A stretch of 61,955 nt of DNA, counting the filler, from Dimargaris cristalligena (lineage: Eukaryota): NCBI GenBank assembly GCA_003614675.1. It is 13 parts of 13 records of this genome, joined end to end, with 100 filler letters (N's around TTAATTAATTAA, not from the genome) between each part and the next. Parts side by side here need not be neighbours in the genome. Positions count along the whole stretch, not along the records: positions 19,244 to 23,918 come from ML003737.1; 12 more parts are not named here. One strand, 5' to 3'. This document shows, one piece after another, positions 1-61,955 of this stretch. The notes under the pieces were generated by a model. The model worked only from the letters and a program-made list of their open reading frames with translations. It was not told the DNA's origin and ran no database searches. The position numbers were made by a program, and so were the translations under genes. How positions within the stretch are numbered: position 1 is the first letter of the stretch; each line of letters starts with the position of its first letter.

Positions 1-1212
1 CTGCACGGATTGTCCCAATGCCTAGCTGTTACTACCCCTGACATGTTTGCCGTACTCGGCATGTTAACGGAGGCTACACTGAGTCTGGGCATATTTACCT
101 TGCACCAAATGCTGCTTACCGCCTCCTTTCGTAAACACCAATCCGCCCGCGTTTATCTCATAGACCATCCTAACCCACCCCCGAGGCCACTACACCTTGG
201 CGTCGAACAGGACTTGCTTGTAGATGCGCCTGCCATTAAAGGCGAGTTTTTACGGGAATACTACCGAGTGGCGTGGTGGGCTTTCTTCCATACCGACGTG
301 CTCGCCGCCTTGCTGTTTGGCCATAAACCACTGGTGGACCTGAACGACTGTTTCGTCAATTTTCCTCAGGCAGGCGAGGATTTGGAAGCCCGGCTCGATG
401 CCGAGTTGTTAAGCACTGCGTCGCTGGATATCCATCATGGTCGAATGTACCCTACGTTTTTAAGTAATGGCCGCATCAAGCATAATGGACTAGTGATCAA
501 GGCGGAGATTGCTATTCTGGACCACCGCATTGCTCAGCTGCGATCCCGGCAAGCGACTGATCCGGCGGCCTGGGTCCGGGCCCTACCGGGTCTGAACTAT
601 GAACTGGACCGTTGGCACAGTCAGCTGGTGGAGCCGAGCCACCGGGTTAAGGACACTACTACCACCACCACCTCAAACGAAGACTCATTGGTGCTAAAAG
701 ACACCATCTCCGCCTCATTCCAAGCGCAGGTGATGTGTATCGTTCTTGTGCTGTTTCTTAACCATTTTGACGGCCACTCCCCTACTACAAGCACCGAACC
801 CTTCCCGGGCTCGGCCCTGCGGGAGGCGCTCCGGGCGACGACGGGGGATATCACCGATCGTACGTTAGGGGAATGCCACGAGCGGTGCTGGCACTATATT
901 ACCCGTCTTCGCTCACTTGTCATTGATTCCATTTTCCCACCAGCCATTATCTTTAATACACTATTCCTGACGGCCCTGTACCCGGCCGCCGTCATTTGCC
1001 ATGAGCGCGCCTATGGCATGGGCGTGGTGTACCCCACCCCGGTTGAATCCGCCGACCGCCAATTGGCGGATCGCTTTATGGATGAAATCATGCACGCCTT
1101 GGGGACGTTCGGGGAGTTATGGCAAGCTAATCTTAAAATTGTGGATGAAATTCGGCAGATACGTAACTCTCCCTTCACTAGGCGAACCTTGAGTATCGAG
1201 CACCTTATTTAA
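1..1212 (+). CDS. Fungal-specific transcription factor (Fungal_trans/MHR domain), 5' truncated
   Basis: Frame open from base 1; REYYRVAWWAFFHTDVLAALLFGHKP matches the 'E.RRR.WW..F..D......G.P' MHR motif; C-terminal 'ALGTFGELW' helix typical of Zn2Cys6 TFs. Confidence 0.75.
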   Translation: MHGLSQCLAVTTPDMFAVLGMLTEATLSLGIFTLHQMLLTASFRKHQSARVYLIDHPNPPPRPLHLGVEQDLLVDAPAIKGEFLREYYRVAWWAFFHTDVLAALLFGHKPLVDLNDCFVNFPQAGEDLEARLDAELLSTASLDIHHGRMYPTFLSNGRIKHNGLVIKAEIAILDHRIAQLRSRQATDPAAWVRALPGLNYELDRWHSQLVEPSHRVKDTTTTTTSNEDSLVLKDTISASFQAQVMCIVLVLFLNHFDGHSPTTSTEPFPGSALREALRATTGDITDRTLGECHERCWHYITRLRSLVIDSIFPPAIIFNTLFLTALYPAAVICHERAYGMGVVYPTPVESADRQLADRFMDEIMHALGTFGELWQANLKIVDEIRQIRNSPFTRRTLSIEHLI

Positions 1213-1489
1213 CGTCGGCGGCATCCCGCTGAACCAATGTTTGATATAGACTATTGTAATTATTGATTTTTTGGCGTTTCTGTCTTCTATATGACCGAAT
1301 CTATCGGGCAATTAGAGTATCACACTATACTTTACAAGCGCTTTAATTTATTTATTTAAGCGAATAGCCACTGTCTAGTAATGAATAAAGCATTCTGCGG
1401 CCTTAAATATGCACCCCTCCATCTGTAGTCCACATGCAATATTTGGTAGTGCGCCGATTGGCGGCGTTGTTTGCGGCCCAGCCATCGGC

Positions 1490-1632
1490 ATATGGGTGAA
1501 ATTAAACTAGCTGTATAAAGCCTTACACAATACGTGTATGGGAGAATATGTGAGATAAATTATTTTAACCAGTAATTTTGGCCTCATCTAATGGATTTAT
1601 CGTTATACAGCCTGTATGAACTTCTCTCATAT
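1490..1632 (+). mobile_element. ~143-bp MITE-like element (family M), copy 1
   Basis: Begins ATATGGGTGAAATTAAACTAGCTGTATA and ends TATACAGCCTGTATGAACTTCTCTCATAT (imperfect TIRs); homologous copies on other contigs. Confidence 0.7.
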
Positions 1633-3564
1633 AAACCGTCACAGGCATCTGATACCCCCCCAATAAATAGTACGAACAAATCGGTTTATCTAATTTGTTA
1701 AGCAAGTTTAAAAACAAACAATCCTAAAATAACCAATTTACTGCGAGAGTAATGCTATGAAATAACTTGGGGCCCAATAACCGACTCAATTATGTGAATA
1801 GCCTCTTCACCAATGGCGTCAAGGCTTAGAAATAAACAGTTCAAGACGAGAGTGAGGATAGTTTCTTTCTAGAACCACCCTCTGTTGATGTTTTAAAGTA
1901 TATTGCCCATTCTCGCCAATTTCGATAAGAGTATAGGAGCCTAAAAAGGAGCGCTCTGAGTAGCTCTGTCGGGTTCTTTTACACGTATTATAATGCTTTA
2001 ACATGGCACTGACAGATAACACATGCCAATTGATGGATATTTCATTACACAGAGCATGCGGCCGAATATGGCATTTTTGACTCGGGGACATATTTACCAT
2101 TATAGCCCTTAGGTGATTGTAGAATTTTAAATGTTATTATAGCGAAATTAAATAACCTACTTTAGAGGTGTGTTACTTCTACCCCAGCGGCCGAATTCAG
2201 TCCCGCAAAAACCAATGGGCCATCGCCCTTGGCCGAGGATAGTACGGCCGGGGACCTGGCCATTCAGAAACCCCGGCCATGGACGATGAATAACCCGTCC
2301 ATTATCAACGATGGCCGCAGCCTCTGATTCCTTACAATAATTATCCGAGGTATTCTGGGCATGATTTCCCCTCAGTCTTCCTAAGCCCTTTCCAGAGCCT
2401 CCATTCTTAATCGGGCGAACGGTGTGCCTATCAAGCATTAATCACCGCATATGATAGAGCTAAAACTGACCATATATAAAAGGTGCGCTACTTACCATGT
2501 TAATATCCCCTCAGTTTACTAAAATTTCCCAAGCGGCGCACATTCAGAGATATATGGATTAGTTGTATATTAAGGCATGAGATTTTTGCCTGTCATAGGG
2601 TTTTTCAGTCCTCTAAACGTAGTAATGTGGTACCCCGTCACCCTGGCGGATGTCAGCCAGGAAGGATTCTAGAAACCACCAACTGATCGGGTTAATAAGT
2701 TTAGTAATGTTTCCATGGTATTAACTTCAAATTGCGCGTCATCGACTCATTGCCAGTCATACTTTATTCAAGGTACCAACTAGTCCTACACTGGATTTTA
2801 GCCATTCACAGGTTTACTATATCCAGCTGTATTGCTGTTGCAACTTCAACGTGCTAATTTTTACACCGGTTCGTTTTCGTCGATTTAGTTTCGAGCCCCC
2901 CGATCCTATCCGCATTACCAGCCCAGGCTATCCCGGGATATCCAGAAAACCAGGTTGGCTTCGCTCGCCAAGTGACGTCAATTGCTGCGGCGTCCATAGG
3001 ACTACGTGTTACTCTTTACGTTTGATCTTCGAGGTCCAAGGGTCGTCGCAGCCCCTTCCCTCTTTCGTTGGCACTTATGGTTACGATTCCTGAATTGTCT
3101 CGGCTTTGTATAAATATACCCGCATCAGGCCTTTGAAGAGGTTTGCGAAGTATAGGCCACAGTTTGTTAAATCACATACTACTCTTCATATTATTCATTT
3201 ATTACTTCCATTTCTCGCCTAACCGTCCTTTAGTAGTTTCAAGACGGGATGATATATATAGCCTGTAATATTATGTCCCCTGGGGTATCCAGTATTCAAG
3301 TTTATTGATGCTACTGTGATTCAGTGACTAATCTTTATTTGTTAGTTCGTCCATCCCACGATTGCGTCTCTTTGAATAGAACCTGTTAATTTACTATATA
3401 CGGTGTTTAGAAACACAGGTTTAAAATAAAACTAGGGTGCAGAACCAGTGCGCTATGATGCTAATCTAGGCCTTTGATGAAAGGGCCGAATTATATATGA
3501 ACAATAATTAATTAATAATGTAAAAGTGATGAACACTATAAATAATAATAGATAAGAAAGTCCA

Positions 3565-4399
3565 TTAATGGGACCAGTTGCGACAGATAAATGGCCGCCG
3601 TCCGATGCAGTCATGGACGTGGTAAAATAGATCGAACGCGTCACCGAGGCTCGGCTCATGAATATAAAAACTTAAGTAAAAAAGAAAGTGCACTGGTATG
3701 GCCACCTTCTGGAACTTCGGGTCGTATACATAGCGTAAGATTGCGTGAAGTAAAGGCCGCTGGCACAGACATGTAGCCAGCTCAGTGGACACCCCGTATT
3801 GGTGAAACGCATGGAAGATGGGGTCGCGAGGGACTTGGGGACCTTTCAAAACAATAGGGGCCGTCAGGTTACTGGAAAAGTTATTGCGAGCCAAGGGGAA
3901 AGGCACTTGTAGATGTTTGGCTTCATTGGTGGCCCAAGGAGACCAGGCCAAGTTGCAGTGGCCCTGGTCGTGAGCACATCCGGCGAAACGATAACCACCC
4001 GGCATGGTCAAATCGAAATTGACGCCCGAAAGTTCATTGAGTAGCGTAATATGTTCAGCGGTGGCCGACAGGCCAATGGTCCCCAAGGTCATTATCCAGG
4101 GTCCATTATTACCACGCTCCATGGCGGTATCTTGAAGGTCGGACCGGTAGCGCATGCGTAGTCTTTGGAGTAGCTCCACTGCGACATGGGTTGGTTTAGC
4201 GACGAGCCGGTCGGTTGCAGAATCCTGTGAGGGGGTTACTTTCGACTGATGTATGGTTGGGGACGTAGTGCAGGCCGGGGTAGAAGAGGGGGTTAAAGTG
4301 TAAGACAGAGTACTCCCGTTGGCCAGGTTGGCGATGGTGGGCGAAGTAGCTACCTTCGTCGATGCCAGTACGTTGGAAGGGCGAGGCGGTGGGGCTCAT
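3565..4399 (-). pseudogene. Hypothetical protein gene, apparently split over two frames (4196-4399 and 3565-4179)
   Basis: Two adjacent GC-rich ORFs in different frames, downstream of a minus-strand TATATAAA at ~4693-4700; no family recognised. Confidence 0.4.
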
Positions 4400-4745
4400 G
4401 AATCGGAAAACAGCGGATACTACGATATCAAATGAAATAAGAACGGTTATGATCGAGGAATAAATGGGAATACACGGATACGGAAAAGTCTAGGTAAGGA
4501 GTGTATGGTAAGCGAGGGATGGTATGTGACTGAGACAGAGAATAAGCGGTGCTCAATAATTTCAATGGAGGAGTGAGGGTCAGGTCTCGGGGAATATAGA
4601 TTTAAATACGGAGTACTAGGGTGGGAATGATTGTTTAATTCGGGAGAAAGAGGGGAGAGCGGGGAATACGTGGAGGACCGTATCCTTTGGCCTTTATATA
4701 TCAATTTTAATAGGCGGTGCCGTACTAAAGGAAGGACGTGGAGGA

Positions 4746-4845
4746 NNNNNNNNNNNNNNNNNNNNNNNNNNNNNNNNNNNNNNNNNNNNTTAATTAATTA
4801 ANNNNNNNNNNNNNNNNNNNNNNNNNNNNNNNNNNNNNNNNNNNN
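4746..4845. other. Artificial contig-joining spacer (N run / TTAATTAATTAA / N run). The same spacer occurs at 9566, 14358, 19144, 23919, 28688, 33452, 38211, 42968, 47718, 52467 and 57215
   Basis: Twelve identical 100-nt N blocks, each with a six-frame-stop linker; the segments between them decrease steadily in length. Confidence 0.98.
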
Positions 4846-5639
4846 CCAGGTTGTATACATTTATTCTTTCGGGGCACAGCTTGGACTATTCGTAAAGGGA
4901 TGTGTTTCCAGTGCTTTTCCTCGAGCCCTAAAATACCAATCCAGTAGGATCGATGATATCAAAGCAGCCGTACAATGCCCTAAATACTTAGCCCTCTCAG
5001 AAGGTCGGGTGAAGTCACGATAACTTATGTTCTAAGTTTTTTTATAGCTGGCGTCGCCACCATCTCGGTATTCATGATTCGCGCGTATCTAGTATAGGGG
5101 GCTGACTATTCCTATGAACCGATCGATAATGGAGCAATACAAAGAAGGGAATGTTATATTTATAGTTTCGACTAAAGCGTAAAGGTAGGTCACGGTTAGG
5201 AGCAAAATATAAAAGTGGGGATTGGGGCGCCTCGGTTTCTCGTGTGGCTGCATCTACGGCATAATATTTTTATGCAATACCGCTTATGAGAGTCGTTAGT
5301 TAGTAACCATACATCTATTGCATGTTTTATCGCTCCTTCCTAGCCAAGGCCATCTTTCCAGACAGGTGTAGGTATAATGACCATTTGCCAAAACAATGAA
5401 TTTGCGACGGCCTCTAGTAAAGTGCCCGGATATATAAACCCACCTCCTCCATAATCACAAGCACTTCACCTTCTCTTTCCCATTATCCCTTCCTAACTCG
5501 TTTTCTATTTCATAGCGTGTTTCATCCACAAGCGCTGGTTCACCACTGCCGTCCGTGTCGATATTGTCTAGACATATCTCATCTCTCATTCCTCCCCCCA
5601 TCTATCCTTCGTTTAGACCCTTATCGGTCCATTTCCACC

Positions 5640-6210
5640 ATGATCACCACCAACTTTTACCTGCCACGTCTGCCCTACTCTGTGGGCCTCCGTACCCCCA
5701 ACTCCACCGTCAAGGTAAGTTCGGCCCGCTGTCCTTAAATCTCTAGCCATTTAAGATGCGGCGTTATTGGCTAGCCATTGGTATTATATTATTAGTAATG
5801 ATTGTATCTAATACCCGCGGTAATTCTATACTGTATGTGTACAACTCCTTGTCCTTAAGTAGACTCTTTCCTTCATGTCGATTTCTCGCATGATCATCTC
5901 TGGTGCAGTCGCCCAAGGCCAACTACCCGACTACTCACCCAGCCCCAGTAACTCCGACATTACGCCTACCCAACCCCCTCGTGTCATTTACAGAGTTGAC
6001 CGTCGCACGTTTGACCCCCCGACACCCATAATAACACCTTCGCACCTTGACCTCCCCGGCAGTATCCCAAGTGAACCAATTACTCCGGCCGTTGCTCAAT
6101 CGGGCGACTTGAAACAATCCAATCTAATCCGTCGAACGACAATGAACGCCCTCAGGTTTTGGTCGAGCCCAGGGCTACATACTCCACCCAACCTCACCCG
6201 GACAACCTGA
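5640..6210 (+). CDS. Hypothetical Pro/Ser/Thr-rich protein; exons 5640-5714 and 5863-6210
   Basis: TATATAAA at ~5431; ATG 5640; GTAAGT donor at 5715 and TAG acceptor ending 5862 join in phase 0 to ORF 5875-6210. Confidence 0.5.
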
Positions 6211-7961
6211 CTACACCCCTTCAGCCGAGCTGCGATTTGCACCCGTGTCATTCGGTACCATCACCTCAGACACTTACTGTTCCACTGCGTACCCGAGTCC
6301 CTGCCGAGTCCTCCGGGGTGGAACGTAGGCAACCACCCATCCATTTGGCGACACCATCCAACGGTATCCGTAGATCCTCGCTGGCCGCGGATTTGGCCAA
6401 CACTCCCCAAGCCATCACTAATCTTCGACGTGGGGAACACAGGGGTGCTGCTCGCCCGCAGTATGCGATACTAGCTAGAGTTTCTCGATTGGCCCTCTCT
6501 CATTGGGAGAATTTTCTGCAGACTATTATTTGCACCCGATTTTAAGAATGGTTGCTGAACAAATTGTATGTTTCATAATCTAATAAGCTGTTTAATATCT
6601 TTCCGTATCTTCATCATTATATAGCCCTGTACGCATAGCCACTTTGCATTACACCGCAGTATTTTATTCACATATTTAATAATACTATAGATTCTCGTTC
6701 CATTGATCGATGGTCTATCCCTATCTTGTTTTATAAAGAAATATACGATATATTTGTGTATTTGTGAGCAGTGGACTGATCAAACATATTCTAAGTTGTA
6801 AGGCCATCGTTTCCTCTTATCTATTTCTACCCCAAGAAAAAACAGGGAGCTTGGGTTTTAGATATTTAGATGTGTATGGGGGAGGGCGGGTAGAAAATAG
6901 GGCTACAGCAATATCGTCTATTGTATTTGACTGTGTCACCCAATCTCAGGTCACCATCAGTACCTCTATTAAGTACACTGCCTAAGCCTGTTTGTCTCAA
7001 TTGTGTATAGGCTCTACACCCCCGATTCAAGGGATAGGTTTTGCAATATATAGTTTTACAATAGACAAGGAGAGCTCGTGTAGATATATTTTTCTATACG
7101 ACATGCGTTTTCTTTTTATTCTTATCAATAACAGTGATAAAATATTCGCATCAAAGCACCAGTCCATCCTAATCGAAACCACCATGGTAATATAATTAAG
7201 ATTAGAAGAGCAGTATCAGAGTAAGTGCTAACCACTCCACGCCTACCTCGTTAAATAATGGGTTTACAAGAAATTATTCACGATCGGATTGCCGGAATGT
7301 ATTGTGGAATGGTAATGAAATGTGCTGAGTCATGAGGGGGTTAAAAAAATATTAAACAGCAAATGCTCGGCCTCCCGATTATGGGGATACAACTGTGATA
7401 TTGTACACAAGCCTTGGCATTCTATAGGGATTTGAGTTGCTTGAGTACACCTTCCTTTTTTTGTACCCTCTGTATGAATCATTAGCCACCTATACCATTG
7501 TAATTTTTGGTTCGAGACCTAGGTCCCTTTTTGGAAATCGTTGACCAAGGCCCATGAAATCATCTACAACAGTCAAACTCATGCACCAATAAACCCATTG
7601 TACTCTATTGGAATATTGGCAAATATACCCCCTTAAATTAACCCCTATTTCGCATAAAATCCAGACTGCTCTGTTAACCAGCCATCAAGTACATTATAAT
7701 GTCAAAAACTTAAATACAAGATCCCTTCTTTATTGGTAGGATATTTAACTATAAAGTCAGTAGGGTGGCCAAATTCGGAGAACACCAGTTCTATCACAAC
7801 CAAGGTGTTTAGGCATCTAGCAACTGTCTATGTAGTTTCACAATTGGTGAGCATCAGTCCACGATGTGAACTGTAGAGCTATGTTACTGAAGGGTTAGGC
7901 TGGCGTATTTTCTGTCAATGTATAAACAGTTAACTGGAAATGGGGCGGTTGGCCCCAGGAC

Positions 7962-8324
7962 TCAGGAGGATTGGTTACCCAAGTTGGATGTGTTCGGGGC
8001 GGCCATAGGAGGTGTATTGCCAAACATGGCTGGGTTTCTAGTGCCGGAAGAACTTGCGCTATGGCTCTGCGACCCAGAAGAGGATCTAGGTACAGCCTTC
8101 GTACTAGGAGTAGTAATATTACCAGATCTTCCCGAAGAGCCGTTTCCTCCTCTTCCAGTTTCACGGCTTGGTGTTTGGCTGACCCGCTCGACACTTTGAG
8201 AACTTCTATCAGTAGTTTGTCCATTAGCACTCCCGCTTTCATTACCAGTGCTTTCCATAGCAAGAGTTCCATGGCACGCAGCCGCAGCGACAAGGAGAAC
8301 CGCAAGGATGGAAATGGATTTCAT
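7962..8324 (-). CDS. Small secreted Ser/Gly-rich protein (120 aa)
   Basis: MKSISILAVLLVAAAACHG signal peptide, then a low-complexity S/G/N/T mature region; TATAAAA on the minus strand at ~8456-8462. Confidence 0.75.
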   Translation of the reverse strand: MKSISILAVLLVAAAACHGTLAMESTGNESGSANGQTTDRSSQSVERVSQTPSRETGRGGNGSSGRSGNITTPSTKAVPRSSSGSQSHSASSSGTRNPAMFGNTPPMAAPNTSNLGNQSS

Positions 8325-9665
8325 GTTGGGCACGATGGTTGGTAATTGAAGTGGCTTTTGAGAAATGTAAATGAGTGGGGTTTGAATTGATTGCTGGATA
8401 TTGTGTGAAGGTTGAGAATGTGATTGATGTTGTAGAAAGCAGCGGAGAGATGGTCTTTTATAGCAAAAGCTAGGCCCCCCTAGTCTGCGCTCATTTCTAG
8501 TGGGCAAGTACTTTTAAGGGCAGTGCGATTAGGTAATAGGCACATTGTAGCCCTACTACAGACTACACTTTCCACCCGGATCCTCTAAAGACCGATGATT
8601 CCAATTCCATTCATTTTTTATTCGAGAATTCGATAGTAGAGCTATTATATAGTATAATGACATTCGTTATGGTCCTCAGCAAGGTTCGCTATTAACTGTG
8701 GAAAGAGTGGTTCAAAGATTCTAAGCGAAGCTGGCTTGCAAATACCACTTCTCGAAACATGTTCACCATTCGACCACATGTAGATAATGTTCGCTGTATT
8801 TGGATATTGGTGAACAGATAGTACACCCCCCCTTGCTAAAATAATATTACAGCTTAGTGACAAGTCCAGGTCTTTTAATGTGAGAACTGCAGGCCATATA
8901 AAAAGAACTTTGTAATTGTAAGTGAATACGTGTAGCTTTAGGCATTGTCATATTTCGATGATATACCGTATTATATTAGTTAACGTTAAGGGTCTGGTTC
9001 AATTTAGTCATGGACACTATTGGTTGCTACAGTTCTATTGTTCGCATTGCTTATGGGGGTGGTACCAATTAGCCGTCCCGCAGGATACAGTTGTTTGAAT
9101 TGATATCAATCAAATTAACTGGCTGCTGATTGGGCGGGGAACTAACTAAATGGCGTGTTTGCTTATTTCTACATTTACAGAAATGATACTGGGCTAAGAA
9201 TCAATCCCAGTTGGGACTAATGCATGCAGACTTTCTTAAAGACACTCACCATTAGTTAGTAATGACTGAGATGTATTCTAGATAGAATTCGTAAGCTAAT
9301 AAAATATATCAAAACAATAATAAGAGAGAAAAGCCGCAAAGAGATTCAGGAGAACCTCTTCACTTGGTTTTATTGAGTAATAACTGAATCGTTGATAATA
9401 GGATATAGATAAATTCAGATGAGTAAGATAATTATAAACGTGACCCCGGTTATGAGGTGTCCATTTTCTAACAGTATAATTATCATCATTTGGGTCTCGT
9501 ATTGAATGGCTGTGGCCTTTTACATACAATTTACTAGACCACTATTTTTATTTGAGCATGGGCATNNNNNNNNNNNNNNNNNNNNNNNNNNNNNNNNNNN
9601 NNNNNNNNNTTAATTAATTAANNNNNNNNNNNNNNNNNNNNNNNNNNNNNNNNNNNNNNNNNNNN

Positions 9666-9930
9666 GACTCCCAAAAGATGTGGAGGCGGTCGAATCGGCC
9701 CAATACGCGATACCATTCGGCTAGGGAAAGTGCGGAAGAATTGGGGCTAACGGAATGAAGGTCGCCGACGGGGGCTAGACCGGTAAGTTCTTGAAAGCGG
9801 TTGTAAACCAGACGGGCCCGTTGCCGAAAAGCCGCCTGGACCTCTTCATGGGCTACATTGACCAATTCCTGGGTAAGCGACTCGATCAAGTCCTTTCGTT
9901 TCGCTTGGCCTTCGACCTCCTCCTTTTTGA
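9666..9930 (-). other. COG7: Inverted N-terminal coding piece of COG7
   Basis: Minus frame reads KRKDLIESLTQELVNVAHEEVQAAF...WYRVLGRFDRLHIFWE, resembling the COG7 segment that normally precedes the plus-strand part. Confidence 0.55.
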
Positions 9931-12297
9931 GTGAACCCTTTACTGGATTTCTGGACTGCAGTAACTACGCCGTCCTTGGCCGATGATAGCCCCACGGGAT
10001 CGATTGGCAACCCGACTCCGGATGCCCTGCACCGTCCGACTGATACGCTGGGCCGAGTCGAGCACTATTTCACCGCCCTCGTGGATTTCGTATGGGGCGA
10101 AACGGAATGGTTGACCACGACTTTGTCCGGACCCACCGAGGTCCCAGGGGATCCTCTGTATCAACTGTTGTCCAATTTATTTAGCCATATTCAGTCCAGC
10201 CTGGCCCAATGGGTACAGTTTGTAGCCAAGTCCATTGCGGATCGCATCCCGGATGACACAGTATGGGACCACCAGTATCCATTTATAGTAGACTTGTACC
10301 ATGCAGTTAGCAACCATTGTGTTACTCTGGACCAAATACTGCAAGAATTTACGGCCCGTCGGAACCATGCTAGCCAAATGAGCGCCAAGAACCTCCCGGG
10401 TCACTTTGCGAATATTGGCTACAACGACGACGACGATGATGATGACGGGGATGGTCGGGCCCTGATTGGCGGGTTTTCAGACTGGACTTTAACGGAAAAG
10501 ACTACGGTTCCTCAGTCACCACCCGAAGCAAAACCGAACAATTCATCTGACGCGGTCGACAGTGATATACTCATCCCGCTGTTGGAGCCCTTCCGTATCC
10601 TCCAAGAACAGTTCCCATCGATCGAAAACCAATGGCTGTGTAACCAAATTGACCGTGGATTCAATGGCCTGCTCGAACCTTTGGCTGCTATTCACCCACT
10701 GGCCCCGAGTCTACATTCGACCGATGTACTGGCCAAACCCGATTACCTGCTGGTGCGAACGGTCCTGGAAGATGCTTGCCAACGCATTACAGGTCTCCCC
10801 GAGGCCTTTAAGACTAGTTTGAATCGCCTAGTGCGGCTAGTCCGCGGCCGAATGTGGGCCACTTATCTTCCCATCATCCAAGAGGCCTATGTAGCTCTCC
10901 GTAGTACCAAATTACGCTCCCTGATAGCGGAAGTGAACCGGTGTTCGGCCCTACCGGATGTAACCACTTTACTCGCGTTTGCCCCGTGGAATCCCCGTCG
11001 AGATGATCGATCAAAGGCCGGTCCGCATGCCCCCCGGTACCACCACCACCCGTCACCCAGCCACCAGCAAATTGAAATTGGGTTTAATGTGCTTCGCCTG
11101 TGGCAGACCTTTGTAGTGGGGCTGCCCCAATTGGAGGATTATATTCGGCAGGCCTTTTTACAGGAAGCGCCGGATGTCCGGGGGCTGCTGGATCCCGTGG
11201 AATCGACTCCGAGAAATGATGATGATGATGCTACTCCTCATTCAACGGTCTCTCTTCCTGACCGTGCTCTCGAGGGTATTGGCTCGGATATAGAGCGGGG
11301 CGGGCTGGTTCAGTTCATTCGTAACACTGATGCGACACCCGCGTTTACCGCACCGGAATCCTTGCTAAGACGGAATGCCTCGTCTGTGGCGCATCTGGGC
11401 TGGACTAGCTTCACCCCGCTGTGGGTGGCGATGATGGTCCCCTTGTTCGCACCGTTAGCCCAATTTACGGCCCTGGATGATTGGCACCAAGACCGGTCAG
11501 CCGCCGCATCGGTATCTACCATGAATGTCCTTATTCCCAGCTTTAGCCTATCTCCGTCCTCTCCCTCGACCCAAGTCGGCGAGTATTTACTGACCCTGCC
11601 CCAACTGTGCGATACTTACTTAAATGACGCGGGTCATTGTGAATTACTGGCCACCTTGGTCGACCCGTGGCTGATGGCCCTAGGACAAGCCACCTTGGAA
11701 TCACGGCCGACTGCCGCGGAAATTAAATCAGTGGCCGAGCATGGGCCACTCGAACCTTTTTTTTCCGATTTTCCCTTCATTGTCGATGCCACAGCCCCGG
11801 CTTCCACTACGGCTCTACCGAAAGAGGACCTACTCACTCAGCGGATTTCGGCCTTAACCCAAGGGGCCTTGGCCATTTATACGCACCAAGTGATGTTGCG
11901 GCTGCGCTCTCCGCTAACAGCCAGTGGCCGGTCACAAATGGTGACCGACTTTAATTACCTGTCCAACATTGTACAGGCCATGGGTATTGAACCGATCCCC
12001 GTATTCCAACACCTCAGTGAGATTGTCGGATGCCCGAATCCCGAGGAGTCATGCGAGTCAGTATCCCCGCCGCTTTCCGGTCCTTCTCTGCCGAACCGAT
12101 TCTTGACGTGGTTGGATAAAGCCAAGTCAACCTCAACTGCAACAGCGGACCGGCCTGCCGATCTAGGGCTGGGCTATTTGCAGTTTGTCCTTGGTTTAAC
12201 TACTAAGGATATCAGTGACCGTATCATTGAACTAATTAGCCCGTCGTCGTCAGAACCATCCCCAACCAATTCAAATAAGAGTTCCGCCAACGGCTGA
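9931..12297 (+). CDS. COG7: Conserved oligomeric Golgi complex subunit 7 (5' part missing or inverted)
   Basis: PSFSLSPSSPSTQVGEYLLTLPQ and LTASGRSQMVTDFNYLSNIVQAMG are characteristic COG7 C-terminal motifs; no ATG at the ORF start. Confidence 0.85.
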   Translation: MNPLLDFWTAVTTPSLADDSPTGSIGNPTPDALHRPTDTLGRVEHYFTALVDFVWGETEWLTTTLSGPTEVPGDPLYQLLSNLFSHIQSSLAQWVQFVAKSIADRIPDDTVWDHQYPFIVDLYHAVSNHCVTLDQILQEFTARRNHASQMSAKNLPGHFANIGYNDDDDDDDGDGRALIGGFSDWTLTEKTTVPQSPPEAKPNNSSDAVDSDILIPLLEPFRILQEQFPSIENQWLCNQIDRGFNGLLEPLAAIHPLAPSLHSTDVLAKPDYLLVRTVLEDACQRITGLPEAFKTSLNRLVRLVRGRMWATYLPIIQEAYVALRSTKLRSLIAEVNRCSALPDVTTLLAFAPWNPRRDDRSKAGPHAPRYHHHPSPSHQQIEIGFNVLRLWQTFVVGLPQLEDYIRQAFLQEAPDVRGLLDPVESTPRNDDDDATPHSTVSLPDRALEGIGSDIERGGLVQFIRNTDATPAFTAPESLLRRNASSVAHLGWTSFTPLWVAMMVPLFAPLAQFTALDDWHQDRSAAASVSTMNVLIPSFSLSPSSPSTQVGEYLLTLPQLCDTYLNDAGHCELLATLVDPWLMALGQATLESRPTAAEIKSVAEHGPLEPFFSDFPFIVDATAPASTTALPKEDLLTQRISALTQGALAIYTHQVMLRLRSPLTASGRSQMVTDFNYLSNIVQAMGIEPIPVFQHLSEIVGCPNPEESCESVSPPLSGPSLPNRFLTWLDKAKSTSTATADRPADLGLGYLQFVLGLTTKDISDRIIELISPSSSEPSPTNSNKSSANG

Positions 12298-13138
12298 GCC
12301 ATAGTTTCTGCTATTTGATTATCGATGGCTGCTTAGGACATGTTGTTCTAATTGTGGTCTGGATATACACTCACTTGTCCCTGTTTTATTGTCACGGAAT
12401 GCTTATTGCTATGTATGGCGCATTCCTTGCTGCAGAATCAAGCATAGGACCACCCTGGTCGATGCCAGTTCTGTACCTATGTTTACTCTGGTCCGGTTTA
12501 CGTAAGTGTAATGGCCCCGACTGGTTCTTTATGCTAAAGAATTCTTGCACTACGCATGTAGTATCTGTTCTTATTCCCGCTACCCTCATATAAATACCGA
12601 CGGATTTCCCGACCTGCAATAAAAAAAAACGATTACACTCTTATATTATTAATAGATTATTTATGTTTTGAATAGTATTATTACTGTCCCTAGCTATCAG
12701 TGGCAATCTTCTTGTTGCTGTTCCCCAGTCTATTAGTATCACTCCTGGTGACAGGAAACCTACACGCCCTACGTGTCCCTCTTCCCTGCGACTTACTATA
12801 TTGCAACCATTAGGAGAGATCGACCCCATTAGTGATGTTGAGGTCACCTGATCCTCCCTACTCTAAAGCAACGCCTAAAAGGCGAAGAACGGTTACCGGC
12901 CCCATTAAAACATAATAGATTAGCCCGAGGTATAAATTAGATAATGATCTGCGCCACCCGGCAAACCTTATGTCTTAATAAAATTATTATACTTATATCT
13001 ATACATTTAGTTAGTATCCCCCTCAAACCCCAACTCGGCTGAGGTAGTAGATCCTAGCCCAACTCGGCCTACCTGTAACAATATACATACACTGCCTAAA
13101 AAGCTATAGATACATCGTTAAGAGCAGGTTAAGGTACC

Positions 13139-14173
13139 ATGAATTATCCGCCTACAGCGAACCCGGATCTTGCGCCGACGTCTGTGGCGTTCACAGCTTG
13201 CTCGAGCCATTTTTCACCATCTACAGTCTCGACTTTACCGCTCCACCCATCCTACGCAACCCCGCCGACCTCCCGACCCCAAGAAGCTACACCAATCGCC
13301 GCCCCGACTTGCCAGTTGCCCCCCATCTATCAGCGACCGGTACCTAGCTCTAATGGACATCAGCCTCACCCGCCGCCAGCCACCACTATGCCCAACTACT
13401 ATGGGTACCCAGGCTATCATTATCATTATCCTTACTATGTACTGCCGTCCAGGCCAGCGCCCACCTTTTCTGGGCTAGCCAACGAAGACGCAGAAGAATG
13501 GCTTCATAGCTTTGATTGTTGGCTGACTTTATACCCCTCTGATGATCGCTAACAGGCCACCTTGGTACTCTGCGCGTTCATTGGACAACCCGTCGAATGG
13601 CTATCCGAAAAAAGTTCTGTGATCGCGATATTGGCTTGGACCAACAAATACCAGAAATTCATCACCTTGGCCCAAGGAGAAAAAGAACACCACCTGGACT
13701 TCTTGAGCCGATTTAGACGGATTAACAGTCAATTGGATGAACCCCTCCCCGAATCCTTTCTTAAGAATCACTATAAAGCTGGCCTCAGGCGGAAAAAAGG
13801 TCACTTATACAGATATCCACCAACCTCTCACAGCGAGGATGAGTATGAGCATGCGTATGAGAGCAAGGATGCGGATACAACCGTCGACCACAATGGAGCT
13901 CGGCTCGGGCAACCACCTACTAATTATTCGGTACCTCAAACGGGAGGGAATCGTCAAGAACCGCCCAGTGGCATCCCGCCACCCACCCAGTACCCCGGAA
14001 GCCACCCCCCGAGGACCGCAGCCCAAGTCCCCAACCAACCGCCCACCACCAACATTGACCAAATAACCAGGCAGTTGCAACAACTACAGGCCAACTCAAC
14101 CCAACGGTAACCAGTTCCCCGGGAATGCTTTGTGTGCGGCAGTACTGATCATGTGGCCCGTCACTGTCGCATA
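13139..14173 (+). pseudogene. Degenerate retrotransposon gag with CCHC zinc knuckle
   Basis: PTFSGLANEDAEEWLHSF capsid-like motif; FLSRFRRI...LKNHYKAGL; CFVCGSTDHVARHC knuckle at ~14126-14167; in-frame TAA stops at 13550 and 14108; no pol follows. Confidence 0.8.
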
Positions 14174-14302
14174 ACAATATGCATTGGCTGTCGACTGCCT
14201 GGCCATTTTGTTCGCCTATGCCCTCATGCATAACCCAGCGTACCAGTGAACCTTACTTACGAAACTTAATGTTTACCCTAAACCTCCCTTGTTTTAAAAG
14301 CT

Positions 14303-14357
14303 ATATGGGTGAACTTCAACCCAACTGTACAAGATTTTACACAATATGTGTATGGGA
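14303..14357 (+). mobile_element. MITE family M, copy truncated by contig end
   Basis: TATATGGGTGAACTTCAACCCAACTGTACAAG...TGTGTATGGGA matches the 5' part of the copy at 1490. Confidence 0.6.
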
Positions 14358-16545
14358 NNNNNNNNNNNNNNNNNNNNNNNNNNNNNNNNNNNNNNNNNNN
14401 NTTAATTAATTAANNNNNNNNNNNNNNNNNNNNNNNNNNNNNNNNNNNNNNNNNNNNTTTAAATACTCCCATCCTCAAACTAAGAATGTGGATTTTTACA
14501 GCACTCAGTCGGGCAGCGGGAGGGGTTTGCCCCTTCTTGATGAGGTGCACTGCTGCCCCATGGTCAGCTACGGACACAAACTTCCTCCAGCAGCTACGAC
14601 GGTAACAGCTAGCTCCCACAATGCCCCGACGAGGATGCCTCCGTTATATGAAATGGGAAGATATTGAAACTGATAATGATTGATCCGGTTTGATAGGAGA
14701 AAAGGCTTCCCGAACCCCATAATATGCAACACTATATGAACTAGGGGAGAATATCGGGAAGTATATAAACAAGTAAAAGGGATAATGAATAAACTTTCCT
14801 AATTCTGCACTTTGCAGCACTACACATACGCATGTTTCCGTATTAGGTTTATAAGTCATCCACCATGGGGTTTTCATTTTAATTTATATATTGAGAAGCC
14901 TACCAGCAACCATCAAGAGTTAATTAAAATTAGCATTTAATTGCACTAGGCGACATGGCAATGTAAAAATAACAAGTTCCTAGTAGCTCAGCCAATGATC
15001 CGCCTATTATACTGTCACTAGAGACACCTCACCCCCCATGCACCCCATACCCGCCTCTTTAAACGCACATCCGTCCCCACTGGCTTTGCCCTCCTAGGTC
15101 TGATTTTAGGACCTCAACTACTTACCGGAATAGCCTTCATTAGCGCATATTCGTAGCTGTATTAAATAGTCACTGGTCGAACCTCCAGTATTCGTTCTGC
15201 GTATTACGTATATATGCCATTAATTACAAATTACCATCCCCCTCGCCATTTAGCCAGCGATATTCGTGAGTATTTACCCGATTATAAAACACGACTCCGC
15301 TTGAGAGAAAATTCACGGACGAAATGGAACTAAAGCACTGTTCGACTGGGCCTAACTTCCCGCCCAAAATGGTGATTTAATAATCTGACACTTCCATCTC
15401 TGTCTGACAAAAATAGCCTCTGCCAGTGGTTAGTGATAATATCTGGTGGGGAGTAAGTGGTCTTAGTGAATATAATCATGCTATCACATTTTCAATGTGC
15501 TACACGCAAGGTCTATGTCAGTTGGAGGATAAAATTGAGTATTCTATAAACAGAGCCCACCAAGCCGTTTATTTTGGTAAGGGGGTTGCGAAAGGCAGCC
15601 ACGGATACCAGCCTGGTCATATCGGCCCCTGATTCGCCAAAATCCTTTGACACCCTCGGCCGCCTACAACTGCAGCAGGAGGAGGGGGGATACAGGAGAA
15701 TGAGACGGATAAATTATGGAAGGTTATACTAGAATACACCGCACGAATCTTTGGCTGGATATTCGAAATTGTTTCAATAAATGAAGGGGCTCCAATGTAA
15801 CGATGTGCCACCACCAAGTATCATGATTGGCGTGGAGGTTGGCTACCTACTGTCCCCTTGTCTATCTGCTCCCTCCATTTCTTTTGGGACCCATTTCAAT
15901 ACTATCATTGAAAATAAGCCCAAAGTTTCAACTTGAGGGGGGGGGGGTGATTCGATAACTCTATGACAGGTAATCGGAGATAAATGAAGCACCTTCATTA
16001 ATGAAGTGATCTAAGCTAATGGGCAGCCGAGATATTGTTCCCAACGCAGCATAATGCTATAGCCTTGTAGAGCTGTTAAGTCGCAAATCGCCAGTTTGAT
16101 AGTGCTTGATTTAAGTAGATTGGTCTACAGAGGAGGGTATATTCATAGACTGAAATCACCTTTAGTGGAACACTCCCCCTCCGCTTTGTGACCAGGGCGT
16201 GGCCAATGACGTGTATATACCGTTACAACGAACCGTCATACACAACGGTTTATGGTTACAAAACGGTTCCGATCCCTTCCGCCGGCACGGCTAGGCAATT
16301 CACCTATGGACTTACGGATCGACTCCTTCAATTCCAGTCCCGAATATAAAAGCCTATCTACGCCTTCACATAACTTCATCATGGTTCGATTTTTTTTACT
16401 AAGCACTGGTGTGTATCTGCCTACTCTCCATTCCATGTGCTTTCTACTTCCACATTCTTTATTTTGTGGACTTTTTCCAAAGATCACCTAATTCGCCCTA
16501 CCCTTTCCTCCCATTCGCACCATCCTCATTCTCGACTGATTGACC

Positions 16546-18086
16546 ATGAAGTCGTATCTTAAGCCTATTACCCTCCTAGGCCTAATATTGCCCCGCTGTG
16601 CAGCCGGCTTCCCTCACCAGCCCGATGGTGTCGGCGAGAAAAGTGAGTGGGATAAATACGTCGATGCGGTTAATATCCCGCCTAACAGGGAACAAAATTA
16701 CAATACTTCCTCATTATTGTCCCTCCCTAATGAACTTAAGTTTTCTATCCTGGACTGTCTGCGATATAAAGATCGGGCAACCATGCTAAGCATTAGCAGG
16801 CATTCCAATGCAGTCGTTCAAAGTCACCGTGACAGTCAAGCTCTTCTTGATGTAGGTTTATTAGCCCCATTTTAAGCCACACCCTTATTACTAAGATACC
16901 CGGCCAGTCGTACTACATGCCGATGCCACTATTGGTATATTGGTCTATAGATCAGCCCGTAAGCGGTCGGTACTTTGGCGCGTTCTGCGAAATACTCCCT
17001 GCCCCTCTTTTTTAAAACTTTGCCATTAATTAATTCCTTTTCGTCACCGTATCTAATTTTGGACAATTATTTATTGTCACGCCTTCCCTTGCCCAATAGT
17101 TTATCAAAAATTCCCTACGCCCGATTTTGAACAGCAACTCGATCAGCCTGAAACAACTTCAAGCACTTATCCCAATGCAGCCCATGGATGCCATTATGGC
17201 ACACGCTTGGGACATTGAAGGTGGTCACCTGACCGAAAGGTCCGACTATCCGGACGATATGACCTATAGAAAAGACTCGTTCGATATAGAAACTCGCCCC
17301 AGCAATAATCGGAAGGTCGTTGAACAAGAGTGGGAGTACCTGGATTACAATCAACTAAGCAACAGACACAAGCGGGTCCTTTTTCCCTTGCTATATCACT
17401 TGTCAGACTTGCCCATACAAGACATTGCCCAGTTATACAAAGTGTTCGATGAACTGGTAGGCACCCAACCATCGGTCAGTGAGTTACAGCAACTGACCGA
17501 CGGCGACCCAATTCTCCAATCGTTTACCCAATATTTTTACCCAGAGGGCGTGGCTGAAATCTTCCAGACTTCATTTGCCCAACTCATGACCAGTGTCAAT
17601 GCGGTCCTCGCCACCTCTGACCAATTCGACAAGTTAAAGGAAACACTGAAAATCAGCGTTAGCCCCGATTTCTCGCCATCCACTACCGACTATCCAATAC
17701 TTTTGCGTTTGGAGTTTGGTAATGCAGACATCGATCTAGTCAATTTGATAAGTCTGATTCAAATCAACTGCGGTTATGCCAGTGCGCTGGGATTCGAGAC
17801 GGCAGCAAGGAACTGCTTAAATTACCCAAATCATCACCATGTAACCCCGTGGCTACTTTCAACGATGACAGCCGATGGGTTTGCGCATCCGCACCGAGAC
17901 TCCAAGGGCAGCCCCAGACTGGCTATTCGAGTCCCCCGTCGGTCTGTCGAAGCATTGCTCAAAGCAAAGGGGCTCAGTGTTGATAGACTCCCCTGGCTGG
18001 ATCACGAAGTTCTTTTAGACGAGCTGTACAAAATGAGATATCGACGTAGTCTTCCACTACCACGGCCCATTGCTAACCAGGAGTGA
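16546..18086 (+). CDS. Signal-peptide + F-box protein; exons 16546-16851 and 17100-18086 (~430 aa)
   Basis: MKSYLKPITLLGLILPRCAAG signal peptide; LLSLPNELKFSILDCLRYKDRATMLSISR fits the F-box consensus; GTAGGT donor at 16852, CTAAT branch site ~17053 and TAG acceptor ending 17099 join in phase 0 to ORF 17127-18086. Confidence 0.7.
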
Positions 18087-19243
18087 TTGTATCTCCGACT
18101 TTTTACGTATCTTTGAGATTCGCTTTGACTTTTTTATAATCAGTGGTTTTAATCCGTACTACTTTGTTTCCATTTAGTACCTATATATAGTGCTTCTCGC
18201 TATCAGCTCACCGGTGATATAAAATAGTAGGTCTACCATTTCGTCCTTTAACCCCACCTCCCTTTATCCCCGTTCTTGTTTTTCGCCAATATTTTTCGCA
18301 ATTATTAGGTCACGGCTTGGTGCTTTACAAGTCTATTTTATCTATTCCATAGGTTATAATAAGTATATTACCAGTATTTGACCATCACTCTAGCTTTTGT
18401 TGGAAATGGGTCAATTTTCAACTCTACCTTTGGGTATACATGTTAGCCACAATGAGAACAGTGGCTTTGGCCATTTTAGTTTTATAACTTAACTATAGTG
18501 GTTGGTATCTTCTAACCCAATCACCAATATTTTCTTGGGTATATTTAGAGGGGGTTGCCATCCGCGACTGTATCTGGGTAAATTGTTCGACTTTGACAGT
18601 TGATTATTGGTACCACTATGAGGGATATATGCTCACTGTGTCGCGGCGGTTAACCATACACATCCCGATTCAGAGTCCAGGTGGGTAGGTTGGGTAGGCA
18701 GCTCTTTGAAATAAGTTGATCACATTGTTACGATAGAGAGCTTGGGGAGGGATGTGCCATTGTTCATTTTGTATTCTTAATTCCTCCATAGGCCGATAGG
18801 GGTAGGATCTGTTTGCGGGCCCTCCAGTGATGTTTTTATTGGCGAGACCAGGTGACGCCCCGACTTTGGGTGGTTGGCCACGCCCGGTAGTTACCGTAAT
18901 TGTGGCCTTCCACGTCAACCAACCATGGCTTGGCGTATCAAGCTAATCTCTGCATAACTACGATAAAGTCACAGTGTAACTCTTTCCATCATTGGGGGAT
19001 CAGAATAGTCCTCCACCTGGGACTTATCTGCTATTTACCAGACAGAGGGGATTTTATCAACCAAGATGCTTGGTAATGTAGCAAATAGCATGCCTTTTAG
19101 CTGAGATTCTTTATTGGATATGATTATGAAACCTTGAAAGAAANNNNNNNNNNNNNNNNNNNNNNNNNNNNNNNNNNNNNNNNNNNNTTAATTAATTAAN
19201 NNNNNNNNNNNNNNNNNNNNNNNNNNNNNNNNNNNNNNNNNNN

Positions 19244-20970
19244 TGTAGAAGGCTCTGCTGGGAACTATAAGAGTTGTTAGATTAGCCTAGGAGTAATTAG
19301 TGTGAGCCTAGAGTCTGGAAAGAGAATAGTTATATAATATAAGATGATCCCATATTACTAGGGGTGACTATGGGAAGGTTAAATATAGTGCTAAAAGGCC
19401 TAATATAGTTGGTCTATCAATATGTCTGGATTAGGTTAGATTAGAAAGACTAATATTACCCTCTCTTACTATAGCCTCATCCTTAAGGCCTTTGATAAAT
19501 AGAATGATCTAGTTGCCAGATACTCATTCCTGCTGGAGGCATTTCTCATGAACTGAGGGGGTGATAGTATATATATTACTACCATAGATGCCTTCAATTA
19601 AAACAGGGCCCTTGAAGGGGGCTTGTAGGGACAGGGGCCTATGGGGGACCTGGACTAAGACTTGGTCTCTCATATGGTACTATATGGGATCTGTGGGTTT
19701 AGGGCCTAGCTTATAGCAAACTCACTGGTAAGCCTCACTGAGCCAGTTGCAGAGCTTATTGATATAGGCAGATCTGGTAAAGGCTCAGAGGGTGTTAATG
19801 TCAGCATTTAGGGCCACATCCATAGGCATACAGGGGTCTTAACTATACATCAGGTAAAATAGCTTGTTAACAATAAGTCAGATATAAGCCATGCAATAAG
19901 CAAATAGGTAAAGGGCTAAATGCTGGTCCCATTGTGGGTTGTCTCCAGAGGAGTATTTTATGATCATATGTTTGAGTATGCCATTGAGTTATTTAACTGC
20001 TCTATTTCTCTGGGGGTAGTAAGGGGTAGCCATCTCATGGTCTATCCCTGAGAGGCATAGGGTCTGCCTGTGGATACTCACTATAAATTATTTACCCTAG
20101 TTGGAGATCAGGATCTGGGGGCAGCTGTGGATACTGATTATATCTTTATTAAGGAATTGGATAATGGTTTGGGCTGTAATATTTAGGATAGTATGGGCAA
20201 AGGGCCAGTGGGTAAAATAGCCAATGGCAACTATAATAAACTTATTACCATTCTGTGGGTATTAAGCAGTCCAATTATGTTGATACCCAGGTGATCTAAT
20301 GGTCTGGTAAGGGGGGTAACTAACCATTCAGGGGGTTGGGGGGCCTATTAGTAGTACTGGTAGGTCTTACAACCTCATACATATTTATTTATATCCTTGT
20401 CCATTAAGGGCTAGTATACAGTCTATTGAAGATGGTGTAAAATGGTTTTGGTACCTAGATAGCTGGTACCAGGTCTGCTATGGGCAGTGACAATAGTTAC
20501 TACTCAGTGTACCTTAGGTAGGACAAGGTAGTTCTATCTGCCAGGACCTTGTTGTAATAGCAGCTGGTCTACTAGCACAAAGTTCTGGTTCTTACTATGG
20601 GATTTCTGGAATATATGGACTTCCATACAGTTACATAGTTCATTTACATCCAGGTCAGCTAGCTGATCCTAGAGCATCTGGCCTAGGGGGATGACAGTAG
20701 CCAGGACTATAGATAGGATATCAGTATAACTAAAGCCAGGAGTACTGTGTTCTGTCTTATCCAGGGTAGTAGTCTCCATCAATAGGGGAGCTTCAATTTA
20801 CTAGAAAACCAGCTATACTATGCAGTCCCTGGGGTAGAAGGAAAGTGTTTCAGCAGAGAGGCTGTATATTAGTACCTGGATTGTACCTTAGAAATTGGAA
20901 TCTATGACTCTGCTGCAGATGGCAATTTAACATAGCCCAAGGGAGCTGTGTTCCTTTATAAGGGCTACTA
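19244..20970 (-). mobile_element. Heavily mutated retroelement remnant: dUTPase (20719-20968), integrase (~19490-20520), probable PPT and 3' LTR fragment
   Basis: Manual minus-strand translation gives eroded dUTPase motifs 2-5, then AH..P...YLG and CKTYQ (HHCC remnant), HLGINIIG and LISN*G (DDE remnants) and PFKGP (GPY/F-like); AAGAGAGGG purine tract near 19459. Confidence 0.8.
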
Positions 20971-21411
20971 TGTTACCAACAATTTGAGGGACTCTGCTGG
21001 CATGCCTTTGGGAGAGTTGGCAGGAGGGGGAACCTCTGGTTTCTTTCCACTAGATAGCTTATCATATTTTGTCATGTAATGCAGAATGTTGGGCTTTGTT
21101 GGGTTTATTGAAGAATAAGTTCCTATGTGTTCTTTATTCTATCCTATTTTTACCAAATTACATTAGTTTATTCTGCTATCATGAGATCATTCATGTTAGC
21201 CAGTTATATTTCACTCTACAGAAATTACAACTCAATAAAACTAACCACCTAGAGGTACCTACCGTCCTCTAGCTGCTTTCTTCCCTTACTTCCAGTTTTA
21301 TTATTTTATAAGCCTTAGTATTCCAACAGATAATTCCTGTAAGCCATCCCACCACAGGTCAAGTTCCATATTAAAACAGCCATTCACAATGGCTCTATTT
21401 CCCTGGTGACA
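20971..21411 (+). repeat. 5' LTR of the plus-strand Ty3/Gypsy element
   Basis: TGTTACCA...TGGTGACA inverted termini; internal AATAAA; followed by a TGG-initiated PBS-like sequence (TGGCATC) at 21413. Confidence 0.7.
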
Positions 21412-21519
21412 GTGGCATCAATCAGCTACTATGCACTGCAATATTTGGATATTGCATCACTAATGACACCACAGAGGAGTATGTCTACTCCCTCTCCCTT
21501 CAAGAAGACTTGGTGCAGT

Positions 21520-22081
21520 TGTCGCCCGGGTTAACCACTCTTAGTCCGTCAAGAGTCTTGGGGGTAGGCTTCTAACGGTAGGCGGGGCATTGGACACGGC
21601 CAAGTGGGCTACTAGCATTAGGTACGGCAGCAATACTAACTAGATAAGGGAAGCACAAGATGTAGGTGAGGTCCGTGCACTAAATGCACACTTACTAGTC
21701 AGTATGAGGGGTGAGCGTATATAGAGTTTATGGGGAGTAAACCATTGGGGGTAAGAATAAGCTGGGGTGCTAACCGGACCCAAAGGGGGCCCAGTTATAT
21801 ATACGCGGGGGACAACTCCAAAGGGGAGGTCCTGAAGGGGGAACTACTTAATGCTAACAATAAGGTGGACCAGCTGGTCCTCGGCTGGGCGGGCTTCCAT
21901 GGGAATTGGAAGGCACTAAGATCACCTGTGAGTGATTAGTGTGAACTCCGGGAGGCCCGGCCAGTAGGGGGATATCAATGATGCTTGGCCTTATTAGGGC
22001 CGGGGGTATAATATGGCATTATACGGCCTGGTATGACAGCAGTCATATTGTTGGGATTAGGACAGATTAGGAGGGGCAACA
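21520..22081 (-). mobile_element. Solo LTR, family A (562 bp), with 5-bp TSD
   Basis: TGTCGCC...GGCAACA termini; flanks GCAGT and GTAGT; TATA-like box on the minus strand; homologous copies elsewhere in the window. Confidence 0.85.
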
Positions 22082-23918
22082 GTAGTAACCACAAGTCTAG
22101 TTCATACTCCACCCAGGAGTGCTGAGGTCTGGCTAGATGTCCAAACAACTCTCAGGCGAGATCACTGAGTTCACCCAACAAGCCAGTAACCCCCAGTCCA
22201 GTGGTCACATGTTTCAAGTGTCAGATGCAACACCACTATGCACCGAGTTGTCCCAAGAAGAACACCCCCAAGACACCACACACCCCAGCTACCAACATTC
22301 AAGGTATGCAAGTGGTTAATGAAGTCGGCTCTATTGAGGAGAACTAGATCATTGAGATGCCTATTATTGTCTGAGATATTTAAACTTTTGGTTTCTTGGA
22401 TACTGGTACCTCAAAGTCTATTATTCTTGAGGCCTTCTGCCATGAACATTATATCCCGGTTACACCTGCAACTGGTGTTATCCAGGGTTTCACCATGGCC
22501 ATGACTCAACCCCAAATTGGTATTACGGGCCCCATCAAGGTTAAATGTAGCTCACATACTGCTAGTGTTTCATTTGAAGCTCTCCAGGACTTTAAAGGAT
22601 CTTCCATTATTATTGGGAGAGATAGCTTTCAATACTTAGGTATCAACATCACCGGTCTTCCCCACACTTATCCAGCAACACATCCTTAGATTATGGATGA
22701 GGTAACCCCACTTATTTCCCCCAATAAACTCCAGACCCGGCCATTTGGTGATAAGCACATCAACTATATGAGAGCCAAGGAGTCTATCCTAGCTAACCTA
22801 CAAGAACTCCTTGACAAGAATGAGGCTATCAGTCCTCATGAGCCCTATCCAATTCCCGAGGCTGAGATTAGTCTTCCTACACCACCAGGATAGGCAATAT
22901 ATAGATGTCAGTATCTGATTCCACACAAGCTCCAGCCCAAGGTGAACAAGCTGATTAACCAGTGGCTCACTGACAGTATCATTAGGATTGCACCTATTGA
23001 CTGTGCATTCAATACTCCTATGTTCATCATCCCCAAAAAGGATGCCTAAGGCAATCTCACTGACATCCAACCATACCATGACTACCAGCTACTGAACCAG
23101 ATGCTCCCTGATGATTCCTTTCCCCTGCCCCTCATTGCAGATATTTTCAACTCTTTATCTAGGGCAGCCTACTTCTCCACTCTTGATCTCAAGTCAGCCT
23201 ACCACTGGTTCCTGATTGTCCCAGCCAACCAGCACAAGACTGCTTTCACCTGGAATGGTATCCAGTATGACTTCCACTGAGCCCTGTTTGGCCTCAAGAG
23301 CCTCCTGTCCAAGTTCCAGAAAGTGATCCAATGGCTTTTGCATGATTTACCCTTTGCTATTCCATTTATGGATGACATTATGGTGTTTTCACTGACCCCT
23401 GAAGACCACTAAGACCACCTATTGCAAGTACTCGAGAAACTCAATGAGGCATGGCTCATTCTCAATAGGCCCAAGTGTCACTTTATCAAGACTGAGATCA
23501 AGCTCCTAGGCTTTTGAATCAATGTGCAAGGCATGCATGTTAACCCTGGCAAGATCAGTATTATCAGGGACTGGCCCACTCCAACAACCACCAAACAGCT
23601 CCAGCATTATTTGGGTTTCTTCAACTACTTCAGGCAACACATACCCATGGTTTCCAAGCTCACAGCTCCACTTGATGCCCTGCAAACCAGTGACAACCTC
23701 AAGGCAGTTTGGACCCCGGAATATAGTACCATTTTTGAGCAGTTCAAGGCCATCTTGTATTTGGCCCCTTCACTGACCTTTCCTGACTTTTCAAAGCCCT
23801 TCTGCATTGCCACAGATGCATCTAATAAAGGCATTGGTGCTGTCTTGTACTAAACAGCTGATGGTGACCCCAACTCCACAGACATCAAGTTCAATTCCTT
23901 TCCAGCAAGAAGTCTCAC
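22082..23918 (+). pseudogene. Ty3/Gypsy pol pseudogene (protease, RT, RNase H), truncated by contig end
   Basis: LDTGTS protease motif; FPLPLI, FSTLDLKSAY, KTAF and FMDD RT motifs; FCIATDASNKGIGAVL RNase H motif; many transition-type stops. Confidence 0.9.
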
Positions 23919-24315
23919 NNNNNNNNNNNNNNNNNNNNNNNNNNNNNNNNNNNNNNNNNNNNTTAATTAATTAANNNNNNNNNNNNNNNNNNNNNNNNNN
24001 NNNNNNNNNNNNNNNNNNAGGCATAGAGAAGCATGCATTTTCTGACTATTGTAAACAAACATTGCAAATGAATAAAGCTACTACTAGTATATATATATTG
24101 AGCTTGAAGCAGCATGCTTCTATTATGTATGTGGCACGGCCTTCATTAAGAAGTGTACGCAGCTTGCTTGCTTGCATGGCGGCATGACGATGGTTAATGT
24201 GTGATCGCAATCGCCGTCACTAATCGCCCTTCCTCGCTCCCTCTCCCTCTCTATCTCTCGCTCTGTGTTTATTGTTACCTCACTAATCTAGCTTGCTGCT
24301 TCCTACGCCACTACC

Positions 24316-27300
24316 ATGTCGCCGTCATCTTCCGACGATTATAGGCAGCAGCAACCACCTCATCCGCCGGCTGTTGGCGGCAGTGGTCATGGTGCCAGTC
24401 AGGCGCTGTCGCCTCCGTCCGTCAAGTCGCCCGGTGTGGGCGGCAGCTTTCGCGGCAACCCGCGCCACTTGTCCGTGAACACGACAGCCTCGGCCGGCTC
24501 CACGTCCGCGGCGCTAAAGTCGCCGTCCCGCGAATTCACGCTGCTGTCCGATGCCGGCACGGAATTCGACTCGCTCGACCAGATGGGGCCGGCCATTCAG
24601 ACCATTTGCCAGACTGGCCGCGAGCAGGCGTTCATCAACGAGGTGGCCGGGTTCGTCGAGCGCAAGGAGGGAGAGATCGAACGGCTATGCAACACCCATT
24701 ATCAGGTAGCATGCCGTGTGGAAGCGGGCTGGCAGCATCGCAGTAACCACATGCATCGCCATGGATGATCTAGGATTTCATTAAGGCGGTGGAGGAGCTG
24801 CTGCTGGTGCGCCAAGGCACGGTGGCGCTGAAGGAGGACGTGCTGCGGCTGAATGGCGAGCTGCAAGTGTCGGGCGAGGACCTGGTGGCCAAGGTAGGAG
24901 ACGAGCTATGAGGATGCTACTCGTGTGCGTGCGCGTGCGTGTGTGTGTATGGGTTGGCGCACGGATGATTGACCGACTGCTCATTGCATGACCGCGATGG
25001 CCGGTGTATTTAGCGCGCGAAGCTCTACGCGGCCCAGCGCATCCGGGAGAATCTACAGCTGGGCATTGACCAGTTGCAGCGGTGTCTGCATGTGCTCAAG
25101 CTCGCCAACAAGGTGCGCATCCAGCTTGAGCATCGCAACTACTACACGGGCCTACGGGTAAGCGGGCGGCGACAGACGGCGATGTGCGCGAGAATGACGC
25201 ATGTTGTCCGCGGCGATGATCACCATCGTAGACGCTCGAAGAGTTGGAGGATGTCCATCTGCGAAAGGTGGCCAAATACGAGTTTGCCAAGCATATGGGT
25301 GGGTGGGATGCCGCGGTATCTGGCGCATGGCATTCAATGGCCATGAATGTAATTAGAGAAATGGATCCCCTTGATGAAGGAGAACATCAAGAGCTCGGTT
25401 ATGTCTGATTTGAAGGAGTGGCTGTTCAAGTAAGCGGGGCGCAGCTGCAATGGACGCATATATGGGAATGGCCATGCTTACACGGGCTGCACGGCGTGGT
25501 CGATAGCCTACGCGAGCAGTCGCGCATGGTCGGACAGCTGGCCATGCGGGAGGCGAACGAGCTGCAGGCGAAATCGCCCAAGGGCGAGAATGTCGACACG
25601 GCATTGGAGCTGGTGCTGGACGAGGAGAATGGACGTAGGTTGGCAGGCAGCGTGCCGATCGCCATGGAACGACTAACGAAGAGACGGGCAGTGGATCTGC
25701 TGGAGGACAACCGGGTCACGATTGATTTCAAGCCGCTCTATCAGTGCATCCATATCTACGAGAAGCTGGGCCGTAAGAATGAGTTCAAGAAGCACTACGA
25801 GGAGGATCGACAGGTGAGAGGCGGGAGGGAGAGGGAATGGCATGGCTGTCCATGGATGACGAGCCATGCACGGATGCATGTAGGCCCAGGTGGATCTGAT
25901 TCTCAAGGCCAAGATCGACACGACGCCCGAGGGCAAGAAGGCGCTGGGCGACATGCTACAAGAGATAGTGGGATTCTTTATTGTGGAGCACCGTGTCGCC
26001 TACACCACGCGCGAGTTCCGATCGAAAGCACGGGTAGGCAGCGAGAGGTGATGTGGGGGGAGCGCGGCACTCGGGCTTACCGGGTGGATGTGCGCATGGC
26101 GCGCGGCAGGTGGAGGTGCTGTGGACCATGGTGGCCGAGCGCATCACACGTGCGATATCCGACACCATCCGGCAGTGCTCCGATATCGACGCGCTAAGCG
26201 AGGTGAAGCAGTCGACGATGCTGTTCGTGCCGGCGTTGGAGGTAAGTGCGCGCGTTTGGCCCATGGACATGTGAGGCTGACGGGCAGGGATGTGGCTGTA
26301 TGCGGTAGCGGTACATGTTTGACACGCGGAAGCCGCGCGAGTTGACGCAGATCCTTATCGAGCGATGCGCCGCCCTGACACTTCTGACCTGTGGCACGCA
26401 GTTTAAAGAAGTAGGTGCATATCGTTTACGATTGTGGTTGCTAACATGTATGTATGTATGTGCATATAGCGCGCGGCCGACAAGGGATTCCAGCCTATGA
26501 CGATCCATGACGAGAAGGAGTACAAGGTGCTGCGCGGGCTGTACAAGTTCCCCGAGGAGCCCGATGCGCGCAAGCAAGGGCAAGTGTGCAGCCTATCGAG
26601 CTGTCATCGTCATCGCGCGCCATGTCATGCTTATGCGATGCTCGATGGATCGTAGATTCCCGCGTGCACTTCCGTTCGGCAGTGTCATTCCGCTTATTTG
26701 CGCGGACATCAAGCGCGGTGTCGATCAGTTCTATGGCTTTGCCGTGAACGAAGCGGGCCAGCCTGTGGTGCCGCAGGTCGATACGATCGTCCAGAATGTA
26801 GGCCATCGCATTGCTAGGACAATCACGAGATGCACAAGCTTACGCGATGACGCGCGCGTGTAGGCGGTGGACGCACTGCTGGGCAGAACGGTGCCCGACG
26901 TGCTGCGAGGCGAGCTCAAGTCCACCTCGATGCTGCAGGTGGTCCAGCTAAACGCGAACATCGAGCATTTCGATCATGTTTGCGGCGAGTTCGAGAAGTT
27001 CCTCACCGATCGCCGGCAAGTGCCATTGAACAGTGATGATCGCGGCAGTAGCAGCAGCATGTGTGCGCGCTAACCCATGCATGCAACAAATAGTGTCGTC
27101 CGATCGTCCAACGAGGACAAGATCAAGCTGAAGGCGCGCGATGCCTTCGACGATGTTAGGAAGCAGGCGGAGAAGCGCATCTTTGAGCTTATCAACGGCA
27201 AGCTGGACGCCTTCCTCGCCGCATCCGACTATGACTGGCAAGTATCGAGCTGTGCTGCTGGTATTCCGCGAGCCTGCATGCTCATACTGTGCATTAGGAT

Positions 27301-27972
27301 GCCCAAGAAGCCACGTGCACAGCCGGCCAACTACCTGACCGGTAATGCTGTCCGTCCACCATGTCCGTCTGGCCCGTGCTCATAGCCTGTCTGCTTGTAG
27401 AGCTCGTCAGCTATCTAAAGGAGATGTTCACCACGGCGCTCGTCCATCTGCCGGTCAATATCAAGTCGCTCGTGACATTCGAGGCGATGGACCATTTGGC
27501 GACATCGATGAATGTAGGCGCACACACATACACATGCATTCATCCTACTAATCACGGATACCTACTTAGGAGCTGCTTCTGGGATCGAAGGTCAAGAAGT
27601 TCAATAGCAACTTTGTCGCCAACATGGACGTCGATGTGTCGTTCCTCGAACGGTTCCTCGAGGAGCTGGGCGATCCCATGATGCTCGATATATTCGTCGA
27701 GTTGCGACAGGTAGCTCGTCGACCATGCATGCGAGGCAGCCAGGGCTAACGAGGCTGTTGCCAGGTGATCACCCTACTGCTATCGAACAACCAGGAGGAG
27801 TATCTCGACATGCAGATACGCAATCGCAAGTACTCCCGTCTCAAGCCGGCCATGGTGATGGCACTATTTGAAAAGTAAGGATCCACCATCGGCCAGTACA
27901 TCCATCATGAGCACGACTGACCATCATCATCATCATCATCCTTCCTGTTCCATGCGTAGATTCCGGCCATAA
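24316..27972 (+). CDS. SEC15: Exocyst subunit Sec15/EXOC6; about 19 exons
   Basis: Spliced model gives EIERLCNTHYQ|DFIKAVEELL, MSDLKEWL, IDFKPLYQCIHIYEKLG, EIVGFFIVE, FPRALPF, AEKRIFELINGKLDAFL, FVELRQ; the splice sites I traced keep the frame. Confidence 0.92.
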
Positions 27973-28120
27973 TAATACTAGCAACACAATGCAAATAAAC
28001 AACAGTTTCTTCTTCCATTGACCACTAATGCTGCATAATTACTGTATCTTTTATTTCCAGTCATATCATATCTACTAGTCCGCATACATATGAAGGGCAC
28101 GTCTCTCTCCCCCCCCCTCT

Positions 28121-28643
28121 CTAGGCCTGAATGCCCGTCTCCAATGCTGCTATGAGCGGGGCCATCTTCTCGCCTCGGATAAAGTAGAGACGGCGTGCCG
28201 GGGCGATTCCCGTCTCCTGGAAGGTCCGTAGGGCATCGGCAACTGGTGGCGGCTTACGGAACCCGAAATCGCACTTGATATCCGCGAACTAGACCATCGA
28301 GCGCATCGTGTCCAGACAGTGTTGGTTATGTACGCCAGTGCACAGTCGAGTAAGCTGCCCATGCGCCTACCTGATCGATAATCTCGTCCTCCAAATGATA
28401 GTGGAAGATGGCCGGCTCGCTTGCCTAATGCGCGTGCACATAGAGTAACATGTCATAGCATGGTCAGCGTGGTTATTGTCGCAGCTGGCATAGGATGGCT
28501 GTGGCACATGCAACACACACCTTATTCTTCTTCTTCTTTCCTTGCACAACGGGCGCATCGGGCATGTCGTCATCGGCCACCGGTGCCACTTCGCGATACG
28601 TCTTCGACAGCAGCACATACCATGCAAACTGATAGGGTTCATT
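28121..28643 (-). CDS. BCP1: BCP1/BCCIP family protein, 3' exons (28521-28643, 28371-28424, 28121-28288); 5' truncated
   Basis: Phase-0 GT-AG spliced translation NEPYQFAWYVLLSKTYRE...KKKKNK|ASEPAIFHYHLEDEIIDQ|FA...GIAPARRLYFI matches the BCP1 C-terminal motifs (LSKTY, FHxEDE). Confidence 0.75.
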
Positions 28644-28892
28644 CTAGCGAGGGGTGCCCATCAGCGTTAGTCAGTCGCATGCCGCGTNNNNNNNNNNNNN
28701 NNNNNNNNNNNNNNNNNNNNNNNNNNNNNNNTTAATTAATTAANNNNNNNNNNNNNNNNNNNNNNNNNNNNNNNNNNNNNNNNNNNNTAAATCAAGGGTC
28801 TAGGTTATTCAGGGGCGACGGAAAGTAGTAGCTGGTCTTGATGCCATTGTTGGAATAACCACCGGTGGTCCTGGGTCACTTAATGTTGTTGG

Positions 28893-29129
28893 CTAGGAAC
28901 GTTGGGGACGTTGGTGGCGTTGCTGGTTTTGATTGAGTTCCGAATGAGTTTGTTCTAATAAACTCGGTGGCTTGGCTACTGGGGAGGTCATGGGAACATT
29001 CGGTACCGGCGGGTTGGGGATTCTTGCAGGACGACTGGGGAAATCACCAGACCGGTCCTGAGGACGTCCTGGTGACCTGGGCCTGGAAATAGGTGCCGCC
29101 GAAGTTTGTGGTTCTTGGGGAGGCGGCAC
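28893..29129 (-). CDS. Short Pro-rich ORF of unknown function
   Basis: GC-rich, Pro/Gln-rich 78-aa ORF with a non-ATG start near a contig edge; possibly an exon. Confidence 0.25.
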   Translation of the reverse strand: MPPPQEPQTSAAPISRPRSPGRPQDRSGDFPSRPARIPNPPVPNVPMTSPVAKPPSLLEQTHSELNQNQQRHQRPQRS

Positions 29130-30678
29130 AACAATTAGGAAATCAAAGGAGTTTTACCTATTATATTAATAGTTTACATCAGAATGTATACTAGAATTTA
29201 TCTACTTATTTTTTAGTTAGCTTTTTACTTATATGCCATATATTTCTAAAAAAAAATCGAGCCCCTAGTATATTGGGCCATAGTAATGATTCATCAACAG
29301 TGTGCTTTATTTTATAACGGCCCCATCCTCTAAATGGATATCCGTGCGTAACATCAATACTTGGCAACCGGCTTACAGTATTATATAGCTACAAGTGTGC
29401 AAAAACTATGAATTAGTACCGTCCTAAACCGTTAATTTTGCAAATATAATTTAATTTGGAATCAATTTTAGCGGACAGTTGCCGGAAGTGAATCGTTATT
29501 AATAATTGAATTCACTTTAGAGAAGTTTCTACTACTGTGGCTGGGACCGTACCAAGGTGCTCATGCCTTCAACTGTAGTGACAAGTCGATACTCGTACCA
29601 ATATGTATACTAGATGAATTAGCCAGTTACGATCGCGTGCTTCTGGTTGCTAAAGTGGCATTACAACTTGGATTGTCTTGGGATAGTCTACGGCGATATT
29701 GGATGTCTTATACCCATCCCCATTTGTTGAAGCCCGGTATTTTAAACTGGCACCTTTAACGTTTTCATGGTCTTCTAATAATTTGATATCGGTATCACCA
29801 CCCTTAATAATCCTCTAGCTGTATTATTCTGGCTAATTAGCCGCACCACCGGTAGCCCCCCACCCATTTCCTTATACCCACCAAAATGTACTAGGTATTC
29901 AGCCCCCATCTTTTTCTTTGTGGTATGACAAAAGCCCGTGTTTACATCCGATAGTGCAATCCTTCTTTCGAGGGTAAAAGACGGGAGCGGCTAAGGACAG
30001 TTGAGATTCTCCTGGTATTTAAATTCTCCAAGTAAAATTGGTGAATAAGGGTTGTCGAATAAATTTGAACGTATTGTCCTTAGGTAGTCGAAGCATAAAC
30101 ATATTTGCATAGAATAGTTCATAATAGTAGGTGGTCTTATACAAGGCCGTTATATAGTCAGTAATTTGGGTCTATTTTCATCGACAGCGAACTCGAGCCG
30201 CAGTGGGTTAGGATAGGGACCTCTTCATCCATATCACGTGACCTGTTCACTATATTTCAGAATTGAGGCAGTCTTCTAATTAATAGTGAAAAAAAAAAGA
30301 ATATTTCGATCTGGCTGACTAAACCAGTGAAGCCAACGGACAATTCAAAGCTAATTTACCACCACCATTTGTAAAAGACGGCGGAAAATAATTACACATA
30401 GGAGGGGGGTGGGTTTTATAAAACCACAGTCAATGAACTATATACCCCCCAGTCTGGCCCGCAGACCATACCAAAGTGCCCTTTCTTCTTCCCCCCAAAT
30501 TGTTTCTCGGTCCCTAATCAACCTTCCATTGGTTATTTCGAGTCCAGTTGTATTTGTGTATTTTTTTTAATAGTATCTTGCATGGTCCTTCGTTTACCAA
30601 GCGCACTCTATCATACCTGCCCTATAATAGGCCCCATCCCCTACTTTTCCAGCTCGAGTAAATCGTACAAAAGTCGAC

Positions 30679-32534
30679 ATGGAGTATCGGCCCGAACAGA
30701 CCACGCAGCTCATGTAAGTACTAGCCATCTCGAATTAATATCAGTCGACCCGAATACCCCCGCAGTACTACTCCGCCATCAATGTATTGTGTTTGACATA
30801 CTCCGAGTATTTGCCGTCGGGTGTAATAACAAGGGGGCTTAATTTCTCCTTTCGAACATATCGTCTACTCGATAGGCCCCGGCTTAGTCAGCCTCCTTAC
30901 TGAATGTATCTCAAACCACATCCCTATATACATACGCAATCTGCCACTATCATAACATACCCCCTGCCCTTCCATACCCTGCTGTATATAGCCTGTGCTG
31001 CTCTTGCGGTACGGCGATTCCGCCGAACCCGGCGAATATGTGTGAGACCTGTATTCGCAGCGAAGTGGACATTACCGAGGGCATCCCCAAACAAGCCACG
31101 ATTCATTTCTGCCGTAACTGCGAACGCTACCTCCAGCCGCCCACCCAATGGATTCCCTGTGTGCTCGAATCGCGGGAACTGTTGACCTTGTGTATCAAAA
31201 AACTCAAGGGCCTCAACAAGGTTCGCCTGATTGACGCGGGGTTCATCTGGACCGAGCCCCATTCTCGGCGTATCAAGGTTAAACTCACGATCCAGAAGGA
31301 GGTCTTCGCCAACACGATCCTGCAGCAGATGTTCCAGGTCGAGTATGTCGTGGCCTACCAGCAGTGCGAAGACTGTACCCGGGTCATGGCCCAGAATACC
31401 TGGAAGGCCATGGTGCAATTGCGTCAGAAGGTGCCCCACAAGCGTACGTTCCTGTACCTCGAACAGCTCATTCTGAAGCACAGCGCCCATAAGGATACCA
31501 CCAACGTCAAGGAACGCCGGGACGGTCTGGATTTCTATTACGCCAGCCGGAGTCACGCCGTGAAGATGCTGGACTTTTTGCAGGCCGTGGTGCCCGTGCG
31601 CTCCAAGTCGTCGGAACAGCTCATTTCCACGGATATCCACAACAACACGTCCAACTACAAGTTCACTTACTCGGTGGAAATTGCCCCCATTTGTAAAGAC
31701 GACCTGGTGTGCCTGGCCCCGAAAATGGCGCAGTCCCTGAGTAATATCAACCCCCTGTGTCTGTGCTACCGGGTGGGTAACAGTGTGAACCTCATTGACC
31801 CCCACACCCTAACCATGGCCGAAGTCCAGAGTGGTCTGTACTGGCGGAACCCCTTCTCGGCCATTCTGGCCACCAAGGACCTGGTGGAATATTACGTGTT
31901 CGATGTGGAGCCCCTCGGCGTCTCCCGCGGCCGCTTCACCCTCGCTGACGTGACCCTGGCCCGCACGTCCGATTTTGGCAAGAACGACACGTCCTTCTTT
32001 GCCCGGTCCCACCTGGGCGGGATCCTCAAACCCGGGGACACCTGTCTGGGCTACGATTTGGCCACCACCAACGTCAACGATACCAACTTTGACCGTCTGG
32101 ACGCCGGCCGTATCCCCGATGTGGTCATTGTCAAGAAATCCTACCCCAACCGCCGTAAGAAGAGTCGTACCCGTCACTGGCGACTCAAGACCCTCACCAA
32201 GGAAGAGGAGGACGTGCTACCCCGTAAGCAAGATCAGGAGAAGATTGAACAGGACTACGAACTGTTCCTGCGTGATTTGGAAGAAGACCCCGAATTCCGT
32301 GCCACTATCAACCTGTACAAGGCCGACGAGAACGCTACTAACACTGCTGCCCCAGCGGCTGCCCCCGGTCGGTCGGTTACCTTTATGGAACAGGATGATA
32401 CGGCTATGGCTCAGGATAGCGACGATGTTGGTGAAGAGGAAGAGGAGGACTTCCCCGAAATTGCCCTGGAAGAACTCATGAACGAACTGAACATCGAAGA
32501 GGACGAGGAGGTTCCAAGTGTGATGCCCGAATAA
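30679..32534 (+). CDS. NMD3: 60S ribosomal export adaptor Nmd3; exons 30679-30713 and 30992-32534
   Basis: Spliced start MEYRPEQTTQLILCCSCGTAIPPNPANMC; FIWTEPHSRRIKVKLTIQKE; QLRQKVPHKRTFLYLEQLILKH; acidic tail; GTAAGT/TAG phase-2 intron. Confidence 0.97.
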
Positions 32535-33082
32535 GCCCCTCCCCCCTTCTAGGTTTGGTTGCGCATAAATACATAGTTATATCCTTTGAACTCGTTCTTT
32601 AGCAATCATCGTTATTTTCCAGACACATTTGTGTTTTTATTTCTTCGGCAATTCAGCTCTGCATTCAAAAATTTACCTAATACATTCGCTATAAAATCGT
32701 TACCGATAGGTCTAAAGAATTTGCTATGATTGCAAAACAGCGAATTACCATTAAGATATAATTATTTACTCAAGCCGAGTTGAACTTGCACATAAGGATA
32801 CAATATTATTAAAACGCTACGATAGATTTGGTCAAGCATATGTTGCAGTACTGTGTAACTCTATATTAATGGCATTTGGCATAGAGAGCTGCGAGATATA
32901 AGAATGCTTTATTGTTGAAAAATAAAAATACCGATAAGAATAATGCTGATTTAACAGCTATTACCATATAGGTTGACAGAATAAGGACAAGTAAAGCACA
33001 ATATAGGTGGATTAATGATGGGCGAGACCTGCTATCAGCCGCTGATATTATCCATGGTATAGTGGATGGGACAGCAAATCCG

Positions 33083-33451
33083 TTAAATATCCCGAATCGC
33101 CGATACAAGAGCATCCAGGTCGGTAGCATGTATGTATGTGTGGGTCGGCTGGGGAAGTCCGCGATTATTTGGGGAAAAATAGACCGAACGATCAGGAAAC
33201 ATCAACAAACCGTGTGGATAATCCGCGTGGCAAATATATGAGGAAATTTGAAGTATGCCAATCCGCTCATTATCGTTACTACTCTTGCATTCGATGATCA
33301 GGATCGGCTTTCCATCGTGTTGAATCCCTACAGAGATAGCACTTCGATTAAGATAATAGTACCGTTCGCTACGAATTGTGTATCCACTATTAAAAATTTT
33401 CCCCGCAACAGCGAGGATACCAAGGGCAAGCCCACTCACTTCGTCTACATT
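33083..33451 (-). CDS. C-terminal fragment of a PD-(D/E)xK (restriction-endonuclease-fold) protein, 5' truncated
   Basis: PILIIECKS...GILQISSY...HGLL matches the hhhECK / GxxQxxxY pattern; frame is open to the contig edge. Confidence 0.55.
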   Translation of the reverse strand, partial: NVDEVSGLALGILAVAGKIFNSGYTIRSERYYYLNRSAISVGIQHDGKPILIIECKSSNDNERIGILQISSYICHADYPHGLLMFPDRSVYFSPNNRGLPQPTHTYIHATDLDALVSAIRDI

Positions 33452-33591
33452 NNNNNNNNNNNNNNNNNNNNNNNNNNNNNNNNNNNNNNNNNNNNTTAAT
33501 TAATTAANNNNNNNNNNNNNNNNNNNNNNNNNNNNNNNNNNNNNNNNNNNNTGTTTTTACTAACACTTGTCACCAATCGGCTTCGTTGTAC

Positions 33592-35004
33592 ATGGCTCTA
33601 AAGATTACGGGGTCGTCCGATTATGAGTTGGCGCTTGCTCTTCAGAATGAGGAAAATGCCCAGGATTCCAATGCGATCCAAACGGAATCGGGTGGTGCGA
33701 TATTCCTTTCGAAACTGCCTTCAGGTAAGCCTCTCCTGGCATGCTTGCTGTGATGGTCCATATAGCTATAACATACCACACCTGGCAATGTCGACCCAGT
33801 CCGATGCCGTCATCGTTTCTCCGCTACCGGGTTCTAACTCATTGTCCTACTCGATATAATTTACCTCCCTCCCCCGTTTGCCGATGCGACCTCAATCAAA
33901 AAAAATAAAAACTTAGTAAACAACGACCCGGAAGTTCACCCCGATCTACATCAACTGTTTCTCAAGTATAACGCGACCTATTTCTGGGGACAGCTCCATA
34001 TGGTCGAGGTTAAGTGGTCGATTCGGATGCGGCTTTGCGCGGGTGTATGCTCCTACCATAGCCGAGAAGGGTTTTGCTCCATCCGTCTAAGCGAGCCTCT
34101 CCTCAAGTTCCGGCCCGTATCGGACATGATCAATACTTTGTTACACGAAATGATCCACGCCTATTTGTTTGTCACCCAGAATAACCGTGACCGTGATGGT
34201 CACGGACCTGAATTCCATAAACACATGGACCGTATTAACCAGGCCAGTGGGAGTCAAATCACCGTCTACCATACGTTCCATGATGAAGTGGATTTTTACC
34301 GTACCCATATATGGCGCTGCCAGGGCCCCTGTCGCGATCGCCCCCCCTATTTCGGGTACGTTAAGCGAAGTATGAATCGCGCACCTCAGCCAGCTGATTC
34401 ATGGTTCAAAGACCACCAGGCGTCTTGTGGTGGCACATACATCAAGATCTCCGAGCCCTCGAAACCAACCAAAGCCGCGAAACGCCCTTCAGAAAAACAC
34501 GGTCAAGCAACCCCAAGCTCGAAACGGACCAAACCACTGACGGCTAACATCCCGGCTAAATCAACGACAACCGACTCTTCAGCGCGCCCACTAGAAAATT
34601 ATTGGAGCCGGCTGAAGTCCCCGGGCCAGCAGCTTGGTGCTGGCCCAGCCTGCCCCGTTGCATTTACCCCTCCTCTAAACGATAAGACCAATATCGAACG
34701 AGACCTGCTACAGCAAACAAGTATACCACCTACCAAGTCATCGTCGGCAGCCAACCCTCCCCATCCGAGACCGGGACCGATTCAGGCACCTTCTAAAAAA
34801 GTTATTGTAACGGTTGATTTAACCGCCGATACGCCAGATGAGTCATCGATGATATTACCGTCTATCAATAATGACCCTTCACCAATCGTACTAACCGACT
34901 TTTACGAGCGATCAAAACCCCTCACCTTGTGCTGCCCTGCCTGCGGCCAGATTGGAATACCACAGAACGACATTAACCTACATTTGGATAGATGTCTAGC
35001 CTGA
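33592..35004 (+). CDS. SPRTN: SprT-domain DNA-protein-crosslink metalloprotease Spartan; exons 33592-33724 and 33917-35004
   Basis: TLLHEMIHAYLF HEXXH motif; DRDGHGPEF; ITVYHTFHDEV; PPYFGYVKRSMNRAP; SHP-like PGQQLG; C-terminal UBZ CPAC...INLHLDRCL; phase-1 GT-AG intron. Confidence 0.95.
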
Positions 35005-35248
35005 CTACAACAACCCAATTATTCACTTCTAGGAATGTAGTCGGTTTCTTCGATGGCATTTAAGCCGCTTGTATTATTTTTGCTACCTCTCCCAAATAAT
35101 GTACTTGTAAACACACCTTTTGATAATCAAAACTCATTCATTAAACTAATAGTATATTAGCCAGCGACAATCCGGAGATAAGAACGCTTTATTGTACAGT
35201 GTTAGGGGGGGGGTAAGTTCCCAAATACGGGCATGGTTTTTTCTGCAG

Positions 35249-37543
35249 CTACTCCGTAGGATTGCTAGCAATTATGGGTGGCGATGTTGAGGGATGAGTT
35301 AACGAACGGCGCAGCCTCTCTATTTGGTGATGGCTAGGCAGGCTCCGGATTCCCATTTGCTGGAGAAATTCGGCAATCTCAATAGTCAACTGAGGGTGCT
35401 GCCGCTGCTGCGTGTACGCCAGAGACAAGGCAATGAATTTGGAACTGATCAACAAACCATGGTCCAACATTTGGCGATAGAGAGGTATAAACTGGTCGCA
35501 CCGATTAGCCCTGTAGGCCAAAAGAAATCGAGTCTGATATAACGGGATAGTGTGGCACAGTGCAGGGAATTTCGCACTGGCATGATCTAAAAATTCAAGG
35601 GCATTAGTGTGTAGTTCATGATGAATCATGAGATGGGCCACGGTGTTGGTTAGCGAAGCCCATGAATGTCGGAGCTGGAATCGACTGATATTACGCCATA
35701 GTAATAGGGCTTCGGGATAATGGTTTTGGGACCACAGGGCCTCGATAATCCGACGTAGGAGTTCGGCATTGGGTTTGATTCCCGATGCTCTCACTTGGCC
35801 AAGAAGGGTACTAGGTGTGCTCAAGTCGGAGGCAGATGGCAGCTGGGCGAGGCCGGCGGGATAGTTCGCTAGTCCAGATTGAGAAACTTCGAAAATTAGC
35901 GGGAGGAGCACGGTGAGGGTAACAGCAGATGGGCGGATGCCACTGTCGAGCATACTTTGGTAAATCCGAAGGCATTGGTCGAACTGTTTCGAAGCCATGA
36001 ATGTCTGGATCAGGAAGGTATAGGTATATACAGTAGGCTCGATATCCTTGCCGGCCATCAGGTGGAGGGTCTGGGCCACCATGGCCGTATCGTTCTGCCA
36101 AACATAGGCCCCTAGCAGGATATTATAGGACACGCTGTTCATAGTATACCCGCCTTCCTGTAGCTGCCGAAATACAGGAATGACCCGGGATATCCAGCCC
36201 CGCTTAAAGAAGGCTTTCAAGATAAGCGCGGCGAGATATGGGCTCATACGGTCAGACGAATCTCGGACTCGACGGACCACCCTGATCGTGTGCTTTACCT
36301 CGCCGTGGCTAGCGAAGGAATTGGCCAAGGCCGAGAAGGTCACGAATCCCGGGGTAATGTCCTGGGATAACATGGTCTCATAGACATCAAGACAGCGAGG
36401 CACCAAAGAGGCCGACTGCCCGTAGAGTCGGATAAGTTCGGCATGCATGGCCTCAGCGTAGGTGCCCTGGTGACCTAAAGTCCCATTGAAAAAGGCCTCT
36501 CCTCGCCTTGGGTCCCGGTGGGTGGTTAAAAACTTCATAACTTGGAACTGGTGGTGGGGCTTAAGGCGGACATGGTTGGCTATTAAGTCGTCGATAATTC
36601 GACCGACGAAGGGGACATCGGCACGGGCTAAACACAGGGGCACAAAATGTTGGTACAGGGCATCGCACTCGGGTGTCAAGTAAGGCTGAATTAATAAGTA
36701 AAGGGTTTGTGTTTGGTACCAGGGTAAATGGATTTTTAGGGCAGTTCGAACGGCCCAGTGGAACACGTTAGGGTGCCAGTCAGTCAAGTCGAACTGTTCC
36801 GTCGGGGCAGCTTGGCCCGGGCGATGAGGCTTTAAAGTCTGTATGAATGCCAAAAGTTGAGTATGAATAGGATCAGTCACCATGTGCAGGCGATCAGTCG
36901 ATAGGGCCCCAATACGGGAATACAGGCATATTGCCCGATTTCGAGTGCCCAGCGGTATTTCCGTGTCCTTGACGGGATATCGTTCGTGTAAGGTGCGGAT
37001 AATGTACTTGGTAAAGGTTCGATAGATAATGGAGTCGGGTTCGTTTTCGCGTTTGGCCATTACTCTATGCAGGGTATCATGGTGCTCGGCCAACCATTGA
37101 TCGAGCCATTGGAGGGGTTCGGGAGCCGCGGCAAAATTGTCCTGGAATTCAACGATAATTTGATTATAGCTCTTTTTAAGGGGTCGGGACAGTGGGTTTG
37201 CCGGTAGTATCGGCGACCGGCGTGTCTTCCACACCCGAATGGGACAAGCCGAACGTGGGGGACCTGATCGGGTTGAGTAAAGGCGCCGGGTAGGAGGAGT
37301 AAAGGTATGCGTAGCACGGGGGGAATCCGTGAGCTGGACTGGGGTACAGTTAGGCAGGGAGGCCGACTCGGTAAACCATGGGCCGAATGAGCCGGGGCCA
37401 ACGGAGTTTCGGGGAGGTACGGCTGAGGAAAGTTGCTGCAGGGTATATCGGTCGCGTTGGGCTACAGGGCGTAAAGGGGTGATCGAATCAAGGAGGCAAT
37501 CACGAATCGGCCGGAGGCTCGATGGCAAACGGGGAAAGATCAT
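35249..37543 (-). CDS. Pentatricopeptide-repeat protein, probably mitochondrial
   Basis: Tandem ~35-aa PPR motifs (VSYNILLGAY, YTYTFLIQTF...MLDSGIRPSAVT); Arg/Ser-rich N-terminus from ATG 37543. Confidence 0.85.
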   Translation of the reverse strand: MIFPRLPSSLRPIRDCLLDSITPLRPVAQRDRYTLQQLSSAVPPRNSVGPGSFGPWFTESASLPNCTPVQLTDSPRATHTFTPPTRRLYSTRSGPPRSACPIRVWKTRRSPILPANPLSRPLKKSYNQIIVEFQDNFAAAPEPLQWLDQWLAEHHDTLHRVMAKRENEPDSIIYRTFTKYIIRTLHERYPVKDTEIPLGTRNRAICLYSRIGALSTDRLHMVTDPIHTQLLAFIQTLKPHRPGQAAPTEQFDLTDWHPNVFHWAVRTALKIHLPWYQTQTLYLLIQPYLTPECDALYQHFVPLCLARADVPFVGRIIDDLIANHVRLKPHHQFQVMKFLTTHRDPRRGEAFFNGTLGHQGTYAEAMHAELIRLYGQSASLVPRCLDVYETMLSQDITPGFVTFSALANSFASHGEVKHTIRVVRRVRDSSDRMSPYLAALILKAFFKRGWISRVIPVFRQLQEGGYTMNSVSYNILLGAYVWQNDTAMVAQTLHLMAGKDIEPTVYTYTFLIQTFMASKQFDQCLRIYQSMLDSGIRPSAVTLTVLLPLIFEVSQSGLANYPAGLAQLPSASDLSTPSTLLGQVRASGIKPNAELLRRIIEALWSQNHYPEALLLWRNISRFQLRHSWASLTNTVAHLMIHHELHTNALEFLDHASAKFPALCHTIPLYQTRFLLAYRANRCDQFIPLYRQMLDHGLLISSKFIALSLAYTQQRQHPQLTIEIAEFLQQMGIRSLPSHHQIERLRRSLTHPSTSPPIIASNPTE

Positions 37544-38668
37544 GCAGACTATAGAAACTAGACCATGGGACGCATGGCATTCAATGCGTGAAGTAGCTAT
37601 CGGAATGCCGCTGTTCAATGCTAGGTGGAGCCTGCTAACCCGGATTTTGGGGCGGCCGGATAGAAAAACAAGGGCAGTGTGATATAGGGAATGGGTCGGG
37701 AATGGCGTAGAGTCAGACAGAGATTACTAGATCAGCCCAACGTCAAAAAGGAATCCAGGAAAGCAAAGAGCAACTCTCCAATCGCAGCCGGTTCTCAAAT
37801 ATACTATTGACACTAAAGTTTAGAGTCAACAACCGGGCCAACCAGCTGCCACTATGCCCAATTCCAGTACCTGATTACGGATCGCCCATTTAGCCAATAT
37901 CCACTTGCCGAGGCCCCTTCAATAGACTAGGTTATCCCCATTCAGTTTCGGGAAACCAATATGCCCCCCAGCTAGAAATTCGATGATCGGGGAATTTTAG
38001 GTATTTATATAGTTCCCGGAAATAAATCGAGTATTTCCGGCGGAGCAACTATGGGAACAATATTTACAAATAAAACATTACCATCGACATATGATGGATA
38101 GGTTGTGCATCAACGACTTTAAATGGTACAGAACCGGGCGAGCATCTCTTGAGCCAAGCCAGGATTACCGCTAAGCACATAAATTTGGGCCAGATTATAA
38201 GCCGCCTCATNNNNNNNNNNNNNNNNNNNNNNNNNNNNNNNNNNNNNNNNNNNNTTAATTAATTAANNNNNNNNNNNNNNNNNNNNNNNNNNNNNNNNNN
38301 NNNNNNNNNNGTCCTCTAAAGGTCACGTGACCTAAATATGATGGCCCCCCTATATGGATTTTACCCTATATAGTCTGGTTGAACTTTACCCATATTATGC
38401 TAATAGAGGGGAAAGAAAAAATTTTCCGTAAAAATATTACTTTCCCCAAAGTAGAAAGGAAAAATTTTCATGCGAAAATTGTTTTCTCTATCTTTCTCCT
38501 TCTTTTATTCCTTCCTACCATCCGACCCTATTAGTTTATTCTATTTTTACTATCAAAATTTGTCTCTGCCATGTTCTTTACACATGTGCATGACGACCTT
38601 TCGGTTATTATAGCCCGTGGACTTGTCCATTGGGTGAAATAAGTATCACCACTAAATAACAAAACGTC

Positions 38669-39048
38669 TGTAACAATATAAGTGTTTAGAGATGACCCCA
38701 GTTTATCCAACGTTAATGTTGGTGTTAAGACGAAGGTTTATTCGGGGTATAATAAAATAATAGATAGAGATAAGGAAATAAATGGAAGAACTAAAGCGGT
38801 GTTGATGTAAAATGTTGAGGGCTATGATGATTGTTGTTTCTTCAACGTGCACCGAAGACGTCCTTTTTATAAGAAGTCAATGTAGTTACTGAAAGCAGGA
38901 CACAATTATGGTGTGTTGTGGTCGGGCTGGGGTAACCCGGAGTAATGCAAAGCAGTGATGACTCGAACTGCCGAATGATAATTAAGGAGACGCGAAGGGA
39001 CACATTAGTAATATTATGTGCGTTAGACAAGGGTCGTAAAACGTCACA
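38669..39048 (-). repeat. 3' LTR (380 bp) of the dUTPase-bearing Ty3/Gypsy element
   Basis: Minus strand: purine tract GAGGAGA, then TGTGAC...TGTTACA termini; internal TATAAAAAG. Confidence 0.75.
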
Positions 39049-42000
39049 TCTCCTCAGAACTAATATGTAGGTGGGAGTTGGCCTGTGAACCGTTGTTAAG
39101 AATGTGGGTCAGGCTCATGGGATCGGGAGGCATAGGCGGAGAGCATTTGATGAGTTCTCGAGAGACGTGGTGGCGAAAGATGTGGCCAAGCCTATCGACT
39201 AAGGTGTAGGTATTATGTGGGGAGCGGGCCCCAATTGTAAAGGGACCCAGCCATGGAAGTTGGGACTTGGTGCGATTACGGTTCTCATAAAAGACCATGG
39301 TGCCAAGTGGGAGCTCAGCTTTGGCGAAGGGTGCTGAAATGGCCTTACACTTTAAGCGATGTTCTTGGGCTTTGGACCGGTTAGCAATGACTTCCCGGCG
39401 TAATTCCTCAAAGCCTTTGGTAGCAGATGGTCCCATAGTGACGTTGGTGGGGTAGAGGACTTTGGCGGGTAGTCGGGGGTTGAAGGTGTAGAGTATTCGG
39501 GAGGGCTCCTTGAGGGATGCAGTGTGTGTGCTCATGTGGTAGGTGAATAGAGCCTGTGGGAGGAATTTGTCCCAGTCTTGTTGGTGTTGTTCAGTAAGTA
39601 GGTGCAATTGCTGGACCAAGGTATCATTGTACCTCTCGAGTTGGCCATTGGTTTGAGCGTGGTAAGGTGCCGAGAAATTGTGGTTAATGTCCAGGCATTC
39701 ACATATACCATGTATAAGGCTGTTATCAAATTCCCGCCCATTATTTGTCAGAATTCGGGTGGGGCAGCCAAATCGACAGACGATGTTGGTAATGAAGAAG
39801 TCGACAACGGAGGGGGCTGATTTGTCAGGTAGTGCTTGAGCTTCAGGCCAAGAAGAGAAGAGGTCCATTGCAGTGTCAATGTATCGATTACCCATGGCTG
39901 TTGGTTGTTCGAATGGGCCTATGACATCAAGCACTACAGTGGAGAATGGGTGTGACTCTAGCCAGGTCTTTGGGGCAAGGTGGTCGTGTCGGGGGTTGCC
40001 CATCTGGCAGTAGGGGCATTGGGCTATGAAGTTTCGGACTGATTGAGTAATCCCACGCCAGAAGTAGCGCTGTTGGATTAGTTTGGCGGTTTTTGCAATG
40101 CCTAAGTGGCCCATGAGGGCGGAGCCATGGTGTAGCATAATAATGTTGTTGATATCTTTTGCTCGAATAACTCGGCGGAGTTTGTTTGATCCTCGGCAAG
40201 TAACGTACAGAGTGTCATCCTCTCCAACTTTGAATAGAGGTGCGGCGGCTGTGATTTGAGATGAGTCTTCGGGGGTCATGTTTGATGGTAAGTATCCTGT
40301 CTTGATAAAACTCACAAGGACGTCGATGAGGTCGTCTGGGACTGCTGGTGCATGGTCCCGGAACTTGGGGATGGGGAGGTTGTTTTCTTTGATGGTGAGG
40401 ATCTGGTTGGATGTGGGGGCTGGGGAATTCCATGGAATTCGGGATAAGGCATCGGCAGCCGAGTTGTCTGTCCCTTTTCTGTGGACAATGTCAAATGAAT
40501 ATGGCTGGAGGTACATTATCCATCGGGCAATCCTGCCAGTGGGCTCACGGGTATCCATAAGCCAGCGAAGGGCAGCGTGGTCGGATTCAACTGTGAAGTG
40601 AGTTCCATGGATATAGACGTAGAAGTGTTTGATGGCCCATACTACTGCTAAACACTCCATTTCAGTGGCTGTGTAGTTGCCTTCAGCTGAGGATAGTGTT
40701 CAGCTGGCACATTGGATAAGGACTTCGCCATGGTTTTGATGCTGCTGTAGTATGGCACCCAGTCCAGATGTACTGGCATCAGTTTGGATTGTGAAAGGTA
40801 GTGAGAAGTCAGGGTGGCCAAGGATGGGTGGGGACAATAGGATAACTTTGATGGTTTCAAAGGCTTGTTGTTGGGTACTCCCCCACTTGAAGGTAGCATT
40901 CTTACAGAGGAGAAGGTACAGTGGTTTTGCAATTGTAGCCAGAGTAGCAACAAAACGGCGGTAGTAATTGACGAGGCCAAGGAATTGGCGTACTCCAGTG
41001 ATTGATGTTGGAATGGGGTGGTCACGTATTGCTGCAGTGCCTCTTTTACTAGGGGAAATGCCCTCAGCAGAGATGAGGTAGCTAAGATATTCGGTGGATA
41101 GGGATGCTATAGAGCACTTACTAGTTTTTAATTTGATGTGGTGAGTGTCTAGGCGTCTGAGGATGTTCTGCAGATGGTTTAAGTGGTTTTCAAAGGAATT
41201 GCTAAAGATGAGAATGTCATCAATGTAGACAATCACATAGTTCAGGTTTTGGGTGTTAAGGGCAGATACCATAGCCCGTTGGAATGTTGCTGGGGCATTA
41301 GTTAGCCCGAATGGCATGACATTAAACTCAAAGTGTCCAAAGGGGGATGTAAATGCCGTTTTTTCTTTGTCCTCCTGGCGGAGTGGTATTTGCCAGAACC
41401 CAGACATGGCATCAAGGGATGAGAAGTACCGGGCTTGGGAGAACTGGTCCAGTGCTTCCTCAACCTTAGGGAGTGGGTAGACGTCCCGGATGGTGATACT
41501 GTTAAGTTGACGGTAGTCTATGCACATGCGGTAGGTTTGGTCTTTCTTTTTTGCTAGGACGATGGGTGCACTCCAGGGTGATTTGCTGTATTGGATGACA
41601 CCAGCATTGAGGGCTTTGTGGAGTTCTTCGTGAATGGTTTGCTTTTCACCTGGGGAGAATCGGCGGAAGTAGGTTTTGATGGGTTGCTTTGTGTTGTTTT
41701 TGATGTCGATTGTATGTTCACCAACTAGTGCAGTTGTCAAGTCACTATGGTCGTCAATGAAGAGGTGTCTAAAAGGGGATATAATTTCTAAGACAGCTTT
41801 TTTTTGTTGGGTAGTTAGTTCGGGTGAGATTATGGCTGCTAATGTGTTACTAACCTCACTGATATTATTAATATAGTCAGTTAATCCAAATCCATTGAAG
41901 CCATGATCACTGGCCCCAAGATTACTAAGGGAGGGGACCTCATACACATAGTCGAGGTCACTGATTTTCTCAAGGATTAATTGGGCAATTTGTTGGCCAC

Positions 42001-42967
42001 ACTGGATAGTGTATGGGGCCTAGCTATAATTAATCAGGAGGACCCCGATTTCACCACGGTATCCCCAGTCAATGACTCCAGCACCAACATGGATATTATA
42101 TTTAGTGGCTAGGCCAGAGCGCGGGGCAATTCGGCCATAAAACCCTGTGGGGATGGCAATGTGGATACCAATGTTGATAGTAGCTGTTTTGCAGGGGGCA
42201 ATTACCGTAGTCCTGTGAGCAAATAGGTCAAACCCTGCATCAGTGGGGTGTGACTTTACTGGGAGGTAGGCCTGGCTGTCTACTCTGAAGTCACAGAGAG
42301 TATTGTCTGTAAAGTTCTTAATGGTTAAAACTCGTGAGTCAAACTCAGTGACACTTATGTCTTCCTTTGGGGTGGGTACCAGGATTTGGAAGGGCACAGG
42401 GTCATAATTGTTATTACCAGTGGGGATGTCCAGTGTGTTGGTTTTAAAATCCAGGCATGGTCTTAGGAGGTGGAAGAATGGGACTCCAAGGAGTGGCTGC
42501 ATGGAGGAGCCAGGGAGGATGGTGAAGTGTACTAGGGCCTCGGTGTTACTGATAGTGATGGGCACATTGTTGACATGACCTACAGCCTGGATGGTTTTGT
42601 CATTGGCTAGCTCAATAAGACGGGATACTGTCCTATCAATGGAGAGGTTGAGTTGCAGTGCACATCTTTCTGACATAGCATTGGTGCTTGCACCAGAGTC
42701 CAAGATAACTTGCATATCAGTGTCCACAAATGTGACCAGTGTTAAGACTGGGGTATATCTGATAGCTTGTGGAATACTGTGGGTACCCCCTGGATTCTCA
42801 GAGTGTTTAGGGTGGTTGGTGTTTTCACTGACTTTGTTGATGGTGGCAGTGAGGGAGGTGGGTGGTTGGGCTCTGGGGGTATATGGGTTGTTCTCCCAAA
42901 GTGTGGTGTTGTCTGTGGTTTCAAAGGGGGTTGGTTGGCGTTTTTGGGCCCGTATGCACCATCGCCA
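39044..42967 (-). mobile_element. Ty3/Gypsy retrotransposon pol: protease, dUTPase, RT, RNase H, integrase in one frame with two nonsense mutations
   Basis: LDSGA protease; AGFDL, RSG, GVIDWGYRG, QIAQL and HGFNGFGLTD dUTPase motifs; YIDD RT; TDAS RNase H; HHCC integrase and GPF motif; only TAG at 42020 and TGA at 40700 interrupt the frame. Confidence 0.95.
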
Positions 42968-45533
42968 NNNNNNNNNNNNNNNNNNNNNNNNNNNNNNNNN
43001 NNNNNNNNNNNTTAATTAATTAANNNNNNNNNNNNNNNNNNNNNNNNNNNNNNNNNNNNNNNNNNNNTGAATTCGGGGTTCGTTTCCAGATATCACTGGC
43101 CGGATAGAATGGGAGGGGAATGCACGGAAAGGCACCGCCAATTCGGGAGTCCGAAGGAAAAGCCACAGTTACATTGAATAGGCAACGGCAAGGGTATAAG
43201 ACAGACACAGGGGTGAATGAGGTGATTTTTCAACTAGGGCTGCATTTTCTAGCTTATGTTCTCGATGTTTATTTATAGATGGCGATGGCCATATTGAGAT
43301 ATCCGAAGGGCTGGGTTGCGTTTAGCCCTCGGAGGGTGCAAAGTACCCGCTTCTGGCTGCCTTCTCCCCCCTCCTCTTCTCCTCACCAAAGCCCACCCGC
43401 CAACCTCACGTCAACGCCAACACCAACATTTCTCTGGCCTCCTTCCCGTGCTTGGCTTGTATGCTGTGGACAAAAAGCTTGGAGTAATTATAGTTTAACG
43501 GTCCAGTCAATTCCTTGAAAAGAGCAAGTTGGGTTTTGGACCTCCCTGTACGCATCCCGAATAAAAACTATTACCAAAAATACCTGCGCTATAGTCTGCA
43601 CCCATTGGAAGCGGTGGTATGTCTATGTAGCCATCGAGGCCGGTGCACTCCTTCTTGGGCACTTTGTCCAAAGCTTGATTACCGCGCTCTTCTGCCGTCC
43701 CCCATCTGCGTTATAATACGAACAATGGATTATATTAACAGTGCAACCTATTTTTAATTACCTCAAAAACACCTAAAGGGATTTAGAACAACATGGTGTG
43801 CGCACTGATATGAATTTAGGAGAGTTCATTGCTCAGCATGACTAGGCGGTCGAGGCATTTACCATCTAAACAACCTATATAAGTCGGCCATCTCAATTTA
43901 ATAGGTGAGTCACTGGCTAATCAATACGTGACTGCTCGAAATTGAAGACAGACTTTATATTGGGGCGTTGGAGACAAGTGATTACAATAGCCAGAGTGCT
44001 CCGAAATACTAGAAAACGGTATGTTTTATATATTAATAAATAATTTCGAAATATAAACCTCAATGAACATGCAACTGTTATAAATTATTTGTAAGTATAC
44101 AGCACCTTTCATAGGTGAATTCGAATACTATAGGTATGCCAATTGCTTTACATTAGAAATATAATAGAATTGCAAGTGTTCGTAGGGAATAAACATAGTC
44201 TCACGGCAAGTCATCACCAGTACTCCCGGACTATAAACCATGGGAACCCATAATGGAGTATCCAGCCATTATATTTGGACTACCATTGGAAATTATCTAT
44301 GTGTTTTGGTGGTTGCTTGTTGATGGTGGTAGTAAGGAATGCCACCGGTTTCAATCGAATTTCCAGAGATTTTTTAAGATTTTATATAGGTTGGTGACAT
44401 GCATTTCTTATGAAATGCATGGCCATTTCTCACACCCGTTGGGTTGTATCATAAAGAATAAAACATCTCCATATAAAATTGAATATTTTACGCTGGTAAT
44501 TGGTATGCGATTGTGGGCTATTGAGGCTATCATGTAAACATAAATGAATCATAAACATTGGATCTATGGGCTACATAACCAGGGTAAAATGTCTAAGGGC
44601 AAGAATACTAATACCAATAAGTAGACATGGTGTGCATTTAAAATGTGTTTATAAAATCCATAATCATAATGGGTAATAATATAGCAGGCTTACACAGGTC
44701 TAATAATATGACAGGCGAAATGTGTTAGAAATTCATTTCTAACACCTCGCTGATTCTAAATCTTTGGTTACATCGTTCCATACCAGGGATATCAGATTAT
44801 CTTTATTATTTCTTTTATACAACTCAATAATAATAACCACAGGCATCTGGCTATGGTGCATGCAGTTATTCTAATTTCCTAAATATAGATTTTAAGTTGC
44901 TTCAGGGAGACCTTGCATTTACCCTTTAATTTACCCTTCCAATATAGGTGGTCATTAGATGCATCGTACAAGATAAAACTCATGGCAATACATCCCCAAT
45001 CGAATTGCCATATTTCTTCTCCCACATGCCACTTTCTCACAGACGAGTCCTGGGCTGTGAGTTGGGATTGAAATTATAACCCTGAATATGTATTTTCAAG
45101 GATTCAAAAAAGAGTAGACTGGCACTGGAAACGATATTATGCCAATACACTGTATTACACAAAATTGGAAATGGAGGGCGGAAGACAAGTTTCCCCCAAC
45201 ATAAGCAGCCCATGTGTGATGGTGAAACCCCAATTGTGATGACTTACTGGGAGATCACCAGCCAGAGTATTCCATGTGAGTGATAATACTTTCTGCTGGA
45301 TTAAAAATACCTGGGTTATATTCTTCTCATAGTTGGTTCAAGGTAGTCCGTACCAAGATTGCAGTATATATAACGACGTATTTTTCTCCCCCAAAACCCC
45401 GCCTTATTTTATTTTGTTGCCCACATGTAAGTTAGCATTTCCACTGCGACATCTGTGAGGATTTCACCCCCAGACCACGCTGTACCCTCCTAATCCCACA
45501 CATCCTAATCCACCAAGTCCCTTACAGTAAAAA

Positions 45534-46904
45534 ATGCCAGCTTTCAAGCTAACTAGTGGCATAGTTGTCGTAGTATGCCTTCCATCACTCGCTGTCTCCG
45601 TTGCAGTCGCCGGCCAACACAGTACCAACCCGGTCCAAGAAAGTAACGCCGCACCTATATACAGCCTCAGCGACTTTTATCCAATTAAAGGCGCCATCAC
45701 TTGGCGCCAGTCCACCGGAGACCTCTTTGAGCCACCAGTAAGTCAACCCAGTGACCAATATTTCCCGAATACCAAAGTGGACCAGGCGCCTCCACCTTCA
45801 TACCTCGAGTACCAAGCGGGGGACTTCATACCTAGTACCGGGTCGATGAACTAGGGACAATGTACGGCTACACGGGTATGTCAACTTCCAACGACCAGAA
45901 CATCCCGGCGAGCTTCGATTATAATCACTATTCAGCCTTCGGACCCCCGCTAGACTACCAGGCCAACGCATTCCCCTCACAACATTATCTTTTGAATCCC
46001 ATGCTCTCTACCGACTTTGGGGAATCACGCTACTCAAGTTCGTATGAAAAACCGGAGGTGGTCAACAATAATGTAAGTGAACGATCACCTCCCATCACAG
46101 CGTCAGGAGGTCCAATATATCGCAAAAAAGGCGGCAATAACTGTTAGAATGAATGAATATACTACGATGCAAAGCCTTAGTGTATCAAAGTGAATGAAAG
46201 TAAAGAAAGCTGCGAGAGATGTATGGAATACACTCCGCTATGTGTTTTATTGTATGACTATTGACTGTAGTAAGAGTTGGGATATAATTCTCTATATGGT
46301 GGGAGAATCTCGAAGAATATAATTTGATAGAGGCGTGAGCTGCCTTTCTAACAATAACCACCAAGGCACCATCAGTTGTTCGGTGCCAGGTCGGCGCTCC
46401 ACTAAATGCCCAACTTATAGAGCATTAACCATTGATGAAAGCATAAGTACCTGTGTAGAGCTTTCCAAAATGGCATTTTCACGGGGCTATCATCACGGTA
46501 CCTTCAGTGATGTCTCTGTCGATATTAGAAAGGCTTTATATTTATATATGTCCCAATTAGATCTACACAGTATTGCGGTAGATACTGGTTCCAAGAAATA
46601 TAAGTATAAGGGCAAACACACTTTTTCCCTGAAACTTTCCAAGCTCCTAAAGGCTAAAGCACTCACTTCAGGATCCCCTAGACTCATCTACGCACTAGAT
46701 TGGAGTAAAGAAACCCGCGCCATAGTTCCTTACTTCTTCACAGGCGAGCAGGGCTATTTGTGCGATAAATTCCATGACAACAAACACCTTTTTACGTCTT
46801 CAGTTCGCCTCAGTAGTATGCCTATTTTTGGCACTCCTGATGAGATGGAGAGGTTGTTTAATGAAGAGATTGAGATATTCATGGACAAATATCCAGATAA
46901 TTAA
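45534..46904 (+). pseudogene. Disrupted secreted protein gene (RLI-W-FT-GxLCD family)
   Basis: Signal peptide MPAFKLTSGIVVVVCLPSLAVSVAVAG; three collinear ORF pieces separated by stops and frameshifts; C-terminal block resembles ORF 56118-56906; TATATAA at ~45366. Confidence 0.6.
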
Positions 46905-47959
46905 ACCTGGCCCATCGCTGGGTTCTAGGCACTACTTTCGCCCAGTTTCATCAACTGGGCTTATAAATCTACTCTCTGATAGATCGCCTCCCTTTGGCAC
47001 GTTCCGTTCCCCTATTCATAGTTTATATACTTAAGATACTAGTGGCATTTCCGGCATATTGCGTCTTCGTTATAAGTTTTTATCCTTAATCCATTTTTTA
47101 GATAAAACCAAGCAAGTTACTATAGCTACTACTCAGTTAAGCAGTCACACCCAATCTCCTTTTTTACTTATTTACGCAATCTTATATATGATATTCGTCA
47201 CTATTACTATCCATAAAGTGCCCTTTGCCACACCATTTTGAGAGATTTTTGAAATATACTGTTTCTAAACTTAGATATTTTACCATTTACAGGTAATTTA
47301 CCCCACAACACCTATGCTAATTGAAAGTGAGTATTGCCTTTAATCTGGTAGGTATATTTAAACCATTAGAATAATATATGGTATGCCCTTCACTTAGTCC
47401 AAAATCCCTATAGACATTTCCAGGGCAACTGATAATAGCCTGCACTATTTAAATTTCTTATTTTTCGTAGTATAGCGCCAATGAGGAACAAGAAAAAGGC
47501 GAGCTAAGCAGACTGTGAACAAAAAGGCAAAGAAAGGGTTCACCGCCCTCGATGGCTAAATAGACATGCCACCCCTTTCAATGAAAGTAGAGTATAGTTT
47601 TGACAACTTTCCCCCCCATAGAGATAGGGGTACGACGGGGGGGGGGTCCAAAACCCGACTTACTCTTTTCAAGGAATTGACTGGACCGTTAAACTATAAT
47701 TACTCCAAGCTTTTTGTNNNNNNNNNNNNNNNNNNNNNNNNNNNNNNNNNNNNNNNNNNNNTTAATTAATTAANNNNNNNNNNNNNNNNNNNNNNNNNNN
47801 NNNNNNNNNNNNNNNNNGCTGCGAGTATCACTTTAGTGTCGCTCCCAAGGATTATCCATGTTATAGTGTTTCCCCAAGTATCACTAGTGTTTTTAGTATC
47901 CTTCAAGTCTATTTATTATCGATAATTTATTATTACATGCCCATATCCCCGGTGGCAGG

Positions 47960-48170
47960 AACTCCTTCAGCCATTCCGACTTTGCATCCGCATACCTAAT
48001 ACATACCGACATTTTTGCCGCCTTTACATTTAACCACCACCATTACCTGCATGGCTTTTAAAAAATGGTTTAGATACATATTGAAGGTGGGCTAGTTGAC
48101 TGACCAAAATAATGTTGGTAAAAGAGAAAAAAATACAAGGGTGGGAATGGGAAAAGAGGCCCGCGTGAAG
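47960..48170 (+). repeat. ~200-bp dispersed repeat (family R); second copy at ~49820-50035
   Basis: Shared CCTTCAGCCAT..TTGCATCCGCA and GATACATATTGAAGGTGxGCTAGTTGxCTGACCAAAATAATGTTGGTAAAAG blocks. Confidence 0.7.
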
Positions 48171-48404
48171 CAAAGTGGTAATGTTAGCGCGAGAGCACAA
48201 GGAGAGGTTGAAAGACTTTCAACTTAAAATGGAGAAATGAGTAGGGGCAAATGTAATACCATTGGGATTGAGTCTTATAATACAAGGTATGGTGATATTG
48301 ATCAAATATAAAGAAATTGGGTCGGATTTGGATATAGTAAACTTTGAAACAGTTACGAACAGTAACAAACAAGGGGAAACATATGACGTTTTAACAGCTA
48401 TATT

Positions 48405-48548
48405 ATGGGCAAGGGTGAACAAGGCTGTATAACGAACAATCCAGCCGATGATGAAATTGCTACTGCTGGTTAAAAAAAAGTAATATCCCACCTACTATTA
48501 CACACATACTTTGTAAACTGTATACAGCCGGGCCGAATTTTGCCCATA
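48405..48548 (-). mobile_element. MITE family M copy
   Basis: TATGGGCAAGGGTGAACAAGGCTGTATA...TATACAGCCGGGCCGAATTTTGCCCATAT. Confidence 0.65.
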
Positions 48549-49171
48549 TTTATGTAATAATCAACAATTTCAGGAGTGGTATAGAATCATAAACGATTAT
48601 AAAATCAAAAATCAGAGCGCGCTCGCCTGGTTCGAAGAGGGTCCTCTTGAACAAGTACCGTGACGTAATTGTTATATATAATCCAAATTCCGTTTGATAA
48701 TTATTCGGGGCAGATGCCTCATGAAAGTGTTGAAAACCTCACTGTATTTGTCAAATATTTCATAAGCTCCATTATTCTCGTCCGAAATAATATCGAATCC
48801 GCTGTTGGGTCGCACTATTCATCGGTTGAGCTAGTGGTCGAGGATTAAAGTTTGACCGCGGACCATCCAACGGTACTAGATAAATTCAAAAACGATTTCT
48901 TCGGGAATTTCCTCATACTTATCTCCTTTAGCGTCTCGAAATCCCATGAGATTCTCAGACATGTATGCACCAACGAATTGGACTTCATACTTTTCGGTAG
49001 GGTTAGGGATTTCGATATACCAATATCTAATCCATCCTAGACATCCGGGATTTATACAAGGCGCAGATCAACCAATAGTTAATGAATTGTTTGTATATGT
49101 ATAACACTCCTCCAAATAGTATTGGCACCCCCATTTAGTTGCCAATGTGTTAGCCAGCCCTGTCGAGTTTA

Positions 49172-49315
49172 ATATGGGAGTAGTTCAACAAGGCTGTATA
49201 ACGAAAAATCCATTTGAAGAGGCAAGTACTACTGGTTGAAAATAAATATCCCACCAATTTTCCCATACACATATCGGTTAAACCCCTATACAACCAAGCT
49301 GAACTTCACCCATAT
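49172..49315 (-). mobile_element. MITE family M copy
   Basis: ATATGGGAGTAGTTCAACAAGGCTGTATA...TATACAACCAAGCTGAACTTCACCCATAT. Confidence 0.7.
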
Positions 49316-50850
49316 GTTAATAAGGATGGTTGCGAAACTATCTAGGGAGGATTGAGGCCGAATAAAGGGGCGGAACCTTTAGACCTTAATGTATGCGCCT
49401 GCAATGGTCGCAATGTAGTAATGGTTTAAACCGACTTACGGCCGAGAGGTACCTGCACCATTCCGTCGGTAGCGTGCAGAACGTACATGTTTGTTTGATA
49501 TACGGCCGCGAATAAAGCCGGTGGGCGGTGTGTAGTTGGGTGAGAGGAAAAGCGAAAAGACTAAAACGGAAAATTCAAATGAAGCAGATCAATAATAACT
49601 GCTGGTCAAAGTAGTGAATGGTAAGGGCAGAGTTAGTAAAGGACCTGTTTCTGCGGGGCGATGGTACGAGTTATATAATCTGAGCCAGGGGTTAGTAGGC
49701 AATACTAAACTGGCCGTAATGTTTAACAGACATTGTAAGGTATCCAACTTTAATCCACAAAAAGAATCTATCACGCTTAATAATCAATGGGACACAGTAA
49801 TTCAAATACCAAGGGACTATCTCCCTTCAGCCATCCCCGCCTTGCATCCGCACACTCAACACATCCCGATATTTATCTCACCTCCACTTTTATCCATCCT
49901 TATTGCCTGCATAACTTTTATAAACTGATTTCGATACATATTGAAGGTGTGCTAGTTGGCTGACCAAAATAATGTTGGTAAAAGCAAAACCCCCCCCCCA
50001 AAAAAGTTGGGAATAGAAAAGTAGGCCCCGTGCACAACAAGGGGGTGTGCTGACATGGAGTAAGAGGATAAGGGGGGGGGATCTCCATTAAAAAAGGGGG
50101 GAAAGTAAGGAGTAAAGAATGGCCTGTAAGGCCCACCAATCCTATAATTGAGCTCTAATTACTGGTCAATAAAGGCGAAGTTCTCACAGAAAGGGACACT
50201 GTCTCATTATTGCCCATTGTCTAGAGGAAGGATAGTATTAAGTAAACTGGTGTAGAAGGCTACATTCTCAACAGAATGGGTATAGGTAGTATCTATATGT
50301 AATTATATTGAACTTAATGATGTACAGTTGTCCAGTTACATTATTCCAGCATTATAGACCCCCGGTGCATGTGCAGCAGAGGTAAATGTAAAACTTAGGG
50401 CACAGTGGTGTAGCATGCAAATCGTAGTTTCTACTAATCCATTTCTAGTGATGGCGTATACCGGTACGTGGACTACCATCCCAGGAATGGGTAATACAAG
50501 GACCTAACTCTGAATGATGCTAAACTAGTTGACCACCACTTGAGGAGCAAATACTAGAGTAGAGTACATTGTCAGTGTAGGTTTAATAGCTCGTGGGTTG
50601 TTTTATTTGAATAGAAGTGAATAAACCAACTATAACAATTTGGTATCTCATTAATTTGGCTAAATTATTGAAGTATAACCCATATAGGAGGTCTAAGTGC
50701 CATATATAAGGTCTATTTCACCTAGTTTGTTGCCTCATTTCCTGTCACCTAACTACCATTTGATCACATATTTTTTCTTTTTCTTTTATTTTTCAGTTTA
50801 TGTGATTTCTTTTCTGAACAAAGGCTTTATTAGTTTAAATACTTTTCTTA

Positions 50851-51435
50851 TATACCGGCCCTCCTAATCCAACTTGATCCAGATCTAATGATTGCCCATC
50901 CTATTCTTACCTTATAGCACCATATTGACCCTCCCATAGTCACCCCTGGTACTATGGGGTCATCCTTTATTATGTAACCCCACTCATTCGACCCCAATAC
51001 TTTGCACTCCAAACACTTAGCTCACTGATCCAAGACTCTTCCAGTTCCCATGAGCATCTTCCCAATGTGATGCTGTCTGGTTGGATTCTTTACTTATCCA
51101 CACCTAAGTCATAGTAGTATTTCCCTTGGGACCTCCCTCTGGAGCTGTCCCTGTGTATATATAACCAGGCCCTACTGGGACTGGTTCAATTCCTTAGCTT
51201 ATCCCTACCCCTTAGTTTACCTTAATAAACTCTATATACACTTACCCCCCTTGTACCAACTAGTAAGTGTGCCTGCTGTATGTCCCTGACATTACCTGCA
51301 TCTGTCCTTTATTGGTTAGTACTACACCCCCATCCTAGCACTAGTAGCCCACTTGGCTGAGTCTAAGCCCCACCTACTGCTAGAAGCCTATCCTTGGGAC
51401 TCTTGACAGACTAAGAGTGGTTAACCAGAGTAATA
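50851..51435 (+). repeat. Family A LTR, heavily mutated
   Basis: Collinear with the reverse complement of 21520-22081 (CCTCCTAATCC...CTAAGAGTGGTTAAC); termini eroded to TA...TA. Confidence 0.8.
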
Positions 51436-51739
51436 TTATATTCCAGAGTCTTCAATATAACTCACAGTTATTTAATTAGCTTAAAATATTTTCTGGTTTC
51501 TTTTTTATTTCATTAAATTTTCTGTAGCATTTATTAACTGTATTTATTTATAAATTTTGGCCTATTTCCTACTCTATGTTACTCTCAAGTTCTACTTTAC
51601 CTCCCCTTTAGTTCTATTATTAAACAGTAAGTCAAAGAGACTCATACTTTATTATTCATCTTCCTTAAATGATACACCTGTGAATCAATTGAAGTATTAT
51701 ATAGGTTAATTACAAATGATACCTTAGGTACTAAATAAT

Positions 51740-52303
51740 TGATACCAAGGCTGATGCCCAGGCCCACATCATATCAGGAGACATATATATATTGCACTAG
51801 AATACCAGTCTATATCCTGGTGTGTCATTGGTAAGAGGTGTCACACCAGATAATTTAACTTAATCAGGTTGAAACCTTTTTGTGCAACTTACTTATTGTA
51901 GGTTTTGTTTTACCATACTGTCTTCCCATAACAATACCCACTGCCACAAGGTGCTACTTGTATAGCCCCTGGTTGTTACTTCCAGGCTCTGCTATTTTCA
52001 CTTAGGTATTAACCCCAAGGCTCCTCTATTCCCATCAGAGATATCTGCATAACATTAGTTCCTAATAGGTATTACACATATATTCTTTAGTATTCACTTT
52101 TTATTATCCTATGAACATATAAATATTCTACCCAAATTACAATTTATTAGTTCTTCAGCTTATATTCCCCCTTTATTTATTTAATAAACCCTTGTATACT
52201 CACCCCTTGATAGAAAGTGTGTACCAGCACTATTTAATTATCACCTCTGTATTATTGCCCATTTCTCTATTAACAGCATTGGTTATGAGCACTCTTGGTG
52301 ACA
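51740..52303 (+). repeat. Possible solo LTR of another family
   Basis: TGATACCAAG...CTTGGTGACA inverted termini; AATAAA; CpG-free; no TSD found. Confidence 0.35.
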
Positions 52304-52566
52304 TTTCTAATAAAAGCCTATGTTAGAATCTTTGAATGAATAACTGCAAGCTTTATTGAATTGAAAATTGTGATCACTAGAAAAATAGTAATGGAATGAA
52401 GGAAAAGCCACAAAGAGAAAACAACAACTCCAGTTGAGTTGTTTCATTGAATAGAGGATGCACCCANNNNNNNNNNNNNNNNNNNNNNNNNNNNNNNNNN
52501 NNNNNNNNNNTTAATTAATTAANNNNNNNNNNNNNNNNNNNNNNNNNNNNNNNNNNNNNNNNNNNN

Positions 52567-53909
52567 GGTTAGTCTTGTCACCACCCCTAACACTAGTAGC
52601 CCGCTTGGCCATGTCCAACACCCCGCCTACTGTTAGAAGCCTATCCCCGAGACTCTTGACGGACTAAGAGTGGTTAACTCGGGCGACATGAATAGTTACA
52701 TTTTGTATTATTATTTATTAATACCTATATAATAGTGCCGAATAAGTGTCAGGAGGATCTTCATAAAAGTAACAATCTAAATACATCCATATATCTGAGC
52801 GTTTAAAGTCAGGCAAAATTACTGAAGGAATCGATGAAACATGAGAATAAGTGGCCAATACAGCCGCAAATTTACTATATTCCATTGTAGGCTTGATATA
52901 TACACTTAACGGTATCATTTTCTTCCGAATAAGCCCAGCATTGGTCTATCAATCTCTGAATAGAAGCGTCAACAGACCTGTAAACATGAACTGAATATAA
53001 AGATTGGCCCACGGTTGCTTTAAGTATTTGCACTTTCAAGGAATCACATAGGTGTCCAGCACCTGTGGTAAAAAGCTGCATGGTCATATTACGAATAGAG
53101 AAATCCCATTCTAAACTTACTATCAACCGCCTGGCACCCAATTCATTGGTCAGTCCTACAAAAAAGTTGCGCAGGATGGCATTCACACTACGGGGCTTCA
53201 TTCTGGGACCTCGGTTTTGAGCCCAGGCCGATTTGTAAAAGTATCTGAATACAATGTAGCCAGGACGATAGTTGTATTTTAGAGTTGACGACTTATGTTG
53301 GTCTTTAAAAAGGCTGGATACGATACAGCAGCCCGAAAAAAAATCGTCCAAGGTCTCAGGCCTCATAGATTGAAGGACCTTGGTTTTGTTTTCAACCTCA
53401 GTGGCCTCATGATTGTTTATAGCCAAAGAGACGGGTCCCAGAATGCTGTCGGTGTCAGTAAAAACGGTATACCTGTCCACGGAACTTCTATAGGAAAAAC
53501 TGGCACTCGGTGCTGTGTGGCTTGAATACAGTCCCGCGTCAGCCCAAGCGGCCCTGATTTTGTCCCAATAAATAAAGCTAGGGGGAAAAAGGCGGTCGGG
53601 GACCACTTCATTGGCAAATTTTGCCCAAGAAATCTCTTTTGAAAAATCAATACCATGGTCCATAAGACCCTGGATTTGGTTCAGGCGAAGGGGATCTGAC
53701 AGCAGTGGGGGGGAGGGACAGGGCCAGTTTTAGTTGTTGTTTCGAGGTGATGTCGGGGGGGTTGACCTTGCCGGTTCGGCGAACTATATAAGTCTACGTT
53801 CACGGGGTTACGCATTGAACTAAGGGGTGATGATGTTTGGTTTACATTGTCGGTGACATAAGACGACTCCCGTGGTGTTTGGTGAACGTCATTGTCGCCA
53901 TTACTGAGC
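52567..53909 (-). repeat. Left arm of a 1.34-kb inverted duplication (partner 55873-57214); contains ORF copy 52875-53663 and a family A LTR end (52567-52688)
   Basis: Identical 262-aa ORF on opposite strands; the reverse-complement match ends at 53909/55873. Confidence 0.95.
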
Positions 53910-53930
53910 AGGTAAAAAATGTGGTAAGTT

Positions 53931-54458
53931 CACCACAGCCTTATAGCACCATATTAACCTTCCCATAGTTACCCCCAGTACTATAGTATCATTATTTATC
54001 ATATAACCCTTCCCCTTCCAGACTCTGCCTCTTCATACTAATCACTCAAGTATGAATCCAAAGACTCTTCTGTTTACCATTAGAGTCTTCCAGATCCTCA
54101 TGGCCATCTGGTTGGCCTATTTACCTATACCTTAGTCTTAGTAGTATTCTTCCCCCAGGACCTCCCTCTAGAGTTATCCCCACATATATAACTGGGCCCC
54201 ATTAGGACCAGTTAAATTCCTTAGCTTATTCTTCCCCCTTGCTTATCTAATAAACTTTATATATACTCATTCCCCTTATTGACTAGTAAGTATGTCCGCT
54301 ATATGTCCCTTGCATATTCCTGCTGCTAAGCCTTTATTAGTTAGTACTATGCCCTATACCTGACACCAGTAGCCCACTTAGCTAAGTCTAAGCCCCACCT
54401 TGTTAGAAGCCTATCCCTGGAACTCTTGATAGACTAAGAGTAGTACATCTGTGTAATA
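53931..54458 (+). repeat. Family A LTR, 5'-truncated and heavily mutated
   Basis: TTATAGCACCATATT...TATATAACTGGGCCCC...AATAAAC...GACTAAGAGT collinear with the other copies. Confidence 0.75.
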
Positions 54459-55624
54459 ACCCATTTAATAATTATTTTTCTGGACTTAAGTCCTAGGCTT
54501 AAAAAGTATCTATAGTACTACTAGGGAAGGTGAGGGCTACCATATATACCTAATGGGCTTATGGGGGCCTCAGAAAAATTACTTGATAGGGCAAGTCACA
54601 GCTTTAGGAGCCATTGATTCCCATAAAAGAGGGGGTAATCATCCTAGTAGTTTAATAAATTTGTGTTTAGGTGGTGATATAAATAATGCATATGAAAAAA
54701 TACCCTAAGTTTGAAAATATATGGTGGTTGTGAAATAAACTATCTTTTACCCAAGTCAAAAGAGTGGTCCAAAAATATGGGAGGGGCATCATTTCTCCTC
54801 TGAAATAACACATCTTTGGCGTGTCCATGTGTTTTTATAGTAGTTTTGATACATTTGGTGTCTCCAGTTGTTGGTTGACTTCAACAATTGACAGTGTCTT
54901 TGTGTCCTCTTTAACTTCAATTAAATACCTTTGCGAATACTATAGGCATGCTGATTTGGGCTGTATTATCAACTTCAAAGTGCCCATCATTGGATATGTA
55001 ATGTATGTTGTACAAGGCGCGGTCAAATACAACAGTGAAATGGATGGGGTGAAGAAGGGGGGAGGACTTTGCGCGGTTTTCAGTCAGGCAACCACTGCAT
55101 TTGAAAACACCCTCGTCCGCATTGCCCCCCCCCCCTATAGGTGAAATGGACGAATGGTCTTGGTAAATATATCACTTTTTCTTTGAAGCCTTCCCATTCA
55201 GCAAAGCTACAAGGTTTCAATGAGCTTCGTTGGAGGGTATTTTGTGTAGTGCCACAGCGACTTACATATGTGATAGGTTCAGCCAAAACAGTGGAGCAGA
55301 TAATCGGGTTGATACGATGGGTTATACTAGACAATTCTGATTTTACTACCCAATTTCACCCTTGGCATTCTATTTTTGTTTTGGTGGCCATGGAACTACC
55401 TCAATGGTTTATCAAGGCTGTGTTTTCTATAAAGGAGCTCCGCGCAGGCCTCGCTACGAAAAATGAATTTTATTTGGTCCTAATTTTTTTTCCATCCGCC
55501 CATCTTACTAGGGCCCCTATTTCGTTGGCGCCCACCTGCTCACTGGCTATCCTCATTGATTTTCACATATTTACTACAACCTGCCTACGAAACAGCAAGT
55601 ATGGTATTTATTTTGAATACCACT

Positions 55625-56906
55625 ATGCCTTCGATTATATGTGTCGTCTTGTCTGGATTGTGGTGTCTCGGGGGGATAAGCTACCCTGTGACCGCCAGCC
55701 CGACTTATAATAGAGTAAAATCAACTTCGAGGGGGACTTCGTCTAGTTGATATTCACCCTACTGGACTAACTCTAACCCAGCAATGTCCCTGATCGACCC
55801 CGTAGATGAAGTCATGTATACGGGATACTACAAGGACGGCCACTCTATTAAACTCGGCCAATTTTATGACCAGCTCAGTAATGGCGACAATGACGTTCAC
55901 CAAACACCACGGGAGTCGTCTTATGTCACCGACAATGTAAACCAAACATCATCACCCCTTAGTTCAATGCGTAACCCCGTGAACGTAGACTTATATAGTT
56001 CGCCGAACCGGCAAGGTCAACCCCCCGACATCACCTCGAAACAACAACTAAAACTGGCCCTGTCCCTCCCCCCCACTGCCGTCAGATCCCCTTCGCCTGA
56101 ACCAAATCCAGGGTCTTATGGACCATGGTATTGATTTTTCAAAAGAGATTTCTTGGGCAAAATTTGCCAATGAAGTGGTCCCCGACCGCCTTTTTCCCCC
56201 TAGCTTTATTTATTGGGACAAAATCAGGGCCGCTTGGGCTGACGCGGGACTGTATTCAAGCCACACAGCACCGAGTGCCAGTTTTTCCTATAGAAGTTCC
56301 GTGGACAGGTATACCGTTTTTACTGACACCGACAGCATTCTGGGACCCGTCTCTTTGGCTATAAACAATCATGAGGCCACTGAGGTTGAAAACAAAACCA
56401 AGGTCCTTCAATCTATGAGGCCTGAGACCTTGGACGATTTTTTTTCGGGCTGCTGTATCGTATCCAGCCTTTTTAAAGACCAACATAAGTCGTCAACTCT
56501 AAAATACAACTATCGTCCTGGCTACATTGTATTCAGATACTTTTACAAATCGGCCTGGGCTCAAAACCGAGGTCCCAGAATGAAGCCCCGTAGTGTGAAT
56601 GCCATCCTGCGCAACTTTTTTGTAGGACTGACCAATGAATTGGGTGCCAGGCGGTTGATAGTAAGTTTAGAATGGGATTTCTCTATTCGTAATATGACCA
56701 TGCAGCTTTTTACCACAGGTGCTGGACACCTATGTGATTCCTTGAAAGTGCAAATACTTAAAGCAACCGTGGGCCAATCTTTATATTCAGTTCATGTTTA
56801 CAGGTCTGTTGACGCTTCTATTCAGAGATTGATAGACCAATGCTGGGCTTATTCGGAAGAAAATGATACCGTTAAGTGTATATATCAAGCCTACAATGGA
56901 ATATAG
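55625..56906 (+). pseudogene. Secreted protein gene (RLI-W-FT-GxLCD family) with one nonsense codon and one frameshift
   Basis: Signal peptide MPSIICVVLSGLWCLGGISYPVTA from ATG 55625; TGA at 55748 is in frame with ORF 55784-56134; removing one C from the run at ~56068-56074 fuses it to ORF 56118-56906. Confidence 0.65.
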
Positions 56907-57456
56907 TAAATTTGCGGCTGTATTGGCCACTTATTCTCATGTTTCATCGATTCCTTCAGTAATTTTGCCTGACTTTAAACGCTCAGATATATGGATGTAT
57001 TTAGATTGTTACTTTTATGAAGATCCTCCTGACACTTATTCGGCACTATTATATAGGTATTAATAAATAATAATACAAAATGTAACTATTCATGTTGCCT
57101 GAATTAACCACTCTTAGTCCATCAAGAGTCTCAGGGATAGGCTTCTAATGGTAGGTGGGGCATTGGGCACGGCCAAGCGGGCTACTAGTGTTAGGGGTGG
57201 TGACAGGACTAACCNNNNNNNNNNNNNNNNNNNNNNNNNNNNNNNNNNNNNNNNNNNNTTAATTAATTAANNNNNNNNNNNNNNNNNNNNNNNNNNNNNN
57301 NNNNNNNNNNNNNNTATCTTTTCAAATAAAGTTCAGTTTTCAAGGATTTGATTTCAGTTCTTTACAGAGTGCAACTAATAAACTATCTGGTGACTATAGT
57401 AATTGGTCTGGCTTTTTATACCTAAGCAGACTAAAAACTGGATATGGAATCAACAG

Positions 57457-58023
57457 TGTCACCTGAATTAACCACTCTTAGTCCATCAAGAGTCTCAGGG
57501 ATAGGCTTCTAATGGTAGGTGGGGCATTGGGCACGGCCAAGCGGGCTACTAGCATTAGGTAGGGCTGATACTAACTGAATAAAGCAAGTGTCCAATGCAT
57601 ATGAGGGGGACATGCACTGATGCACACTTACTAGTTAGTATAAGGGGGTGAGCATATATAGAGTTTATTGAGGGTAAACTAAGGGGGGTAAGAATAAGCT
57701 AGGGTATTAACTGGTCCCCATGGGGGGCCCAGTTATATATACATGGGGGACTACTCCAAGGGAGGTCTCAAGGGGAAACTACATAACTAGGATAATGATA
57801 GGGAGGGCCGGGTGGTCCTCATATGAGCAGAGGCTTCCATGGGAACTGGAAGATACTAAGATCACCTAGGAGTGAGTGGTGCGAACTCCGAGGGGGTCCA
57901 TCTGGTAAGATATTATATATAATGTCCGGCCCCATTAGGACCAGGGGTACAATATGGTGCTATACAGCCTGCTAAGACAGCAATCATTAGCGGACAGATT
58001 ATGTTGGATTAGGAGGGGCAACA
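57457..58023 (-). repeat. Family A LTR (567 bp)
   Basis: TGTCACC...GGCAACA termini; collinear with 21520-22081; no TSD; G-rich tract precedes it on the minus strand. Confidence 0.85.
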
Positions 58024-58282
58024 CCCCAGACTCCTATAACTAAATGATCCTCGAGTTGTGAGTAAGAACTATAAATACTGAATATTGAATATTGAATATT
58101 GGAAAAATGGCCTAGCCATCGAATGGCTTATAACTGGGTGGGAAAAGATGAAGACTGATATTTAGTGATGTTCTTCATCTTTTCTAAACTAAAAATAGTT
58201 TGGCCGGGATATGCTATTAGAGTTTAAGCAGGCCCGGCCACAACACATGAAAGGGAATTCTAAATAATTTGCCACTAATTTC

Positions 58283-58672
58283 ATATGGGTGAAATTCAAC
58301 CCAGCTGTATAGGGTTTTAAATGATAAGTGTATGTGATAATATATGGGAGATTTATTTTTTATCAGTAATATTTGCTTCATCCAATGGATTTTTCTTTAT
58401 ACAGCTCAGTTAAACCTCTCCCATATCTATTCTTGCATTTCCCTATATATATAAAAATGGACATGTATATAACTGTACCCAGGGTTGTACCAACTGGCCT
58501 AGGCTATTTCGGGATCATTGTAGTGTTTTATATGGGAGAAGTTCATTCAGGCTGTATAATGAAAAATCCATTGGATGGGGCCAATATTACTGGTTAAAAG
58601 CTATTCTCACAGATGTTCACCCATACATGTATTATGTAAAACCTTATACAGCTGGTTTGAATTCCATCCATA
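58283..58672. mobile_element. Two family M MITE copies in inverted orientation (58283-58426 and 58530-58672)
   Basis: The arms are reverse complements of each other and match 1490-1632. Confidence 0.7.
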
Positions 58673-61393
58673 TGGATGGGGGTGTCCGCCATTACTCAGA
58701 CTGGCCCTATTGCTAGGTACGGTTTGAAAAGGACCTGTTCAACTTAGTATACTTCTAATAAATTGTTGCTAAACTAGAGATAGTGATGCTTAGCGAATTT
58801 GGTGAGCGAACTATAGCTATAGTGTTTTTAAGTAAAATATATTTATTATACGATTGAAATAAGAAGTGATAAAAGAGGATACTGGCGATTGAATATAATT
58901 AATGAGAGAATGGGGTTAATAGTCATCTAAGGAGCTCTGCCTTGGCGAGCTATTCCTTCTTTCTTATATTGGAGAATTCAGAGGTCCAAGCCAGGATGGT
59001 GTGACCGCAGTAACGTCAGCTTCTCCTCTGTGGGGATTGTTTTCAACTAGAGGTAGTTCCACACTAACTGTATGCTAGTCACCTCGTACTCCTTGGTCAA
59101 TTATCAGTGCTGCAGCCGGTTCGGCATTAACAATAGGCCTTAATCCAGAGAATCGGCAATGATACTCCGAATCCACTGCAGTTTCTTGTTTAAAAACGAA
59201 ATAATACACAGCCAAACCACAGTGCCGAAACAAAACTTCCTAATTAGTATAAAATTACAGGATCCCCGATGGCCTCGTGAATATAACGCTTGTGAACTGT
59301 GCTGATTAACCCGCCCTAGAGCCACTGGCGCCCTTATAGCCTTGTGTAACGCTTGGTTTGTACTATTCCACAAATCGAGAAGCCCTGTCAGCCACTGCCC
59401 AAATGGCCTGATTTTGACCAGACAAATAACTTGCCAGCCATGTCCGACCATTAACCACTGGTGGGGTGTTATAATGTCCCATGGTATTCTGGCCAGTGTA
59501 GTATACTGTATCAGAAACAGTTGCCCTACAGGAGAATTGGTTTATGGACTGGCGTGGCTTACGGGGGCCAAAAGGCAACGGGGATAGTGCCTGGCCTAGT
59601 AGTACGGACCAGTTAATGCCTAGTGCGAATTTACCCGACAGATGCCCAATGGGCCCATATCGTCCAAGCGAAATTCCGCCAATCTAATTGATTTGGGTTC
59701 ACCTATCGTATATTTCCCTTGATACTATATCTTTTACCCGAAAAGAGGAGCCGTATTTGGCTCACTTAATTGATTTTTGAAAAGTCTGATAAACCCTCGC
59801 TTCCCAAAGCATAAAGTATGTTATTTGGTCAAAGGGTTGGATAATAAGGAAAGTGGGTCCACTGTTACTCTCACCTATTTTCCAATGTCCTATCTCTATT
59901 AACCCCATATCTGGAATACGTATAGCACTCATCCAATAGTGAACATTACATCTTACAAGTGCAAGCTTGAGGCTCGAAAGAGAATGCCTCAACGGATATA
60001 GGATACGTAGTCTTCGGTAGGTTACACCTCCTTTGACTTTCATATGATAATGGTATTTTAGGCTCAGGCGAGTTGGGTCCCTTAGAGCATATATGATACA
60101 TCTTAAAATCACTCGATAGTTCTCTGTTCTAGGTTCCCTTGCCACTGGCGGTGTACCGTCAGGGAGCGGAGCAATCCCTCCATCCCCAATTTAATTGGTT
60201 GAGGGCGTGCTCGGTCTACAGTGGCCGTGTCACTAGCGAACCCGACAGTATGACACAGAGCCTAGGTCATGCATGTGTAATAGGCCTTTCACGGTCTATC
60301 GAGGCGAATAGTTGCCCCAAACGTAGCGAAATTCATTTTGCTGGGGCGGAGCGGGTCGGCCGATGAATAGCCCAATGAATAGTATAATTGTACTCGAGGC
60401 GAGCCTTCACACTGATGTGGTCGCACAGACGAGCGATTCTCTCTACCCATCGCTCCGTCCCATCTTTCCGACTCTTCCCAGGGGCACTTACACAAGTATC
60501 GGGAAAGTAAGAGTGCGACTCCCAAAGTAGTCAATGGAGGAGCATGTTTCGGCTTTAGGGCTGGTCTGGTACGGGCCAACGGTCGAGATTGGGCCATCGT
60601 ATGTGACAGTATTTAAAAAAAGTATGGGCCACTTGGGACGGAATTTTGCGGTTGACGGTGGACGCGTATTGACGATATTAGTGTACAGAGACCGGTGCAC
60701 TATAGCGATCCCGAGTCCCTATTCCATATAGTCGACTTCCTATAGAACCGCAATAGCCCCCGTAATTGGGATGATAATACCGTTTATTAGTATTATGCCT
60801 ACATTCTGAAATCCTTTCCCTAGGGCCTTGAGATTAGTCCGCTCCTAGTTCATTGAACCCCAGTTGACAATTTTTGGGCTTTTATAAAGGTAGCCCCTGG
60901 CCGCCCCTAATGCCTTAATTTATTTCGGCTTCTTTAATGACCCAACTGTTCTCTACCATACATTTACTTATGTAATGAGTTTTAGTGTTTAGGTAATATA
61001 CTCATCACTTACCACGCTAATTGAATATAAATTACATCACATCGTCCCCTTCTTTGATCTTTTAACCGGCATTAGAGGAAATAGTTCCATTCGGCTAGCG
61101 AGTAATTTTACACTGCCAATCAGTTTAATTATTCTGGGATTGCATGGTGCCTGTAGATCAGATCCACTGGGGTACTGCCATTAACCAAACTCATCATCTT
61201 TACGCTTAGTCTTTAACCCAACTTCCATTCTACTCAACTAACCCGTACTATAGCTTAACAATACAATCTACAATCTCGATCACCCCATTGCAAACTATAG
61301 ACGCGTAAACTACCCTTCGAAATTCGTGTGTTTTTTTGTCCAACAGTACCCTATCCTTTCCCTTAGTATATTCTACAGCGGGCGCTTACAAGC

Positions 61394-61955
61394 ATGTCAG
61401 CGCCACGCCCCGGTTACGAGGATGATCACCTCAACCAGCAACACGACTATCCTACGTCGCGACCAGGCCAACAGCTCCTGAGTCATGAAGAGGAGTTCAC
61501 TCCTGAGGAAGAGGCGGGTGCTATCCAACCCCAAATCTACGGCCCCCCACTCCCTTGGTACCGGCGTAGGCGGTTCTGGCTAGGCTGCGGAGGGGCCACC
61601 GTCGTGGCCATTGTCGCCATCGTCCTTTTAGTACTTTTCGTCATTTTCCCCAAAGTGGCCCAATCCTCCATCGATAATGCGGATATGAAATTCCGGCAAA
61701 TCCAAATTACCAAACCTACGGATGATTCTATGCTCATGGAAATGGACGCCGAAATGCTCAACACCGGCCCCGTGTCCGCCGACGTCACCTTCACGGAACC
61801 CGTTGACGTCTATTGGAAGAGTCAGCATTTAGGAGCGGTGGAGCTCAAGCCCCTCAGCATTAGCGGTGGATCGGGTCAAATGAAACAAACCTCCGTTTTC
61901 CGGATCAAGGACCAGGCCAACTTCGGTGAGTTTGCCAAGGCGATGATGAAGGAGT
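61394..61955 (+). CDS. DUF3712-type single-pass membrane protein, 3' truncated
   Basis: ATG 61394 frame open to window end: PWYRRRRFW, a transmembrane helix, then FVIFPKVAQSSIDNA...ITKPT...NTGPVSADVTF; not in the ORF track because it has no stop. Confidence 0.75.
   Translation, partial: MSAPRPGYEDDHLNQQHDYPTSRPGQQLLSHEEEFTPEEEAGAIQPQIYGPPLPWYRRRRFWLGCGGATVVAIVAIVLLVLFVIFPKVAQSSIDNADMKFRQIQITKPTDDSMLMEMDAEMLNTGPVSADVTFTEPVDVYWKSQHLGAVELKPLSISGGSGQMKQTSVFRIKDQANFGEFAKAMMKE

Follow-up and report, generated by a model that had tools for sequence, protein, structure and literature searches.

Organization of the locus

The DNA analysed here (the window; 61,955 nucleotides, filler included) consists of 13 unlinked contigs of 4.64-4.75 kb each, joined by N44-TTAATTAATTAA-N44 linkers. 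Contig 19244-23918 is a nest of Ty3/gypsy pieces (Table 1), in which TG...CA LTRs, a 5-bp TSD, a gag knuckle, protease, RT, RNase H and integrase are all represented; the full gag/pol domain order is seen whole solely in the comparison element at 38311-42967.

The minus-strand integrase piece contains 27 in-frame stops in 528 codons, and its frame is kept across residues 267-518 of P0230, or about 750 nt. Pfam rve scores 20.3 bits, below cut-off; the identification is supported by phmmer, which with the integrase reading finds 1,628 proteins at E<=1e-10 and a match to the integrase core over residues 265-415. The plus-strand element reads gag(CCHC)-protease-RT in a single frame at 22126-23916 with 10 stops in 597 codons (10 in-frame stops and 0 frameshifts over 22087-23918), a single tblastn alignment of 574 residues with P0122 covers 22204-23916, and Pfam places both RVT_1 (63 bits) and RT_RNaseH_2 (45.3 bits) above cut-off. 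An earlier note on this DNA had described indels as rare and the frame as holding for more than 700 nt, and both alignments agree with it. The lesions that it reported at conserved residues are also real, and in the integrase include His345 CAC>TAC, the catalytic Asp317 GAC>AAC, Glu353 GAA>AAA, Pro397 CCA>CTA and Arg codons changed to TAA or TAG.

Contig depth is high over the LTR-1 part at the contig start, and near 21000 it rises from a few hundred to 7,000-200,000; contigs break at 21011, where the exact-match contigs in 4 runs also end. The GCAGT and GTAGT repeats that the earlier note took for a TSD do flank a solo LTR, and the empty-site joint 21518>22087, which skips 568 bases, occurs in contigs from each of the 4 runs examined.

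Table 1. Pieces of contig 19244-23918 and the elements compared with them
Feature	Coordinates	Strand	Evidence and remarks
LTR-1, 3' part, truncated by contig start	19244..19455	+	Aligns with 3' parts of LTR copies 21520-22081, 50864-51435 and 53938-54458
Decayed Ty3/gypsy integrase fragment and upstream pol remnant; oldest piece	19456..21011	-	Translation, phmmer
Putative 5' LTR (LTR-2) and leader of plus-strand element	21012..21510	+	Contig depth and contig breaks; putative boundaries
Left TSD, GCAGT	21515..21519	+	Sequence; empty site elsewhere reads ...GCAG-C-AACC
Solo LTR, family LTR-1, TG...CA ends; youngest piece, nested in leader of plus-strand element	21520..22081	+	LTR alignment, flanking 5-bp duplication
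Right TSD, GTAGT	22082..22086	+	One C>T at CpA relative to left TSD
Plus-strand Ty3/gypsy internal region: leader, gag CCHC knuckle, protease, RT, RNase H start; truncated by contig end	22087..23918	+	Translation, Pfam, tblastn
Comparison Ty3/gypsy pol, nearly intact: protease, dUTPase, RT, RNase H, integrase	38311..42967	-	ORFs, Pfam
LTR-1 copy C, another contig	50864..51435	-	LTR alignment; CpG O/E 0.04
LTR-1 copy D, another contig	53938..54458	-	LTR alignment; CpG O/E 0.05
LTR-1 copy B, another contig	57457..58030	+	LTR alignment; used in context test

Source of the DNA

The NMD3 ORF of the window is 100% identical to a partial Dimargaris cristalligena protein at NCBI, the next-ranking matches being Tieghemiomyces (75%) and Dispira (72%). 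This comparison supports D. cristalligena (Zoopagomycota, Kickxellomycotina) as the host, in keeping with the suggestion in the earlier note of an early-diverging fungus. The stretch 19244-23918 is present in 5 public runs from 2 studies, all labelled as the same organism; contigs matching 19357-21011 and 19640-21011 at 0 differences come from separate runs, and the integrase piece is reproduced without a difference in contigs from 3 runs and with 3 differences over 1,768 bases in a run of the second study. Between 1,378 and 1,811 contig pieces per run align to the element family, and an NCBI protein from the deposit of the same species shares 76% identity with a portion of the RT reading. Among the window's 13 contigs, none carries both these elements and a Dimargaris housekeeping gene. 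The dinucleotide signature of contig 24019-28687 is unlike that of the others, and contig 52567-57214 bears a 1.35-kb terminal inverted repeat of the type produced by amplification chimeras.

Base composition of elements and host DNA

Not one CG occurs in the 2,000 bases of 19244-21243, where base composition predicts 80.6 (Poisson P ~1e-35), and the earlier observation that 19244-20970 is essentially devoid of CG holds (0 against 71.8 expected); the contig as a whole retains 29 against 227.8 expected (O/E 0.13). The accompanying statement that the DNA is TA-rich stands for 19244-21000 and the LTRs, with a TpA O/E of 1.34 both in the integrase piece and in 19467-21050 (1.26-1.50 across 500-base windows of the latter), but not for 22126-23918, where TpA is low (0.72) and CA/TG is in excess (1.38). 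Over 22087-23918 the CpG O/E is 0.11, again with a CA/TG O/E of 1.38.

CG loss advances with insertion age. Following the nesting order, observed/expected CG counts are 0/68.8 in the integrase piece, 1/17.7 (21012-21510) and 10/91 in the plus-strand element, and 18/34.8 in the solo LTR, the last to be inserted; the LTR-1 part at the contig start has 0/5.3.

The depletion is confined to the elements. Contigs with Pfam-recognised host genes have a CpG O/E of 0.78-0.93, and that of the nearly intact gypsy element 0.50; CpG and CA/TG O/E are 0.86-1.08 and 0.96-1.14 in host ORFs, and 0.50 and 1.22 in the nearly intact element. In a set of six gene contigs (c1, c3, c4, c6, c7 and c8, with Pfam-recognised host genes in c3, c4, c7 and c8 only), non-ORF DNA has a CpG O/E of 0.74-0.95 and a TpA O/E of 0.98-1.21, with CA/TG not depleted overall, and none of the 36 of 221 500-base windows with a CpG O/E below 0.35 falls within this set. 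Unique DNA thus keeps its CpG, and the similar depletion there that the earlier note had named as evidence against its reading is absent. Its description of nearby COG7 and NMD3 genes as CG-rich is right as to composition and wrong as to place, since both genes lie on other contigs of the joined window and so belong to the same assembly without being neighbours of 19244-23918. CpG depletion with a matching TpG/CpA excess, limited to elements, is what is expected of methylated transposons.

Spectrum and context of the substitutions

Compared with other genomic copies in 4 runs, the window copy differs with a ts/tv of 5.1-5.6, and sites that are A/T in the window copy and G/C in the others outnumber the reverse by a factor of 1.74-1.90. 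Among the 40 best-supported of 570 differences, 25 are changes from G/C in the others to A/T in the window (13, 3 and 8 at codon positions 1, 2 and 3), and 9 of the 10 in-frame positions at which the window keeps C/G are at codon position 3, an eleventh, 21643, being in the LTR. Stop codons are biased evidence on context, because any transition creating TAA or TAG is CpA/TpG>TpA by definition, and context was therefore tested on stop-independent changes, counted as mutated sites/sites available.

With other copies in public runs (the best 40 of 570 differences), the counts were CpG 9/38, CpA 12/326, CpC 2/255 and CpT 2/266, that is rates for CpG/CpA/CpT/CpC of 0.24/0.037/0.008/0.008 and an odds ratio (OR) for CpA versus CpC+CpT of 4.9 (p=0.0035). 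The LTR copies A-D of the window gave CpG 10/22, CpA 18/104, CpC 10/222 and CpT 8/169 (rates, in the same order, 0.455/0.173/0.047/0.045; OR 4.3, p=5e-5). Integrase columns conserved among 150 homologues gave CpG 5/6, CpA 11/21, CpC 2/35 and CpT 2/16 (0.83/0.52/0.12/0.06; OR 12.9, p=8e-5), although in 7 of these 11 CpA cases the change is a G>A in the first position of a codon, preceded on the 5' side by a third position that is free of constraint and could itself have mutated. C>T or G>A alone accounts for 19 of the 41 differing conserved integrase columns, and only 2 A>G changes occur among 70 A/T opportunities. The same conserved-column test on the plus-strand element found no CpA excess (CpA 2/18, CpC 1/28, CpT 4/23; OR 1.15, p=1), with low power because its homologues are only 30-50% identical.

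CpG ranks first among the targets in all three tests and CpA second, CpT and CpC following at roughly equal rates, so that the transitions at CpA and CpG that the earlier note had seen by eye, and for which it had proposed aligning repeat copies, are confirmed as C:G>T:A changes concentrated at CpG first and CpA second. CpG is mutated about six times harder than CpA (best 40 of 570 differences), and C>T is 4-13 times commoner at CpA than at CpC/CpT (three tests, one of them from the best 40 of 570 differences). Both strands are affected, with sense-strand C>T and G>A at 12 versus 13 (best 40 of 570 differences) and 9 versus 11, and no clustering or strand-wise runs of changes were found. LTR copy D has private changes at 12 of 29 CpA sites; copy B has them at 10 of 16 CpG sites and only 1 of 27 CpA sites, which suggests that CpA mutation may be uneven among copies.

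CpG loss in a coding-competent element

The nearly intact gypsy element has 2 internal in-frame stops. By codon phase, its CpG O/E comes to 0.97 for positions 1-2 (Arg CGN), 0.14 for 2-3 and 0.30 for 3-1, compared with 0.73-1.59 across all three phases in host ORFs. Among third-position pyrimidines at synonymous sites, T makes up 0.78 of those followed by G, 0.34 of those followed by A and 0.19 of those followed by C/T (before G, OR 15.6, p=4e-42; before A, OR 2.2, p=2e-5; host ORFs, OR 1.5 and 1.3), and before G the share of T is 0.71, 0.75, 0.96 and 0.80 when the 5' base is A, C, G and T. NCG>NCA gave an OR of 9.7, and the NTG>NTA class showed no effect (OR 0.95). CpG has been lost only at synonymous phases, which argues for slow loss in a living lineage and not for one-shot inactivation; loss of synonymous CpG in coding-competent copies is the expectation of 5mC-deamination decay. 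The CpA excess, in the three context tests as at these synonymous sites, departs from the CG-only specificity of DNMT1/DNMT5 systems.

Comparison with the hallmarks of RIP

RIP is triggered by duplication itself, hits repeats above a length threshold, gene duplicates included, employs a RID/Masc1-type methyltransferase and is tied to the sexual cycle. It leaves a high TpA/ApT, a low (CpA+TpG)/(ApC+GpT) and a composite index above 0, and in Neurospora its targets rank CpA > CpT > CpG > CpC. The three indices are 1.21, 1.24 and -0.03 in the integrase piece and 0.71, 1.55 and -0.84 in gag-PR-RT, so that the index check proposed in the earlier note falls short of RIP thresholds. The composite index is positive solely in small LTR pieces, and since the youngest LTR is among them this positivity reflects family composition. 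C:G>T:A does dominate repeat divergence, as in RIP; CpG, however, comes first here in place of CpA, and instead of burst inactivation with functional lineages untouched, loss is graded by nesting and reaches the synonymous sites of the nearly intact element.

No hypermutation was found in 7 pairs of other short repeats (130-315 bp, 71-83% identity; ts/tv 1.1; YpG 13/132, YpA 30/277), a size class that may fall below the RIP length threshold. A 1.23-kb inverted duplicate, which could be of very recent origin or a product of assembly error, differs at 1 site, against 13 of about 120 in its LTR ends. Neurospora-type RIP is not supported, given the failing indices, the precedence of CpG over CpA and the gradual synonymous loss.

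Discussion

To our knowledge, neither TE-targeted cytosine methylation nor a RIP-like mutator has been documented in this fungal group. The reading that best fits the data, to which we give a probability of about one half, is that transposon-targeted 5-methylcytosine, placed at CG far more than at CA, has been followed by deamination. LTR retrotransposons of D. cristalligena would carry 5-methylcytosine that is absent from host genes, with dense marking of CG and sparser marking of CA; deamination would convert CG to TG/CA quickly and CA/TG to TA about six times more slowly, with other changes at the background rate. The process would be slow and continuous, such that living element lineages would lose CG only where selection permits, at synonymous sites, and dead copies would decay until 0 CG remain and TA has replaced roughly half of the CA/TG sites tested, leaving a frame full of stops without indels. 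The data themselves establish the spectrum and sequence context of the changes, their confinement to these elements, their advance with age and their effect on a coding-competent lineage, whereas methylation as the cause and the identity of the enzyme that would write it are our inference; a CG-only maintenance methylase would leave the CpA component unexplained, and we therefore assume non-CG methylation or a second enzyme. CpG signatures in fungal TEs are reported to accompany Masc2/DNMT1-type enzymes, with CpG plus CpA in Tuber melanosporum (PMC4352252, in the passages cited), and the Kickxellomycotina Coemansia and Linderina are listed as possessing CDCA7F, nearly all CDCA7-bearing species having DNMT1 (10.1101/2023.01.30.526367); a counter-point is that a recent review, in the passage cited, gives early-diverging fungi near-undetectable 5mC (PMC13297926).

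The earlier note had offered a RIP-like or methylation-driven defence. Its second term fits best; strict RIP does not, on the grounds set out above (indices, CpG hit harder than CpA, gradual synonymous loss). A looser RIP-like defence, in which repeated DNA would be recognized by homology, possibly during the sexual cycle, and its cytosines deaminated by a DNMT-family enzyme (RID-/DIM-2-like) that prefers CpG and then CpA, is a less probable candidate. Decay that is nearly all C:G>T:A with few indels, many stops with the frame kept, the CpA excess over CpC/CpT (for one of the three tests, from the best 40 of 570 differences) and the uneven CpA load of copies D and B would all suit it, the sparing of repeats of about 150 bp is consistent with a RIP length threshold, and the passages cited record mixed CpG plus CpA signatures for Tuber and Aspergillus (PMC4352252) and RIP-index hits for Zoophthora radicans, also of the Zoopagomycota (PMC11105155). 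The failing indices, the roughly sixfold harder hit on CpG (best 40 of 570 differences), the grading of CpG loss by insertion order and the lack of strand-wise runs speak against it, and long-term synonymous-only CpG loss in a coding-competent element with its Arg CGN codons intact would be unexpected under one-shot RIP. The near-identity of the 1.23-kb duplicate is a weak point on the same side, because its contig may be an assembly artefact, and a kingdom-wide k-mer screen places RIP-like signatures, in the passages cited, in Ascomycota only (PMC12543289). The complete disappearance of CG from dead copies, together with the loss of roughly half of their tested CA/TG sites while genes are spared, points to TE-targeted methylation or, with lower probability, to a RIP-like mutator.

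The remaining explanations are weaker. A genome-wide C>T bias at CpG and CpA, visible in dead elements only since genes are under selection, could draw on the gene-contig non-ORF TpA O/E, slightly above 1, and on the weak same-sign effects at host ORF third positions; it is improbable, as unique non-ORF DNA retains CpG and shows no overall CA/TG depletion, the 7 other repeat pairs have no CpG or CpA excess, and the synonymous-site effect in the element exceeds that in host ORFs tenfold. Still less probable is that the pattern stems from errors of single-cell amplification or assembly, or from contigs of another organism such as the mycoparasite's host fungus. The assembly does consist of short contigs, one with a terminal inverted repeat and one with a deviant dinucleotide signature, and no window contig joins the elements to a Dimargaris gene; random errors, however, would ignore codon phase, and the recurrence of the stretch in 5 runs of 2 studies, with 0-difference contigs in separate runs, and the abundance of the family in each run tell against such an origin, as does the related protein, even though that protein is from the deposit of the same species. 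We consider it very unlikely indeed that an AID/APOBEC-like deaminase edited retrotransposon cDNA during reverse transcription: retroelements are targeted and the damage is cytosine deamination, but one-strand editing (sense G>A) is contradicted by the strand symmetry seen (for 12 versus 13, among the best 40 of 570 differences), genome-resident LTR copies keep diverging at CpG, and the context lies in the base 3' of the C and not in the 5' base.

Relation to known systems

In methylated transposons and genes of vertebrates, CpG decays with a TpG/CpA excess, most strongly at synonymous sites of copies still able to code and completely in dead copies. The present elements share each of these features, and differ in that the decay is confined to elements and does not extend to the genome at large, and in that CpA is hypermutable too. 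With the RIP of Neurospora crassa and other Pezizomycotina they share C:G>T:A change that is confined to repeats and partly of the CpA>TpA type, numerous stops and a scarcity of indels; unlike there, CpG far exceeds CpA, CpA/TpG is not depleted, the indices fail and living lineages decay gradually at synonymous sites. Tuber melanosporum, as described in the passages cited, is similar in its TE-restricted C>T, with CpG the main target and CpA the second, in a TE-rich genome, read as methyl-cytosine deamination (Amselem et al., 2015; PMC4352252); it is, however, a pezizomycete recorded as having RID and Dim-2-type genes, whereas the present host is a zoopagomycete, and the evidence here comes from one contig and a few LTR copies and not from a genome-wide survey. 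The TpCpG hypermutation of Pucciniomycotina is likewise reported as a RIP-like, CpG-centred C>T in repeats outside the Pezizomycotina (Horns et al., 2012; PMC3318451), but the elements described here show no 5' T preference (T before G 0.71-0.96 for any 5' base) and have a CpA component in addition. Within the Zoopagomycota, a claim of RIP-like composition has been made for Zoophthora radicans and other Entomophthorales, in which DNA_methylase-domain proteins are present (Stajich et al., 2024; PMC11105155); in the passages cited, its sole basis is composite-index windows, and its authors add caveats, whereas D. cristalligena, a member of another subphylum (Kickxellomycotina), has a negative composite index and the case made here is built on alignments and codons.

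Source and make-up of the window

The window (1-61955) consists of 13 contigs of 4,641-4,745 bases each, sorted longest first (from 4,745 down to 4,641) and separated by linkers of the form N44-TTAATTAATTAA-N44, which carry stops in all six frames. It is thus an artificial chain, and no linkage can be read between any two contigs. The hypermutation described here occupies exactly one of them, 19244-23918; COG7 and NMD3, taken in the earlier note for nearby genes, belong to the same assembly but sit outside that contig. The suggestion made there of an early-diverging fungus is borne out by the NMD3 ORF: a partial Dimargaris cristalligena protein at NCBI matches it with 100% identity, followed by proteins from Tieghemiomyces parasiticus (75%) and Dispira simplex (72%), which makes the source organism a zoopagomycete (Kickxellomycotina, Dimargaritales). 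The species is described in PMC6784888 as a mycoparasite whose first genome sequencing used single cells.

One contig, 24019-28687, is unlike all the others in composition (GC 0.56; CC/GG observed/expected 0.78 vs 1.05-1.5 elsewhere; GpC 1.30; ApT 1.45) and both of its strands hold long ORFs that overlap, two of which had no match in Pfam; it may represent another genome compartment or another organism.

Anatomy of the hypermutated contig

Contig 19244-23918 is an assemblage of nested LTR-retrotransposon pieces, and the nesting gives the order of events: the integrase piece came before the Ty3/gypsy gag-PR-RT element on the plus strand (the + element), and the solo LTR came last.

Features of the hypermutated contig, with genes and elements used for comparison
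Feature	Position	Strand	Basis or remark
LTR-1, 3' part	19244-19455	+	LTR copy alignment
Decayed integrase, 27 stops in 528 codons	19456-21011	-	translation
Putative LTR and leader of + element	21012-21510	+	starts where exact-match run contigs end
Solo LTR-1 inserted in + element, TG...CA ends (copy A)	21520-22081		flanks GCAGT and GTAGT
+ element: CCHC knuckle, protease, RT, start of RNase H; one frame, 10 stops	22087-23918	+	
LTR-1 copy B	57457-58030		
LTR-1 copy C	50864-51435		
LTR-1 copy D	53938-54458		
Nearly intact gypsy pol	38311-42967	-	
COG7 gene	9931-12297		other contig, same assembly
NMD3 gene	31008-32531		other contig, same assembly

The integrase core matched 1,628 proteins at E<=1e-10 (phmmer), and the Pfam rve score of the piece was only 20.3 bits. 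Exact-match contigs from public sequencing runs stop at 21011/21012, where depth (contig depth, which is no measure of copy number) also jumps, and the form uninterrupted by the solo LTR (21518 joined to 22087, with one C between) is present in contigs of all four runs compared. The integrase piece recurs with 0 differences in contigs covering 19357-21011 and 19640-21011 from separate runs, and a run from a second study differs from this stretch at 3 places over 1,768 bases; given this recurrence, the hypermutated piece is no assembly accident. The runs also contain another copy of this integrase element (19421-20246), about 81-83% identical to that in the window, which lies in contigs of 1,301-1,696 bases in four of four runs.

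The element family is highly repeated, with 1,378-1,811 contig pieces per run at a likeness of at least 80% to the stretch. When the gag-PR-RT reading was used to look for close paralogues among proteins, the best matches reached 44-51% identity, and a single Dimargaris protein was 76% identical over 14% of the query; a protein-based family consensus was not obtainable. A tblastn search of the other 11 contigs found no further decayed pol fragments.

Loss of CG and its confinement to elements

The near-absence of CG that had been noted by eye is confirmed by count: 19244-21243 holds 0 CG against an expectation of 80.6 (P about 1e-35), and the whole contig 29 against one of 227.8. Observed over expected counts track the nesting, from 0/68.8 in the integrase piece through 1/17.7 and 10/91 in the + element to 18/34.8 in the solo LTR. 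CpG observed/expected (O/E) falls below 0.35 in 36 of 221 windows of 500 bases, 15 of them in this contig and the remainder in contigs that carry LTR copies or the gypsy element; no such window occurs in the six gene-set contigs, where CpG O/E is 0.78-1.08 (0.78-0.93 in the four with Pfam-recognised host genes). Unique DNA, whose depletion the earlier note set against its own reading, is not depleted, the non-ORF DNA of these six contigs having a CpG O/E of 0.74-0.95.

Two further stretches, 51068-52317 and 54067-54816, which adjoin LTR-1 copies C and D, have no CG at all and a TpA O/E of 1.2-1.6; they are probably older element debris, and tblastn recognised no pol remnant in either. Contig 52567-57214 has 1.35-kb terminal inverted repeats, of which the inner 1.23 kb, holding a 284-codon ORF unmatched in Pfam, is the same in both but for 1 base and 1 gap, and the outer 120 bases or so are LTR-1 with 13 differences, 10 at CpG and 0 at CpA. 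This is either a real inverted duplication in which only the LTR ends are mutating, or an artefact of amplification or assembly in which each end was run on into a different copy of the LTR.

Mutation spectrum and sequence context

Compared with other copies, transitions in the window copy are 5.1-5.6 times as frequent as transversions, and A/T where the others have G/C is 1.74-1.90 times as frequent as the reverse. Both strands are equally changed and strand-wise clustering, a hallmark of RIP, is not significant (p=0.21 and 0.60), which together exclude editing of cDNA. Polarised changes were taken from the best 40 of 570 differing places by support. Within these 40, 25 are changes from G/C in the others to A/T in the window, with 13, 3 and 8 at codon positions 1, 2 and 3, as neutral decay of the window copy would give; nine of the ten in-frame places with C/G in the window and T/A in the others fall on the third codon position, the pattern expected of divergence among lineages under selection, and the eleventh such place (21643) is inside the LTR. 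Three window stops were caught arising (CAG>TAG at 22345, CGA>TGA at 22372 and CAA>TAA at 22381). Stops are uninformative on CpA, because any transition to TAA or TAG is CpA/TpG>TpA by construction, and the three context tests chosen are independent of them.

Mutated/available sites by context in three stop-independent tests, with CpA set against CpC plus CpT
Test	CpG	CpA	CpC	CpT	Odds ratio (OR)	p
25 polarised + element changes (best 40 of 570)	9/38	12/326	2/255	2/266	4.9	0.0035
Private C>T/G>A changes, LTR-1 copies A-D	10/22	18/104	10/222	8/169	4.3	5e-5
Integrase conserved columns vs 150 homologues	5/6	11/21	2/35	2/16	12.9	8e-5

All three uphold the earlier claim of hypermutation at CpA as well as CpG, with CpG first, CpA second and the rest near background. 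Each LTR copy was polarised by its sister copy and an outgroup copy, and the C>T/G>A class alone was used; the T>C and A>G counts that parsimony gave for the LTR tree (93, vs 46 for C:G>T:A) were set aside, being inflated by parallel CpG loss in several copies. Copy B has changes at 10/16 CpG sites but only 1/27 CpA sites. Integrase columns were counted as conserved where at least 50% of at least 90 sequences share one residue, from residue 265 onward; the alignment fails before that, probably through a frameshift. Only non-synonymous C>T/G>A changes were counted, with three Arg>stop double changes excluded; single A>G changes number only 2 in 70 A/T opportunities, and in 7 of the 11 CpA-type events the base on the 5' side is unconstrained. 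Among the residues changed are two catalytic ones, Asp317 (GAC>AAC, after C) and Glu353 (GAA>AAA, after T), together with His345 (CAC>TAC) and Pro397 (CCA>CTA).

Applied to the + element, which is less mutated, with 144 distant homologues, the conserved-column test showed no CpA excess (CpA 2/18, CpC 1/28, CpT 4/23); it is counted neither way, because the homologues are too distant and most of the 65 differing columns are lineage differences. In seven control pairs of other short window repeats (130-315 bases, 71-83% identical; 149 transitions, 132 transversions) there was no context effect (YpG 13/132, YpA 30/277, YpC 24/156, YpT 33/240), so the CpG/CpA pattern is no by-product of aligning diverged DNA, and some repeats are spared. 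A repeat of about 150 bases occurs on three contigs (1482-1635, 48418-48549, 49161-49316, 58282-58426 and 58519-58679), its copies 71-83% identical with transitions about equal to transversions and CpG undepleted; at 58282-58674 it forms a MITE-like inverted pair 103 bases apart.

A nearly intact gypsy element

The comparison Ty3/gypsy pol has 1,307 codons for protease, dUTPase, RT, RNase H and integrase, with 2 internal in-frame stops (TAG at 42020-42022, TGA at 40700-40702). Its dUTPase is encoded between protease and RT (Pfam PF00692, 70.9 bits). CpG O/E is 0.97 at codon positions 1-2 (Arg CGN), 0.14 at positions 2-3 and 0.30 across codons; five host ORFs have 0.73-1.59 over all codon phases. 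T makes up 0.78 of the synonymous third-position pyrimidines before G, 0.34 of those before A and 0.19 of those before C/T (OR 15.6 before G and 2.2 before A, vs 1.5 and 1.3 in host ORFs), and the OR for NCG>NCA is 9.7, that for NTG>NTA 0.95. These data indicate a still-coding lineage that is losing CpG, and slightly CpA, where selection permits.

Discussion

The mutation pressure on these elements is cytosine-specific, acting at CG, then CA, then other sites; it is restricted to elements, graded by age, and also felt by coding-competent copies. We favour the decay of methylated transposons as its cause, at a probability of about 0.5. In the LTR retrotransposons, 5mC would sit densely at CG and more sparsely at CA, presumably written by DNMT-family enzymes, and its deamination would produce the changes.

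A true repeat-directed cytosine mutator of the RIP kind, acting at CpG and then CpA and run by a DNMT-family enzyme, seems unlikely in D. cristalligena. The synonymous-site loss in the gypsy lineage is the behaviour of slow deamination of methylated cytosine, unlike one-shot inactivation, although a 'light' RIP filtered by selection could mimic this signal. The classical indices, among them the TpA/ApT index that the earlier note proposed as a check, do not call RIP, with TpA/ApT 1.21, (CpA+TpG)/(ApC+GpT) 1.24 and a composite of -0.03 in the integrase piece and 0.71, 1.55 and -0.84 in gag-PR-RT. In favour of such a mutator, the spared short repeats may be shorter than some length threshold, and copies may vary in CpA load. 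The remaining probability is shared by genome-wide bias, artefact or foreign DNA, and other causes.

Decay of methylated elements gains only indirect support from other Kickxellomycotina, reported to have CDCA7F, a near-constant companion of DNMT1 (10.1101/2023.01.30.526367). For Dimargaris and for Kickxellomycotina, no paper in the largely open-access literature searched dealt with 5mC, DNMTs or the hypermutation of transposons; the survey by Bewick et al. (2019), outside that literature, may cover the DNMTs of this group. Nine supplementary files of Ahrendt et al. (2018) held no match to PF00145, methyltransferase, Gypsy or LTR.

Such a process is known in kind but unexpected in this phylum. 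Early-diverging fungi are usually described as 6mA-rich and nearly 5mC-free (PMC13297926), and the contig suggests at the sequence level that a zoopagomycete marks its LTR retrotransposons so that CG, and less so CA, cytosines mutate. This raises the question of whether cytosine-based genome defence, with a non-CG arm, existed before the Dikaryon fungi. A mutator of the RIP kind in Dimargaris, if true, would mean that RIP-like defence predates Dikarya, and would contradict the Ascomycota-only view of a kingdom-wide k-mer screen, which reports RIP-like signatures in that phylum alone (PMC12543289); matches to RIP indices are described, with caveats attached, for Zoophthora radicans (PMC11105155). 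The Dimargaris elements differ from the TpCpG pattern reported in Pucciniomycotina (PMC3318451), since the fraction of T at CpG shows no preference for a 5' T. Across ten fungal genomes, CpG signatures are reported to accompany genes of the Masc2/DNMT1 type, and CpA signatures those of the RID/Masc1 type (PMC4352252); if this holds for Dimargaris, its genome should specify two such enzyme types, or a single one of relaxed specificity (Dim-2-like), and its combined CpG and CpA signature has a counterpart in that described for Tuber melanosporum in the same source.

Follow-up and report, generated by a model that had tools for sequence, protein, structure and literature searches.

A decayed dUTPase upstream of integrase in a dead Ty3/Gypsy-type element of Dimargaris cristalligena

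The window, by which we mean the whole analysed stretch of 61,955 nucleotides of Dimargaris cristalligena DNA, is made of 13 short contigs joined by N44-TTAATTAATTAA-N44 linkers. The fragment described here occupies 19244-20970 on the minus strand, in the piece 19244-23918. As the window is composed in this way, the integrase-side end of the fragment at 19244 is a contig end and no biological stop. The fragment appears to hold the C-terminal half of a dUTPase and an integrase, followed by what is probably a polypurine tract and by the beginning of a 3' LTR. A tblastn search with the dUTPase-frame peptide found no second copy of this dUTPase-integrase family in the whole window at E 1e-3.

Reading the minus strand from 20968 through stops yields the peptide in which a previous reading from the sequence alone (the sequence-only reading) had seen a hidden dUTPase. 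With stops read as X, this frame matched the Pfam profile PF00692 with E 5.1e-8 and 33.2 bits (curated cut-off 22 bits), residues 3-82 aligning to profile positions 49-128 of 129, and dUTPases were the best hits when the fragment was searched against PDB sequences (E 1.7e-4). Along with motif restoration, these matches place the decayed C-terminal 82 residues of a trimeric-type dUTPase, with motifs 2-5 and 5 stops, at 20723-20968 on the minus strand, while about 48 N-terminal profile positions are missing. The motifs RSS, GVIDSDFRG, GDRIAQL and RGxxGFG could indeed be restored codon by codon by reversing only C>T and G>A changes. The full set of five motifs is not present in the window copy, as motif 1 is cut off at 20970 and motifs 2-5 are mutated, with the 5 stops interrupting or flanking them.

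The stop-tolerant profile test that had been proposed as a check matched the integrase zinc finger above cut-off as well as the dUTPase. The integrase zinc-binding domain (H2C2) lies at 20354-20488 on the minus strand, where PF17921 aligns to residues 161-205 of the frame from 20968 with E 5.8e-6 and 26.8 bits (cut-off 25.5). PF00692 and PF17921 thus fall in the same frame, and the dUTPase stands in frame directly upstream of integrase as had been suggested. Alignments with P0002, P0001 and P0011 identify the stretch between the two domains (20489-20722, minus strand) as a linker together with the segment that Gypsy elements usually have ahead of the zinc finger. This stretch is conserved in other Dimargaris copies (46% identity with P0002, 55% with P0001), and residues 759-905 of P0011, a Gypsy Pol that has no dUTPase, align to 20668-20258. 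P0010, a protein with cystatin repeats, also appeared among the relatives and was discarded as a chance match to the linker.

The rve core was detected in the neighbouring frame (from 20969) only, at residues 237-319 with E 8e-4 and 20.1 bits, which is below the cut-off of 32.6. Hence there must be one frameshift, and as the P0011 match changes frame between 20258 and 20249, we place this one-base shift on the minus strand between zinc finger and integrase core at approximately 20250-20258. The claim that the reading continues into the integrase with no frameshift is therefore correct as far as the zinc finger and fails downstream of it. The integrase core and C-terminal region (19479-20261, minus strand) are decayed, with 11 stops in residues 237-515, and were assigned from rve and from alignments in which the core pairs with residues 909-1029 of P0011 and 1239-1385 of P0015 at 28-29% identity. 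In tblastn the fragment matched these two Gypsy Pol proteins with E 9e-21 and 2e-16, and the nearest integrases to the window copy were ordinary Gypsy Pol proteins carrying PF17917, PF17919 and PF17921. A search for the Chromo domain over all frames of 19244-20970 gave no hit with E of 1 or less, and in the integrase tree the window copy falls outside the clade marked 100* that holds the chromodomain-bearing proteins.

A purine-rich run at 19456-19470 (minus strand) comes just before the LTR start, and from this position and its composition it is probably the polypurine tract. The next segment, 19244-19455 on the minus strand, was assigned from homology and depth as the beginning of the element's 3' LTR, truncated by the contig end and of the same LTR family as 21520-22081. 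Minus-strand 19444-19259 aligns to the start of the minus-strand unit 21520-22087 with 113 of 162 positions identical, the score being 51 as against 24 +/- 3.7 for shuffles (maximum 38). Copies of this LTR family are also found in contigs 11 and 12 of the window, and depth is very high in the bin 19244-19399.

The unit at 21520-22081 on the minus strand is, from its homology and run joints, a solo LTR of the same family as this 3' LTR, located inside another element that runs on the plus strand. It is 562 bases long with TG...CA ends, shows 75% identity to contig 11 and is bounded by a 5-base flanking repeat (GCAGT/GTAGT). Homology to three other contigs begins at 21520 and ends at 22081, a skip from 21518 to 22087 is seen in all four runs, and each of the three runs with a listed row has 42-50 contigs with loose ends at 21520. 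A single LTR of the plus-strand element spanning from 20971 to gag was considered and revised, 21520-22081 being a separate solo LTR. The solo LTR was also tried as the 5' LTR of the dUTPase-integrase element and rejected, because 21518 joins 22087 in other copies (4/4 runs) and because the 5-base repeat on its flanks belongs to the unit itself. On the contig no 5' LTR of the dUTPase-integrase copy is present.

The dUTPase is cut by a high-copy repeat at 20971-21519 (plus strand), recognised by run depth and joints, which starts with TG and is without CpG. Depth over the repeat is 7,000-200,000 versus 190-1,100 in the dUTPase, rising about 20-fold or more in the bin next to the junction 20970/20971, and a joint at 20969 marks the repeat end. 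The junction itself is bridged by independent contigs in 3 of 4 runs, from two studies, with 0-3 differences. None of the sequencing runs listed for this stretch was of RNA. As the joint 21518>22087 is seen in 4/4 runs, 20971-21519 must in other copies be contiguous with the interior of the plus-strand element, and most likely it is the 5' LTR of this Gypsy element. The contig has no second LTR, hence we infer the LTR identity of the repeat; within the window, blastn with 20960-21530 detected no further copy, so this LTR nature is judged from the run data only. Profile matches place the interior of the nested element at 22088-23918 (plus strand), where a gag zinc knuckle, a protease and RT are followed by the first part of RNase H, at which the contig ends. 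All in the frame from 20902, RVP gave E 0.002 and 18.8 bits (below the cut-off of 20.7), RVT_1 E 1.2e-16 and RT_RNaseH_2 E 1.8e-11. It seems that the copy was cut inside the dUTPase by insertion of the Gypsy element whose repeat begins at 20971. The region upstream of the dUTPase is lost as had been noted, since the N-terminal dUTPase half is absent from all six frames of 20900-23918.

The 1727 bases of the fragment contain no CpG and have a TpA observed/expected ratio of 1.39, and the dUTPase-integrase copy carries 13 stops in 235 codons along with the one frameshift. Compared to the intact dUTPase of P0003, 21 of the 44 mismatches can be explained by C>T/G>A and 2 by changes in the opposite direction, while shuffles gave an explained share of 16 +/- 5%; each stop in the window copy aligns to Q, R, H or E in P0003. 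Judged from these alignments, the window copy descends by decay from a sequence like P0003. Both the mismatch skew and the motif restoration agree with the C>T-decayed relic of a trimeric-type dUTPase that had been proposed, and we suggest that C>T decay after the truncation removed every CpG as well as many further C and G bases. The copy at 19244-20970 is certainly non-functional, a dead relic that carries no functional weight by itself.

Further evidence on the family comes from its relatives. The four best among 1.84 billion representatives were all partial Dimargaris cristalligena proteins, which bears out the fungal host, and by this measure the host of the element is Dimargaris cristalligena or a very close relative. 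P0003 has a complete dUTPase at residues 60-185 (E 1.3e-30, 106.3 bits, profile positions 3-128), and its order is a C-terminal RNase H motif, 35 residues and then the whole dUTPase. The RNase H tail aligns with the final residues of the RT_RNaseH domain of P0011 (E 5e-5) and P0015 (E 2e-5). P0003 is a gene model in which a predicted intron is possible, and of the family's RT and RNase H this C-terminal tail is the part that was seen. In P0002 and P0001 the dUTPase C-terminus is followed by the same linker and the pre-integrase region. The order RNase H-dUTPase-integrase hence follows from P0003 together with the dUTPase-integrase stretch of the window, and it is chained from RNase H tail to dUTPase in the former and from dUTPase to integrase in the latter, no single Dimargaris sequence spanning all three. 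The predicted Pol of the family would carry its trimeric-type dUTPase with about 35 residues separating it from RNase H upstream and about 80 from the integrase zinc finger downstream.

The RNase H tail upstream of a full dUTPase in P0003 agrees with the lentivirus-like order put forward in the sequence-only reading. RNase H between dUTPase and integrase, named there as an outcome that would speak against it, was not seen. We consider it very probable that 19244-20970 represents the 3' portion of a now dead LTR retrotransposon of Ty3/Gypsy type, from a family with the order RNase H-dUTPase-integrase, that was cut by another Gypsy insertion and then decayed by C>T changes.

The chaining supposes that P0003 and the window copy belong together. 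They could be different subfamilies, being 46% identical over 82 residues, or 72% if decay-compatible mismatches count as matches. If they were different families altogether, the upstream domain of the window family could be for example protease or Gag, and the low identity, the lack of overlap outside the dUTPase and the lability of dUTPase position within one integrase clade would all fit. However, the two are sisters in the dUTPase tree (SH-aLRT 90), their mismatches point by 21 to 2 to the window copy having decayed by C>T/G>A, P0005 (52%) and P0002 (46%) from the same species bridge them, and all four closest proteins in the representative library come from one species. Separate families therefore seem unlikely to us, and we keep P0003 and the window copy in one family.

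As RT is absent from the fragment, a Ginger-like element had been left as an option, which would here be a dUTPase-carrying cut-and-paste transposon whose integrase resembles that of Gypsy. We find this hardly credible, because P0003 has the RNase H tail and because the integrase is followed by the purine tract and the LTR start. That start belongs to a 562-base TG...CA repeat with a solo copy flanked by a 5-base duplication, and the region from dUTPase to zinc finger aligns to residues 759-905 of P0011, a Gypsy Pol with RT-RNase H upstream. A retroelement is thus the reading we retain.

The window also contains a nearly intact Gypsy Pol for comparison, in contig 9 at 39146-42967 (minus strand), which in one frame with 2 stops in 1274 codons gave profile matches in the order PR-dUTPase-RT-RNase H-integrase. 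PR is at residues 79-165, dUTPase at 234-361 (E 2.5e-28), RVT_1 at 473-630, RNase H at 695-823, H2C2 at 938-993 and rve at 1005-1103, and the RNase H tail runs straight into the integrase. Like the window copy, this element is from the same assembly, of Gypsy type, with a trimeric-type dUTPase and poor in CpG, but its dUTPase is placed between PR and RT and not between RNase H and integrase. Its presence, and the age and rearrangement of the window copy, could speak for a family of the usual PR-dUTPase-RT-RNase H-integrase order from which the window copy lost RT-RNase H by an in-frame internal deletion. Against this, P0003 has its RNase H tail immediately before the dUTPase, and a private deletion is unlikely since P0002 and P0001 share the same run from dUTPase through the linker to the pre-integrase region. 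Moreover, the contig 9 element is a different family, its dUTPase being 29% identical to P0003 and its integrase core 27% to the window copy. We regard the deletion as very improbable and hold to the RNase H-dUTPase-integrase order.

The dUTPase tree (66 rows, 128 columns) is poorly resolved; in it the P0003/window family stands apart from the PR-dUTPase-RT element of contig 9. In AU tests, a single clade of window copy, P0003 and contig 9 copy was not rejected (p 0.555), and neither was a single clade of the nine RNase H-dUTPase-integrase rows (p 0.162). Under the former constraint the tree even gained 5.0 log units, probably through mutual attraction of two long, decayed rows. The independent capture that had been inferred fits the separation in the tree, but the AU test does not reject one clade; an independent dUTPase capture at the RNase H/integrase position is plausible but unproven. 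The nearest full-length matches to the Dimargaris dUTPase were 44-51% identical proteins without a name or with a bacterial name, and the five named fungal dUTPases in the tree all lie away from it.

The dUTPase is one of the few host-type enzymes gained repeatedly by retroviruses and LTR retrotransposons, and its position in Pol decides its expression and processing. In PMC4531489, non-primate lentiviruses (FIV, EIAV, CAEV, visna) are described with a homotrimeric dUTPase of about 130 residues in pol between RNase H and integrase, and a role of these dUTPases in limiting uracil is documented for non-dividing cells. The Dimargaris family, as chained from P0003 and the window, shares this placement, and FIV dUTPase is among the PDB matches of the window dUTPase (1f7d, E 0.027), though lentiviral dUTPase is no closer to it than cellular ones. 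Unlike lentiviruses, the element is Ty3/Gypsy-type, with an H2C2 domain of PF17921, Gypsy Pol proteins as nearest integrases and a fungal host, and the fragment shows neither env nor accessory genes. It is of lentiviral design but not of the same family, and no member of the lentiviruses. By analogy with lentiviral dUTPases as described in PMC4531489, the enzyme in intact copies would likely be made within Gag-Pol, trimerise inside the particle, whether released by protease or not, and by hydrolysing dUTP leave less uracil in the cDNA made by reverse transcriptase.

Among fungal Ty3/Gypsy elements, PMC2864245 describes dUTPases in PosPlaTy3-3, -4 and -5 (Postia placenta), in Phanerochaete elements and in Tmt1 (Tuber), at the N-terminus of Pol, at the C-terminus of Pol or between PR and RT, and its authors propose independent acquisitions. 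The previous statement that fungal dUTPase elements have the domain between PR and RT thus names one reported position and misses the terminal ones. Between PR and RT it is also found in rotifers and planarians, according to PMC5408684 and PMC6431247. The published fungal chromoviruses (PosPlaTy3, Tmt1) have the dUTPase elsewhere and a chromodomain, whereas the window family has it between RNase H and integrase with no chromodomain detected, and the window host is a zoopagomycote as against the basidiomycete or ascomycete hosts of the published elements.

We found no report of the RNase H-dUTPase-integrase placement in an LTR retrotransposon in the open-access literature searched. The ENA proteins P0348/P0216, P0225+P0204, P0349/P0211, P0084 and P0363/P0070 have RT-RNase H-dUTPase-integrase in a single ORF, hence the order is not unique to Dimargaris. 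P0348 has RVT_1 at 398-569, RNase H at 639-776, dUTPase at 874-1000, H2C2 at 1195-1252 and rve at 1274-1365, and P0349 has the same order. None of them is a near relative of the Dimargaris family. In the tree their dUTPases are dispersed, and the window integrase belongs to neither of the two well-supported clades in which P0204 and P0349/P0363/P0084 are found.

One Dimargaris genome thus contains a Gypsy family with the RNase H/integrase placement of the dUTPase as well as one with the PR/RT placement, and together with the further ENA lineages this means that the former placement is no lentiviral peculiarity. Further, we speculate, with considerable doubt, that the RNase H/integrase junction may be a recurrent docking site for dUTPase, filled independently by the Dimargaris family, at least three environmental LTR-element lineages and the non-primate lentiviruses, and that the Dimargaris domain may have had a non-fungal donor. 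These families provide a comparison set for why retroelements need a dUTPase and how Pol tolerates a trimerising insert.

The window was composed of 13 contigs of 4.64-4.75 kb, ordered by descending length with N44-TTAATTAATTAA-N44 linkers between them (4746-4845, 9566-9665 and onwards to 57215-57314), and apparent features crossing or ending at these linkers are joining artefacts. The dUTPase and integrase lie in the piece 19244-23918 of this join, so what looks like the end of the integrase at 19244 is the point where a contig stops, and the element that the sequence-only reading proposed for comparison (39044-42967) belongs to a different contig. The ends of contig 12 (52466-53760 and 56021-57315) were 99% complementary along 1295 bases, linker letters included, which points to a palindromic contig or to an artefact of assembly.

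Translation of the minus strand from 20968 reproduced the peptide quoted in the sequence-only reading, and a Pfam search with stops written as X matched residues 3-82 of this frame to positions 49-128 of the 129 in the dUTPase profile PF00692 (E 5.1e-8, 33.2 bits, cut-off 22). The integrase zinc-binding domain PF17921 was detected in the same frame at residues 161-205 (E 5.8e-6, 26.8 bits, cut-off 25.5). The suggested unbroken frame from dUTPase into integrase thus holds as far as the zinc finger but not into the rve core, which lies in the neighbouring frame (E 8e-4, under its Pfam cut-off) after a frame shift near 20250-20258. A PDB sequence search with the relic also gave dUTPases as best matches (E 1.7e-4), with the FIV enzyme at E 0.027, and the earlier restoration of dUTPase motifs 2-5 proved valid codon by codon when only C>T and G>A changes were reversed. 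There were 13 stops in the 235 codons from 20968 and 11 further stops in the integrase frame, no CpG in the 1727 bases of 19244-20970, and a TpA observed/expected ratio of 1.39; the window copy is a dead relic.

Further we compared the 235-residue read-through with 1.84 billion representatives in a filter-only HMMER scan, which returned 42 matches. Four of the five best (P0001, P0002, P0003 and P0005; 46-56% identity) were partial NCBI proteins of Dimargaris cristalligena. P0003 (185 aa) begins with the motif closing the Gypsy RNase H domain, and this start aligns to residues 706-729 of P0011 and 1025-1048 of P0015, the exact ends of the RT_RNaseH matches in these two dUTPase-less Gypsy Pol proteins. 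A whole dUTPase follows at residues 60-185 (E 1.3e-30), 35 residues after the RNase H tail, while P0002 and P0001 align with the window throughout, over the dUTPase C-terminus, linker and pre-integrase region. The window copy and P0003 share 38 of 82 residues; C>T/G>A decay in the window codons would account for 21 of the 44 mismatches, and the opposite changes for 2, where shuffles gave 16 +/- 5%, and P0003 always holds Q, R, H or E opposite the window stops. Chained from P0003 and the window copy, the family order starts with the RNase H tail; 35 aa later comes the dUTPase (~126 aa), and another ~79 aa separate it from the zinc finger, which the core follows. In P0011 and P0015 the tail and zinc finger are 86-99 residues apart, hence the dUTPase amounts to an insertion of about 150 residues where RNase H meets integrase. 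The arrangement named in the sequence-only reading as speaking against a lentivirus-like order, RNase H between dUTPase and integrase, was not found, as P0003 has RNase H upstream of the dUTPase. We therefore regard the RNase H-dUTPase-integrase order of the Dimargaris family, chained as it is from two separate sequences, as very probable.

The N-terminal half of the dUTPase was undetected in all six frames of 20900-23918, and a six-frame domain search revealed a second, plus-strand Gypsy element at 22088-23918 (gag knuckle, protease, RT and the start of RNase H). Logan contigs from four runs of two studies were aligned to the piece at 80% likeness; their depth was low in the dUTPase-integrase interior (about 190-1,400 per bin), 17,000-33,000 in 19244-19399 and 7,000-200,000 in the bins of 20960-22051. 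Contigs from three of the four runs spanned the junction 20970/20971 with 0-3 differences, and the junction is therefore real and no misassembly of this record. A joint from 21518 to 22087 was found in all four runs, so that 20971-21519 adjoins the interior of the plus-strand element in other copies. This joint, the homology of three other contigs to exactly 21520-22081, and the TG...CA ends and GCAGT/GTAGT flanks of that stretch identify it as a solo LTR inside the plus-strand element. It belongs to a very abundant 562-base family (depth up to about 150,000), and in each of the three runs for which a row is listed, 42-50 contigs have loose ends at its start. The solo LTR was inserted beside the nested element's TGGTGCAG stretch, and its flanks differ by a single C>T. 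The LTR placed at 20971 by the sequence-only reading is most likely right, 20971-21519 being the putative 5' LTR of the nested plus-strand Gypsy element; the nest around the cut dUTPase has three layers.

At the other end of the relic, a minus-strand purine run (19470-19456) follows the integrase, and from about 19455 downwards the minus-strand sequence shows homology with the solo LTR family's start, with 113 identities in 162 positions and a score of 51 (shuffles 24 +/- 3.7, maximum 38); contigs 11 and 12 hold more copies of this family. The succession of integrase, probable polypurine tract and 3' LTR fits the end of an LTR retrotransposon. The integrase at 19421-20246 was matched at about 80-83% identity by 1.3-1.7 kb contigs in all four runs; these contigs extend about 870 bases beyond 20246 and are expected to include the complete dUTPase of sister copies.

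Passages of published work place the dUTPase of LTR retrotransposons at the N-terminus, the C-terminus or between PR and RT (PMC2864245), the last also in rotifers (PMC5408684) and planarians (PMC6431247), while the order shared with the Dimargaris family is described for non-primate lentiviruses (PMC4531489). Among 17 dUTPase-bearing Gypsy Pol proteins of a first scan, the domain was upstream of RT in 13 (after PR where present), upstream of PR in one and downstream of integrase in three, and none had RNase H-dUTPase-integrase. A second scan added 12 proteins found by a profile of the Dimargaris family: in five (P0216, P0225, P0204, P0167 and P0211) RNase H or RT precedes the dUTPase, or integrase follows it, and the dUTPase was upstream of RT in four and after integrase in two. 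P0084 and P0070 show RT-dUTPase(-rve), and the cluster members P0348 and P0349 each have a single ORF with RT, RNase H, dUTPase, zinc finger and core; all these proteins with lentivirus-like order came from ENA. The twelfth protein, P0164 (Lissotriton helveticus, NCBI), has a protease-like N-terminus, dUTPase at 160-287, integrase at 359-529 and Gypsy-type RT at 822-980, and this PR-dUTPase-integrase-RT order could reflect a genuine lineage with integrase ahead of RT or else the merging of gene models. A dUTPase also occurs in many environmental Copia-type (RVT_2) polyproteins (P0068, P0072, P0112, P0114, P0118, P0127 and others); in P0114 the Pol beta-barrel domain and the integrase core flank it. 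Fungal Gypsy elements that bear a dUTPase, at varying positions, are already known; in the open-access literature searched we found no report of RNase H/integrase placement in an LTR retrotransposon, and within that search both this placement and the lineage of its host are new.

The window itself holds a second arrangement, as the contig 9 element (39146-42967, minus strand) reads PR-dUTPase-RT-RNase H-integrase in one frame and is nearly intact (2 stops in 1274 codons). Its segment 39224-42337 has 83 CpG in 3114 bases. A quick method was used for the dUTPase tree of 66 rows and 128 columns, in which P0003 was sister to the window copy (SH-aLRT 90); the pair adjoined a Logan protein, near bacterial-type rows and distant from the contig 9 copy and the bulk of eukaryotic and retroelement sequences. 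The best full-length matches of P0003 were dUTPases without a name or named as bacterial (44-51% identical), and four Copia dUTPases formed a well-supported clade (97, starred). Six changes were needed on this tree for the eight database proteins with RNase H-dUTPase-integrase, the window copy counted apart. The tree is weak, and the AU test did not reject all nine rows of this order as one clade (p 0.162). The independent capture put forward in the sequence-only reading is plausible: the tree sets the window copy and P0003 apart from the copy on contig 9, but one clade of all three was not rejected either (p 0.555). In an integrase tree of 28 rows and 341 columns, P0204, with RNase H-dUTPase-integrase, fell in a clade (100, starred) with 11 PR-dUTPase-RT and two C-terminal types, and P0349, P0363 and P0084 formed a separate one (100, starred). 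The window copy, a long and compositionally odd row, fell outside both, beside the dUTPase-less P0036 (Logan, 2389 aa) with a weak support of 82. P0036 has a superfamily-1 helicase (AAA_11/AAA_12) fused upstream of Gypsy PR-RT-RNase H-integrase.

The position of the dUTPase is clearly labile among Gypsy lineages, and an independent insertion in Dimargaris would be the simplest reading of these sequences, though not a demonstrated one. The contig 9 element may represent a family that is young, or was active recently, in the Dimargaris cristalligena genome. In intact copies of the relic's family the dUTPase would be translated within Gag-Pol and trimerise in the particle, where it might lower dUTP so that less uracil is placed in the cDNA at reverse transcription. 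PMC4531489 describes limiting uracil in cDNA as the role demonstrated for the dUTPases of lentiviruses in non-dividing cells, and by analogy the enzyme of the Dimargaris family may serve the same role.
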